A DNA stretch of 63,853 bases, counting the filler, from Hausera hauseri (lineage: Eukaryota): NCBI GenBank assembly GCA_046269625.1. It is 12 parts of 12 records of this genome, joined end to end, with 100 filler letters (N's around TTAATTAATTAA, not from the genome) between each part and the next. Parts side by side here need not be neighbours in the genome. Positions count along the whole stretch, not along the records: positions 11,071 to 15,501 come from JBJURY010585222.1; 11 more parts are not named here. One strand, written 5' to 3'. Both the position numbers and the translations under genes were made by a program. This document shows positions 1 to 63,853 of this stretch, in pieces. Every line of letters begins with the position of its first letter. Within the stretch, counting starts at the first letter, position 1. Under the pieces are notes generated by a model that was not told the DNA's origin, did no database searches, and saw nothing but the letters and a program-made list of their open reading frames with translations.

Positions 1-90
1 AAAATGCAGGACAAATGTAGACACAAAATAATATTTCTTATTCTCATGGAAATGAAACCTTTTATTGCATCTCGATATCATCCATCTTTC

Positions 91-136
91 CTCACACACA
101 CACACACACAGATGCACACAAATACACACACACACA
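91..136 (+). repeat. Imperfect (CA)n microsatellite
   Basis: cacacacacacacacacagatgcacacaaatacacacacacac. Confidence 0.8.
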
Positions 137-1836
137 GATATGAAATGGAACAAAATAATCAAATAACAAAATGTTGTCCATTTCAATAAATACCTTCATT
201 AAAACAAAAAAGTAATAAAAATAAAACAAGTACAAAATACAAAATATCAAAATGATTTGAATTCGTCACATTTGTCAATTAGAAACTCCATTATGTAGAA
301 TAGTTTTCTTAACAGTCATCTTGTACAATATTCAATAGACATGAACTCGACAGATTTGTCTTATCGAAATCTGACAAAAGGGAATAACTCGCTAATCGTT
401 TCAAATGGAAATTCGTCAAAATAAATTCCGACTTTTAATTTTCGAATTTATTGTGACAAAAATTTTGTTTGACAAACAGGTGGATCTGTAAATGACATTG
501 TTTGATTTTGTAGTAAATATGCTGCATCAGGGATCGGATTTGTAAACATTTACAAAAGCAAAATAAATGTCTAGCGTTAAAATTGATATGTTCACAGAAT
601 CTGATACACACACACGATTAATAAAGTGGATATAGGGGTTTGTTTAAATTTCATGAAAACGCAGTCCCATTGGTCCGTTGGTGATTGGGTGAAATTTAAA
701 CAGAAAAAAATTGGCGCTGAATTGAAGTTTTTTAAAGCCTTTTTAATCCAAACGTGCTTGTGTGTGCATGAGATTCTCTCACTTCTGACTCATCCGCGAA
801 CCACATCGATGTAATGGAGTATGAAGAAAGGACGATAAGAAATTATTCGGGAAGGATCATGAATTGTCCCGAATTGTAGAAAACCGTTGAATTTTGTAGT
901 CAATTGGTAAATCAATACCGAATTGGTGACGTAACATCATGTGTAACATTTCAGTTCATATTCAGCATTATTATGTTTGTACATTGAATGAACTGTTTCA
1001 AAATCTAAGTAAATGGCAATTAGGGTAAATGACAGCCATCAGCAATGTGCAATTCGATTAATTCGTTTATTGTTGGACTGGTCAACATAATTGGTCAATC
1101 AATTACGCAAATATTGTCGTATTACGTAATCAATGGATTATGATTGAAATACGGTGGTCTTATGGCGGCATTAACATTGACGCTACTTTGATACAATTGG
1201 CGTCATGCAACTGTTGGTGAAATCATTTTAGTTGAATGCGCACGGCTAATGGAATTTGTTACGGTGAATTGTCACGGCACAGAGCATCAAAATTAGAAAC
1301 GGTGTGCGTGAGATTTATCAAACAACAATTTACTGTGATTTATTTGCATTTGTTACGAATATATTTACAGTTGTTCTGTTCTGTCAAAAAATTATTCAAC
1401 TATGTAACTATTTCACTTACCCCCGTCCCATTCAGTGGCTTGTCCTCGATTTCCCTAAAGGGACTTTGCGTAGTACATATGCCAGTAATACTACAGTGAC
1501 TATGATGTAGACATACGCAACCAAGTACCGTATTCATGACAATGTGGTACTGTTACTAATGCAAATTTCCCCTTTGATACGTTTATATATAAGTTATCGC
1601 CAATTTTAATTATGCAGCCAGAAATGGATTTTTGAAAACAACTTATTCGATTAACTGGTTGAAATTTGTCGAATATTCGGTTCTTCTGCTTTACGGCACT
1701 TCTTCCGTGTGTGGTTCCCAATATGAGATTTGTGTAATTATAAAATTTATTCTACTTGAATTGGTTACAAAAATTTTTCAACGTTACGAAAAATAAAATT
1801 AATTCGACAAAATGGAACCATTAAAATCAATTTTAA

Positions 1837-4474
1837 CCCTTTCTTTACCAACGGGACTTCAGAGTCCCAGTGGTAAATTGCGATTAAACAATCGATTTGG
1901 ACTTCTGTACGGTCACTTTACCAGCGGGACTTTGTGGTCCCAGTTGGAGGAATGTGATTTATTGAACGCACCCTGTTTTGATTTCGTATTTACGACTGAT
2001 TTTCCTGTCAACTACGGTGTTTACTTCCTGAATCACGAATGGTTTGTAAATTGTTATTTACAGTGATAAAGCCTCATTTTGCACTAAGATTCGTATTCGA
2101 ATTTGCTGATTATTTATTGATATTGATACGATTGATGAGATTACATGACTAGATATTGAGTTAGTGTTGAACAATGCTTTTAAGTGCATGGGACTGGGAA
2201 GTCCCGTTGGTAAAGTACGTCGTTTCATCGTAAGAGTTCCTTATCAACCTAGCATTGTGTATTTGATATGGAATACCGTTCCCTGTCAGTAGTAAATTAT
2301 TGGATTTAGATTTAATTTGAATCAGTCTTTGTTAAAAATCCAAAATACAGTCATTTGAGGTACTGATACCGATAATTGGCTGATAAATATGACGACCATT
2401 CGTCTTGCCAACTCATAAAACCGACTCATTGAACCAAACTCTAATCATAATCCTATGGTAGTACCCACTCAGTAGGCTGACTGAGAGACAAAATGATGTG
2501 TATCAGTAACCAACATATGAACAAGTTGAATCTCGACTTTTATCAATTTTGCAGACAGTTTTTTTCATGCAGGTAAAATGGCTTTTTCTACATCCTCATT
2601 TTATAGTTGTAAGCATCAGGCAATACCAGTTGAAATACCAGATAATGCAGATTATACTCCTGTTGATGATGAGAGTGATTCTTCTGCATCCACTGATACA
2701 GAAGTCCAGCCTGATTCTGAACCGGAAGATGTTGACGATGAGATCAGTACACCAAGCACATCTCGGCATGTGGATTTAGGTGCGACAAAGTGGTGTAAGA
2801 AAGAGCTGCAAACCAAGGAGATTGAGTTTCTGGGTGAACCATCTGGGCCTGCTCAGGAGGAATTCGCTACTTGCAGCACATCGATCGACTATTTTACGAT
2901 GTTTCTGTCTGATGACATTGTAAATAATATTGCTGAACAGTCCAATTTGTATGCAGTTTGGAGACAACTGAAGTTTGGAGAGAAGCCACTGCCATCTTTG
3001 CAAAAAGAGGAGCTCTTGGTTTTTTTTTGGAATCAATTTACTGATGGGATACCACTGCTTCCAATCCTATACTCTCTACTGGAGTACTCAGACTGATCTT
3101 GGTGTCGATTGCGTGAAAGAGACCATGTCAAGAAATCGATTTTCGGAGATCATCCACACCTTGCATGTCGCCGATAACAGCAACTGGAGTAAAGAAAACC
3201 CTGATCCTCTCTACAAGCTACGACCACTTAACTGAGTTGAATGCTCAATTTTAGCTACTTTTTGCTGCAACTTAAGTGCAGTCCATTGACGAGGCGATGA
3301 TACTTTTCAAATGTCGCAGCTCAATCAAACAATACAATCCAATGAAGCCGATAAAGAGAGGCTACAAAATTTGGTGTAGAGCTGAGACCAATGGCTACAT
3401 TTGATGTGTACCAGGGCAAGTCTCTGGTTATTGATGCTCCTGCCGACATTGGACTTGGTTGGCAAGCTATCGTGAATATGTCGGCATCAATACAGGATAA
3501 GGGCCACGTGCTGTATTTTGATAATTATTTCTCCTCGGTCCCTTTGTTGAACTACCTAGCAGAACATGGAATCTATGCATGCTGCACGGTTCAAGATAAA
3601 CAGATCAAGCGTGGGGACTCTGACTGGCGTGTATCAGATAAAGGAGTGGTGTTCCTGAAGTGGAAAGACAACCGAGTTGTACATATGCTGTCAAGTGCAC
3701 ATGGCACTGCATGTGGCAAGACAACACGGCGGCTAAAAGATGGCAGCACCATTGAAGTGAGCCAGCCAGAGTCCATTGCAGCATACAACAGGAACATGGG
3801 TTGCGTAGATCATGCCGATATGCTGCACTCTCTGTATGGCTTTAACAGAAAGTCAAACAAAAGGTGGCATCGACTGTTTTTTGCATGACTGATATCACCC
3901 TGATAAATTCATACACTGTTTACTGTGATCTGGTGGAACGAATTCCGTTGCTGGGTTTTGTTCGATCTGTTGCGACTGGCCTGATGGCGTTTCGATTGTC
4001 AGAAACTGCTCAGGGAAAGAAACAAAAGCGGTCATTGCCGGAAGCTGCTACATCAAACAGAAGCAGTCACTGGCCAATGTTTGGTGAGGACAGGGGTCGC
4101 TGTACTCAGTGTTCCAAACTGAAACGCGAGTCGAGGCCATACTCCACTTGCAGCTTTTGCAAAGTTCATCTGTGTTGCAACAGCAAGATGAACTGTTTTT
4201 TTGACTATCATGAAGTTGCCGACAGTTAGAGACTGATAGTGCTGTTAGCAGCTTGCTTACTGAACTGTGACTGGCTCTTGGCATCAGTGTGACCTGTGTA
4301 GATTCGGATGTTGTACTTTACCGTCGGGACTTTTGAGTCCCGGTTATATAACTTTATTAGTTATATAAATTTTGCTAAAACTTTGCAACTGTATGTTATA
4401 CTAATAGTATTTACATAGAAAATGTGTGTGGAGTTGAAATATTAAAGGTGCAAATACTGTTGGTAAAGAAAGGG
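1837..4474 (+). mobile_element. Full-length (2.64 kb) piggyBac DNA transposon, decayed
   Basis: Perfect 16-bp TIRs CCCTTTCTTTACCAAC (1837-1852) and GTTGGTAAAGAAAGGG (4459-4474); TTAA TSD at 1833-1836 and 4475-4478; internal transposase. Confidence 0.97.
2578..4229 (+). pseudogene. piggyBac (PGBD-like, DDE_Tnp_1_7) transposase with frameshifts and stops
   Basis: Acidic N-terminus; MSRNRF, IDEAM, YNPMKPIK, YFDNYF, YNRNMGCVDHAD motifs; C-terminal Cys-rich CxxC..CxxC..LC..CF..YH domain; split over at least four ORFs. Confidence 0.95.
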
Positions 4475-5407
4475 TTAATGAAAATGAATCTGATGAATTC
4501 AACATTTTAACTAGCTTGATTGAAGCCGAATATTACGAAAATATTATTCCATATACGGAGCCCACTCTTTCAGAGATCCAGGAGAGTTTTATACACTACG
4601 GTGCATCAACTGTTTTTTAATTCACTATGATGCTGATGACAGTGACAATGATGATGATGAGGTCAGCTTCTTGCATTTACATGATTCTGATGAAGAAATT
4701 ATATTAATGATATTAAACACAGACTCCGGTTACGAATCCTGTTATGAATCTAAATAATAAAAACTTATTTCTTTTTAAACGTATGTATGTAAATTATTCA
4801 CAACACTGTATACGATCGATAAAGTCTATCTGTGTATGAGGAAAATCTGCTTCACATATTATTACTTTCATAAATACTACACATATGTATGCGTAAATTT
4901 TTTTGTTCACACACAGACAGACTATATCCTGTGCATCACCATGTTTTGATCATAAATGATGACACTGTGTCAATTATTAAATGGTTTCATCATTTACGAT
5001 CACGACAAAGGGAACTAACTCCTCGCCGTGTCCTACTGGGTGAAAAGAGGGCTTCTGCAGGGTCATCGGAGGCAGTTCCAATGTGCACTCAAAGATGGTA
5101 CGGCATGTAAAATGCTTCGACTTTTTTTTCTATTCAAAGTTATGCATACAAATTTGGTAAATATCAACAAATGTAACTCTCAATCCTGGTTAAATACTAT
5201 GTTATTACAATGGAAATTTATTCGTACGACATACACACACTTGCGTCGTGTTATTCTGAACATCAGCTAACTGCTAATCGTAGTCCAAAACAACTATATA
5301 CCGACTTATTAATTGCACACAGCTCCACTCCTATGAGCATGCACGTGAACATACGTGCTCCATGTCATTCATTATTCCTCAAATGCTGCACATGTGCGCT
5401 CACATGC

Positions 5408-5507
5408 NNNNNNNNNNNNNNNNNNNNNNNNNNNNNNNNNNNNNNNNNNNNTTAATTAATTAANNNNNNNNNNNNNNNNNNNNNNNNNNNNNNNNNNNNN
5501 NNNNNNN
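5408..5507. other. Artificial contig linker N44-TTAATTAATTAA-N44; also at 10971-11070, 15502-15601, 19892-19991, 25683-25782, 31037-31136, 36864-36963, 41690-41789, 48022-48121, 53596-53695, 59480-59579
   Basis: Identical 100-nt block occurs 11 times; TTAATTAATTAA puts stops in all six frames. Confidence 0.98.
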
Positions 5508-5790
5508 TCGACGAAGCCCTATACGTGTCTCCTAAAGTGGTATAAGCGTGGAGTTTGATAGGAGTTGGTGCATTATTCGCTATTGTGATCGGCACACGAC
5601 CGGAGTGTACTCTCGTAAGTACGTTGCTGAGTGTTATATTTGGGTTTAGCGTTTCCCTTGGTTCAAAATATATTGGCTGATCATCATTTTGCTGAATCTG
5701 AGCGTAAATTATTATCACTGTTCTTGGTGGAATATTTTCATCTACTGGTATCCACACTTCTCCAAATTTTCTATCTTTAGCATTTTTCAC
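5508..5790 (-). CDS. Gypsy-type post-protease region (dUTPase-like beta fold), truncated by contig end
   Basis: IPPRTVIII..FEP..LSNVL....GRVPITIANN...PIKL...TTLG resembles the segment between PR and RT in Ty3/Gypsy pol; in frame with the protease. Confidence 0.65.
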
Positions 5791-5849
5791 GCCTTTGCTT
5801 GGCCTAATTTCTATTAATTTTCCTGTTTGTAAATCAATCGCTATATTTG

Positions 5850-6150
5850 GTAGCCTTTTTAGTAAATCTCATCCTAGGACAACGTAGTCAGTTAATTGTT
5901 CCATAACTGCAAAATCATATCTTAATGTTTGCCCAACTAATTGGACTTTTGGGTTCCATTTAAACAACGGTTTTGACATTTGGCCAAAAGCTCCTGTGCT
6001 GCCTGGGTCTTTCGTAGATGGGGGGTATAAGTGTCCTCTTAGCGTTTGAGGTATCGGGTCGTTTTTGATATAGGATATCTCAGATCCTGTATCGATTAAT
6101 GCATAGACTTCCCAATCCTCAAGACTAATTTTGGCGAATGGTCTTCCTTC
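5850..6150 (-). CDS. Retropepsin-type aspartic protease (polyprotein domain)
   Basis: VYALIDTGSEISYI active site; C-terminal VVLG*DLL matches the ILGRDLL motif, with TGA likely from CGA. Confidence 0.9.
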
Positions 6151-6844
6151 GATTACGGTTCCAAAGCAGTTTGATGCCGCTTTTGAATGTCTGGTGACGG
6201 ATACTTTGTGTCCGTTTATTGTTACTTCTGGGGCAGATATTATGTTTTTCGATAGTTGTCTTAATTCTCCATTTGGATATAATTTATTATTTTCTACGTG
6301 CAATTCTTCCATTTCATGAGTACTAATTAGAGGTTCCCTATTATTAGTATGTAATTCAGTATGTTGGAAGGTTTTAAATCTTGGGTTATCCCAGACTGTC
6401 GAACTAGTTTCGATATTCTTCGCTTCTCTTGGTGAGTATATCATTTTAGGGCCTTCCGCGGACTGGCGATAACACATTTTCCGTAAGATTCCATATCGTT
6501 TCGTTCCTTCATAAGGGTCTTCTACATTAATTGTCCTTTTATAAATTTCTGTCTGATATGAACTCGTGGATCGTTTGTCGCAATCATCGTAGAATGGAGC
6601 GGTAGGAGGTAGCATGGGCAGTGGCGCTTTAACGACAGAGTACATCTTATGTCTGTTTATTCCCGAAAATGCTTTTCCTCCCTTAGGCTCATCATCATCT
6701 GAATTGGTCCTTCGTGTAATGTGTTTTGCAATTTTCCGTTTCCGTAGAAATATCGATCTTCCTTTTCTTTTACGATTGTAATACCCTACATGGCGTTCTA
6801 CGTCCGATTTCCATCTACTCTCTTCGTATGCTTTCAGGAATTTT

Positions 6845-8660
6845 CCACAAGGCGTTACGATCGCGGTCAATATTTTACAAGAAAATCCAGTTAATGTAAA
6901 TATCTCATATCCATTTATTACAGCTTGGATGACGGCCTTAATCATTTGGATCAGAAAATATATTGCCAAAAATCCTGATGCTGCCTGTCCGAATATCAAA
7001 AATCTTCCCCAAATTTTATAGAGTATCTCTGTTGTTACTCTCTGGTAGTGGTTTACGCCAAGTAATGATTCCCATTTAGCTTGATATCTGGTGTCGTCTA
7101 CTACAGACGCCATTGCCCGATTTAGCTCATGTGTTTGTTGTCGTGGAAAAGCGAGGAATTGTCTGAAGGCCTCGATTTCCTTTGGTCTGTATATACCTTT
7201 CGATGAAGTGTCTTGGAATTTGTCATCTGTAATCCCTTTTGCTAGATTTGTCCCCGTCAGTTTGCTGGGAGCGGCAGTAATGCCTCCATTAGGTAAACTA
7301 ACCCAGTCGGTTTCGCTACGTCTAAACATGGGCTCTCCCAGGCTTGCTTTACAATCTTTAAGAGGGGTTGGTTGTGTCGCATTATCTAATAGCACTCTCG
7401 TCAATGGCATAGCTAATCTTGGAGTATTTTGATAAATAACAGGAAGCTCTTGGATGCAACGTTTCTCTTCTACGTTGATGGGTACTTCTCTCTTTTCGCA
7501 TTCATAGGTTAGCAACACTTCGCCCGTAACTCGACCGAAAATTCCTTCTCTCATGGGAATAATCGGAGAGGCTAATTCCGGGTTTGCATATATGAGAGCC
7601 ATTTTAGTTCTCATAATTTCAGTATCCAATTTGCAGTCGTTCATAATCATTTTATGGTATAATTCCGTTATTCCGACCTGTCCTTTATAATAGAAGTAAT
7701 CGTCTCTATTTTTCAGATAATCTTCAATCCGAACATCTTGCGTTTCCAGTTTATAAGTTTTCGCGTTTATCTCCGTTTCAGCTACAAAAAATGCTTCATA
7801 GTTTGTAGCGAACATTACTACGTCGCAGTGAGTCATCATCTCCTTCTTAATAAATTTTAGTCCGTGTGTGTCGGAAATTAGTATGGTCGGTGTTGGGTGC
7901 TGCGATACATCTTCGCGTGTTCTCGAATTAGTCTCCAATTTGTTTACGTATCTTCTTCCGGCGGTTTCATTGAACTTTAGATCCTTAATTTTAATAAAAT
8001 TACAATTTCTTCCAGAAGGAGGTTCCCATATTATGACCGAGCTTCTGAAAGCACATGTTCCGTCCTGTATATGACATTTCTGGTTCTCGGTGTATAGTTT
8101 TGTGACACTATGAAACATTACTTTTTGTGATCGCATTTCTGCTTCATAGAAATCCACAACCACGACATTTGATTCTAATCCTTTTCCCGTGTCATATTCT
8201 GCTCCATTACAATGTCCGCTATGCATATCCAATCTTCCAGCTACTACTTTGTATGCTCTGATTATTTTTCCGGGCTGCATCTCCAGTTGCATGCTGTCCC
8301 ATTGTATCCTTCCGGTTTCTTTAGCTTGTTTGCAATGTTGACGCTCTAAGTTCATCGGAATTAAGGGAGTGGTGGGCTTAATTATGGAGGAGTGTCCATG
8401 TATTAGTCCACAGTGAAAAATGCTGCGTGACCGCTTTAGCATGCATTCCATACCATCTAACGATACCAATTCTTGTTGCTGATACAGAAAGTAATTTTTC
8501 TCTCGCGTTTCTAGTTTGTGTGGCCTCGCATCTTCGCAGGCTTCTAGGTCTATTAAAGAATATCTTTGTCCTAATTTAAACTTGTCACAATCGTAGACAG
8601 TTACTGCACTTATGTGCTTTATCAACATCATCAATGTAAGTAAACTAATCAGCCAATTCG
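6845..8660 (-). CDS. Chuvirus (Jingchuvirales)-type envelope glycoprotein with signal peptide and TM anchor (polyprotein domain)
   Basis: WLISLLTLMMLIKHISA|VTVYDC signal; YDC..YSL.D...C, FHCG..HSS, GEVL...C, C.QELPV, GIY...I..FR.FL.FP and WGRF..FG...SG TM motifs match my recollection of chuviral G. Confidence 0.88.
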
Positions 8661-9377
8661 ATTCATTTTTCCGACCTCAAACGTCCGATATTGTCAGACT
8701 ACGTAATATATCGTCGAGCTTATTGTTGCCCCGTTTGTCTTCTTCCTTATCAAATAATCTTGTCCAATTTACTTCGCAAGACATTCTTCTTGCCGCTTTC
8801 CGTGCTAAATTTATTGCTCGGTTAATTTCAGTTTCTCGGTTCGGGTTTATTTTGACGGCTAAGTACAGCAAAACTTTCCTCAATTCTTCATTCGTGTTTT
8901 CTACCATAATCTTTTCTATTACCGACTCATCGGTTAAGCTACTTTTTGATAGTTTGAAACGTGAACTTTTCATTGTTTTAGCGGCGTCGAAAATTATCTT
9001 TTCCTTATCGTCTAATACATCCCCTCGAAAACTAGAATAATTCACAATTCGTACTAATTTTTTTATCAACTCAGTTAACTCCTCGTTTTCGGTGCTAAGG
9101 GTCGGAATCGACATTTGTCTTAATTCTTTAATTAGCTCTCCATTGTAATCCACTTCTTCTCGCATCTTCCTAGGTCTGCCGACTGGACGTTTCGATCTTG
9201 GACCTTTAAGGTTTGCCTCGCTTAGTGGTACTAAATTTATGTCGTATTGTTCTTTATCTTCGTCTGTTTGTAAATACTCAAAATATAGTGCCGCATCTGG
9301 AACTCCCATAACTTGTCCGACGCATTGCTCTGCTATGGCTTTACGTGTGGCTTCTTCCTTTGTCTGTTCATTAGCTA

Positions 9378-9595
9378 TTATTACCACTATTCGATTTGCT
9401 TCGTCGGGAATGATCCCGACGTCTATCAATTGTTTTAAGTCGTTTAATATTCTACCTCTAAATTAAAATCTATAATTCAACTCATTTGTCCCTCCATTCT
9501 TTACTAGCCATTCTCTTACATCCCTTACGTAAGAATGTGTAGTCAATTCGCATTCTTTTTCGTCCATCCATTCGGATGACACCATAATTTTCATC
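9378..9595 (-). CDS. Ubiquitin-like domain within the polyprotein (spans stop at 9463)
   Basis: MKIMV..VRDVREWL..G..NYRF*FRGRILNDLKQLIDVGI aligns with ubiquitin MQIFV..[31 protein letters not shown]. Confidence 0.72.
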
Positions 9596-11070
9596 GTTAC
9601 CTCAGGTTTAGCCCTTAAGGTTTTAGCGTACTTCTTTATCAACAGTTTCGGCACCGTACTATAAATTGTGTTTTCGCTAGATAACTTAGTTAAAGTTGGA
9701 ATAAGTTGTCGTAGTTTATTCTCAGCAATATTTACGTTAATCAATTCCATCAAATCTTTTTCAGTTAGGGCTGAGTCCAGTAGCATTTCTACTTTAATCT
9801 CCTGTCCTTGGGACAAGTTTCTTTCTCGTTTAACTGCACGAGAGTCATAGGTTTTTCGGCAAGTTTCGGGTTTGTTTCCAGCATCTGGAAGTCGGTAGTC
9901 CACTAAAACCGTATTGGCTCTTTGAATGTTCTCCCGAATTTCCTTTAATTTGGGTTGTATTTCTTTCATTTTCGTATTTCGGAAACCTACTCCATTTCCA
10001 CAGGCATATTGTATCGTTTTTAGTAATTCACCGAATTCGTTAGAATCAATCAGCCCCTTTTGATGATAATCTGTCAATTCAAGAATCACATCCTTTTGCC
10101 ACCGTTGTACAAATTCTTGTTTATTTTTAATCTCCGATTTGGTAAAAGCATACTTATTACGATAGACTGTGAGCTCTTTTGTTAATTCATCTAACCTTAT
10201 CGCTTTTTGTTTCGTTTTGATAGCTGTTTCTTCTACCTTGTGTATTTTGGGCATCAATTGCCTCATCTGCTCGTCACTGATTTCTGCCATTTCCATCAAT
10301 AAATAAGCTAACTCGTACATCTCATTTATGACCTTTGAATCAAGATTCATCGCATCCGACACTTTCTTCATGAATTTGTGTTCCTGAAAGCTAAAATGTG
10401 GATCGTTTCCTATTTCTATCAACTTGGTATGGAAATTCTGGTCTGATCCGGCCATCCATTCTTGAGGTTTCTGTAAGAAACTTATTGCATCGGTTAACGT
10501 ATCTCGGTATCCTGGACAAATGTCCATAATTTCGATATCTTGTGCAGAAATTTCGTCGATTGTTTTTCCAGTTAAGTATTAAATCCCTTCTAGCCGGACA
10601 ACCCTTAACTTTGAATTTACATCGTGAATTATATTCCGTTTCTCCGTAAAGTTCGTTTCTTCGATCAATTTGTAGATTCCCTCCATCGTCGACACTTCTC
10701 GTTCCTTTTCCATAAATTTTAGTTGTCGTAGCGCTTCAAATTGAGTACAGATATTTATTTCTATTCGCAACGTGGCTAAATTATGCGCACTTTCCTCTAA
10801 TTGCTGCTTCACCGTTGTCTCGCTCTGCGGAAATTCCGTTTTACGATCTTCTACCAATTTGATTAGTCGCGTTACTAGCTTGGACCATTCCGTCAATTGA
10901 TTTGTAATTACAGGCTTCGCCATTACGGCTTTATCTAACATCTTGTATGCATCTTCTAATTCATCGTCCGNNNNNNNNNNNNNNNNNNNNNNNNNNNNNN
11001 NNNNNNNNNNNNNNTTAATTAATTAANNNNNNNNNNNNNNNNNNNNNNNNNNNNNNNNNNNNNNNNNNNN

Positions 11071-11184
11071 TGCATAAAATTAAATCAGGCTTAAATGTCG
11101 ATTGATTGAACACATTGTCGATCAGAGATGGTCGTAGGTTGATTACACTTAATCATGTATCGAAATGTCAACACCCCCCTCTTC
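11071..11184 (-). mobile_element. Polypurine tract and start of 3' LTR of an LTR retrotransposon
   Basis: Minus strand CTGAGGAC...GAAGAGGGGGG (PPT, 11184-11174) followed directly by TGTTGAC at 11173, about 50 nt after an ORF stop. Confidence 0.8.
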
Positions 11185-11234
11185 AGACGATGCCGTCCTC
11201 AGCATCGCTGGGTAGGTTTCCAAGGTCCCGTTTT

Positions 11235-12250
11235 CTAGGCGGTAGTTGGATGATTCATATTTTCCCCATTGACTTTTCTTTTTAAATTTATGTTTAAGAG
11301 TAATAGTTTCTTCTTTTGCCACCTTCCTTTTTTTCTTGTTAGATCAACGAGGTTCTGTTCGTTAGGTATCATAGTTAATGAGGGTTCAGACTTGGTACTT
11401 GTTGCAGGTTCTGGTTGGAGAACTGGTGGTTTTACAATTTGATCAATATCGATCGCTGTCTCAAATTCCAATTTTGTTATGCTTGAGTAATCATTAATGT
11501 CCAGTAGTTCACGGGCTAGTATAACCGTTTCATCGTCTGATAGGACGAGCGACGTAAATTGTTTGTTTGAAATTGTATGTATTACTGCTTTAGATTTTAC
11601 TATTACATCCTCGTTTTGATATTTCTTCAGGGTGTTGTACATGTTAAGCATAACCATTTCCTTATCTCTTGTCCTTGTTGGATATGTAATGTTATTAAAT
11701 TTCAAAAAGACTTGTTTTTGAGTCAATGTTTTCTTTGGATTAATCTGTTCATTGTAGTATAAATCTCTGATTCCTGCTATTTGGTCAATATTAAAGATGG
11801 CGATTTGGGAATTGATATTGAATATATTCATTCCCACTATCAGTTTTCCTACTAATTCATGTCGAATAAAAGGCCAAATTTGATATTGATCGGCTTGGCC
11901 GATTAAATCCGCTTCTCTTATGCCTGTTGTTTGTGTATTTTAGTTATCTATACGTCCTCGCGGAGCAGAGTTGATCAAAAATAATTTTCTTATCCAAATT
12001 CATTATAGTGTTTTCCACGAGAGTAGCTTCGGAACGATTGTCTTTAATTAGATATGCGACATTAATAAATACAATGACTATTTTATTTCTTGAAACTGTA
12101 GATACTCTAGGAAAGGAACATCTTTTCTTCAATTGTGATTTATTTGGAAGAGGTAAACTAAAAATCGGTGTGTCACATTCTGGATGGGGGATCCTTTCTC
12201 TTCTAATAACTTCAATATATAGTGTTACGGTTAGGGTGGCCCTTATCCGT
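11235..12250 (-). pseudogene. Degenerate DEDDh (REXO/ISG20-like) exonuclease-fold accessory ORF of the LTR element
   Basis: IVFINV..TIMNLDKKIIFDQLC/PRGRIDN*NTQTTGIREADL..GKLIVGMNI..IRDL compared with REXO VAIDCE..SIVN..YD.FVKP..IVDYNTRFSGVTEADL..GKILVGH..IRDT; one frameshift and one stop. Confidence 0.62.
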
Positions 12251-12479
12251 CCCCACTATAACAATATTATCTCTAGTTTATAATTCGCTCTTTGAGCAGG
12301 TTAGGATTACTCGTTCTCGAGTAATCTGCTTGTGCCTTAGTATTTTAGAATAATTTATACCTCAATGCAGGTACTGCGTGCGTTCGTGAATGCCTCAAGT
12401 TACAGATTCCTTGTCTTAGCTATATGATTTTACACTGTATTTTAAACTTAGGGTAGTACCAATCAGCTTTAAGAGCCGA

Positions 12480-12829
12480 TGAAAAACTATATGATTTTAT
12501 CACAAAACAATGGATAATAACCTTTATTGAATCACGCACCACAATGAATACTTTCAAATAACACAATAGTCAGCAGAATATAGAGTCAATTATCAACTGT
12601 GCTCAAAGCTAGTTGTAGCGAAACCTAAGTCGCAATCACTGTCGATTGAGTTTTCGAATAAGACAATGCGATACTAAGTCGCAAAATTTTGTTCAATTCA
12701 ACTATTTTAACGTCTGCTTATATACTACTCAGATACACCGATAATCTATTTGTTCGTCTCTTTCGAACATTTCTCACATAATTATATGTACATTCTAGAT
12801 TTTTATATCTTTATATGCTCATTCCGACA
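12480..12829 (-). mobile_element. Possible LTR-like segment
   Basis: TG at 12829, TATATAAGC at 12724-12716, AATAAA at 12528-12523, CA at 12480. It does not match the visible part of the 3' LTR. Confidence 0.3.
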
Positions 12830-12929
12830 CCTACAAATAATGAAAAATCTAATAACAATTGTCCAAAATTATTTACAACGATAAAAATTTTGTACATATG
12901 CTTAATCCATATGTTTTGTTTAGCTCATT

Positions 12930-13563
12930 TTCTCACAGAAGTTACTGTTTCATTATTGTTGTCTTTGAAAGATAATCAATGGCAATGACCAATCAAAAAG
13001 CCGCAAAAAGGATTTTAGAATTTGAACCTAACGCTGCAAACGAAACGGATAATTACGGAAGAAATTTTTTACATGTTGCTGTACAGACTCTAAACAAAGA
13101 AGTCGTATTTTTCCTTATTCAAGTCAATGCAAATCTCAACGCTCGAGTTGAAGATTATTTAATGCACACTCCGTTACAACTGGCAGTTATTTCCCGGGCT
13201 CCTGAAAATATGATTAGAAGTTTAATTTTAGCTGGTGCGAAAATCGATGATGAAACGTTTGAAAAGCAAAATTTATTACACCTTGCAGTCACACATAATT
13301 GATCATATTTGCCTCATGATATTTTTATAGGACATCAGGGCAATAATTTCAATACGCCCTTGCATCTCGCTATCAAAAGTGACGTGAAAGAATTAATCGA
13401 ACCCTTGTTGATTAAATCATCAAGTTATATCGGTTTAAAAAAATTAAGGGGTGAAAATATTTTGCACATGTTAGCTATACATGCTAAAGAAAATGTTATT
13501 GTTCTTTTTTCCCTTATTATGGATGTTTATCCTCTTCTTCCGCTCGGTGAGAAGATAATTTAG
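12930..13563 (+). pseudogene. ANKFY1: Rabankyrin-5 ankyrin-repeat fragment
   Basis: KAAKRILEFEPNAANETDNYGRNFLHVAVQ..VFFLIQVNANLNARVED..TPL matches recalled ANKFY1 KAAEAILKRESGAAEQVDNKGRNFLHVAVQ; internal stop, fragment only. Confidence 0.8.
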
Positions 13564-13829
13564 GTTCGGTATTATTTACTTTTTTACCTTTGTGCCAGTT
13601 ACTACAGAAGACAATTTGAGTGCTATATTGAGATACGTACAGAAAATACCATTACAATCTAGCTGGTACAACTCGAATTTTGCAAGTGTCCATAATTTAC
13701 TTAATATTGATTTGTCTTCGAAATTTCTTATTACTGACATAGTTGACATGGTTGTTGTTAATTTCAGTTTTAATGAATCGTTCGTTTATAATGTTTGTTG
13801 TACATTTAATTCCAGTAAAATACGAATGT

Positions 13830-14805
13830 TACATAAACGATTGAGATACTGTGTCATACTTCCTAAACGTGTGTCGTTTTATGAAGGAGTGTCCTGTGAC
13901 AATTTTCCCATACTTTTACTTGTTCCTTCCAATACTGACGCCATGTCTACAAATTTAATATGGAAATTTCATACTCATGATGGATTGCATTTAATACTTT
14001 TAAATCGTGACAAGTTTCAAAAGGCTTTCGTCAAATCAATATCTTCAATTTGGAAAAATGTATTTAAGTCGGACATTCATAACGAAATTGAAACAAATAG
14101 TTTGTCCCAAGTCTGGCGTCAGTTGTTATCGTTTCTTAATAGTTCAAATCAATCTAACAAAGAGTCTCATTTACAATCAATAATCGACAGTCTTGCTGAA
14201 GAATACAACCATTCGGTATTTACTAAAGTTCTTCAAGAACTCAGTTTTTCATGTTTCAATCGGAAGTTCTGTTTACGGAGTTACTGTCAGCTCGTGGTGT
14301 TGTCGTAGATATAGAAATCTCGGCGATATTTCCTACGCCAATAGCGATCTCTATTCTTCATTAGAAACATCGTGGAAACTATTCCATTTTCCCGAACCGT
14401 CGAAATTCAATAAAGTAACCATTTCAAAGGCAGAAATTTCTCATTGTTTTCGTCAAAATGATTTGTGGAGTACTTGGTAGTGGCCAAATGAGCTTAGCTA
14501 AAAAAATTACGCAACTTGCACAGGATAATAAGTTCTGGTCCGTGATTTCACCAACAACTATTGAAGAGGCATTGTCAAGCATGGAAGACATTTTGAAAAA
14601 GTTTCAAACCGTTTGGAATATGAAAGGTCGAAAACAATTGAGAATCATTTTGTTGTCGCCACCATTTTGCGGTTCCTTCCAAGCTTGTCGACAATTAAAA
14701 CGTGTCTATGATCAGAAACAATTTACAATAGGAAGTATTTGCATATGCATCGATCAACACAGTGCTCATTTGAACAACTATGAATTCACGATTCCAGAAT
14801 TACCG
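13830..14805 (+). pseudogene. DNAAF9: DNAAF9/C20orf194 (Shulin)-like fragment including CobW-like P-loop region
   Basis: CVILPK..FYEG, KFQKAF...SSIWK, ICGVLGSG..LA, FTIGSICICID motifs resemble C20orf194; frameshifted. Confidence 0.6.
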
Positions 14806-14819
14806 GATTCCTACAGACA

Positions 14820-15125
14820 TATCAGCCAAGGATCTTCAGCATTCAACATAATATTGTCAATCATAAATGTATTTTTGAACAACATATTGACTTTGTACCC
14901 GGAGTTTTCGGTTTTCCTTCAACACCGTTTACGTTGTATAAAAATATCAGTGGTAAGTATACGAAATTGAAAAGTAAAAATATAACAATAGAAAGAAAGA
15001 ATGTAAATTTAACCTTTGCACGATTGCATATCGCATTTAATAATGTTACTGATATTGATGAGGGAAAATACCTCATCGTGGCCAAAAATATTAAAGGTCA
15101 GGGAAAATTTTCATTTTCATTAGAA
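14820..15125 (+). pseudogene. Immunoglobulin I-set domain fragment
   Basis: V.G.P..F.LYK...LHI.FNNVTDIDEGKYLIVAKNIKG contains the D.G.Y...A.N..G motif. Confidence 0.65.
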
Positions 15126-15307
15126 TCTGTAGCGAATACATAATAGAGTGGCCCAATTATCTCATTCATTCCCTGTACATAACTGTGGGCCTTGTTTGTT
15201 TTACAGAATATAAAAAGCACCCGTTGAACGACTTCCCAATGCATTTCTTTGTCTTCCCTAAACGGTTTGTAGGTATTTGAATTATAGTGACTATAATCTG
15301 ATCGCAT
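15126..15307 (-). pseudogene. TBC1D13: TBC-domain RabGAP fragment
   Basis: HWEVVQRVLFIFCKTN..SYVQGMNEIIGPLYYVFATD nearly matches recalled TBC1D13 HWEVVERILFIYAKLNPGIAYVQGMNEIVGPLYYTFATD. Confidence 0.88.
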
Positions 15308-15601
15308 ATCAGGTACAAGAACTTTCGGGTGTAGACCTTTCTGAGTTTCAGAAGAACTCTGAAAGTAAAAGCATATTAATTATATATCTGTTATAAACCT
15401 AATGTTGAGGAGATTACATTTAAAAGTAAAGATACTTTGGCGTATGTTTTATTTATTTGTATATTCTATTATTTATTTATTCGTTTTATGAAAAATTGTT
15501 TNNNNNNNNNNNNNNNNNNNNNNNNNNNNNNNNNNNNNNNNNNNNTTAATTAATTAANNNNNNNNNNNNNNNNNNNNNNNNNNNNNNNNNNNNNNNNNNN
15601 N

Positions 15602-16330
15602 CTCCTCACTGTGAGGGATGACATCAATTTTTCCAGCAGCTTCACCTAATTCTCTATTAAGGAAGTGGGAATCATACCCACTGAGATTGTGAAAAATAAC
15701 AGGAATGAATTTGATTGTTCGACACCGTAAACTGCATGAATTGCATGCCGCTCATCTGAAATAGCCTGTGATATGACAGTGATCCTTGACTTTGTGATAG
15801 TCTAAAGTAAAGCTGTTTCTTCATAAATAATAATTTGTGGCATTTTGCCATTTAGCTTCTTCATATTTTAAACTAAATTTGCCATATTTTTCCACCTCTT
15901 GATAAATAAAAAAGCCGCCACTGGATCTCTATACAAAAAAGGACTTTCATCAAATTCTTTTGCATACATACAAAATGAAGACAGTTAATGTAATTGATAA
16001 GCTGTTGTGTGGGACTGTTGAGAATTTTGATAACATCCCTGTATTGGGTTTAATATTGCTTGAAATTCACAATATATGACTATTGGTACTCGGAGTATTT
16101 TTTCATACTCCTTAATATTATGTAATTCTCATATGGAATTTCAGCTCTTAAGCACTCATTTTTAGAACAAAGTTTGTGTTACTGTATTTTCATTTGATCT
16201 GTATCACCGTGGAAATGTGTCCAGCATCTTCTGTACACTTCAATACTTCTATAATGATTGATCTATGCATAATGATGATTGGTCCCTTCGTTTAGTAAAA
16301 GTAAGTCCCTGTGATATATTTTTTCACAAT
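15602..16330 (-). pseudogene. Polinton pPolB remnant
   Basis: IPVIFHNLSGYDSH, VKDHCHITG, PIVIYCEF, RDLLLL motifs; heavily decayed. Confidence 0.8.
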
Positions 16331-16509
16331 AATCAGTACATTTTATTATTTTTCATGTGTGCACGTCAAAAGTCATGTGCGCGCACACCTAAGGTAATGT
16401 GTGCACACCTAAAATCATGATGCTCACATCTGTGATCATGTGTATGTTTTCAAACGGTATATAAGGCAGTGTTTTTTATTATTTTACCTCTTTCTAAAAC
16501 GTTCGAAAA

Positions 16510-17331
16510 TGAATACTGAAGTGCTAGTATAATTGACTGTCGCAGCAGCGGAAAGAATCAGTAGAGAATCAGAAGATGATCTAGACAAATCGAAGGATAG
16601 TGCCAAAGAAAATGTTAATGCAGAAGGCAATTCAGCTATTAGGCAAATGCGTGAAGAGCTTGCACTATGGCAAAATTCGGATGATGAATAGTTGTCGGAC
16701 ACTAGTTCGGCAATAGTCAAAAAGTGGGCTGCAAGAGTACATAAGATTCAGGCGACAAGGGCTATCAAAAGCTACTTATCCATAAAACCGGCCAGCCTCG
16801 GGTAACGAAGCGTCAATTGGAACAATTGATAAAGATGGTGAAAAATGCAAACAATACGCAGGATCGTATTGTCATTACTGAAGCAATGAAGAGTAAATTG
16901 CAGAAGGATTATGAATGACAGAAGAAAAGTCGGTTGAGTCTGAAAATGAATGCCCAGAGTAGACTTGTACGACCGATATCCTGAATTCCGCGTAAATCTC
17001 ATTAAGAGATTTGAAATACAAACAAAGCGGCGACTAACTGAGGATTCGGAGGAAGTCCGCGAATTGAAAGCACAGCTGGCTCAAGCTCAAAAGCAGTTAA
17101 AAAAAGTATATTTACGCACACGGTTTAAGGGCCAAAGTTGAAGAGCAGGCAAAAGTAATATTTGGTCTACGCAAAGAGGTTGAGAAAATTATCCGGCCTG
17201 TCGCGCAGTCAGAGGATTTGGCCCAGCCTGGAGTTGAAAGGGCAAAGGCAATGGAGGACAAGGACGTACAAGTTGCTGGTGGCGAAATGACAAATGTTTA
17301 CCACAACCACACAATCTACAACTACAAATAA
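16510..17331 (+). pseudogene. Decayed coiled-coil Polinton accessory gene, homolog of 47050-47577
   Basis: FRVNLIKRFEIQTK..DSEEVRELKAQLAQ vs FRKNLHKRFEVQVK..DTEEVRKLKEDLAK; TATA box near 16458 and AATAAA after the stop. Confidence 0.65.
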
Positions 17332-17545
17332 AGTATTGTATTAAAAAATAAATAACAAAAGCACAAAAAATAAAAAACCCAAAAAGTCAATCTTCAAAAA
17401 ATTCACACGAAATGACATATTTGCCAAAAAACCCTAAACGACCAAATTTGCCATAAAACTGCCCCAAAAAGAGGCTTTACCGTGGCGCATATATAGCCAA
17501 AAAATTTACCAATGCCCTGAAGTTTGAAAATTTTTCAAAAAACTA

Positions 17546-18262
17546 CACATTGTCCCACAAAATTATCAACACCTAGATATTTCATGATATACTCAATAAA
17601 TCTGCCATTTTTACCAGTTCTGCCGTGAGAACGAATTATTAATGCTTGTTTTGTTGAATAAAATATGACGTGTTAAATGCGCAAAATTTACACAAAATGG
17701 GTCGTAAATCTGATGTTTCATAACTGGTGTGAGCAAATCTTTAGAAGTGCATGAAATGGAACTTTCTAATCGTGAAATTGGAAGGAAAGTAAGCTTGCAT
17801 TATTCAATTATATCAAAAGTTATTAAAAGATACCGTAAAACTGTCATCGTTTACTATTTGTGATCACTCATGTGAATAGCCTACATTTATACATGAGAGA
17901 ATATGCGATTATTAATAAGGCGAATACATTTTAAATTGAAAATTCTTCCAGAAAACACTAAATTTAATATTGGAAAAACATTGGCACAACTAAATAAACG
18001 TAAATGTTTTCAAAGTTCAAATTTTCTTAACGTATTTGGGGAGATTTGAACAAGTGCATAATACTGTTGCATTTAAAGACTCCTAGGCTATTTTATATGT
18101 TATTAATAAGCATTAGATTTTGCACATATCTCTGACTTAGGGTTACCAGATTTTGTTTGAAAATGAGAGACAGAAACCGAACAAACAAATCTGTCCCAGG
18201 CATAAAATTAAAGTCCGAATTCCATGAAAATTGGGGTGTTGATAATTTTGTGGGACAGAGTG
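17546..18262 (+). mobile_element. Non-autonomous Tc1/mariner deletion derivative
   Basis: 28-bp TIRs (26/28 match) CACATTGTCCCACAAAATTATCAACACC; TA TSD at 17544-17545 and 18263-18264; HTH remnant MGRK...SNREIGRKVSLHYSIISKVIKRY at about 17697-17845. Confidence 0.9.
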
Positions 18263-19991
18263 TATATATAAACACCATACGGTTGAATCTTTACGAAGTT
18301 GATTCTGAATAAATTGGATTCTATCAGCATTCGACTTCTGAAAATTATTAATTTAGTCGAGATGATCAAGTAATTTAACTATCACAAACACTACGATTTG
18401 CATGGATAACAATTTGATTTTTAGAAATCACCATGTCCATAATCATCATAACCATGACAAAACTACTTACACATCTTAGAAACATACCTATTCCGTATAA
18501 ATTTTAGTAATAACGGAGACCTTTCAGAATTATGAAATAAAATATTTTGATATCAAAAGTGGAGATCGCAATAGTCTGAATTGAGTAGTGTTTGTTAACA
18601 AACCGACACTATCACACTATACACGCCGTGTATGGTATATTTCATTGTTGTCAGAATACATTATCTTCAGATATACATCATCGTCAGAACATATACAACA
18701 ACATGATTTCTAGTTTGACCATACATCAATTACGACGACCTCCATCAAGGAGAACATTACACTTGCTCAGACCTTCCCAGGAGTATGACGTAACAAGTAC
18801 ATTTATTTCCTCCTTAAGTGTCTGCGATCTCCACTTATTTGTGTTCAATGAAATATCCATCTAACATTTGTCTCTTCGATGACAAAATATATTGTTACCA
18901 TGAACACAAAGACATTATAATATATTTTATACCTTATAAATGTATTATGTTTAAACTACTTTTAAAAGATATTTGACGGTTACTGGTATGTATAATGTAA
19001 CTTTACCTTGAAATTATTAAATTTTAACAATTTATTAATGATATACTACTGACAAAATTATCAATAGAATGTTATTAGAAATATTTTTAGTTATAATTTC
19101 ATGATTATAGTATTTTGTTAATTGATTTTCAATTTAATAATTTATTAATAAACTTAAAGGGGTGATGTTTTGTTTTATCGGGAATTTTACTGACAAATTA
19201 ATGAAAATTATAAATGTCTGAATGATGAATTTTATTAATCAATCCGAAAACCATAGTTTTAATAATTATTATTCTGGAACTATATTTCCTCATTTTCTTA
19301 AAATTAAAATTTGATGGATTCGGAATATTTTAGCTTCGATTAATGTAATTCTTATTACAATATTAGACAAGAGCATTTTTAAAATAAGGTTCCGTTAAAA
19401 TAAATCATCAAACAATCTTTTTACCACCCAATTCAAAATTAGCAGGCTAGCAACAGTTGCCTACAAAGGAATAAATTTTACTCTAAATCTGGATGTTTCA
19501 TAACAAATAGTTAGAGAGACGTTCAAAACATAACATATTATGAAAAAGATTTTGCCGACAAAGTCAAAATAATGCAATTAATTCTTCTAAATGTCATAAA
19601 TTTGCGATGACTTGTTCAAGTCTCCCCACTATGTTTAGGAATATGAAATTATCATTTTAATACTCCATTTATAGCGTTTCATTGATATTCTGCCTAAATA
19701 AAAAATATCGGTCAATTATTTCGTTTACTATTTGTGATCACTCATGTGAATAGCCTACATTTATATATGAGAGAATATGCGATTATTAATAAGGCGAATA
19801 CATTTTAGATTGACAATTCTTCCAGAAAACACTAAATTTAATATTGGAAAAACATTGGCACAACTAAATAAACGTAAATGTTTTCAAAGTTNNNNNNNNN
19901 NNNNNNNNNNNNNNNNNNNNNNNNNNNNNNNNNNNTTAATTAATTAANNNNNNNNNNNNNNNNNNNNNNNNNNNNNNNNNNNNNNNNNNNN

Positions 19992-20575
19992 TGCTGGAGA
20001 GTGGTATTCGCGGTGGATTATGTCAGGTTGTGCATAGATATGCAGAGGCTAATAATAAACATATGGTGAACAGGTACTACGAAAGTAAAGAGTCCATGTA
20101 CATTACATACCTGGATGCAAATAGCCTATATGGATGGGCAATGTCACATTACCTACCATATGGGGACTTTCAATGGATCACTTCGAACGGTAACATGGAT
20201 AGTGATATTCTCAGTATACGTCCCACAGCTTCCACAGGGTACATATTCGAAATAGATTTTGATTACTCTGAAACTCTACATGTTGAACATGATCAGCTAC
20301 CATTTCTATTGGAAACGATTAAACTACCAAATTGTACAAACAAAAAATTGGAGAAACTAATACCACACTTGGACAGCAGAACAAGTTACGTCGTGTATTA
20401 TCAGTACCTGCAGTAGGCTATTCGACACGGACTTAAAATTCAAAAATCCATCGGATAAGTCAATTGAGCCAATCTCTATAGTTACAGCCTTATATCCAAT
20501 TCAATACGGATCTACGAACAAGAGCTATAAACGCGTTTGAAAAGGATTAATTCAAGCTGTGATAAATGCTGTTGT
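19992..20575 (+). pseudogene. Polinton pPolB polymerase-domain remnant
   Basis: ESGIRGG, YLDANSLYGWAMS, LPYGDF, KLIPHL, FEKD motifs. Confidence 0.92.
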
Positions 20576-21533
20576 AAAAAATCCTCAGCGTAATCATCAT
20601 CATCATCATCATCGTCAGAATTAGAAAGTGAAATTTTTGGATTGGTATGTGTAATGTTTGGTAATGGTTCTAAATATGCTACACGAATTTCCTCATACTC
20701 TCGTTGTATTGTTTCGTTTAAAATTTTAAATTTATCTTTTTCATATTCATTACATAACCAATTCTAAAAAGTCATTTAGAATATGTAGCAGGTTTTAAAA
20801 TATTATTAATAATGTGAAAAAGATGGTCAACAGATCGATTTTATTAAATCATCGAAGGCGCTATTTAAAGTATTTTGAACAGATAAATAGAAATAAAAAG
20901 CAAAAAAAAAGTAATATAATTTAATGTAGTAAATTTAACTAACTAAATCAGACGTCACTTACTAGAAATTAAACAGCTCGTTTATTACTCAAATTATTTG
21001 TTAGAAAAGTCTAATGAACATTCGGGCACCTTGTGAATCTCCAGCATTGGTGATGATTTACCATTGTTAGACATCTTATATCCTAATATTTTAAGCTGAG
21101 CCATTGCTTGAGTCTCATCCGGGAGATGTTGGATTCTTTGACCCTGAGAATTACAGATGGCCTATTTGTTCTTCTTTATAAAAAATGACTCCGGATCAAC
21201 GGTCACTGTAACTTCTATTTCACTGAGCACTTAAGTCATTGTCAGAATCATCTTTAAGCTGAAATCCGAACTTGCATGTTTCCAGGGTAATAAATTTCAC
21301 AAATTTGACTATAATTGGCTTTTTCAAAAAAACTATGTTGTATCCAAAATATTTGCGTGCCGGCTTGAATTGCAAAGATGAAGATATCTAATTGTTTGTA
21401 ATGTGATTGTCAATGTCTTGTTGTTGTTGTTGCTAATAAGATTTACGTATAATTATATTAATAATGGTAATAAATATCTTTAATTGACAAATTATAGAAA
21501 AAATAATAAAGTTTATTAAAATTTACAACATGA

Positions 21534-24200
21534 TTAAAGTGAATAATGTCCGTATTCACGGCTTACATTACTGCTGATCCCATGTCGTTTGTTATCCATT
21601 GATGATAAAGCAGTTTTCTGTTTCTTAACTCTATATAATTGATGGTTTATAGACTGTATGAGATGCTGTTTAACTCGACACTCATTTTGCTGGATATAAG
21701 TATTTTTAAACGTGCTATAATTTATATGGATTTTTTTCAATGATATACCCTTAGCTATTATTTTTTCTGATCCATCGCTAATTAGCATGCTGTAGCATTT
21801 GGGACAAAGAAAAAATCCATTTAATAAAGTGAGGAACTCCGCAACTTTCATCTTTAAATAAACCAATTTTATTTGAAACATCCATCGAATAAAGTGGACA
21901 GTCCGGCCGATAATTTGATGTATACAACAAACCGTCATCTTTTATTTTCTATAATAAAATGTTTATATTTACATATTTACACAACAAAAAAGCTGTCAGT
22001 GCCACCTGCAAGAAGCTTATGTATACATCCAAACAATTGCCTATAAATTTGCAGCTTAACGTACTCTAACATGTACATATGTAATTTACTCAGATCTAAT
22101 ACAACCTCCCCGATATATATTGGTCGATCCAGACATACCACATCTTTATTCAAGAGAACTAAGGCAAGATTATCATCAATTATCCACGACTTTTTAAACT
22201 GTAATTTGCTCGAGTATGTAATAAAATCCTTTTCCGTAGTACATATTCGTATTATCATTCGTTTAAATAAGTTCTCTACTGTCTTCCAATGTAATGAGTT
22301 GTTCTTCAATTTGTAATAATCTTTATCACACTTGGTTGAAGCCGTTGCTCTCTTTGTAGAGTTCTGATCAATGTAACGTCTGAAACAACAGGTTTGAGAA
22401 AATTAAACTGCTCTAAGCTTCTTCGTAACAACAGCTCCAAGTTTTGTATAAAATTGCAAAAGTCTCCAGTGGATGATATAATTCAATTTATTTTCGTCTG
22501 TCAACAGTAGCTTTTCAACTTTAGATCTTGGTGGGCTTTTCTTCTCAGGAGCTAAAGGAAAATCATCCACTATATCTTGAATATGTGGAGGTATAATGAT
22601 ATCAACCTCTAGCACATACCCAATAAGACTTGTTTCAGTATTTGCTTCTATTTGACTATTTAAAATTGATTGCAAACGATATTCGTTAAATATCCACACA
22701 AAACTTTCATGCAGCAACGGCATCCATATAGGTTGCTCACATCCAAGTACAACAATGACGAGTCGTCCGTGGTCTCTACATAGTGCATATTGATAAACGT
22801 TATGCCTCCTCTAATTCCACATTCAAAAAAACTATACATTGCCGGATCATGCAACAATTCCAAATTTACTTTTAATGTACGTAATGCACTACTCAATGAC
22901 ATTCCTGGAAGAGTTATAAAATTAAGAGGATTGAAGACATTATTATTTAGAGCTCTTAGACAAAATGTGTTAAATACATCTGCTAATAATTATACATCAA
23001 GTTTTAAATAATATATCATGTAATCAAGTAAATTTCGGCAATTTAATTCAATCCATTTTTCTCTAACATACTGATATTCATCATAATCAACATCATCAAA
23101 AATTGGTGGTAAATCTGTTGTATTTTCCAATACGGTCAATGACGTTGCAAAATTATACGGAAAAGGTCCCTTTCTATATCCGATCTGATCTAGAAAAACA
23201 GTAGATGTCAAAGGCCACTGTACCAACTTTGAAGAAAGGTGTCCAACCATTCAAGTATAAATTGATAAAAGTCGATAAATTTAAATGTCAATTTACAAAT
23301 ATCAGCAAACAGGGCTAAAAACCTATCTCTGCTTTGTTCTATTACATTAGGGTTCCAATGTCGAAAATGTTTAAGAGCATATCTCATAATATGGTTGGTG
23401 TCGTATCCTCTAAAATTATTAAAAACAACCGGAAGGATCATACGAATTTTTCTTTGAAAATTACATTTTTGATATGCAGCACAAATATACTGACCTGTAA
23501 AATGGTTATGATCTCGAAACTTATTCCTTATTACCTGTTTGCATAAGTAACACTGTTCAGCATGAAGAAAAGCATCTTCGTCTTCAACGGATAATGGAAG
23601 CATGGGGCAATGGACATTCTGATCATACCATGAATCACAACAGTTCTGGCCAATTATCCAAACATGTTTAATATTCGGTAATACAATTATCCCCTATAAA
23701 ATAATAATATTGTGGTTGTAGTTTAATATCCTTTAATGCAACAAGCAATAATCCAGCAGCTACAGGAATGTGTTTGTGCTCAAACATTTCACAAGTTGGT
23801 AGCACAGATTCAAAATCTGAATACACGACAAAATCCAGAGATACAAGCTTAGACCAGTCGGTAAACTGACATCTTTTTAATTTTGGCACGACATACAAAG
23901 TTGTATGTTCACTATTAGTAAAATACAATTTAACATGGTTATCATATGCTTTTTGATGTCTAAATCTATGCGAACAAGTCTGACACCATATACAACCTAT
24001 TCTAATCACCCCATTGTCGAAGTTCAAAAGACAATTTAAATTTACAACAGCAACGTAATGAAATCTATCCGATTTCTCAAGTACTAGTAGGTTAACAATT
24101 TGACTTGATAAACGATTTTTTAAACAATACAGAACATCAACATATGGGTTTTCAAACATGTTTTCATTCTGATCAATTTGAGCATTGCTGTAATTAATGT
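21534..24200 (-). pseudogene. Near-complete decayed Polinton pPolB with EndoVII-like insert
   Basis: VVYSDFES, RDHNHFTG..CN, FNNFRGYD, KGPFPY, GIRGG, YLDVSNLYG, PIYIG..VLDLSK, TDS, AKGI, DNKR motifs in the expected order. Confidence 0.95.
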
Positions 24201-25009
24201 ATTTGAAAACATTTATTGCGGCGCGAAGCCGAAAAATATAACCCGGCGCCACAGGAGCCTGAAGAAGAAAAGCGGGCAATGTGCAAATGACAACGCAACA
24301 CATGTAGTTGGTATACGGAAAATTTGTACAGAGGTAAAATTGATGTTAGCAAGTCGAATGGACACGGTTTTGTAGTCTATCTATCTATTAAGAAAACATG
24401 GAAAAATCGATAGGAAAAATTTCTGCAAATAAAATTTCCCCCTGTTTAAGTCTGACGGTGATGGAAATTGGTCTAATACATTGCCCATAAATTGAGTAAA
24501 TTTTCATATTATAACCGCCTGACGATCAGACCAACGGATCCGCGTGAAAAATGCACATTTTGTAGAAAACAAAAAACAGCGTCAAAATCGTCATTTTTGT
24601 TTTGTGTTTTTGTAATTGCGTTTGTTGTGTAAAAATTTGTCGTGAATTTTATTTTGTACGACGACGACGACGACGATTAAAACCGAACGGTTAATAATAA
24701 ATTACAGTCGCACTATGAACATAAGCTCATAATTGAGTATTACTTATAAGGCCAGCCGGAAGCACATATCATCGGCAAAAATAGATAAATCAGGATGAAT
24801 CGAAAAAAATTTTCTAGCTCGGCGAGAGTAGAAAATATTACTGGGCTGCGCTAAATGCAAAAGAAGCAAAACAGGACATGTTTTATGAGAAATGAGACAC
24901 GAGTTACGAATTGCGCTATGTTTTGTGCAAATGTCAAATCAATGTCGGGAAATCGAATGCGCACAATTTCAACGTTGTCTGACCATGGGAACATGGTGAA
25001 AAATTGATT

Positions 25010-25234
25010 GGGAAATTTCAAAGTCTAAAAATAACCTATTGTTCAAGTCTGCTGGTTGTGGAAATGGGTTGAGTACGTAGCCCAACAGTAGTTAAGCATT
25101 GCTTATTGTAGCGGCCTCACGATCAGACCAATGGATCCGGGTGAGAAATCGTTCGTTTTGTAAAAAGTCGTGTTTAAATTTTATTTTGTACGACGAACTC
25201 AAAATTGAGTACTTCTACTACTACTACTACTACT
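25010..25234 (-). mobile_element. Polinton terminus/TIR ending in (ACT)n, i.e. 5'-AGTAGTAGT
   Basis: ctactactactactactact ends at 25234, about 1 kb from the pPolB 5' end; (AGT)n termini are typical of Polintons; a diverged copy lies at about 24410-24745. Confidence 0.75.
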
Positions 25235-25782
25235 CACAAGGAAAATGATTGTGACATATCATATTACTTCTCATAATTTTTTCGCTCTGCGATGAAGTGC
25301 GTGTATGTTGACAATGATGAAATTAAACATAACGTGACACAGATTGCTAGCACACGCACACACCAAAACTTAAGTTAATCGACGAACTGAATGGTCAGAC
25401 AATGATAAAATGTATGGCACACAATGAAATATATGTACTTCACAGATAGATTAAAGTTATTTGTATACCGATCAATGGCCAGAAACAATGTAAGTTTACA
25501 TTTATTGTATAATAATTATTATAAATTCTTATTAATTCTTATTTGCAGTTGTTTTATTAGTAATTCCTATTTGTTTTATTATGTTTTATTATTTTATTTG
25601 TTTTATACATATACCTAGAGTACAACATATTGTGTGTGCGAGGTTCAAAAAGATGAGTAGACATTTGTGTCGAAATATCTGCNNNNNNNNNNNNNNNNNN
25701 NNNNNNNNNNNNNNNNNNNNNNNNNNTTAATTAATTAANNNNNNNNNNNNNNNNNNNNNNNNNNNNNNNNNNNNNNNNNNNN

Positions 25783-27800
25783 GTATTTCATTATAATACT
25801 ATGGCAAACATCCGGCTCATGGATTGGAGCCAAGCAATCTCTGTAAAATTTGCACATCTAAAACAAAGCACTTATTTGATGAAGAGCACAAATAAGAAAA
25901 CTTACCATTTCGCAGAAGTGAATTTGGAAATAATGAAAAATATAGCCATGTCAACTTGTACTGTCTAATTTTGATAATTGATACATTAAAACAAATATAA
26001 GGAAATATTTTTAATGGTGCGGTAAATTCATGCGTTTGTTTTAATTCACCAAATGCATGAACTTGTCAGGTAATTATGCCATCGTATTGCTTGTCATTGT
26101 TTTAATGCATGAAATGATTTGTGTCGGGGCGGTTTCCATATATTACGAATCTATTAAAGCTATCAGATTCTTCGAATAATGCTTGCTTGATCGAATATTT
26201 GAGTTCTATTCGATATTTCTTCAAGATTGAATAATGTTTTCGATCATCTGACACCAGATTCGTATTTCCACATAAGCTTTCCTATCCATGTACGTTTAAA
26301 GATTTGTCGAATTCCGTGTGCTTCACCTTCAAAATCACCACTATATCTTAATCAATTTAACAAGTCATTTGCATTTAATGAGAACTTTTAGAATACGTGA
26401 AAACTTTGTTTTTTATACACAATACCGCACTGTACCGCACTAATATTCATTGCCTGATAGGTTTTCCATCATGGGAAATCGAATGCCGTCATAATATTCT
26501 TCAAATAATGCTTTCTTGACTGAGTTTTCGAGTTTGAATAGCTAAGTATTCGACTTGTAAGCACAATTTCGAACATCTAACATCATATTTCGATTCGACA
26601 TGCATGATTTCCTATCCAGGCCCGCTATTACATTTATCGATTTCAGCTTCATTGCGCTTCGAATGCACATTTTGCTTATTTCGAAATATTGATTTTATGC
26701 CTATATAGTACGGTTTCGTGGAATAATTTTTACGTATGTGAAGGTTTTCGAATACGAGGAATCGATTCCCGCCATCAGATTTTTCGAACAGTTCGATATT
26801 CGTGCCAAAAAATTTTCGAATTTCGAGTTTTTGACTCGAGATTCGAACTCGGCATAACAGATTTCGTATCTGTCCCCGCTCAATGTTATATAGAATTTTG
26901 ATTCCTTAGAACGTAAAAAACATGCTAAATCGCCAATTTCTGCACTATGGATCGATATTAATCTATAAATAATCAAAAAATTTAAATTCTAACTGCACAT
27001 TCACATAATACACCATGTTTCCTTTCGATTGCACCCGGTCATATGTCCTAATCATCTATATTGGAAATATCGGAAATTCGATCTTATTGATTTTTTCACA
27101 CTTGCACACATGTTTTTGCACTGCACGCCATATATCAAGGTGCATCTCAATGTGCTCTATCTAGCTGCACTTGACCCAGATCAATTCCATCAATCCTACG
27201 CTGCACAACTGCAAAAGTGTGAAAAGTGAAAAAGTGCCCTGGCAACCGTATCCAAGTGCACACCGCACTCGAGTTGTGCACTGAACAATACTACATCAAG
27301 TGTTGCACCTGCCTGTACATGTTGATTATTGATTTAAAATTTATAGCGGAAAGGTTTGTGGTGGTTCTAAACCAATTGGAATTATTCGAAATCCAATCAA
27401 TCGGTTTAAATTCTAACTGCACATTCATTTACAACATCAAGTGCCCTTGCGATTGCACCCGGTCCCGAGCCCCAAAGATCGATTTTTAAAAATTCAAACA
27501 TCCAATATTATTGAATTTTGCACACTTGCACATTTACTGAACACTTTCACTTGAACCAATCGATGTGAACTGATGTGCACTATCGATTAGCACTTTGTCG
27601 CGATAGATTCGATCAATACTGCACTGTGCTATTATCGATTTGTCAAAAGTGCAAAAATGTGCATAGCAACGGTGCCTGGCGACACCGTTGCTAGGCACTA
27701 TATGGATCAATAATGCACAGTGTGCACTATTGATCCGCACATGTGTAAAATCGATATCGATTACCCCCCCCCCGCGATGGGCCGAACCGCAATTTTCAAA
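25783..27800 (-). repeat. Palindrome-rich non-coding arm upstream of a Polinton pPolB (probable long TIR/subterminal region)
   Basis: 25783-27380 is a diverged reverse complement of 59580-61190; 27520-27800 is a reverse complement of about 30775-31036. Confidence 0.8.
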
Positions 27801-30774
27801 CTACTAAAGATTTTTGCGCATTTGCAGTCACGTGTGATACACGTTATAAGATTGTTACGCAATTTCCGTAAAGAGTTTTGTACTAATTAAGAACTTGTTT
27901 GAAGTCCAAAAACTATTTTCTGCATCAAACGACAGGGTTTTGTTGATATATTGTGCAAATAATAAAAAAATATCTAGTCTTACACGAAAGTCTACAATAC
28001 AGACACTTCTTACACACATAATATGTCATGATTTACCTTCTTCCTGATTCCTTTAGTTTTGTGTTATTGGAATGTCATTTTTGAAAACGTTGCATTTCAG
28101 GTATCGCCATAAAAATAAGCTCAAGAAATCATTCAATTCCTTCACCCATAAATTTCTACGAATCTAAGACAATTATTCGGTCTCCGAAATGGTCACTTAA
28201 GAAAATAAAAACATACACTAATCCTGTGTTGACGAGCATCAACTTTCATAAACTAGTAATCGTCAATTTTTTCCAACCAATACATATGCGGTATAAAATT
28301 CTATTGCAATTTGTTTAAATATACATCTCCAGCAAATGTTATTGCTATAAATAACGGACGAATTGACTTGGACTTATTCTCATAAAAAAACCAAATTAAA
28401 TCAACCAATTAGTGAACTTTCTTAAAATCAAACATAGGATTTTTCGAAATTGATACTTGATATAATCAGAAAGATGGAAAGATCTATTGTAATAAAATAT
28501 GGTTTTCTCACGAGGCAAATTTCCAGTTTGGATGATATGTAAATAATCAGAATTGTCCAGTGTTGTAATTCTAAATGTTGTATTGATGTAGCCTTTATTA
28601 ATCTTACGTATTCGTACTCCTTTCATATTCTGTTTCAGTATCATACAGATATACTTTCCTTTGCATGTGTATCGGCACCATGAGTTCAAATTTTCCTACT
28701 TTTGAAGGCGGGTCCGATGGTGATCCGAAGCGTCTTGACTGTCTGCACCTCTGTTATTTATAATAATGCAGTTTTGGATGTTCAGAAATATAGGCTCGGC
28801 ACTGTTTAGCATCATTGATGACATTTGTATCCAAGTCATAAGAATAATGAGCCACTGTTCTTTAATCTTTAATCAACCGAGAACAGTTTGCCTTCATCAG
28901 AAATCTCACTGATAATTTATATCAGATAATAGAACCTGGAAAACAATTCCAATTTTCGCCGGAGTCCAAGGTCATCAAATATTTTGGGAGTCAATTTGGG
29001 TTCGGCAGCGTTTCTTAGATTACAAATATACATACAACGAAAATGACTGCTTAATCATGAATTAATTAAGTTGATAATAAGTATAATGATAAAAATATTC
29101 ATAAATTATTTTGTGACACACACGTATTGATTACCTTCTCTGCTTGTAATTTGATGTTAATAACAGTTTTCCTAAATACTCAATCTTTCCGCAACGAAAA
29201 ACAACCAAGAGTATTAAACATTATCGGGATAGAAGTCATTCCCTGTAACTTTACTTCACGATGAACTATAAATCATGAACCAAACAACGAATGTTTTGAC
29301 TGTCCGTCCGTAAATCCAGCAGCGAACTTTATCATGGCATGTATATAATCGTCATGATGATGATCTGGTGGTTCCTCCGTTAATCACCAAACAAGAATGA
29401 ACTTCTGTCATACGTCAATAATCGAATGGTACGTCACTAGCATTCCAAATCTCTGTCTGAAGAGGTCCAACTCTCTTCATCTATCGTTCTCAATATAGTA
29501 TACTGTCAGGATCTCATAACAAATTCATCTGTAAAATCTAACATCCAGATTGAAATAGCAATAAACCATTAACAACAGAAAACTTTCATTGAAGGATAAT
29601 TAATATAGCCAAACTGATAATTGATATAATAAATCAAACACGGTCAATTTAAAAATTAAATCAGATTAGTTTAGTCGATGTAAAAATAATCACAACTGTT
29701 AAACTGTATTGCCTACATCACCAAGAACCATTGTTTGGTTTCCATTTTGATTATTCATGTATATTTTCAAAGGTCGACAGTTGATCTGGATCTCTATTGT
29801 AATCGTCTAGATGTCAACATAATTGATCGTATTCTAATTTCGTTACTCAAGTTTATCCGGAAATTCTCTTCAATTCGTAAGTCTTTGTTAAGATGGAACT
29901 GTAAATGATGTAGTCTATGCAAAAAGAATTTTCTGGTTTAATAACTAATAAATGTTACTAATAAATTGTAACAACAAAACAGAGTCCTTTGGTGAAATTT
30001 CGCAGTAAGGATTTTGTGATTTTTGTGTACGTAAAATGGTTATTTAGTGTCACGTAGAAATTGCTTTTAAACTATTTCCTTGAGGCAATTTCGAATTTCA
30101 ATTTTTGATATTGCTTACAATTAATAAAATTGCATTCCGGCTTCTTTTGAACCCGAGATTTAACAATTCAAATTGACCAATTATTGAAATTGGAGGCAGT
30201 TTTCTGATTTTGACTATATCGGATTCCAACGTAAATAAAGCAATTATAAAAATTAATAGCCGTATAATTGCACAATTACTAGTGCAATTATTTCGAACTT
30301 GATTCTTTATCTCATGCCGTTTTTAATTTCGCCATGTACTTTGGTTCTGTTAATTAAGTGTATAATAACTTCTAAACCTTTGTTTTATTTTCTTGAAATT
30401 TAAATTTGATTCTGATTTAACTTTATACTGATTTCGTAAATTTAATTTTATTCATTTCTTTTATCAATTTTGTTTTCAAAAGGAACAGGGAAGTCGAACT
30501 ACTTCCCCAGCATCTCTCGACAAAATGTCCGGATGAAAACATTTTATTACATTTGTAAATTGACTGACTTAAATTGGCACTTATACATTGGTACTTGGGT
30601 ATTTCATATGTTATCTGACTATTGGTTATTTAATTATTAGTTTGGTTAATTGATCTATTTGCCGCCTTGAGTAACAATCATTTGTACATTGCACAGACAC
30701 GGTGGGGACACTCATCAAAAGATTTAACATAATAAGAACAAGAAAGCAATTATATATAAGGATTTAAGTATGAA

Positions 30775-31036
30775 GAAAATGTGCTTTTTGTCCCACCCCG
30801 GGGGGAGTAATCGATAAATCGATTTTGCACATATGCCGATCGATAGTGCACACCGTGCACAATCGATCCATAAAGTGCCTAGCAACGGTGCCGCTAGGCA
30901 CTGTTGTTAAGGGCACTTTTGCACTTTTCACAAATCGATCGCTGCACAGTGCAGTATTAATCGAATCGATCGGGACAAAGTGCTAATCGATAGAGCACAT
31001 CAAGGCGCATCGATTGGTGCACAGTGCAAGTGTGCA
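30775..31036 (+). repeat. Second, inverted copy of the palindrome-rich arm end
   Basis: GGGGGGAGTAATCGATAAATCGATTTTGCACA matches the reverse complement of 27740-27775. Confidence 0.85.
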
Positions 31037-31789
31037 NNNNNNNNNNNNNNNNNNNNNNNNNNNNNNNNNNNNNNNNNNNNTTAATTAATTAANNNNNNNN
31101 NNNNNNNNNNNNNNNNNNNNNNNNNNNNNNNNNNNNACGTAAATTAGAAATTAATTTTTTACAAATTTTTTAGAAAAATATTTATTTAATATTTTGTAAG
31201 GTGGAACCTTACAAGGCTCCCCCGCCAGAAAAGAAAAATTAAAATTAATCAATGATTTTAATTTTTAAATTTTACGTAATTTAAATTTGTCAAAATTTGA
31301 GAATTGTGAAATTGGAGAAAATAACTCAGAATTATCACGAAATATTGGCATAGTTTTGATTGTGCCCATGATTTAGATTTTCCTTGAAGTGACGGAAACA
31401 TATGTAGTAATTAATGAAAATAAATTCAATGCGGTGCAGTTAAATGGTATTTAACATAAAGTGCAGCATAAAAATCATGTTGTTTTGTAAGTTAAATAAT
31501 TTAAATATTTAGCATTTTTCATGTACATTTCATTTTTTGTTTATTTAGTTTTCTACTATTAGGAATCAGTGTGGTTATAAAAGTTTTATTTTTATATTAT
31601 GAAATATATCACATAAGCTCCAGAATTTTTAAATTGCAAATTCAAGTTTGTTTAAATATTTAGTATTTTTGATTTTGTAAATATTTGCACAATTATGATT
31701 AGAATTTTGAACTTTTTTGGATTTTTTTTCAACTATTCAGAATGGTTAATTTATTTTAGAAGGAATTGATTTAAACTTTCGTAATGGGA

Positions 31790-32230
31790 CACGTTACTTG
31801 GCCGTCTTATGGATTACGACCAGTTTTCAATACTAAATTAATGCCGATTAGTACGTTGAACATTTCAACTTTTTCTGTAGCCAGAGCAACAGCTGCGCAC
31901 GTTACCATTGCAATCAATGTGTAACCATCATCATTTAACACGATCAAATTAATTTCGATTTTTGAATGAGGTAAGTTTTTAAAATTAATTGCTGATTGCA
32001 AAGAACTCTGCAGAAATTTGGAATGTACACTATTATGCTCATTTACGAAACCTAAACGAATTTTCTGTGAAAACAGAGCAAATCTCATGTTAACGGAACG
32101 TTGCTCTTCAGATTTCAATTCTATGGGACTAAACAGAGAAAATAACTTTAGTATCGTTATATTCTACGTATGCAGAACCATCGGCGTTGGAAATTACGGA
32201 TGAATTTAGACAGATTTTGCCTTCATTAAT
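31790..32230 (-). pseudogene. EXOSC6: Exosome RNase PH subunit MTR3-like, frameshifted
   Basis: SVISNADGSAYVEY..TKV and LQSAI...LPHSKIEI.LIVL.DDG..L...TCAAVALA..VEMF lie in different frames. Confidence 0.72.
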
Positions 32231-32573
32231 TTATTTTGCAAGTGAATTTTGACAATGTGGAATTTTATTTAATTGGTTCATATGCATCAAATGATGAATT
32301 GAATTATGGTTTTTTCAGGTTTTACTTTGTTGTTTATCGCATTATAAATACCATTTCATACGAGCAAAGGTATTTTCAAGTTAGTAATTTTATTCTATTC
32401 TTGTTTAATGTGTTTTCAATATTTAGTGAATTAATAATATTTCGTTAGGAGCATATTAAGCAAGTACCATTTATTTCGACCATTAATTTAAATCTATATG
32501 AGGATATTTTATTTTACACACGTTGATAAATACAGCATAATTTTGCCACGTTTCTTATTTTTTTTGACAACAC

Positions 32574-32804
32574 ATGGATCAAGTTTTGAATTTCATTGAA
32601 CCAGCAAAGCAATTTGCAAAAGATTCAATTCGTCTTGTTAATCGATGCACGAAACCGGACAAAAAAGGTTTGTATTGGTATTTTTTCTTTGTAACTATTT
32701 ATAAACTTATAGAATTCAAGAAAATTGCTTTTGCAACTGCCATTGGATTTTCAATAATGGGATTTAAAATGTTTAAACCTCCAACTTGTGCGTTTACTTA
32801 TTAA
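32574..32804 (+). pseudogene. SEC61G: Sec61 gamma, 3'-truncated; exons 32574-32667 and 32713 to about 32766
   Basis: [29 protein letters not shown]|[18 protein letters not shown] with a 45-nt GT-AG intron; the conserved tail IGFFVKLIHIPINNI is replaced by unrelated sequence. Confidence 0.9.
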
Positions 32805-33499
32805 TTTTAAAATGATCAAACGAATTATTTTTCATGAATAAATAAATCAGTTTTAATAATCAAAACTTTTCAGAGCTGCGTTCACATAAATTGTTTGTGG
32901 GTAAAAATGATAAACTTTTGTATGTGGTGGAATTTTAGAGGAAACAGATAATATTTGAACGCGGTAAATTAATAATAATTTTCAATTCTTAAACTCAATT
33001 TTTATTTAAAAAATTGCAATCGTTTCTGTAAATCAAAATATTAAAAGTCATTTAAAAATTAAAATGGTTGACCATAAACATACCAAGTCAAAAATTTAAT
33101 AATTGACTATTAATGAAAATTTGTTTATGATTAATCAATACATGTATATGTATATGTATTAGTTACCCAATACTGTAGAGAATTTATTACATTATTTACA
33201 GAAAAAACGCGTTTTACGATATTTTACTTTTCACTTTGAAACCTTAAAATTTGTTTTTTAATATGCAATAATTTTATGCACTATTTTATTTAACATATTT
33301 ATTGTGTATCGTTTTACGAATTCGCCCTGGTCCGCATTTAACGAATTAAAATATGATATTGTATTATAAATTTGTTTAAATATTAAAATGTTTACATTCC
33401 ATTTTTTTGCAAATATTTTGTGAAAATGTAAGTTTTTATTTACTTTCGAAAAAACGTGTATATTGTGGTAAAAACATGTTATGTAAGTCAAAAAATTTT

Positions 33500-35005
33500 A
33501 GGGTGCTAATAGAGATGTGAAAATTCGACTGTCATATCCTTTCTAACATTAGACCTTTGTGGAAATAATCAGGATGCCATAGTTATTTATAAAAAGAAAA
33601 TCCTTTAAAGGACTGGAAACCATGGCAGTACTTTGCTAAAGATTGTAAATATACATTTAACATGAAACATATGAATCCTAAAAAGGTGGAATTACAAGAA
33701 CGATTTGGCTTATTCTGTGTTGATTTGGAAAACGCTATGCATTGTGATTCTGACAACGGCAACAGGCTCGTACCATTTAGCCCGAGACAGAATCGCAAAT
33801 TTAATTACATTTTAACGAAACCCGAACAAGAATGGTTGACAGCTTCAGACATCAGAATAAATTATATCAAACTATCCGGAGAAAAACTCCATTCTAAAAG
33901 TCCACAAGAATACTTCGGTGCTTCGAATATAAAAATCGGTGGACGTCCATTTTGCAATGGACACGCATCAAAAGTCAGAAGTGGAACAAACGGAACATAC
34001 ATGTGCGATTGTCAACACAATACGTCTGGACCGATGTGTAATGAATGTGCAATTGGTTATTCCAGAAATTTCGCTTATCCAATATACCATCAAAATGCAT
34101 GCCAACGTAAAGTGTATTAATCGTGATTTTTAATTTTTGAAATAGCTTGCTTGTGTCATTCGGTTGGAACTTATCCCGGAAAGCCATGTAACAAGGATAA
34201 TGGAAAGTGTTTTTGCAAACCGGGTGTAACTGGAGATAAATGTTCTCAGTGTGCTCGAGGTTATAAGCAAACAAATTCCAAAGAAACGCCATGTAAAAGA
34301 GGTATCGATAATGAATTTTCAAATACAAGTAATGCTGTTTTAGTCACCTACAGGAATCTGGTGAGAAATGGAGGTTATTAATTGTTCTTTGATTATTATG
34401 CAATGCTTAATCTTCATGAAGAAAAATGGAATTTTAAAAGCACAATAATCATGGATTTTGGATTTTGATCGGTCATTTGTTTTTTCGATGAGGGTGAATG
34501 TGAGTATTGCCAACAAGAAGAGAAAACAATTAACTTAAAACGGTTCTGTCGGAAAGATATAAGTAATGCTTATTAAACATAACTTCCATCAAAAATTGTC
34601 TGTTTAGCTCTAAAAGTTTCACTGAGATCAAAAGAATCTCGAGAGAATTGGATTCGTTTTTCATTAACACTAGAAAACGTATGGATATCAAAAATGAATC
34701 CAGAAATCAAAGAACTCAATTTAGATATGGTAAAAGTACTTGACATTTGGGTTAACGACCGTTTAGTTAACTGTCAATGCATCGATTTTGACTTCAATCA
34801 ATCGTACTTAGTTATGTTAAAAGCACAAACGAAATATTTCATGGGAAAACGAGAACTAGTCATTACACATCGAAGCATCATTCAGGAATGGGATGATATT
34901 TTCTATGACTACTTTGATCGATTCTCAGAACTTCACGAAGCGGGTGCACGAAAATCAACAGTCGACATAGTTTCGCATGCTACCAAAAAGTTTAATCAAG
35001 TTTAA
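33500..35005 (+). CDS. Netrin (laminin VI part, two LE repeats, NTR/C345C domain); multi-exon, 5' part disrupted
   Basis: WKPWQYFAKDC, QEWLTASDIRI, CNGHAS..CDCQHNTSG, CHSVG..CKPGVTG..CARGYKQ..PC, FCRKD and NTR domain; introns 34107-34145 and 34563-34607; frameshift near 33595. Confidence 0.88.
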
Positions 35006-38000
35006 TGAACGTACTGAAAAGCTTTTGTTCAGTTTATCTGCCAGATGAGTTATGGTATAAATTTCTTTGTTAAAGGAAACTGACCTCATGTGCATGGAAA
35101 ATGACAGCAAAATAAGCGTCAGCAGCATATTGAAGCCGTCATATTGAAGAACTTTTGTGCGTCAGTCTATATGTTCATCTGTCTTGAAAATGTGATTTTT
35201 AATTGCCTGATTTTGTTATGAAGTATAGTTATTTTTTTGTTTTTCATGTTTATATACTTTATTTTTAAAAAGTTCAGTAATAGAATTTTTTGTGATGAAT
35301 TTAGGATTTAGTGTGTGACAGTTGTGTGTTCACGTGCTTTTATGCTTTTATTGTGTGCATAATCCATAAGGATTGGAAAGATGGTTGGAAATTTGTTTTA
35401 ATGTATCAATAATGTATTATATTTAATGTAAAATATTTTTCAAATCTGTAATTGTGACTTCAAAACCAAGTAGTTTGGCTGCATTTAAATTTTGCATAGA
35501 AAGCAACATAAAATTTCACACAATATGAAAGTTATGTAGTTTTCATTATGCATATTATCGCATATTATCCAAACAGATAGCATTCCTTATTTACGTGAGA
35601 TGCAATTATGTTGAAATAATGCCTTCTAGTTATATGAAATAAATTTTAAAGAAATTATAAATTGGCATTAAAATTGTCACTTGGCACAAAATTTTTTCAA
35701 GTTGATTTGGGCCAGAACCGGCATTTCACTGCTACTATCAGACGTTATATAGCAACACATTTTTCATGCTAAATATTCTATTTTATATTTATATTTGAAG
35801 AAAAGTCTACATGGGAATAGACAGAAAACATAAAATTAATCTATTTTATACATATTATTTCCATGTTGTGGTATCAGCAATTTAATTTAAAAAAAAACTG
35901 CCATTATTTTTCATAACATTATTTATTGTAAATATCTATCCTGTGACAATTAACATTGTGCAGGAAATATGAATTAAGGTTTGGACTTTCCTCAAATGTT
36001 TTGCAGTGAATACAGTGACGAAATAAGACATTAACTGTTCCACCAATTAATTGTACGATAAACACGATGGTGGATTAAAATATTAACTGTTACATCACAT
36101 GTCCACAACGAAATTAATTATGCATTCAAAATTGTTATAAATATCGAATGTGGATCGAAATATTTATTTGAACATATGTTTAGTGTTAAACATGGTCCAT
36201 TTTATGATGGTCCCCGAACGAAGAGAGGTTTGTTAATTTTACGGCGTTCGATTGTCTAATTTTAGCGATGACGAATGCACTTTAAATGTTTGACGAATAT
36301 CTTAACAAAATCGAAATATCAGAACAAAATATCCAATTTTGCAACAGTATTGACCTCAATTTCATACGTTGCAGATCACTGTCATAAAGGTACAATTTGG
36401 TTTGTTTATTTTGTGACGTTTTACGGTGATTGTTAAACTCTTTTTAAATAGGAATTTATTTTTGATAATTTGTGTTGTGTTTTACCTTAATAATCTATAT
36501 AGGATTAATGGCATGTACATTAATGGTTTTATAAAAAAAGGAAATATACCCATACATTTACAACAATATCCTGATTTCAACGTACTTTATATTTTGACCG
36601 GATGAATTTTTGTACATTTTGAAATCGAGACGGGGCGTTTCGCATGCTCGATAGGTTTTGTGTCAAAGGCTGACAACGGAAGGAGAGCACGGGATTGTGG
36701 AAATTTTAAATTCCGTAGTGAGACGACGGTTGTAGTATATCATGTTCACCGTGTTAGGTCCAGAATTGTTGGGTTCTTAGCGAACGTCCAAGGCTTCGTG
36801 CGGTTGCATGCGGCGTGTCCGTCGCTTATTAAAAGCGGTATGGGCGAGTGCCGATTCGGCACTNNNNNNNNNNNNNNNNNNNNNNNNNNNNNNNNNNNNN
36901 NNNNNNNTTAATTAATTAANNNNNNNNNNNNNNNNNNNNNNNNNNNNNNNNNNNNNNNNNNNNGATGGAAAATACATGCAAATACCATTATTTGGCATTG
37001 GGCCGAAGGGCAAGAGCCCAAGGGCTGCGGGATCCGTAACAAAAACAACAGACTGCGTGCTGTGTATAACATGAGTTGATAACACGAGTAATTAAGCCTG
37101 TATGGTGTGAGAGCCATATCATGTAATTACATGATAGTCCGGCATAAAGAACAGAGGTGGTCTGCTACAGAATTTTCTATTGCCAAGTGTGGTGCCTTAT
37201 AAACAGTTTATGAGTTATGAGTTATGAGCTGGATCATCGTCGATGCACTCCGGACAAGTGCCTTTAAGTTTATCTTTGTGCTTAGTCAGGGACGGCGCAA
37301 AATGCTTCAGTTATCTCTATCTTTTCAACTGGCACCTAGGATGTGGAGTAACGTCTCTCAACTGAATATCGTGTCCGTTGATTGTATGTGCAGATTCCTC
37401 CCACATACTTGTCATGCCTACCTAAACTAGCATATTCTGGGATGTGATCTCCAAAATTGCAATCTCTTTCTTTTTAGAAACCTGTAAATGGTATGTACTG
37501 TGTGCCAATTTTGGATCTCACATGACTAATGACTTTATTTACCATAGTTATTATGTAAAGCATTTGTTATGGAATAGAAAATGACCAATTAATTTCATAA
37601 AAAGTATTCAAAAATAAAAGAACCATATTAGTTTACATCAGTTGGATTTTTTTCAGTTAACTAATCCGCTCAGATGTATGTGATGTTCTTGTATGGGGCT
37701 GGTAAGCAACAAAATCTGTTCCTTCCATACTTGACGTCAGTTTAGTTCACAGATCTTGGATGGCTGAGTTATGCCTTCACAGTCAACAAAATTAGATAGA
37801 AAAAAACTACAGACGGGTTAAACATTTACAATGTACCACTTTATAGTGCTTGTAGAGTTTTCCCTCTTTCCACTCAAGAATTAAATTTTATTCTAAATTA
37901 AAGTGTACACGCATTTTTTACACGACTATATAGGATTTGTATTCAACTATCCGAAAGTGGAGTAAGGTCTTTGTCGTTGGATAACTACTGATGCTAGGCT

Positions 38001-38077
38001 CTCTGTAATAGGTTTTAGCGATCTTCTCAGCGACAGCTTGAGACTCATGTTGACACCTTGTAATGTGGGAAAGGGGG

Positions 38078-38469
38078 GGGGGGCCTGTGGTCTAGAGGTA
38101 CGACGCCCGCCTCGAGTGCTAGTTTTACAGGGTTTGAATCCCAATGGAAGCACTTTGGATTTTTTCTCCTGGATCGTCTATTAAAAAATTCCCCTGATCG
38201 CTGGATAGTGAGATCGGGTGTCCGTGTACACTGTCGTGCATGTTAAAACCCCACAGCGTCCTCGCCGGTGCAGCTGAGTAAGCGCACTGAGCTGAGATCC
38301 TCCACAATGGAGGAGAACGGAGCACTTATGAATACATATCCGTGTGCGACGATGTTGACTCTTCGACTTAAAATAAACTAAATCCTGGTACGTACCCATT
38401 ACAGGTGAACCTAAGGGTTCGGCGGTCGGAAAACCTTTCGCCTACTTGGGATCCAATAATAGTAATAAT
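38078..38469 (+). mobile_element. tRNA-derived SINE
   Basis: A box TGGTCTAGAGG (38088-38098), B box GGTTTGAATCC (38131-38141), core-like GTGCATGTTAAAACCCC, (TAA)n-like tail at 38455-38469. Confidence 0.7.
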
Positions 38470-39244
38470 GAGGTAGCAAGTGGATTCAGTCTTCCTTCAT
38501 CATCATCGCATCATCATCGCTGCTAAAAATAGCTATGCTGTTTACAGGCAACAACATAAGCTACAATGAAATCTCGATAAGTAGTTTCCGCGAGACAGAT
38601 GAAAACAACGATTTACATGGACAAAGGATGCCCGTTAAAGTATGTATTACTCCCGGACGACAGATATGGAAAGATGTAAGCGGAAAAATTAGTTATTCGT
38701 GAACCGTATGTCGTTATCTGTTTTTTTCACTTTTAAGTAAATCATAACAATCATTCTATACCATTTTAACTCATCTTTCCTGTGTACTCCTGAACGATAA
38801 TCCAAAGCGTATATTATTACCTAAATTAATTACGTCGCTGTGCAAATCTGCTATACTTAGTGACAGTTCTTTCAAGCTGAATTGTTTCCCATAATTTTCC
38901 AGAACAAACAAAAATCTCTTGGTGTATGAATCTTGGCATATTTTATTTCCTTCAATTCTGTTGATGCCACGTGATAAGAATTCTTGCCAGCTGGACTAGT
39001 TATTATGATAAAATATCTTTCACATTTGGCAAATGTCAACTGTAGGGTTGGAAACGCGGGTAATACCTGGCTGTCATCGCGGTTTTCACAAAAATGACCA
39101 GTCCCTTTATCGTATGATCGAGCAACATGCCCCATCAAAAACACATTATAAACTCGTAGATCTCGTGTATGTATGTTCGCATCCCTGGGTCGTGTGGAAA
39201 TCTAGAAAGAACATGATGATACGTTCTTTCCTCTGCAACAGAAT

Positions 39245-41689
39245 GAATGTTTACTGGTCTAAATGTTGGACAGACTGACAGTCCACTGGACTACATGTTG
39301 GACAGACTGACATTCCACTGGTCTACATGTTGGACTGACTGACATTCCACTGGTCTAAATGTTGGACAGACAGACAGTCCACTGGTCTACATGTTGGACA
39401 GACTGACAGTCCACTGGTATACAAGTTGGACAGCCTGACAGTTCACTGGTCTACATGTTAGACAGACCAAAAGTCCACTGGTCTGTCTACCTGTTGGTCA
39501 GACTGACAATCCACTGGTCTAAATGTTGGAAAGACAGACAGTCAACTGGTCTAAATGTTGGACAGACAGACAGTCCACTGGTCTACATGTTGGATAGACT
39601 GACATTCCACATGTTTACATTTTGAACAGACTGACAGTCCACTGGTCTACATGTTTGATAGACTGACAGTCCACTGGTTTACATTTTGAACAGACTGACA
39701 GTCCACTGGTCTTAATGTTAGACAGACAATCAGTCCATTGGTCTACATTTTGGACAGACTGAAAGTTCACTGGCCTACATGTTGGACAGACTGAACGTTT
39801 ACTGGTCTACATGTGACTACTGACTACTGACTGACAGTCCACTGGTATACATGTTGGACAGACTGACAATCCACTGGTCTATCTGTTGGTCAGGCTGACA
39901 GTCTACTGGTCTAAATGTTGGACAGACTGACAGTCTACCTACTGGTCTACTTGTTGGACAGACTGACTGTCCACTGGTCTACATGTTGGACAGAGTGAAA
40001 GTACACTGTTCAACATGTTGGACAGGCTGACGTCCACTGGTCTACATGTTGGACAGATTGACATTCCACTGGTCTACTTGTTGGACAGACAGAAAATTTA
40101 CTGGTCTACATGTTGGACAGACTGACAGTCCACTGGACTGCATGTTGGACAGACTGACAGTCCACTGGTCTACATGTTTGACAGACATAAATTTTACTGG
40201 TCTACATGTTGGACAGACTGACAGTCCAATGGACTGCATGTTGGACAGACTGACAGTCCACTGGTCTACATGTTGGACAGTCTGACATTCTACTGGTCTA
40301 CTTGTTGAACAGACTGAACGTTTACTGGTCTACATGTTGGACAGACTGACAGTCCACTGGTCTACATGTTGGACAGACTGACATTCCACTGGTTTACTTT
40401 TTGGACAGACTAAAAGTTCACTGGCCTACTTGTTGGACAAACTGATAGTTCACTGGTCTACATATTGGACAAACTGACAGTTCACTGGTCTACATGTTGG
40501 ACAGACTGACAGTTCACTGGTCTAAATGTTGGACAGTTGACAGTTCACTGGTCTAAATGTTGGACAGACAGACAGTCCACTGGTTAACATGTTGGACAGA
40601 CTGACAGTCCACTGGTATACAAGTTGGACAGCCTGACAGTCCACTGTTCTACATGTTGGACAGACTGAAATTCCACTGGTCTGTCTACCTGTTGGTCAGA
40701 CTGACAGTCCACGGGTTAACATGTTGGACAGACTGACAGTCCACTGGTATACAAGTTGGACAGCCTGACAGTCCACTGGTCTACATGTTGGACAGACTGA
40801 CATTCCACTGGTTTTCTTTTTGGACAGACTAAAAGTTCACTGGCCTACATGTTGGACAAACTGACAGTCCACTGGTATACATGTTGGACAGCCTGACAGT
40901 CCACTGGTCTACATGTTGGATAGACTGACAGACCACTGGTTTACATTTTGAACAGACTGACAGTCCACTGGTCTTAATGTTGGACAGACAACCAGTCCAT
41001 TGGTCTACATTTTGGACAGACTGAAAGTTCACTGGCTTACATGTTGGACAGACTGAACGTTCACTGGTCTACATGTTGGACAAACTGACAGTTCACTGGT
41101 CTACATATTGGACAGACTGACAGATCACTGGTCTAAATGTTGGAAAGACTGACAGTCCACTGGTATACAAGTTGGACAGCCTGACAGTCCACTGGTCTAC
41201 ATGTTGGACAGCCTGACAGTCCACTGGTCTACTTGTTGGACAGACTGAAAGTCCACTTGTCTGTCTTCCTGTTGGTCAGAGTAGACAGTTCAGTTCAGCG
41301 TACACTGGTCTACAAGTGACTACTGACTACTGACTGACAGTCAACTGGTATACATGTTGGACAGACGGACAATCCACTGGTCTATATGTTGGTCAGGCTG
41401 ACAGTCTACTGGTCAAAATGTTGGAAAGACTGACAGTCTACCTACTGGTCTATTTGTTGGACAGACTGACTGTCCACTGGTCTACATGTTGGACAGACCG
41501 AAAGTCCACTGTTCAACATGTTGGACAGGCTGATGTCCACTGGTCTACATGTTGGACAGATTGACATTCCACTGGTCTACTTGTTGGACAGAATTAATGT
41601 TTACTGGTCTACATGTTGGACAGACTGACAGTCCACTGGACTACATGTTGGACAGACTGACATTCCACTGGTCTACATGTTGGACTGAC
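39245..41689 (+). repeat. 32-bp tandem satellite, about 76 units, running into the contig end
   Basis: Consensus CCACTGGTCTACATGTTGGACAGACTGACAGT, head to tail with no spacers. Confidence 0.97.
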
Positions 41690-42023
41690 NNNNNNNNNNN
41701 NNNNNNNNNNNNNNNNNNNNNNNNNNNNNNNNNTTAATTAATTAANNNNNNNNNNNNNNNNNNNNNNNNNNNNNNNNNNNNNNNNNNNNATATACTAAAT
41801 AAAAGACTTTAAAACGCATGCCTCAATTTCATTGGATACACACATGATATTAATTTGTATTCCACAGCCTGTCATTTAACATCGTAATTTCTTGAATCAG
41901 TACAAAAATAAATAAGTATGTGTTGTACAAAATTACTTTGCATAATATAAAATTAAGTATACAAACATGAGTTATAAATAAATAACAAAATGACATATGA
42001 ATATAAACTTATTAATACATAAT

Positions 42024-42345
42024 TTAGTCTGACTCTTCGTCCCTCAATTTTACCCATGCTGCCCACCATGCATTACTGTAGCTTTCGCCGTCAATTCTTT
42101 GCAATAAAGATATTTGACATGTAAATATCTTCCTGCTTTCGTAGTACATGTCAACTTTGTTCGATCGGCTTCTGCAAACTGGACAATTTTTCTTCACTTG
42201 CACCGACAAAGCAATTGCATTAATGTCGGTGAATGCACTTGTCCATACTGACGTTGGTTGTTGTGCAATTTTCCTAGCATATTGCACATTGTTGTTGTTG
42301 GGAAAGATTTTCCATATTAATGTTGTAAAAAGCGACAAAATAATG
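42024..42345 (-). pseudogene. RING-finger (E3 ligase-like) accessory gene, decayed
   Basis: Two frames combine to CAIC*E..KCIHRH*CNC..KKNCPVCR. Confidence 0.6.
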
Positions 42346-42558
42346 TCAGACACTGGCTTATATACTAAATCAATACATACATGCCTTAATTTCATTGGCT
42401 GAAATTTGACTGGCTGATATTTAATATAAATAAAGTATTGAAATCAAATTTTTTCGAAATACCATTCTACTTAAGAAAAATGGTACATTTGGATCTAGAT
42501 TTGCAACTTCAGTTACTGTATAAATAAAGTACATTCTCCGGAAAATTGTGAAGAAACA

Positions 42559-43915
42559 ATGTCAAAATATTACGGAGTTCCGTAGAATTGATCTCAGTTT
42601 TTCATATGCCCGACATGTGAAATATTATCAGGCCATAATTTCCCTGAATTTCGAAATTGACATGGACATTAACTAACAATGTTGAGGAAATCAAAAAGGG
42701 CAATACTCCACGAACATGCAGAAATGATTAATATGGCTAAGCAATTTGTTGCAGATCAACAAAAACCGATAAAATCTACCGAACAACAACAACGACAACC
42801 GGTTAAACGGTCAATGCAAAGAAATCCAGATCAGATTGCAAATAAGAAACAGAGACTTGATAAAAAATCTGAAATTAAAACGCTTGTGCAAAAAACGAGA
42901 CTCGATGTACAATCTGTTGTAGACAATAATTATGTTAATGTTTGTTTTGATGTGGCGCCCGACCAACTCATTTCTACTAAACCACCTGAAAGAATTCAGT
43001 CTATTTTTTATATGTACACTTCTCGATATTCATCTTGTAAAATTCAGTACGGTCTTGAAATTCCGTCTCACAATGCTGAGGGTGATACAAAGGAGACTTA
43101 TATCTCACATAGGGCTGTCCCTTATGAGTAGCGTTATCCAGATTTTGTAGCTGATATTTTACGGGAGAAAATTGAGAATTTTGCTGAAATGGGCAGTTGG
43201 TGGAAAGTGGTTAAAATATTAAAATATTGTTTTCATATAGTCAAAACTAGCCCACTATCCTACTTGTCTGGTACATCCTATATTCCAACACCTGACGCTT
43301 TAAAAAATGCAATGGCTGTTATTACGAGGACACTTTGTGTTTCTTGTACTCTATTCTGGCAGTGATCAAGTATTCTCTCTTTGATCATAATCATAGGAAT
43401 AGAGTTAGCAATTACATTCCTTATTTAAACGAGCTGAAATATTCATTTGATGATATGCCTATGAAAATGTGTAACATAGGTAAATTTGAGAGACAAATTC
43501 CGCAATTTTCAATTAATGTCTTTTTGTTTCATGAGGGGGATGATGTGAATTTTACTGAGGACGTAGTGAAAAATTGATTCGTCGATATTTTGTATAGAAG
43601 CAAAAATCCGAATGGAGCTGTAGTTAACTTGCTGATTCTTGAGAATAATGATCACTTTCACTATGCTGCTGTTCAAACCTCATGCGACAGTTAAATATGG
43701 ACAGTAATAAACTTAGAATTCAATGTAAACATTGGTGTGAAAAATGTTTACATGGCTTTAGACTTGACACTACTTATGCTAAGCATTTGCCCATGTGCAT
43801 GTTTTCTTCCAAATGCACAACTTTGTATAGAATGCCTGAAAACAAGTTTTGCGAATTTAAGGACTGGGCCAAATCTATATATCCTTCTTTCGTCATATAT
43901 GCTGACTTTTTCCTT
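42559..43915 (+). pseudogene. Polinton pPolB N-terminal region, decayed
   Basis: FICPTCE, GSWW, GTSYIPTP, CFLYSILA, INVF, NLLILE..HFHY, WCEKCLHGF, VIYADF; related to 23700-24200. Confidence 0.85.
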
Positions 43916-46900
43916 TGGGTACTGATACTGGCTTCAGAGCTACACGACGACTTTTACGATTTAACTTAGGTGTACTTGTTGACACATTGCAACGATCCTT
44001 CGGGTCGTTATCATGAGGTACAAGATAAAATGGTACATCATTGTAACCTATATCTAAACGATAATTGCATCCAATATTAATAACAGTAATACATGTAACA
44101 ATTTGAGTCTGAAATTAAATGATCAGAATTATTACTCAGGACATTTGCACATCACAAAGGGATTGCGTCTGTCCAAAAACCATGTATTCTGCCGTCGCAT
44201 TTCGGAACGCTATTAAAGCCAGCGTCGTACAGCATCGAACAGGGCACTCCTCATTGACTATAGTCCAATAGATCATCTAGAGGGCCAGATTTAACAATCC
44301 CAATAGACTGAAGCACCTACAGACAATTAGAAATAGCAATGAAAAGATGATTTATTTGAGCCATAGAATCAGACATATTATACTGGACTGCCAATTGATC
44401 ATATAAAGTTATTTCTCTATGAATAAGTAATCGGCAATCGTCAATAGATTGAGTACCGTGTTTCAAATAATTTCGATCATATTGAAATTATTGAAAAACG
44501 TCATACAATTCACACTCGGGGTTGTGATAATGAGAATCCTCTTGTATTGTTGAGTAGCGTTTCTGAGGGAAAAGTGTAATTTCAATAATTCTTCTAATGC
44601 TTTCTTCGCAGAATTCTCAAACAATGAGCTCATGATACTTAGAAATTAAAATTAGTGCGAAAAGATAAAATACATACTTAAATATCATGTTAGAACTAAT
44701 TACATTACATTTGAAACAATATATAGACAAATTACAACGTGGCTCACTAAAGTGGCTCACGAATGCAACTAATTGACAAGTAAGTAACAAGGCAATAACA
44801 CAAAATTTTTTTCATCTATATCAAAATTATGGTCAACAAAGGGAGTTATAATTAAACCAGTTAAATCGTGTGGCCATTCGTGTTGAGAATCACTGACCAC
44901 TACATCGTCAAATATGAGAACATCGCATTGTGGTTCCAATATTGGCGAATTATTATGAATCACTTTGGGGATTTTCTTATGATTTCGCGAACGCAGACTT
45001 GCCTAAATAAAATATAAAATAATAATAATTAAAAAGCAATTACCTATTCCACTAGCTCCGAATAATAGAGCAATATTTCTGTTCGTGGACATATCGAATG
45101 GTATTTTATCGATACGAAACATGTATTCCGGATTATTCTCAATTGGTTTCTGTAAATCGCCATGTAAATGCGATTTCAGATGTTGATTACGTATTATTTT
45201 ATATTATTATTTTATACAATAGGTGATACTAAATAGCTTCCTGAAGGTGTAAACCCTGATGGGAACTTTCATATGGCACAATAAGTGCTAGTGACGAAAG
45301 GTGGAGGGTGATATCTCCTCCTATGTTTGACCATACGTGCGGCGTTGTACAATCAAATCCATAATTTCATAAAACAAATCCATAAAATGACAATTATGAA
45401 GCAAAACACACGACATATCTATTACATATAAATAACCTTGAAATTAACTAATTAAAACAACTAACGAAGCTTTATAGACACAACTATTTACACACAGACA
45501 AATCAATAACTAATTTTTTAGAGATATCGAGGGAACATTTCTATTTCCCTGTCTCGAATAAATAAACATAAAAATGAAACAAAATAATTAAAATTAATTG
45601 ATTACTTGCAAATGTGGAATTACCCCAATTACAAATTAAAAAATATTTCCAAAACCCAGAAAATCCATTTATGATTTTAACGCCTCATTGAATAGTATCC
45701 AAGATGACTTAACCTATTAAGGATTGGAATTTTGATAATTAAAATGTCTCAATTCACAAAAAGTAGGAAACGCATAAAAAATCCCTCAGCTACAATGATA
45801 GACCAAATTCAAATAATTGTCAGGTCAACTCGAAAACCAATTAGTGACATCAGGAATTCGGGTAATTGATTTTTAAAATTCTATTACCGCATTGATTGTT
45901 GAAGATTTGGAAAACTAATTAGCGAATTCACAATTTCGATAATTAAAGTTCCAGATGATTTTCAAATTCAGTGACTAGTATAAGTCGTTGTTAAGTCATA
46001 ACATTAATACACTCTCTTTACACTAACTCACGTTAAACCATAAATTCTAAACCATAATTATTACGACTGGATTTCAAAGACGTTGAACAAGATTCCAAGT
46101 AGATGCTGCAACGATTGCAACGATTTTATGACAATTATTATTATTCAATAGCAACTGTTATCATAATAACGAAATTCGAAAGCAATATGTCCAATAAATT
46201 CTATCGTGAACGTATAAATTTTCTACAGAAGTTACTAACAGAATATTATCTTCGTCAAGTTTGACCAAAGTGACTACGTTCGAAATAGAACAAACTCATC
46301 GAGATATGCGAAATATCGTTGATCAAGAATGCATCCCAATATTGACGGATGAGATGGGCAAATCGGAAAGATAAATAGCAGTGAAAACGGTGCAGGTATC
46401 AAATTAAATTAAGAATCAATTAATAAAATAGCCGCTTTTCTTTTGTACTGTTGAAATTGAGTAAATTTTTATCGGCTAAAATTGTCCTAACGAAATGGTT
46501 AATTATTGTTGATAACGAAAAAGATATAATTACCATGGCAACAAGAGTTCTCAAACTGTTTAATTGGGAAGGTGGTGTATAAGTGCATAGAAAATTTTAA
46601 AAAATTTGACACTCATTGCATAATACTGATATAACAAGCTTATAAAGTTCTTCAAACAGCCTACATTCAAATCGCCGATGATATAGTTACCACGGTAACA
46701 CTAGTCCTGAAAATATGTTCCAGCGGCGGATAATGTATTAGTATTTAACGAAACAACATTGTATTCATCAATCAAAAAAGGAAATAGTTTCAATCTCACC
46801 ACCAATATGTCAAATTTACCGAGAAAATTATGCACACAAACTGCACAAATAAAACAATCAAAACGGATCGGTATTCTAAAATTTCTTTCCCAAAATTTGG

Positions 46901-47049
46901 CATCGAAAAGCCCCGATTTATTACTATCGAATAAAATTAATTCTATGTCTCTGAACGCCGTACTGTTTGTCGATTCTGTCGACGATGGATTGATGACTTT
47001 GGCAGATTTTCATTCGATTAATGCTGAAATGGCCGACTGTAGTTTTTGC

Positions 47050-47577
47050 TCAAACCGTTTGTGTCTGAACGGTATGGCACATTTTCTTGCAATTGTTTGC
47101 TAGATTCTTTATTTCTTCTTCTTTCCGTAACCGGTATATTAACTTCTGTTCTTCTACCATATTTTGTAAATTTATATTCTGTATTTGCAGTTGACTATTT
47201 TCTATCTTCACTTTTGCCAAATCCTCCTTTAATTTCCGAACCTCTTCTGTGTCCACTGCAGCCTTCGCTTTGACCTGTACTTCAAATCGTTTATGCAGGT
47301 TTTTGCGAAACTGCCGGTCATTAACATTGTCTAACTGAATCGGCTCAATTAGTGTATCTTTCAATTTAAAATCCATCCTTTTCCTCCTATGTTCGTACTC
47401 CTGCCACTTTTCTTTCCACTTCCCTGTTATTTCCCTCTTTTCCATACTGCATTCTGCACCTAATAGTGCTTTGTTAAGCTCCATCAGGCGCTGTTTGGTC
47501 AAACGAGCTTCTCCTTTTTCTTCAATGTATGCTTGTTTAATAGCTTTCTTTTGTTTGGGTTCAACATTAACATCCAT
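47050..47577 (-). CDS. Uncharacterised coiled-coil protein, Polinton-associated
   Basis: Intact 175-aa ORF; homolog at 16510-17331; divergent from a pPolB leader. Confidence 0.6.
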   Translation of the reverse strand: MDVNVEPKQKKAIKQAYIEEKGEARLTKQRLMELNKALLGAECSMEKREITGKWKEKWQEYEHRRKRMDFKLKDTLIEPIQLDNVNDRQFRKNLHKRFEVQVKAKAAVDTEEVRKLKEDLAKVKIENSQLQIQNINLQNMVEEQKLIYRLRKEEEIKNLANNCKKMCHTVQTQTV

Positions 47578-47816
47578 GAAATCGTCATTGATAAGGACAG
47601 TGCTTTGTCTATGTCGACTGGCAATTGTTTGATTTCATTTCTTGGTTTATCTGAAATGAAGAAATAAATTTGTATTTAAAATATCACAATGCTTACCAAT
47701 TTTCATTGTTGTTTCCACCAGTTCTTGTGTTAGAAAAGCCATTGTCGCTTGATACTGTTGACAGACTGTCAAATGGGTCGTATGATGATTTGCTACCTTG
47801 ATTAACTTCCATTTGA

Positions 47817-48021
47817 TTGGCTGAAATTTACTATAAATAGTATTGAAATTACTTTTTTCCGAAATGCGATTCCATTTAAGAAAAATGGTACATTTTGTTT
47901 CTTGCTTGGTTTCTATTTTACTTATGATCCTAGATTTGCAACTTCAGTTACTGTACAAATAAAGTACATTCTCCGGAAAATTGTGAAGAAACAATGTCAA
48001 AATATTACGGAGTTCCGTAGA
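47817..48021 (+). repeat. Direct repeat of the pPolB leader/promoter at about 42395-42587
   Basis: Near-identical ..ctagatttgcaacttcagttactgta.aaataaagtacattctccggaaaattgtgaagaaacaATGtcaaaatattacggagttccgtaga. Confidence 0.92.
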
Positions 48022-48409
48022 NNNNNNNNNNNNNNNNNNNNNNNNNNNNNNNNNNNNNNNNNNNNTTAATTAATTAANNNNNNNNNNNNNNNNNNNNNNN
48101 NNNNNNNNNNNNNNNNNNNNNAATATTTCTGTGTTGGGAACCGCTTCTTCATCGGCTTGTGCAAACTGTACGCCAGTTGATAGATTACCAAATTCTTTTC
48201 TTCCATTTGGAATAGTTTCACCGCCTTTGCCAGGCTTGAATCTCTTGCGAAATCAGGTGGGTTTTATTTGGGTCGAACCATATCTTCTTCATCTGATTAT
48301 TGTTCCTTTCCATTACAACAGTCTGATTTTATATTAAAACTTAAATTCCGTAAAGATTATGGTACATTTCCCATAATTGCAAATTATACCTTAATTATTG
48401 TTTATGTTC

Positions 48410-48720
48410 TATACTCTGTTTAATTTTTGGTACTGCAGTCCCTGCAGCTGTTGTTCCTAATCCACCAGATACTCTTAAGCCAATAGCTTTTAGTGCTGCA
48501 ATTACTGCTGGAATTGCAAGAAAGCAAATCCTTCTCTAGTTTACTGTCCTGGTTTTGTTCCTAAATATTGCTCCACCTACTTTTGGCCTTTTTTTACCTT
48601 TTTTGGTATTTGCGCCAAATTTATTCGGGTTATATATAATTTTACTAATTGGTCTCAATGGGAGGCGTTCTAGAAGTATTCGTCTGTTACCGGCCAATGA
48701 TCGTTCATTCATAAAATTCA
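48410..48720 (-). pseudogene. Polinton small basic/Gly-Ala-rich core-like protein remnant
   Basis: KKGKKRPKVGG basic segment then FLAIPAVIAALKAIGLRVSGGLGTTAAG amphipathic segment, next to the ATPase. Confidence 0.4.
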
Positions 48721-49129
48721 CTAAAACATCTTTATATTTTTAAGTGGTCGTTTCTTATTACCTAAGTCTATGCGGCCTTCAATAATATTTTGCAGAATCT
48801 CATAGAAATAATGTCATACAAATTTCGGCATGGAATGTAAAAGTTCCCATCTAAATCTGTATGGTGATTTTAGAATAGCTTGGAAATATGATATATATTT
48901 TCTCAATCTTTTCGTTTAGCTACTGTTGAATTCCGTGATTTTCGTTTATAGTTTTAATCCAACGTCTTGGTTACCTAATTTGTCTTCTAGGATTTACACG
49001 TTTTCGGAGATATTTTTGTTCTCCTACTATGTATCTTTGGTCTAAGTTTAACTTTTTTAATTTCATATTACAAAAACATTCTTTCATTAATTTATGTTTA
49101 TACTATTAAGATGCTTATACAAATAAGCT

Positions 49130-49640
49130 GCTTATACCTTTCGCGTTGAATATCTGTTTTTACGCGTTCATCATCTGGATTTTGTTGAATAAAATCAATA
49201 AAAATATATCCATGAACACTTTTGTAGCATCGTGAAATGAATCGACTAAATATTTCTTATCATGTTGGTATGCCTGATGAGCAGCAAAATCTATTACAGT
49301 TTTATCACGAGGATTTTTAAATAAAACTAAATAATGTACATTCAGATTACGAGTTCTGTGATGTCCATCTTGATGAAATAGATTTTGTGTAATGAAAATT
49401 ACAGTCACTTCACGATGTCTTGCTATCTTGGTGAATAAATTTTGAATTCACTTTCCTTGTTGGCTTCTTGAAATAAATTACCAATTACTATAACATCTCC
49501 TTTTCTAAGGCGACTGGCCAATTTTCATCAAATACATTTATTACCTTTAGACCTTTAAATTTACAAAATTCACTCTTCGTCAATCCGTTTTCACCACCAC
49601 CACCTTGATGCCATTATATTTGATTAAATTTCCTTTTTAA
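49130..49640 (-). pseudogene. Polinton A32/FtsK-like packaging ATPase remnant
   Basis: FTKIARHR..TVIFITQNLFHQ..RT..LNVHYLVLFKNPRD. Confidence 0.92.
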
Positions 49641-49944
49641 ATTTATCAAAATTGTATATTTCCCATCAGAAGTATGAGTAGATCACAGTTTCATTTTAAT
49701 CGGGTTTATTCAATTAAATTTCTGCAATTTCTAGTTGTTAATGAAATACTGTTTGTAATATTAGTTTGTGGACGTCATCAGCAGCAAGGTATTACATTAA
49801 AATTTCGCTTAAAAATCATTGTATAATTAAATTATTGCACTTTTATTTTTCCTCCTATTTTATACATCTACCTACCCAGTGAAGTAGCTCCAGGAGCAAA
49901 TATATATTACAGATATGTTGAGATAACATTTAAAACAAAACTGC

Positions 49945-50012
49945 AAGGGGGTTGGTGAAGGACACAATTATTTTAAAGGGGGTCGGCGTGGGAAAAAGGT
50001 TGGGAACTCCTG
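49945..50012 (+). mobile_element. hAT (Buster/Charlie-like) 3' end
   Basis: AAAAAGGTTGGGAACTCCTG terminus followed by 8-mer atgTAtac, fitting nnnTAnnn; partner end not found. Confidence 0.55.
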
Positions 50013-51235
50013 ATGTATACCATCGGGACATTAAATAAATGGCATTTCAGTCTATGAAAATATTAATAGCATTGAAGATGTTGGCCGAGTTCGCATCCAC
50101 GCCGTCCACGTCATCACCCCACTTGGGTAGGGTTGGAAATTCCCGACCCTGGTCTGTCCGCTAAATCAAAATTTGATCGTTTGTAATTGCTCATTGAAAA
50201 GAAACAACAGTTGTTGAAAATTTTTATTATTAATCCAAAATATTTATTTGGAAACAAATTTTCCAAATTTAAATCTGACTTTTAATATTACTTTTAAATT
50301 AAATTTTTAATTTAAATTTAAAATTGTTCCTAATTTAAATTTAGAATTTCTGTTCTCCATTATATCCTCACAGAAGATATTCAGTAAAAAAATAATCGAA
50401 AAGCAAAACAAATAAAACTTTTAAATCGAGACAGTTAACCTGAATGCATAAAATATTCATCAAACTGCAAATCATTTTATACAAGGACTCGATATCGAAT
50501 TGTAAGTCATAAATTTCAATTGAAAGGTTTTATAAACAGAAGAAACTGATTAAACGGTGGGTTTTCATAACTGAAATTCTTTTCAACATAGGCGCTCTTC
50601 GCGTAAAACGCGTTAGAAAGCAAGCTAGTGTCTCGACAATTCTTTCAAAATTGAATTATTCAAAAATTGACCAAACATACCAAATTTCGAAATGAAACAA
50701 GTTGTGCTTATAACGATTCATCTTAAGGCAAAATATTCAAAAACCATACGAATCATTCGCACTTTACTAGAGAATGACAACAAAACAAGCAAACCCATGA
50801 TGAAATCTTTTTCAAAAATTCTGATAAAAGTGATTTGTTTGTATGATTTATGCACAATGTAACAAAAGTAATATTAACACAATACAATCCAGATTAAGAA
50901 TATGCGAGTTGTTCGCACCCCGTAACAAAAGTCAACAAATCAATATATCCTAGCAGAAATTATTTAGAACAAAAATTTTCTGTTAAATTATCCTATTCTT
51001 ACTTTCAGACAAATCGAAAAAGAAATTTCGTTTTATTTCTCTCTTCAATAAACATTAAAAAATTAGCGAAAAGTTCGCATCGTCCAAAACAGTCAAGAAA
51101 CTAAATAAAGATAACGAAATTTCGATGAAAGGTGAAATACCTAAAAACAAATAATAAACGAAAAAATGAGCGAATTATTCACATCATCCAAAAATAAAAA
51201 TATTATCCAATATTTATTTGTAAAAATCTCGCTAG

Positions 51236-52141
51236 TCAATCGACCAGCCGTCGCTGTATTGCGGCCAGATCGATGGACGCTACGTTCCAATGCTCCATTT
51301 CAGTGACGTTAATAGCACCAAGTTCTGTCAAGAGGGATCTCATATCATTGCCATTGACAAACCATACAACATTCGTTACGGAATTGTCGTACACAATTGC
51401 AATGGAATGTCGCAGAATGGCAGTTGTGAGAATGCCGATGTGTCCAAGGAAATCCGAGAAAACGATCGAAGAGCCGTGCCAACTGTTATATGACTGTTGA
51501 ACAACGAATGAACACTCTCGTTCATCATTCACCACCAGCATTAGTCAGCTGATGCCTTTCGGTCTGTGTCTGACGACGAGACGGACGTTGACATCAGCGT
51601 CAATTGAGTCATTACAATGTACAACAGACGCATTCCGCACGCAATCGGCCCCAAACAACTCGTACATATTTAATCCGTTGTTGGACATAGTTAAATTGAC
51701 AAACCCAAATCCGGTGTACATTTTATCGAGACCCACAATGGAATTTTGGAATACTAATTTGACGAAATTGGCTCCATTGGTCACGGCACGATGGTAAAGT
51801 GCATCCATCAATTTCCTGCCGAGTCCTTTTCCTCTTAGTGACGGCAGCACGAAAAAATCATCAATAAAGTAACCAAACCCATGTAATTGCGAATATTCAT
51901 ACATGTACAGCAAATAACCAACTGGCCGCGATTCTTCTGCCAATTGATCCAACAGAATTAGACAATGAAAGGAATTTGCTTTGAATGATTCCAACATCAA
52001 TTGTTCAGTCATCAGAAAGTACTGATTCATATCCTCATGGTACTGGACAAGTCTTCTTGTGAAATCAAATACCGTTAAAATATCAGCTTCAGTAGCCGAT
52101 CTAATTGAATACATACTGTTAGTAGATCGGGTATCCACCAT
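51236..52141 (-). CDS. Diamine/spermidine N-acetyltransferase (SAT-like GNAT); second degenerate GNAT domain in frame after TGA at 51545-51547
   Basis: IRSAT..D, VGYLLY, FIDDFFVLPSLRGKGLG acetyl-CoA motif; second half has YNSWHG..FSDF and LGAINVTEMEHW; intronless. Confidence 0.85.
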
Positions 52142-53754
52142 CCCTTACCTCAACCTCACTTAATGATTGTAAGATAAAATTATCCATAAGAGATTTATTA
52201 TAAAAGTTTATATAACACTTGTCTCCGTTCACTCCGGAAATGAACCTTATTTCCATTCTTTTCTAAATTTCCTGAATTTCTGTAGGCTGTTTTTGAATTA
52301 ACTTTGAATTAAATCTAAACATTAATACCCCTTTCAATTCCTCTTCACACACAATTTTGAAATATGATTAAATGGTGTATTGAAATAAATGATAAATTTT
52401 ATTATACATTCAGATATATTCAGTACACGATTGTGTGAATATGACAAGTTTCATAACCGAACATATTAATTAAATGTTAATATTATTCACATTATTTAAA
52501 TACTGTATCAAGAGAGTTTCAAAAAATCAGAATGAAATTAATATTTCATCAATATCTGGGTTTTATAACGAGAGCTTATATTTCCCAAAGATGCACCGAA
52601 TAAGCGAAGTACATAAATAAAATTTGCGTATATTTTAGAATAAATTTGGTTTACCATTTGTAACTATACAAAATCCGGACGCTTGTGACGGCCTGTCGGG
52701 CAAATAACAAATGTTGGCTGATATGACAATTTTTAGTCGGTTTTACTATGCAATCATGCTTGTGAATATGATTTGTTGTATATTCATTCCTTTCGAAAAT
52801 TATACTATATAAATGAAAATTTTAACAATAAATATTTTCTGTCATTTTGTTACAAAGTATCAAAAATTTATTTAACTTTTATATTAATATTATTGCTATT
52901 AAAAAGTAGTATAAACTTTATTAGGAAAACTTTAGACAGTATATTTCTTTAGCTTATTTTACTTTAAAATATTAACGATTATTAATTTCAATTCAAATCG
53001 AATTGAAGTAGCACATGTTTGCTTAAATCACGCAATCATTTTTTTATTTTCAACATGATTCAATTGTAGTTTTTCTTGATTATGGATATGTAAAATATTT
53101 CACATGACACATACAAGGGATAACATAATTTTTTACACAAACATGAAAAGCACTCGGGAAAGGCAAAACTGCTTCTGTTCGTTGAAATGAAGTTTAAATA
53201 TTCATTTAGACATTGTCACGTTTAAATTTTATCAGTTCCTAAAGAAATCATCAATTTCGCTCCTAAGAAAACCTCCGATTCCTGTTATTTCAAGGTTAGA
53301 ACTTATTGGGAAAAGCCATGACATCTTCTAGCGACCAAACGCAAACAGTTAATTTCTGCCTTTAGCAAACCGTGTATAAAAATTGCTTCCATGATTCTAT
53401 CTAATTTCCATGGAAACCTCTAATAGCCGCATTAATAGCGACTGATAATGGGGTTTTTCTGGTTTCTCCTGTCAGAGATTTCTAAAAGTACAAAGTAAAT
53501 GAGAAATTTCAAAGTGAGTTGGAAATCTTCAATCACGTTTCTCTGTATCCTCACCACTCAGCAGCTAGATCAGGGTTATCTGCTGATCAGATGCGNNNNN
53601 NNNNNNNNNNNNNNNNNNNNNNNNNNNNNNNNNNNNNNNTTAATTAATTAANNNNNNNNNNNNNNNNNNNNNNNNNNNNNNNNNNNNNNNNNNNNTTACG
53701 AACACACAAACAGTAAGCAATAACACCTGATAACAATACACCGAAATAATATTT

Positions 53755-54100
53755 TTTAAATTCATACATGTATTTGTAACATAAGCCACCATAAACAGGA
53801 ATGTCCACATAATACTGTCAATGGATGTTAATAATAAAGTCTGTTATATTCAACATGGTGATGTGACTGCCTTTAAATTTGAAAAACTAACGATGCGGGA
53901 TAGTAAAATCCGAGGGGGTCGAATACACTAACGACGGTCGGATGTACGTATACAGCAATCCAATGTTCACCAGGTAACCATGACGTGTGTGCATTGACAA
54001 TAAAACCACCACACCACCAGTTTGTCGTAAATCACGCGGCACACAGTCCAGTGGAGCTTAGTTGAGCTAAACGTAAATATGATTTAAGCAAAGGTTTATT
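53755..54100 (-). pseudogene. Polinton adenain-like cysteine protease remnant
   Basis: IVNAHTSWLPGEHWIAV..FDPLGF catalytic His/Asp motif. Confidence 0.8.
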
Positions 54101-54104
54101 TATA

Positions 54105-55106
54105 CAACGACGGTTCCATTTTTTGTTTCAGCATCAAATACACCGTAATTGTACATCGCGGGAGACTGTTACAGAGCTTTGGCAAAGTGAACCTCTAATC
54201 TCAGGTTTCCTTGTTGAGGTAGTTGAGCCTGTTCAACGTCATAATCCGGAGCCAGGACAAAAGTAAAGAATGGATATGCGGATTTGAACAAATCTATCCC
54301 TATGCTATTGTTGAGATTTTTGTACAGCAAACTAATGTTATGTACAATAGATTGCATATATGTGCAAACATAATCATCGGTCTCGAAATTTTGCTTATAC
54401 GCCTGTTTTTTGAGTAGTCGTTTGAAATGTAAGGAGCATAAATTTTGGCAATCGCATATCGCCAAACAGCACGTCCTCATAGAACGATGTCGAACCTTTG
54501 AGTATGGTGTAAAACACGAGTTGTGTTTGTTGCAATGAATAACAGGCATATTGTGTTTCCAAGTACAATCGATGTCCCATGAGCACAGATGGCTCTACCT
54601 TTACATGACGAACATATAATCGTGCCTCGTTATTTTCCAGTATGGGTTTGAAATTTTTAACTACAGTTTTCAAGAAAAATTCATTGTCTTTGCGTTTTAA
54701 CCGAATAATACCTTTAACACCGGATATTAGGTATTTCGGCTGATCAAAAAAAGTCAAAATACAGCCGTTTGCACATTGTGAATGCTTTTGATTCTGCCAC
54801 CCATGTCTGTCAGTGTGTTGCTGTGGCATCGTATCCAATAACTTTCGTCAAATGAGTAGTTTTCGTGCCTGTACTATAATTCAACGCTGTTTTAATCAGA
54901 GCCTTGGTAATATACAGACTGGTATTGCGTTCAATTTTAACACTATTCAGAGTCATTGAAGCTTCCTGGAACAGAGTGAGGAAAAGGTAATTGGCTGGTG
55001 TGACAATATCTAGTGCGGCTAGAACCTTTGATGCATCCTTTTTAATAATAACTTTTACATACGGAAGCGTATAGTTCAAATCCAAATATTCACTGTGCAA
55101 TGCCAT
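54105..55106 (-). pseudogene. Polinton major capsid protein (double jelly-roll, PY), frameshifted
   Basis: EYLDL, N.LF.TLF, FDQPKYL..GV..IRLKR, LYVRHV, F.LAPD, GNLRLEVHFAKAL. Confidence 0.88.
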
Positions 55107-55518
55107 TACTTTGAAATGAATGTCAATGTTGTTGTCCGTCGAAAGAGAATCAACGGACTAGATTTCTCCAAATGCAGAATTGTCAATAACGACTTTTGAC
55201 TTGGCTTTGTCAAACATATACGTCGTTTTCTCAAGCCACTGTCAGTGAATTGTTTTCTGATTGTTTCAACGACTCCCGGTGCAGCGCTCTTTATTTCGGC
55301 CAACGTGTGTTCCTTTAACAATGGTAGAATCGATTTCTTTTCATGTAGCAATAATTTGCTGTTTCTACCGCAACGGCTCCAATACATTTCAACATTGGAA
55401 ATGCTAAACGTGCCAATGTACACAACCATCGAGGACCATACTGTTTAAAAACGAAATACGGCAGTTCACCGACCTGCTGAGGTTTACTATAAATGGAAAC
55501 AAGCTCAGAAACAATCAT
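55106..55518 (-). pseudogene. Polinton small core-like gene (PW-type)
   Basis: Y..QQVG.LPYF..QYG..LARLAFP.LK..G..A; basic tail GLRKRR; lies between penton-like gene and MCP. Confidence 0.6.
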
Positions 55519-56570
55519 ATTTTTGACGGAAATGAAAAGTTAAACTGGTTTTGGTACCGCACGGAAATTCAATAAAGTGGCCTGCGTCACATTTGATATT
55601 CACTTCAACATTATTTATAGATGTAGATGTCACGGATAGGTACAATGGATTATCGAGCTTGACAGTGACATTATCACCAGCAGTGTATCGGTTACTTTCC
55701 GGATAAATTGCACGGAGTAGCGGTACACGTACTTCATCGACCAAAATCGGTTCGGTGACGTTCGTTTAAATGTAAATTTCACGTAGTCAGTTTTTCAGTT
55801 TGGTTTAAGTATCGCAACATGTGTCTTATTCGTTTCAAACCGCTATTTTTCAAAACCCAATACCATGGCCAAAGCTTTATCCAACGAAATTTCGACCACA
55901 TCCTTGTGAAGTTTGAATGTGATGTAGCCATTTGTATCTGACGTTAAAGCTTAAATATGTATTGGTACTTTTTAGCGGCAAAATGTCGAACAAGATCCTC
56001 TACAGATTCACAAAAGATATAATTGCCAATTTCATTAGATGTATCATGCACAGGTGATATATATTCGCCACTAAAAATAATGTCCACATATGTTCCTAGG
56101 TATGTCCTTTGTACTATGGCTTCATCAGCAACGATGATTTTACCTTTGATTTCTGCAGTTTTGAATCCAAATTTTTTCGTCACTTAAATGGAATTGGAGC
56201 GGACAGAAAATTCACTTTTGTAATCAACTTGTACTTTTCCATTTTTAACATAACACAAATTTTGTCTTCCTTTGAACTCATATTGAAGTCGGTCATACAA
56301 ACTAAAAAGGTTTTGGCTCAAAATTTATTATGTTCAAATAGTAGTTGACATAATTCATTTGCTCTGACCTGGTGAGTCATGCGGTAAGCTATGTTCATAT
56401 TGCCTTTCAATGTCACCGGCGCATAGTGAAAGTTAAATTCCGTTAATGCAGCCTCCCATTATCCGAATAAATATATCGATTGTCCCAATCTACAACGTGT
56501 TTATTGGCTGAATTGTTCGAACGAGTTGCAGGACAACTGTTGCTCGGTGAAATCATGTAAAGACTCATAT
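55505..56570 (-). pseudogene. Polinton minor capsid/penton (PX) copy 1
   Basis: Y..PSNS..NS, WEAALTE, IY..T.V.EP.LV..V..PLLR, PLYL.V..I..V.V.I..D.G..I.F..T.LTFHFR. Confidence 0.82.
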
Positions 56571-56589
56571 TCGCATTGATTATGATGGC

Positions 56590-57570
56590 GTAATTTGTTT
56601 ATTATCCACGTCAAAAATGTCGCGACAAATGTGTCGTTGACCCGAACAGAAATTTAATGGGTTTCCAAAATTCACCTAGTACATACACCAAAATACTGTC
56701 AACAACATTGTGAGATAATGATAAATACATTGGCCGGATGATATTAACGTAAGCAGTTTCGCCGGGTGTTTTGTATGTGTCAGAATCCAGTGTAATAGAA
56801 GCCAACAGTTGCTTTTGTTCCCCACCAACATAGATTCGGTCAGATCCGTTAAAATGTTGATTTGGTGAAATGCTAATAGAGTCGTGGTTTGTATTCAGCG
56901 ACAATAGCTCGACCGCCGCCGGTTTGACCGAATTCAAGTTACGTAAAACCCAGATTCCGTTCCAGTAGTTTATCAAAGGCAAAATATGTAACATTATCAT
57001 GTACTACAAACAAAATACGACCATCGGCGTTTAACTGAATTGTCTTTATAGTCAATTTAGCCACTTCCTTGATGGATACACATAATTCCGCTTCCGATTC
57101 CAACGGTAAACCATATCCTGTAGTATGCTAATAAAAGGTTGATTTTGTCATTTTCCAGTTTACCGTATTATCGGTTTTCATCGGTTTTGAATAGTTCACC
57201 TAGCTGCGAACCTTTTGGATGTACATTGACAGATTGAAAACTCCATGCTTCAGCATCTACTACTGATTTAAATTGCAGTTCAATTGCATATTGGTGTTTT
57301 AGAAATAAACGATTGTTTAAATAAAAAATATAAATTGGGAAATATTGTCGCGTATAATTGCGAACAAGAAATGTTTGCTTAGAGTCTCGAATTAATTGCA
57401 AACGACTTGAAGCAGGAGATTTTCCCAATAGAGGAAAGTAAATACCACTGTTCTCACTTATTTACATTGGTGAAAATGTAAATGTGAATTCCATCAGATC
57501 TACTTCCCGTGCTCCTTGGCGTAAATCGAGCGGCTGATCCAAGTATACGATAAATCGTTCAGCCATATCG
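56590..57570 (-). pseudogene. Polinton minor capsid/penton-like copy 2
   Basis: F.VYLDQPLDL..EV.LME, IYVGG..KQLLA, PMYL.L..VDSI.V...G..KPI.F..G.T..HF. Confidence 0.7.
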
Positions 57571-57609
57571 TTGTCGTTGTTGTCATGTTGTGACAATGAT
57601 CTGTTACTG

Positions 57610-58635
57610 TCAAGTACCACGTAAATGCTCATTCAGTCTGCGATGCAAATATCCAACTCGGTGTAATGTATCTATGTCACTTGACGAGACATTGTTTATT
57701 TGAACCTTTGCCGCGTGAACGTATAATTTCTTGAATACGATGTACGTCAGGTTTTCCAGGCAACACCTGCAGTTCCAATTCGCAGCATTTACCACATATT
57801 TTTTCACCGGTTTCATCATCTTCTAAAACGTTCATGACATGTGTTTGTTTTGTGTTGTTTTCTGAAATTCGAAAAAACTCATCGTTCCACTTCTGATTGA
57901 AATTTTAGATGTATGGTCTTGATCTCAATTTCGAAATACGCACATAATCATCAATTTTATATTTGAGGTGTTTACTTGCCTGTCGTTAGTGGTTTTTCTA
58001 AAGTCGCATGTTCAAATAATCAGTTACATTGACCGGTCGTAATCTGTTGATTACGCGATGTGTCGAATAATTGTATATGCATTAATACTATCCGACAGTA
58101 CATCTACCCAGCGTTTATCGCCTTGATTAATAAAGAATGTTTTAGGCGACTACGTAGGATTCGATTAAATCGTTTAACGAGTGCAGCCTGGTATTGAAAA
58201 AATACGGAATAGTGGTGTACAACAAACCGGTTCAAGACCGATGCGACATGGAAGTCGTAGAATTTTTTAACCAAATCCGTTTCTACATGCTTCGGTTGTT
58301 GTTGGTTTGATAATGTATGAAGACCGTCGGCAATTTCCCTACCGGATTTTGCTTTGACGGCAATTTCACGTGCAAAACGACTAAACACATAAATACACGT
58401 CAGAACGCTAGCGTACGGGATCATTTTCATCCGATCCATTCGCCATACGTTGTTTACGACTGTAGCACGGTATGCAAGAGTTGGAAACCGTTTTCTTCTC
58501 GTTTTGTTCAGGCTGTATGCTAACTGTTTCCCGAACCACTGTTGGGTTTGTCGGTGATTCTGTTTTACATTCTCTGTTAGTTTGTCGACGTCAGTATACC
58601 CAGCGGAAGTACGCGAATCTAACCATACGTCCATT
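57610..58635 (-). pseudogene. Polinton retroviral-like (rve) integrase
   Basis: Y.L.K..R..F, W.MD, VFSRFA, TD..K.F, A.V.RFNR.L motifs. Confidence 0.88.
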
Positions 58636-58778
58636 GTTATCGGTGTTGTTGATGTCGTTTTTGTTTGAATTGCAGAAATTACAACTAAACAATAAAAGAT
58701 TCGGTAAAGTGGGACAAAATGATGAAAACCATGCATCCATACCTCCAAAACAACATATACTTACATTCTTTGTTTATA

Positions 58779-59095
58779 CTAAACTACTATTGCACCAATG
58801 ACACCACCGAGTAATGACACGACAACCAGTAGAATTGCTCCAATGAATCCTCCATCTTGTTGGTATATGACCGCTCGTTTCAGTCGTTTACTACAAGAGT
58901 TAGCAAGACCAATGAGTTGTTTTAGATTCTTTATTAAATTCCGCTTTCCACTACCAAAGATGATGTCAAAAGCCCAATTTGGCGTATAAATGAAGCACAG
59001 TTTAGTTATCAATAAATGTTGTTGTTGATGTTGTTGTTTTACTGTTACGAACCTAATTAACGAGTATAAATAAACGTGTTGTTTTAATATTTGCA
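58779..59095 (-). pseudogene. Polinton small protein with Q.GGF hydrophobic C-terminus
   Basis: KRLKRAVIYQQDGGFIGAILLVVVSLLGG. Confidence 0.6.
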
Positions 59096-59109
59096 TGAGA
59101 ATAATGATA

Positions 59110-59320
59110 ATGGACAATGTAAAGATTATTTTGACAGATGAAAGTGCTACTGTGCCGAGACGTGCTACGGCCAACGGTGCTGGCTACATCGTGTTGTCAA
59201 ATGTCAATACGACAATTCCAGACAGCACAATCAAATGCATAACGACTGGGATTTGATTGGCGATTCCACTCGGTTACTACAGCCAACTGATATCAAAAAG
59301 CGGACTGGCAATGGGGATTG
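59110..59320 (+). pseudogene. dUTPase N-terminal remnant
   Basis: A.VPRRAT..AGY, TGI*LAIP.GYY.QL..KSGLA (motifs I-II). Confidence 0.85.
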
Positions 59321-59579
59321 TTTTGTGTCAGTGAAACAACACGAAATAAATGGAAAGAATATGGTTTCGTTGATATGATCACCACTTAATGATCACCATT
59401 TATTTTTAATGATTGTGATAAGAATAATAATAATTAATTGTTTTTGATTTGTGTTACAAACAAAAAATGATGTAGGGGTNNNNNNNNNNNNNNNNNNNNN
59501 NNNNNNNNNNNNNNNNNNNNNNNTTAATTAATTAANNNNNNNNNNNNNNNNNNNNNNNNNNNNNNNNNNNNNNNNNNNN

Positions 59580-61135
59580 CAAGTGGGACCGAACCGCCAC
59601 AGGCCTTTCCGCTATAAATTTTAAATCAATAATATCAATATGGCGCATATACTGGCCGGTGCAGTACTTGATGTACTTTCGACCAGTGCAACACTCGACT
59701 GAGGTGTGCTCTTGGATACGGTTGCCAGGGCACTTTTCACTTTGCACATTTTTGCAGTTGTGCAGCGTAGGAGTGATGGAATTTATCGGGGTCAAGTGCT
59801 ACTGGATAGTGCACATCGAGATGCACCTTGGTATATGGTGTGCAGTGCAAAAACTTGTGTGCAAGTGTGCAAAAATCAATAATATCTAATTTCCGATATT
59901 TCCAATATTAATGATTGGGACATGTGAGTGAGTGCATTCGAACACAAACATGGTATAGTATATAAATGTACAGTTAGAATTTAAATTTATCGATTAGATA
60001 TCGATTAATACCGATCCAAATTGTAAAATTTGGCGAATTAGCATGTTTTTAGGCTGTAAGGAAGCAAAATTTAATACACCATTGAGCGAAGACAGATAGG
60101 AAATCGACTATGCCGAACTCGAATTTCGAGTTGAAAACTCGAAATTCGAATATTTTTGAGCTCGAATATTGAAGTTCGAACTATTCGAAAAATCTCACAG
60201 TGGTAATCAAATTCCCGTATATGAAAACCCCATTGAACATAAAAATTATTCCATGAAAATGTATTATATATGCACAAAATCAATATTTCGAATTAAGCAA
60301 AATGTGCATTGGAAGCCCAGTGAAGTGAAAATCGATAAATCCAATAGCGTGGCTTGATAAGAAAGTATATATGTCGAATCGGAATATGGCATCAGGTATT
60401 CGAATTAGAGCTTATAAGTCGAATACGTAGCTATTCGAACTCGAAAACTCGGTTAAGCATGCATTATTCGAAGAATTTAATGACGGAATTCGATTCCCCA
60501 TGGTCGAAGACCTATATGGCAATCAGGGTTAGTGCGCTGCAGTGCATTGCAGTTTATAAAAATAAGATTTTTTCAATATGGTAAAAGTACTTAATAAATA
60601 CTAAGTAATTCTTATATTGATTAAGTAATTGAGGTGATTTTGAAGGTGAAGCACACTGAAATCAATAAATCTTTAAGCGCACATGGATAGGAAAGTATAT
60701 GTGGCGAATCCGAATCCGATGTCAGATATTCGAATACATTATTCGAACTCAAATACTTAGCTATTCGTACTCGAATATTCGGTCCAGCATGCATTATTGG
60801 AAGAAACTGGTGGCTTTAATCGATTCCGCTTACATTTAAACCTATTCGAGTATGGCGCCACCACATATTTAAATCATTTGATGCATTAAAACAAACGCAT
60901 GATGTTGACAATACAACATATTGGAAACAATATGCAATGTCAAATTTCCCTCACCATTAAAATTATTTCCTTGCATGTGTTTTGTTTTACTGCATCAATT
61001 ATCAAAATTAGACAGTGCAAGTTGACATAGCTATATTTTTTTCATTATATCCAAATTCACTTCCGCGAATTATAAGTTTTTTATTTGTGCTCATAAAATA
61101 ATTGCTTTGTTTAGATCTGCAAACTTTACAAAGAG
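59580..61135 (+). repeat. Palindrome-rich non-coding arm upstream of pPolB
   Basis: Diverged reverse complement of 25840-27380. Confidence 0.85.
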
Positions 61136-61138
61136 TGC

Positions 61139-63853
61139 TTGGCTCCAATCCATGAGCAGGAAAATTGCCATAGTATTATGATGAAATGCTTTGGGCATAT
61201 GTTTAAAAGGGTTCAGTATTATATATGCCCTACATGTGAGGTAGTGTGCAGGACATCGTACGAGGAATTTTACAATGTCCATAAACAGCAATTGATTTCC
61301 TTCGCCAAGTCGAAAAAACAAATATTCAATACCAATATGCCAATAACATCTTTTGTGTCAAAAGAAAAACAAAGTTGCAGTTCATATGTGTATTGCACAT
61401 GTACAATTCATAACCTTGAAAACTGTCACAATACCATGAGGAGCTATTATAACCACAAATTTAATACGATCCTCTATTATATTTGCCCAGGATGTGAGAT
61501 TGTATGTGATGGAGAATACACACAGTTCTATGAAGATCACAAGCATCATTTTACTGACTTCGCACCAAAGCCCAAGAAGATCATATTTAATGAGCATAGG
61601 CCAGTTGCACAGTCCGCAGTACAGCCAGATGCAGCAATGCATCTTGCAGCAGTCCATCGAGATTCAGTATTAAAACGCCAATCAGGTCCATCAGGTCCAT
61701 CAGATGCCTCAGGCTCAACAGGCGTTGCGGCTGCGCCAAAGAGCCGAAGAGAGTGGCCAGTTGATGCTGCTGCATTAAAGAAAAAAAATCCGCAAATATG
61801 TCATTAATGCAGCTGGGCAAACAACCATCAATAAATTCCTGGAATATGCAAAGGAAGAAACAGAGGGGATCCTCCAAAACAATATGACTGAGCTCAAGGC
61901 CCTTAAGGTTAATATTAAACTTGAGACCACATACATCAATGTCGATGCTGAAGAATTAAATAGGGCCTTCAAGACCAAAAATAGGCCAATATTGAAAAAC
62001 ACAAATATAGCTGATTGGACGAATGAAGAGAATATAAGGCTGATCCGTGAAACCGATGAGAGCCAGAATAAGAAGGGTGAATGGGCTCTGGCAACCATCA
62101 AGAAACTGCTTATATATGTACACAGATATTCCCCCATGCAAGGCAGTTCATATATACAGTTTCCGGAATAAATTCGGCAGAAAAATGCTTGCATCAGTAT
62201 CCGTGATAATGACAACAAGTGCTTCATGTATGCCATTTTTATGTAAACTCGTACGGGATCAAAAACATGTAGCAAATCGAATTTGGCTATATAATGATCT
62301 CCAACACAAATACGATTTTCAGTGTATCACATTCCCTCCATCCATAGATGAAATCAAGAAGTTCAGACACATCAACAACATGCCCATCAATATCTTTGGA
62401 TTGGATGAGAAGGACAAATTCTACTCCTTGCAAATATGTTATGCTGAATTGGAAGGTCATAGGGATCTGTTCCTACTAGACGATGGCGATAAGAAACATT
62501 GTGTTTGGATAAAGAACTTTTGGCATCTAGTCAGATACCAAATAACAAAGCATAAACACGGAATGGAAATATGCAAAAGATGTTTATCCCATTTCAGCAG
62601 TAAGTTAGCTGTGGAGTAGCTGAAGGAGTACAAGATGTACTGCAACAACAATTATTGTGTAAGGCCAGAATTTTCCAAAGTGGACTATATCAAATTTAAG
62701 GAATTAGAGAAGAAGATCAAGGTACCAATTTTCGTCTATTGCGACTTTGAGGCCATTCTCAGGCCAGTTCACACATGCAGTCCCAGTCCTCAATATAGCA
62801 GTTCAACGGCATACCAATATCATGAATTATCATCGTATTGTATGTATGCCAAAGGATTGGATAGTGAACCATATCTATTCAACGGTCCAGGTGCAGCAGC
62901 ACATTTCATAAAGAGACTTCAAGACATGGCTCATAAACTTGAAAACATGCTGCAACAACATAAAGACGACATGAGCATGTCTTAGATGCAAGAAGAAGAA
63001 TGGCGCAAGGCAACATCATAATAATTGTGCGACAAGTCTTTCACCAAGGAAAATTGGAAAGTCAAGGATCACTTACATTTTACAGGTGCATATCGGGGTG
63101 AAGCATGTAAAAACTGCAATCTTCGTTGAAAAACATGCAAATATGTGCCTGTAGTATTCCATAATACCAGCGGCTATGACAGCCACTTCATAGTCCCAGA
63201 ATTAGGCAACATTGATGGCAATATAGATGTGATCCCCAATATAGAGGAGAAATATATCACTTTCACTAAGCATGTTGGTAAAATACGACTTCGCTTCATC
63301 GATAGTTTACGATTCATTTCGTCTTCACTTGAAATTTTAGTGAAAAACCTGTCTGTCGAAGAACTCAAGGAAATGAAGCGATTCTTTCTGGATATCTTTG
63401 GCCTGGTTAAACGGAAAGGAGTGTTTCTCTATGACTATATAACATCATGGGAAACACTGGATGAGTCCTCATTACCGACCAAGGATGGTTTTACAGCCAG
63501 TTGTCGGACTGTGGCATCAGTATTGAGGACTACCAGCATGCTCAGAACGTTTGGCGGGCATTCTAATGCAGAACATTAGGGGAATATAGTGATATATATC
63601 TCCAAACCGATGTGCTGCTACTGACAGATGTCTTTGAAAGTTTCAGGGATGTCACAATGAAGAGCCATACTTTGGATCCAGATCATTTCTTCACGGCTCC
63701 AGGGATGAGCTAGGCAGCAATGCTCGCAATACCGGTATCAGGCTGCAAATCATTAAGGATTACGATATGATCCTTATGATTGACAGAGGCATTAGAGGGG
63801 AATATTCCAAGCCATTCACAAGGCCAATAACAAGTATATGGCTGAATACGACT
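61139..63853 (+). pseudogene. Polinton pPolB with N-terminal duplicated CPxC motifs and EndoVII-like insert; decayed and truncated by window end
   Basis: GSSYI.FP, DNKCFMYAI, INIFG, HCVWIKNF, VYCDFE, KDHLHFTGAYRG..C..CN, FHNTSGYDSH, FIDS.RF, RKGVF.Y, GIRG. Confidence 0.93.

Follow-up and report, generated by a model that had tools for sequence, protein, structure and literature searches.

Candidate ESCRT late domains in the envelope tail of a Gag-Env-Pol retroelement and its chuvirus-type relatives

A PTAP and a LYPNGELRQL motif lie in the tail of a chuvirus-type envelope protein (Env) encoded by a retroelement of Hausera hauseri. We consider it probable that they are ESCRT late domains, predicted to bind TSG101 and ALIX, and that the Env tail, not Gag, would give the scission signal. 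An earlier note on this DNA had called the two motifs together notable, and in the relatives they are far above chance: the motif classes are kept across distant relatives whose tails cannot be aligned, with at most 1–5 occurrences for permuted controls.

The envelope tail of a decayed Gag-Env-Pol element

The window, that is, the whole stretch of 63,853 nt that was analysed, comes from H. hauseri (assembly GCA_046269625.1). It consists of 12 contigs of 4.3–6.2 kb (1-63853) separated by spacers of 44 N, 12 bases and 44 N; features on separate contigs are no neighbours. Outside the element-bearing contig were seen a fragmented DDE transposase (2530-4229, plus strand; Pfam DDE_Tnp_1_7, E=5e-24 for 3355-3885), which we take to be piggyBac-like, a 234-codon open frame without Pfam match (11235-11939, minus strand), ankyrin-like and other host-gene-like fragments (12976-15379), a long tandem array with a 32-base period (39129 to about 41630), and two diverged copies of one dispersed repeat (26268-27532 and 59734-60827), 80–86% alike, in opposite orientation and on different contigs.

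The features of the element are the following.

5508-10970, minus strand: element-bearing contig (JBJURY010249070.1), internal Gag-Env-Pol fragment of Ty3/gypsy type, both element ends missing
8680-10968, minus strand: pre-Env frame in three stop-separated pieces, without visible Gag core or zinc knuckle
8676-5872, minus strand: main ORF, a stop-free piece of 935 codons with Env, tail and protease
8596-8655, minus strand: internal signal-peptide-like hydrophobic segment (hydropathy up to 1.92), aligning with its counterparts in relatives P0001 and P0002
7009-8595, minus strand: class III fusogen ectodomain, herpes gB-like and chuvirus-type (PF24664, AlphaFold2, Foldseek)
6907-7008, minus strand: main membrane-spanning segment, predicted (19-residue hydropathy 2.06)
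6841-6903, minus strand: a second hydrophobic helix, weaker and containing Lys and Cys (hydropathy 1.48)
6151-6828, minus strand: Env tail linking anchor to protease, about 217–226 residues, predicted disordered and cytosolic
6733-6774, minus strand: basic patch RKRKGRSIFLRKRK, in the tail frame
6595-6606, minus strand: PTAP, predicted TSG101-UEV binding motif (match to the P[TS]AP consensus)
6253-6282, minus strand: LYPNGELRQL, long LYPxxxLxxL form of the motif predicted to bind the ALIX V domain
5872-6147, minus strand: aspartic protease of retroviral type, in frame with Env (DTGS at 6093-6082)
5509-5868, minus strand: Pol-side frame past the stop, resembling the protease-to-RT region of relatives and running to the contig end

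A single minus-strand frame spans the contig, with stops at 10579-10581, 9463-9465, 8677-8679 and 5869-5871; the contig stops short of any reverse transcriptase (RT) and of any recognisable Gag core. Given these four in-frame stops, the copy is unable to make the polyprotein itself. It is dead, and the mechanism proposed below concerns intact members of the family. The family is highly repeated: 80% identity or more to this contig is reached by 16,040 contigs in run X1 and 1,281 in run X2. Searches with alignment A1 gave 86 pattern hits in viral contigs and 137 in metagenome contigs, none of which was confirmed as a related locus.

The pre-Env frame gave no Pfam match below E=0.07, has no CCHC, and contains no late motif over its 771 residues. 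It weakly resembles the spacer of P0002 (E=0.007) and is probably the Gag-Env spacer; since the 771 residues hold no Gag core, Gag proper and RT would lie outside the contig. An AT-hook-like motif was seen in this frame (8680-9462, minus strand; Pfam E=0.076), and P0002 has a comparable GRP-centred basic motif upstream of its Env.

The main ORF matches Pfam Monjiviricetes_fusion (PF24664) over residues 10–616 (E=2.4e-68). Its AlphaFold2 model, built from 130 sequences, has a mean pLDDT of 73, and the top Foldseek match of the model is the gB of VZV (7k1s, E=4.6e-15); a PDB search by sequence gave no match. The signal-like segment would be cleaved ahead of the ectodomain, and the second hydrophobic helix more likely lies on the membrane surface than crosses it again. 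For the protease, the Pfam RVP match (E=0.013) is under the cut-off, and blastp against the protease region of P0012 gives E=2e-13; the stop at 5869-5871 interrupts the domain near its end.

P0001, P0002 and P0003 are relatives at 28–32% identity, each a single polyprotein. In P0001 and P0002 the order is zinc knuckle, spacer, signal-like segment, Env, tail, protease, RT, RNase H and integrase, followed by an additional C-terminal membrane protein, while P0003 begins within Env. Gag, Env, protease, RT and integrase thus form one reading frame in the relatives, and the order RT-RNase H-integrase, with its Pfam families, is typical of Ty3/gypsy elements. Measured against GAG-ENV-POL errantiviruses, the window copy has a gB-type class III Env and an env upstream of pol; with four stops its reading frame is not intact, and it is at best a decayed member.

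Several side features of the polyproteins were recorded. P0001 (HBK71150.1), a full Gag-Env-Pol polyprotein, carries a Flavobacteriaceae MAG label and is probably misbinned eukaryotic DNA. The post-integrase membrane protein has its own tail (C-terminal 150 residues) in P0001, P0002, P0012, P0163 and P0166; a Tyr-x-Pro-Pro word occurs in that region in four of the five, and P0002 has there a second LYPxxxLxxL. Two successive protease-like domains follow the Env tail in P0002, P0012 and P0017. P0002 further has ankyrin repeats between its two protease-like domains and a ubiquitin-like domain ahead of Env.

The earlier note had placed PTAP (6606-6595), LYPNGEL (6282-6262) and a basic patch in the stretch between membrane anchor and protease. 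All three were recovered there in one minus-strand frame, the patch at 6774-6733 and the two motifs lying between the hydrophobic segment at 7008-6907 and the DTGS at 6093-6082. LYPNGEL extends to LYPNGELRQL (6282-6253), which fits the long ALIX-type pattern, LYPxxxLxxL. Most of the tail is modelled with a pLDDT below 50 and without secondary structure, to which a lack of alignment depth may contribute. The long basic patch RKRKGRSIFLRKRK was not found in this form among the relative tails listed.

When the tail was shuffled (217 residues, 20,000 shuffles each), the frequency was 0.43% for PTAP, 0.085% for LYPxxxL and 0.035% for its longer version. P[TS]AP and LYPx(1 or 3)L together appeared in 0 of 100,000 shuffles, in line with the earlier view that the two together are notable. 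In the six frames of the 63,853-nt stretch, P[TS]AP occurs once only, as the tail PTAP, and LYPx(1-3)L four times. A sceptical reading would take the motifs as chance matches in a proline-rich linker, or the tail as luminal after two membrane passes, so that it never meets ESCRT. We hold this to be very improbable; it does draw on the fact that the short motifs were picked after the fact, and because of this the real test lies in the relatives.

Among copies of the same family, 40 of 1,528 differing places were seen and none falls inside either motif; five of the 40 lie in or beside the tail (6249, 6394, 6621, 6756 and 6778). In run X1 the PTAP codons are passed over by two single contigs, with joints at 6519-6672 and 6576-6679, and several contigs skip the stretch between PTAP and the LYP motif.

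Late-motif classes in the tails of distant relatives

An exhaustive profile search, built on alignment A1 of the Env region, gave 2,559 cluster representatives at E<=0.001, and the best 150 of these were used. Unlike this search, word-indexed protein searches for relatives were partly without any match; Atlas hits, all below 0.9, served as leads only. P0002, P0003 and the window copy brought the set to 153 proteins. Set aside were 18 without a usable tail and 7 redundant cluster members; 135 remained, namely 15 Env-protease polyproteins (window included) and 120 stand-alone glycoproteins, or 134 without the window.

Over the C-terminal Env region, pairs of these proteins have a median identity of 27%. 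Tail-to-tail alignment, for four tails compared directly, gave nothing significant (best E 0.07), and because the tails do not align, conservation was assessed by motif counts. Tails within 90% clusters are almost identical, hence uninformative.

The counts use patterns fixed after the first tails had been viewed, and shuffles that handle related proteins as independent. Read in this way, and with the window excluded, P[TS]AP is present in 26 of 134 tails (2/14 polyproteins and 24/120 stand-alone), the shuffle expectation for the 120 stand-alone tails being 1.0 on average and 5 at most (1,000 shuffles). Similarly, [LMIV]YPx(1 or 3)[LIV] is present in 56 of 134 tails (7/14 polyproteins and 49/120 stand-alone), with a shuffle mean of 1.35 and a maximum of 7 for the stand-alone tails. 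Both motifs share one tail in 14 of 134 cases versus a shuffle mean of 0.014, and any of three late-motif classes was found in 72 of 134 tails versus 6.4. PPxY is weakly enriched in stand-alone tails (7/120 versus 3.5 expected). The motifs are spread widely across the tree: when the set, window included, was reduced to 43 groups at 40% identity, P[TS]AP occurred in 13 groups, the ALIX-like motif in 25, and both in one tail in 9.

The exact words matter as well. PTAP and PSAP (13 each) top the PxxP words of the tails, the next word reaching 5, and look-alikes are scarce (PATP 1, PASP 1, PTSP 1, PSTP 0). [LMIV]YPx[LI] occurs in 43 tails, and with any other residue replacing Tyr or Pro the count is at most 1; the reversed dipeptide PY is not enriched in tails. 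In ectodomains P[TS]AP is found at 0 per 1,000 residues. The PTAP-type motif precedes the LYP-type in 11 of the 14 double-motif tails. Short and long ALIX-like forms alternate between relatives, and the nearest relative in the tree, P0001, has IYPLL and no PTAP. By the patterns used, all three motif classes are absent from 62 of 134 tails, which favours chance; against it, independent relatives bore the prediction out and permuted-motif controls stayed near zero, so that the chance explanation is largely refuted.

The YP motifs could instead be YxxPhi endocytosis or lysosome signals read by AP adaptors, with PTAP incidental. The common short form [LMIV]YPx[LI] does fit YxxPhi too, and YxxPhi is found in 77 of 120 stand-alone tails versus 38 expected. 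Against this, Pro follows Tyr in 73 of 131 YxxPhi sites, and YxxPhi without Pro at +1 is unenriched (30/120 versus 34 expected; 11/15 versus 9.0). LYPNGEL itself has Gly at +3 and is no YxxPhi, and P[TS]AP is enriched independently, about 24-fold. We therefore regard the adaptor explanation as quite improbable, and return to TSG101 and ALIX as the predicted partners.

Twelve of the 120 stand-alone proteins were looked up, 11 of them having been picked for P[TS]AP. The four that are named are all chuviruses: Fushun oxya chinensis chuvirus 1, Neuropteran chu-related virus OKIAV150, Guangdong red-banded snake chuvirus-like virus and Soybean thrips chu-like virus 2, and the glycoprotein of each has a PT/SAP and then a LYP motif. 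The other 108 probably mix viruses, retroelement envelopes and endogenous copies. The pair is thus present in chuviruses, which have no Gag, a point absent from the earlier note, and so it is the glycoprotein and not Gag that the motifs accompany. A further candidate explanation, a p6-like remnant of Gag that stayed downstream of an env insertion, was rejected, as the chuvirus glycoproteins without Gag bear the motifs too.

Tail topology and the Gag side

Topology was judged from hydropathy in a 19-residue window, and not from a trained predictor. By this measure the first segment reaches 1.6 or more in 15/15 polyproteins and 108/120 stand-alone glycoproteins, the second in 2/15 and 13/120. 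A second hydrophobic segment behind the first speaks for a luminal tail; against this, that segment is weak and contains a charged residue in 14 of 15 polyproteins. Cys is nearby in 14/15, Lys and Arg are commonest after it, and in the stand-alone set it is no more amphipathic than the first. N-glycosylation sequons are enriched neither in tails nor in ectodomains, and are for this reason uninformative on topology. One pass after a cleaved signal would leave a cytosolic tail; the relatives would require this too, as their in-frame RT and integrase would otherwise end up in the lumen. The cytosolic tail proposed earlier is thus the most likely arrangement, judging from the single strong membrane segment and from Pol being in frame in the relatives.

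Late-motif density was compared between regions of 16 non-redundant polyproteins. The tail has 13 motifs in 1,779 residues, Env 1 in 8,987, the Pol side 11 in 18,445, and the upstream regions, many of which are incomplete, 2 in 7,510. Only one of seven zinc-knuckle-bearing upstream regions has a late motif. These densities support a shift of the putative late domains to the tail. The earlier suggestion that the tail may act in place of Gag has indirect support from the relatives, their upstream regions being nearly motif-free; as the contig itself ends before a Gag core, the statement that Gag lacks late domains rests on those relatives.

Budding, sorting and the place of the tail among known systems

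On the favoured reading, in which the tail motifs are late domains, the internal signal segment would thread Env into the secretory membrane, so that Gag would stay cytosolic ahead of Env, and the tail and Pol cytosolic behind it. Env trimers would cluster the tails. PTAP would then recruit ESCRT-I and the LYP motif ALIX, and both would bring ESCRT-III, which would cut the bud neck. The tail may also tether Pol inside the bud until the protease releases it. Motifs that travel with the glycoprotein are seen in the distribution given above, and the direction of transfer may have been from Gag or matrix onto the fusogen tail.

HIV-1 p6 lies just before the protease region. Retroviral late domains are known in Gag or matrix proteins, and p6 has PTAP and then YPXnL, binding TSG101 and ALIX, according to excerpts of PMC8402826. 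Whereas the p6 motifs are in Gag, those described here are on the tail of a membrane-anchored fusogen, about 105 residues apart, and their binding is predicted.

Engineered particles provide a precedent. As given in excerpts of PMC10121106, an ESCRT/ALIX-binding region on a spike tail, the EABR of CEP55, gave particle release without Gag, so that ESCRT recruitment from a glycoprotein tail suffices in this artificial system. EIAV p9 worked more weakly (about 10-fold less), and HIV-1 p6 or Ebola VP40 1-44 on the spike tail gave little or no release (PMC10121106). Because p6, which has the same pair, failed on the spike tail, the sufficiency of the PTAP/LYP pair is doubtful.

The p6 result also suits another explanation, namely that the motifs bind TSG101 and ALIX as cargo-sorting signals while scission is signalled elsewhere. 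The glycoprotein would be routed to multivesicular bodies, extracellular vesicles or lysosomes, which would control surface fusogen levels or choose the assembly site. The motif statistics in the tails fit this equally, E-cadherin is loaded into vesicles in a late-domain-dependent way (excerpts of PMC9511404), and the 21 lysines among the 226 residues of the tail are possible sites for ubiquitin tags. However, late motifs are rare in the Gag-side regions of relatives, as counted above, and excerpts of PMC10826744 list for piscichuvirus genomes N, G, L and a small ORF4 only. With so few Gag-side motifs and so small a gene set, no other origin of the scission signal is apparent, and we judge sorting without scission, though the main rival, unlikely, keeping the budding function as the preferred reading.

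GAG-ENV-POL 'errantiviruses' of Ty3/gypsy type with an HSV/gB-type ENV have been described in Nematoda, Bryozoa and Platyhelminthes (Chary and Hayashi, PMC13524379, excerpts, where Sacco et al. 2022 is cited for them). Like this element, they have a gB-like envelope ahead of pol. Compared with that description, as far as the excerpts give it, the relatives analysed here have Gag-Env-Pol in a single frame, in which the tail with the motifs immediately precedes the protease. The terms 'late domain', 'ESCRT', 'budding', 'cytoplasmic' and 'fused' are all absent from the main text of PMC13524379.

The same PF24664 domain is found in the G protein of chuviruses (Jingchuvirales) and in the chuvirus-derived env of BEL-Pao 'Anakin' elements (PMC7642597), a text without 'late domain' or 'budding'. 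Chuvirus G is a stand-alone protein whose tail is about 60 residues long (median 61), in contrast to the tail of about 225 residues which in this element runs into the protease. The tails of Hartmanivirus GP2 and hantavirus Gn have been proposed as matrix surrogates in viruses without matrix protein; in excerpts of PMC6261641 this proposal is speculative and the motif is a predicted ALG-2 site. Unlike in those tails, canonical TSG101 and ALIX motifs recur here across a large, unrelated fusogen family.

Among the matches listed in a search of openly accessible literature, none was found to describe late domains on the glycoprotein tails of chuviruses or errantiviruses. Excerpts of PMC9430581 and PMC6394706 do not treat such tail motifs, nor did a term look-up in PMC10826744 give a report of them. 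The element type and its gene order are known, and canonical late domains on the tail of this fusogen family appear to be unreported.

A wider claim is put forward only tentatively, that the tail of the chuvirus/gB-type errantivirus fusogen family may be a natural matrix surrogate, whose late domains would drive budding without late domains in Gag or matrix. If so, one membrane-threaded Gag-Env-Pol chain would anchor Gag, display Env, recruit ESCRT and package Pol, and the assembly of such retroelements would differ from that of retroviruses. How envelope-carrying invertebrate retrotransposons exit cells is stated as unknown outside Drosophila in excerpts of PMC13524379, and excerpts of PMC10826744 give chuviruses N, G, L and at most a small ORF4, naming no matrix gene. 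Late domains in the tail would be a single, directly testable answer to both retrotransposon exit and chuvirus budding. They would be a natural instance of a viral fusogen with late domains, which until now has been shown mainly by engineering, and would give independent evidence of selection on these envelope genes for particle release.

Follow-up and report, generated by a model that had tools for sequence, protein, structure and literature searches.

Layout of the locus

The DNA analysed here, referred to as the window, is a 63,853-nucleotide stretch of the Hausera hauseri assembly GCA_046269625.1, composed of 12 short contigs of 4.3-6.2 kb each that are joined by 100-nt linkers of N's and six-frame stops. 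Most of the contigs are repeat material, including a piggyBac-type transposase, an LTR element, pieces of a Polinton-like polymerase, and a 32-nt satellite, and the presence of netrin and DNAAF9 sequences indicates an animal with motile cilia. The third contig holds a patchwork of pieces from four genes, in the order ANKFY1 (+), a DNAAF9 domain (+), one immunoglobulin (Ig) domain (+), and a TBC domain (-), with at most short spacers separating them, and every piece is internal to its gene, with both ends cut. This patchwork is real. Because the mosaic lies inside contig 3, nothing outside positions 11071-15501 is a real neighbour, and the last piece stops 140 nt short of the contig end.

11071-15501: contig 3, unplaced, 4431 nt, bounded by N linkers and holding the whole mosaic
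11071-11184, minus strand: probable 3′ end of an LTR retroelement, with the purine tract GAAGAGGGGGG (11184-11174), TG at 11173, and roughly 100 nt more before the contig ends
11238-11939, minus strand: 234-codon open reading frame (ORF) in the sense of the purine tract, its length reached by 0 of 1000 shuffles
12223 to about 12780: non-coding segment starting TGTTACG, right end and identity unproven
12780-12938, plus strand: AT-rich DNA (24% GC), an intron-like lead-in to ANKFY1 with a pyrimidine-rich CAG at 12938
12947-13610, plus strand: ANKFY1/rabankyrin-5 fragment, about residues 798-1044 of 1148, with a firm core at 12976-13551
13610-14451, plus strand: coding-derived stretch of about 0.8 kb, with an open frame at 13559-14305 and frame changes near 14245 and 14435
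14452-14808, plus strand: DNAAF9 (Shulin/C20orf194) domain, Pfam DAAF9_2, profile positions 1-131 of 210, E 4.6e-11
14810-15122, plus strand: one Ig (I-set-like) domain, by Pfam I-set and fold match
15116-15358, minus strand: TBC-domain fragment, Pfam RabGAP-TBC, E 2.8e-8, antisense to the other three pieces
15359-15501, minus strand: AT-rich DNA (20% GC), an intron-like lead-in to TBC with a pyrimidine-rich CAG at 15359, reaching the contig end

Identity of the pieces

Within the ANKFY1 piece, 12976-13551 aligns with residues 823-1018 of a scorpion rabankyrin-5 (1148 aa; 41% identity, E 2e-33), and the top hits that bear names are mostly rabankyrin-5. In a protein search with this piece, 497 of 2050 candidates were hits, and the best identity among the 120 hits listed was 42-47%; no near-identical parent was present among those 120, which were drawn from proteins of 343-2000 aa, a range that a short annotated parent would escape. 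Of 150 shuffles, 2 matched the frameshift-aware extension in the 3′ direction to 13610 (residue 1044) and 14 matched that in the 5′ direction to 12947, the latter being not significant. A candidate GT-AG intron of 30-35 nt at the 3′ junction (13564/13569-13598) was discarded, as the similarity to ANKFY1 continues across it.

The DAAF9_2 match is cut at its last profile position, 131, and the 0.8 kb that precede it (13610-14450) gave no significant match in protein, PDB sequence, Pfam, or Atlas searches. Protein searches returned nothing for 13598-14305 (929 candidates) or for 14446-14802 (38 candidates), PDB sequence searches with both DNAAF9-side frames gave nothing significant, Atlas gave nothing usable for the ORF in this stretch or for the 234-codon ORF, and a model of 13598-14245 reached a pLDDT of 34. 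In the domain description drawn from PMC12633730, DNAAF9 has 1177 aa and its N1-N2-M domains precede a YjiA-like C-terminal part, so this same-strand stretch is probably DNAAF9 sequence upstream of the GTPase-like domain, as collinearity, position, and strand suggest; a piece of a fifth gene is a conceivable alternative. One of the frame changes in the stretch would be explained by a 29-nt GT-AG interval at 14216-14244, and equally by loss of one base in a T run.

For the Ig piece, the Pfam I-set match at 14865-15122 (E 0.001, 19.5 bits) lies under the curated cut-off of 23.7. A low-confidence single-sequence model (pLDDT 52.8) resembles Ig folds, with TrkC d5 as the best Foldseek match (E 2.5e-4, 23% identity) and a middling best VIA Z of 7.3, and the nearest fold to this predicted structure would be Trk d5. 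The TBC piece is 74% identical to P0125 over 58 aa (15283-15116) and has 748 relatives at E 0.001 or better; the searches gave only the TBC family and unnamed relatives, and the piece is presumably TBC1D13-like. The Ig and TBC matches run tail to tail and share the 7 nt at 15116-15122, which bears out an opposite-orientation joint placed near 15125 by the first-pass annotation of this DNA. The overlap is compatible with microsimilarity at a switch point but is no test of it. That annotation had also named four fragments, and ANKFY1, the DNAAF9 domain, the Ig domain, and the antisense TBC domain have indeed been matched, whereas 13610-14450 stays without a match and the TBC1D13 label is presumptive. 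By title, papers that combine two or more of ANKFY1, TBC1D13, and C20orf194 contain no report of synteny or capture.

Coding state and decay

Since the frames of the pieces differ and one piece is inverted, the block is unable to encode a fusion protein. Open frames of 183 and 249 codons, matched by 0 of 1000 shuffles, testify to coding ancestry, and the lesions are mostly found in ANKFY1, where they are mostly deletions: an in-frame stop at 13300 comes with a net loss of five codons, and the best alignment paths take six frame changes as well as more deletions of several codons close to the two ends. Runs of 108 and 249 codons without an error adjoin these multi-codon deletions. The stop, the frameshifts, and the multi-codon deletions identify a decayed copy and not merely misjoined live genes, although sequencing error may account for single-base changes at homopolymers.

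Frame changes concentrate in ANKFY1 (6 of 8, P 0.007, or 4 of 6 on a stricter count, P 0.05), and the other 1.75 kb of the mosaic needs about two, although these counts are uneven: a reference was aligned for ANKFY1 alone, and some of its count falls in end extensions that have weak support. The uneven lesion density hints at pieces of different age or at stepwise addition. On the best reading, the block encodes nothing intact and is a non-functional mosaic with no sign of any activity. An 18-nt inverted pair (83%) joins 14227-14244 (+), at a frame change, to 15341-15358 (-), at the start of the TBC piece, and is probably due to chance, as similar pairs are common in contig 3.

Introns and intron-like ends

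Both outer pieces are preceded by AT-rich DNA that ends in an acceptor-like CAG, at 12938 (+) and 15359 (-), each with 11 pyrimidines in the 15 upstream positions and each in the sense of its own gene. CAG sites of such score number 16 in 18,610 control nt, giving a chance of 0.025-0.05 per end in what is a post hoc test, its threshold and window having been picked after the data were seen. A TAG site at 12923 has the same score as the CAG at 12938. Four introns in contig 7 score lower (8-10 of 15), so the pyrimidine measure is not a tuned model of the acceptors of this species. A further TBC exon upstream of 15398 in the sense of the gene, proof of a retained intron had it been there, was sought and rejected: when the DNA upstream of the TBC piece was compared with the upstream TBC coding sequence of P0125, 294 of 300 shuffles scored equally high.

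The three inner junctions of the mosaic are all coding-to-coding. The early remark that the block has no obvious introns is accurate for the aligned parts, inside which there are none, but it carries little weight, because introns in this DNA are only 39-52 nt long and sparse. At the local intron rate, an intron-free aligned length of 1.46 kb has P 0.09-0.29 and the whole 2.4 kb has P 0.03-0.17, so that across the range of P 0.03-0.29 the absence of introns is weak evidence.

These intron lengths come from a second block of broken host genes, which served as a control.

31137-36863: contig 7 block with EXOSC6/MTR3 (minus strand), SEC61G (plus strand), and netrin (plus strand) within 3.2 kb

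The EXOSC6/MTR3 part matches residues 125-193 of 272, with its upstream part in another frame; SEC61G has an ATG at 32574 and a match that stops near residue 52 of 68, its 3′ end missing; and netrin retains Laminin-N positions 119-233 of 233, two EGF repeats, and the NTR domain, its N-terminal part being missing or unrecognisable. The block keeps a short head-to-head spacer and its introns, two of which, of 45 and 39 nt, are exact gaps of 15 and 13 aa against solved structures, and two more GT-AG candidates measure 52 and 45 nt. Netrin remnants upstream of 33590 and a C-terminal remnant of EXOSC6 were seen by eye and rejected as unsupported when tested. Since these broken genes carry introns, DNA-level copies of broken genes exist in the assembly. 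Host genes in this genome are very densely packed.

Flanking DNA and the search for carrier ends

To the left of the mosaic, the purine tract and TG pattern suggest that 11071-11184 is probably the 3′ end of an LTR element, to which the 234-codon ORF probably belongs. No second LTR for the start at 11173 was found in contig 3 or elsewhere in the window, contig 3 has no pol domain, and the ORF has no Pfam, PHROG, or usable Atlas hit. The ANKFY1, DNAAF9, and Ig pieces are antisense to this end, the sole one of an LTR element that bears a diagnostic feature (the purine tract at 11174-11184). Closer to the mosaic lies the segment at 12223-12780 that the first reading had called LTR-like. Its TGTTACG start agrees with that description, but no partner end, no convincing primer-binding site, and no second copy of it were found.

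Searches for other carriers were confined to the 4431 nt of contig 3, and the contig cuts off the right end. The 3′ end of a Helitron is a hairpin followed by CTRR. Sites of this kind in contig 3 number zero on the plus strand and one on the minus strand (12769), and at least one occurs in 11 of 20 shuffles, although real Helitron ends may fall beyond the contig; the hairpin terminator itself is treated in PMC6431247, in the part relevant here. There is no RepHel gene in contig 3. The longest inverted pairs there measure 24-27 nt (70-79%), and neither terminal inverted repeats (TIRs) nor a target-site duplication turned up on either side of the block within the contig, which ends 140 nt past the last piece. 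The longest run of A or T in contig 3 is 7 nt, so there is no poly(A), a feature that is not specific to LTR-mediated retrocopies. Contig 3 has no blastn self-hit at E 0.01, and the 64-kb window holds no further copy of the block. With no Helitron, TIR, or paired-LTR ends found there, the block is not filed as a Helitron, a Pack-TIR element, or an LTR retrocopy.

Origin of the mosaic

The reading that fits best, to which a probability of roughly 0.45 is given, is a mosaic without function that arose through capture at the DNA level and through deletion, of a kind known from transposons. Host-gene pieces of 0.25-1.2 kb would have been copied from several genomic loci and joined via template switching in DNA repair, replication, or transposition (Pack- or Helitron-type transduplication), perhaps in more than one step, and small deletions would afterwards have eroded the mosaic. 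We infer that the template was DNA rather than mRNA, that the parents are unlinked, and that the joints carry microhomology; any link to a mobile element is equally presumptive. This reading is favoured because an acceptor-like CAG follows AT-rich DNA at both outer pieces, because no spliced TBC coding sequence precedes the TBC piece, and because mixed orientation calls for no extra step at the DNA level. It has to contend with the lack of a demonstrated intron inside the 2.4 kb of pieces, with inner joints that are coding-to-coding, as an RNA template predicts, and with the lack of carrier ends, the LTR-element end being 1.7 kb off.

These same inner joints and the missing intron are what recommend LTR-mediated retroposition, in which a retrotransposon reverse transcriptase (RT) jumped between host RNAs packaged together, and the resulting chimera took the place of the internal genes of the element. 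The absence of an A run over 7 nt, the 5′ and 3′ truncation, and the LTR-like DNA to the left of the block fit it too, and the examples given by Tan et al. 2016 (PMC5131818) include chimeras of two genes in animals and of three in maize Bs1. It is nevertheless doubtful, as three of the pieces are antisense to the purine-tract end, the segment at 12223 has neither a partner end nor a primer-binding site, acceptor-like intron ends stand ahead of both outer pieces, one piece points the opposite way from the others, and no LTR-element DNA lies on the right, within a contig that ends at 15501. RT switching among mRNAs had been the lead idea of the first-pass annotation; capture of fragments of unrelated host genes is upheld, and RT switching is a possible but not the favoured route, since the acceptor-like outer sites and the intron-bearing block in contig 7 fit DNA-level capture slightly better. 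The Helitron or Pack capture suggested alongside it gains from that slightly better fit of DNA-level capture but finds no Helitron or TIR terminus. An unlikely history, kept in play by the very dense packing of host genes, is that the parents are true neighbours (+,+,+,-) in a compact genome and that a duplicated segment of about 10 kb lost three multi-kilobase stretches. Three genes within 3.2 kb in contig 7, outer intron-like ends that suit two converging genes, and ANKFY1 lesions that are mostly deletions accord with such a collapse, which would nonetheless require three deletions of about 2-3 kb with all six breakpoints in coding DNA and no spacer left. Small deletions should far outnumber large ones, yet few small lesions occur outside ANKFY1, and about two frame changes in 1.75 kb are ill-suited to three multi-kilobase deletions by gradual decay.

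An artefact of the library or assembly, either an amplification chimera or a misjoined low-coverage contig, is improbable. Contig 3 is short and unplaced, and several frame changes in contigs 3 and 7 fall at homopolymer runs, like sequencing errors; against this, the mosaic has at least three joints in 2.4 kb, compared with at most 1 per 10 kb for multiple displacement amplification (MDA) in the figures taken from PMC11660948, and the multi-codon deletions in ANKFY1, next to long stretches free of errors (108 and 249 codons), point to real decay. Still less credible is a retained small-RNA source locus, transcribed into piRNAs or siRNAs that target the parent genes. The mixed orientation of the pieces and surroundings rich in repeats would suit such a locus, and captured fragments in plants trigger siRNA cross-talk on donor genes in the account given by one review (PMC12030055), but the block shows no sequence sign of transcription or selection, and targeting would have to be judged with no near-identical parent among the 120 hits listed (best identity 42-47%). 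The ranking is thus DNA-level capture first, RT switching second, collapsed neighbours third, artefact fourth, and the small-RNA locus last.

Comparison with known systems

Multi-gene chimeras are documented for LTR elements in animals (PMC5131818) and for Pack-TIRs (PMC8277862). They also occur in Pack-MULEs, of which one in five holds several loci (PMC12030055), in pack-MULEs of myxozoans (bioRxiv 10.64898/2026.02.11.705288), and in Helitrons of bats, where fragments are captured sequentially and also in reverse orientation (PMC4224331). The block would resemble Pack-MULEs and Pack-TIRs in fusing fragments of several genes, in its frameshifts and stops, and in a DNA-level origin, as these elements are characterised in extracts from PMC12030055, PMC8277862, and bioRxiv 10.64898/2026.02.11.705288. 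The hallmark of several-gene fragments with pseudogene lesions is present, the parents being only presumably unlinked, and the difference lies in the lack of TIRs or a target-site duplication in a contig that ends 140 nt past the last piece. Likeness to Helitrons, as outlined in the relevant parts of PMC4224331 and PMC6431247, would extend to multiple fragments in either orientation, sequential capture, and retained intron ends, and unlike a Helitron the block has a hairpin-CTRR signal that is not above chance and no RepHel gene in contig 3.

Chimeric LTR retrocopies such as maize Bs1 share with the block partial internal fragments of several genes, no poly(A), and adjacent LTR-like DNA, to judge from the examples in PMC5131818, which combine two or three genes where the block combines four. 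Such a retrocopy is flanked on both sides by the LTRs of one element, whereas the block has one probable LTR start (11173) and a contig that ends at 15501; three of its pieces are antisense to the diagnosable end, and intron-like DNA stands at its outer ends. Gene-fragment accumulations on B chromosomes offer a further likeness, with broken gene pieces amid repeats in unplaced sequence (PMC7509943, in the section cited). The block works like Pack, Helitron, and LTR chimeras, and assignment to any single one of them would be tentative. By title, it is not described in the best 15 of 36 papers on invertebrate gene-fragment mosaics.

Wider meaning

The evidence describes a four-gene patchwork that is real and decayed and belongs to a general kind already known; as to mechanism, the balance leans to DNA capture. 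It adds one more product of multi-gene capture, and four genes in 2.4 kb place it at the high end of the animal examples compared. It is also a warning for annotation, as such contigs yield false paralogues and false gene fusions. The second broken-gene block within the same 64 kb is the main reason for wider interest: if capture is common in this lineage, it would offer an animal system in which DNA-based and RNA-based capture are separable, with tiny introns as built-in markers and with donor silencing open to test. A bolder proposal, quite a long shot, is that patchworks of broken host genes, present in 2 of the 12 contigs, are widespread and stem from an unrecognised DNA-level capture agent, possibly tied to Polinton/Maverick-like elements, which are abundant here, with some of the patchworks feeding small RNAs that tune the parent genes. 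Mavericks reportedly carry cargo.

Other features of the window

The remaining contigs are varied. A broken piggyBac-type transposase lies at 2530-4229 (+; Pfam DDE_Tnp_1_7, E 5e-24), about 76 copies of the 32-nt satellite occupy 39253-41689, and an intronless GNAT acetyltransferase at 51239-52144 (-) has one in-frame stop followed by 102 further codons with the same codon usage. The LTR-element ORFs at 5509-10968 (-) run in one frame over 5.4 kb, interrupted solely by four stops, and encode a chuvirus-type fusion glycoprotein (Pfam Monjiviricetes_fusion, E 2e-68) with a weak aspartic-protease match (E 0.013) downstream in the same ORF, an unusual env-before-pol order. In contig 6, 264-nt inverted repeats (82%) at 27538-27797 and 30775-31036 surround 3 kb with no Pfam hit; this element was considered as a Pack element and set aside, since an interior with no Pfam family and no strong coding signal gives no evidence for one. 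A 1.6-kb repeat at 25785-27367 recurs at 59591-61187 in contig 12 (79%), where it adjoins Polinton-like ORFs.

Contigs 4, 5, 9, and 12 contain frameshifted ORFs that match one another and have the look of a Polinton/Maverick polymerase, and they are presumably pieces of such a polymerase, the family name coming from motifs and the cross-matches. In the window, a tRNA gene search found none, and the sole Rfam match, which lies outside the mosaic, is a nuclear RNase P RNA at 18560-18833 (-; 63.7 bits) beside Polinton-like genes. It is flanked by 171-nt direct repeats that are 98% identical (17847-18017 and 19721-19891), and the RNA with its repeats either forms a tandem unit or represents a host RNA gene that has been carried along.
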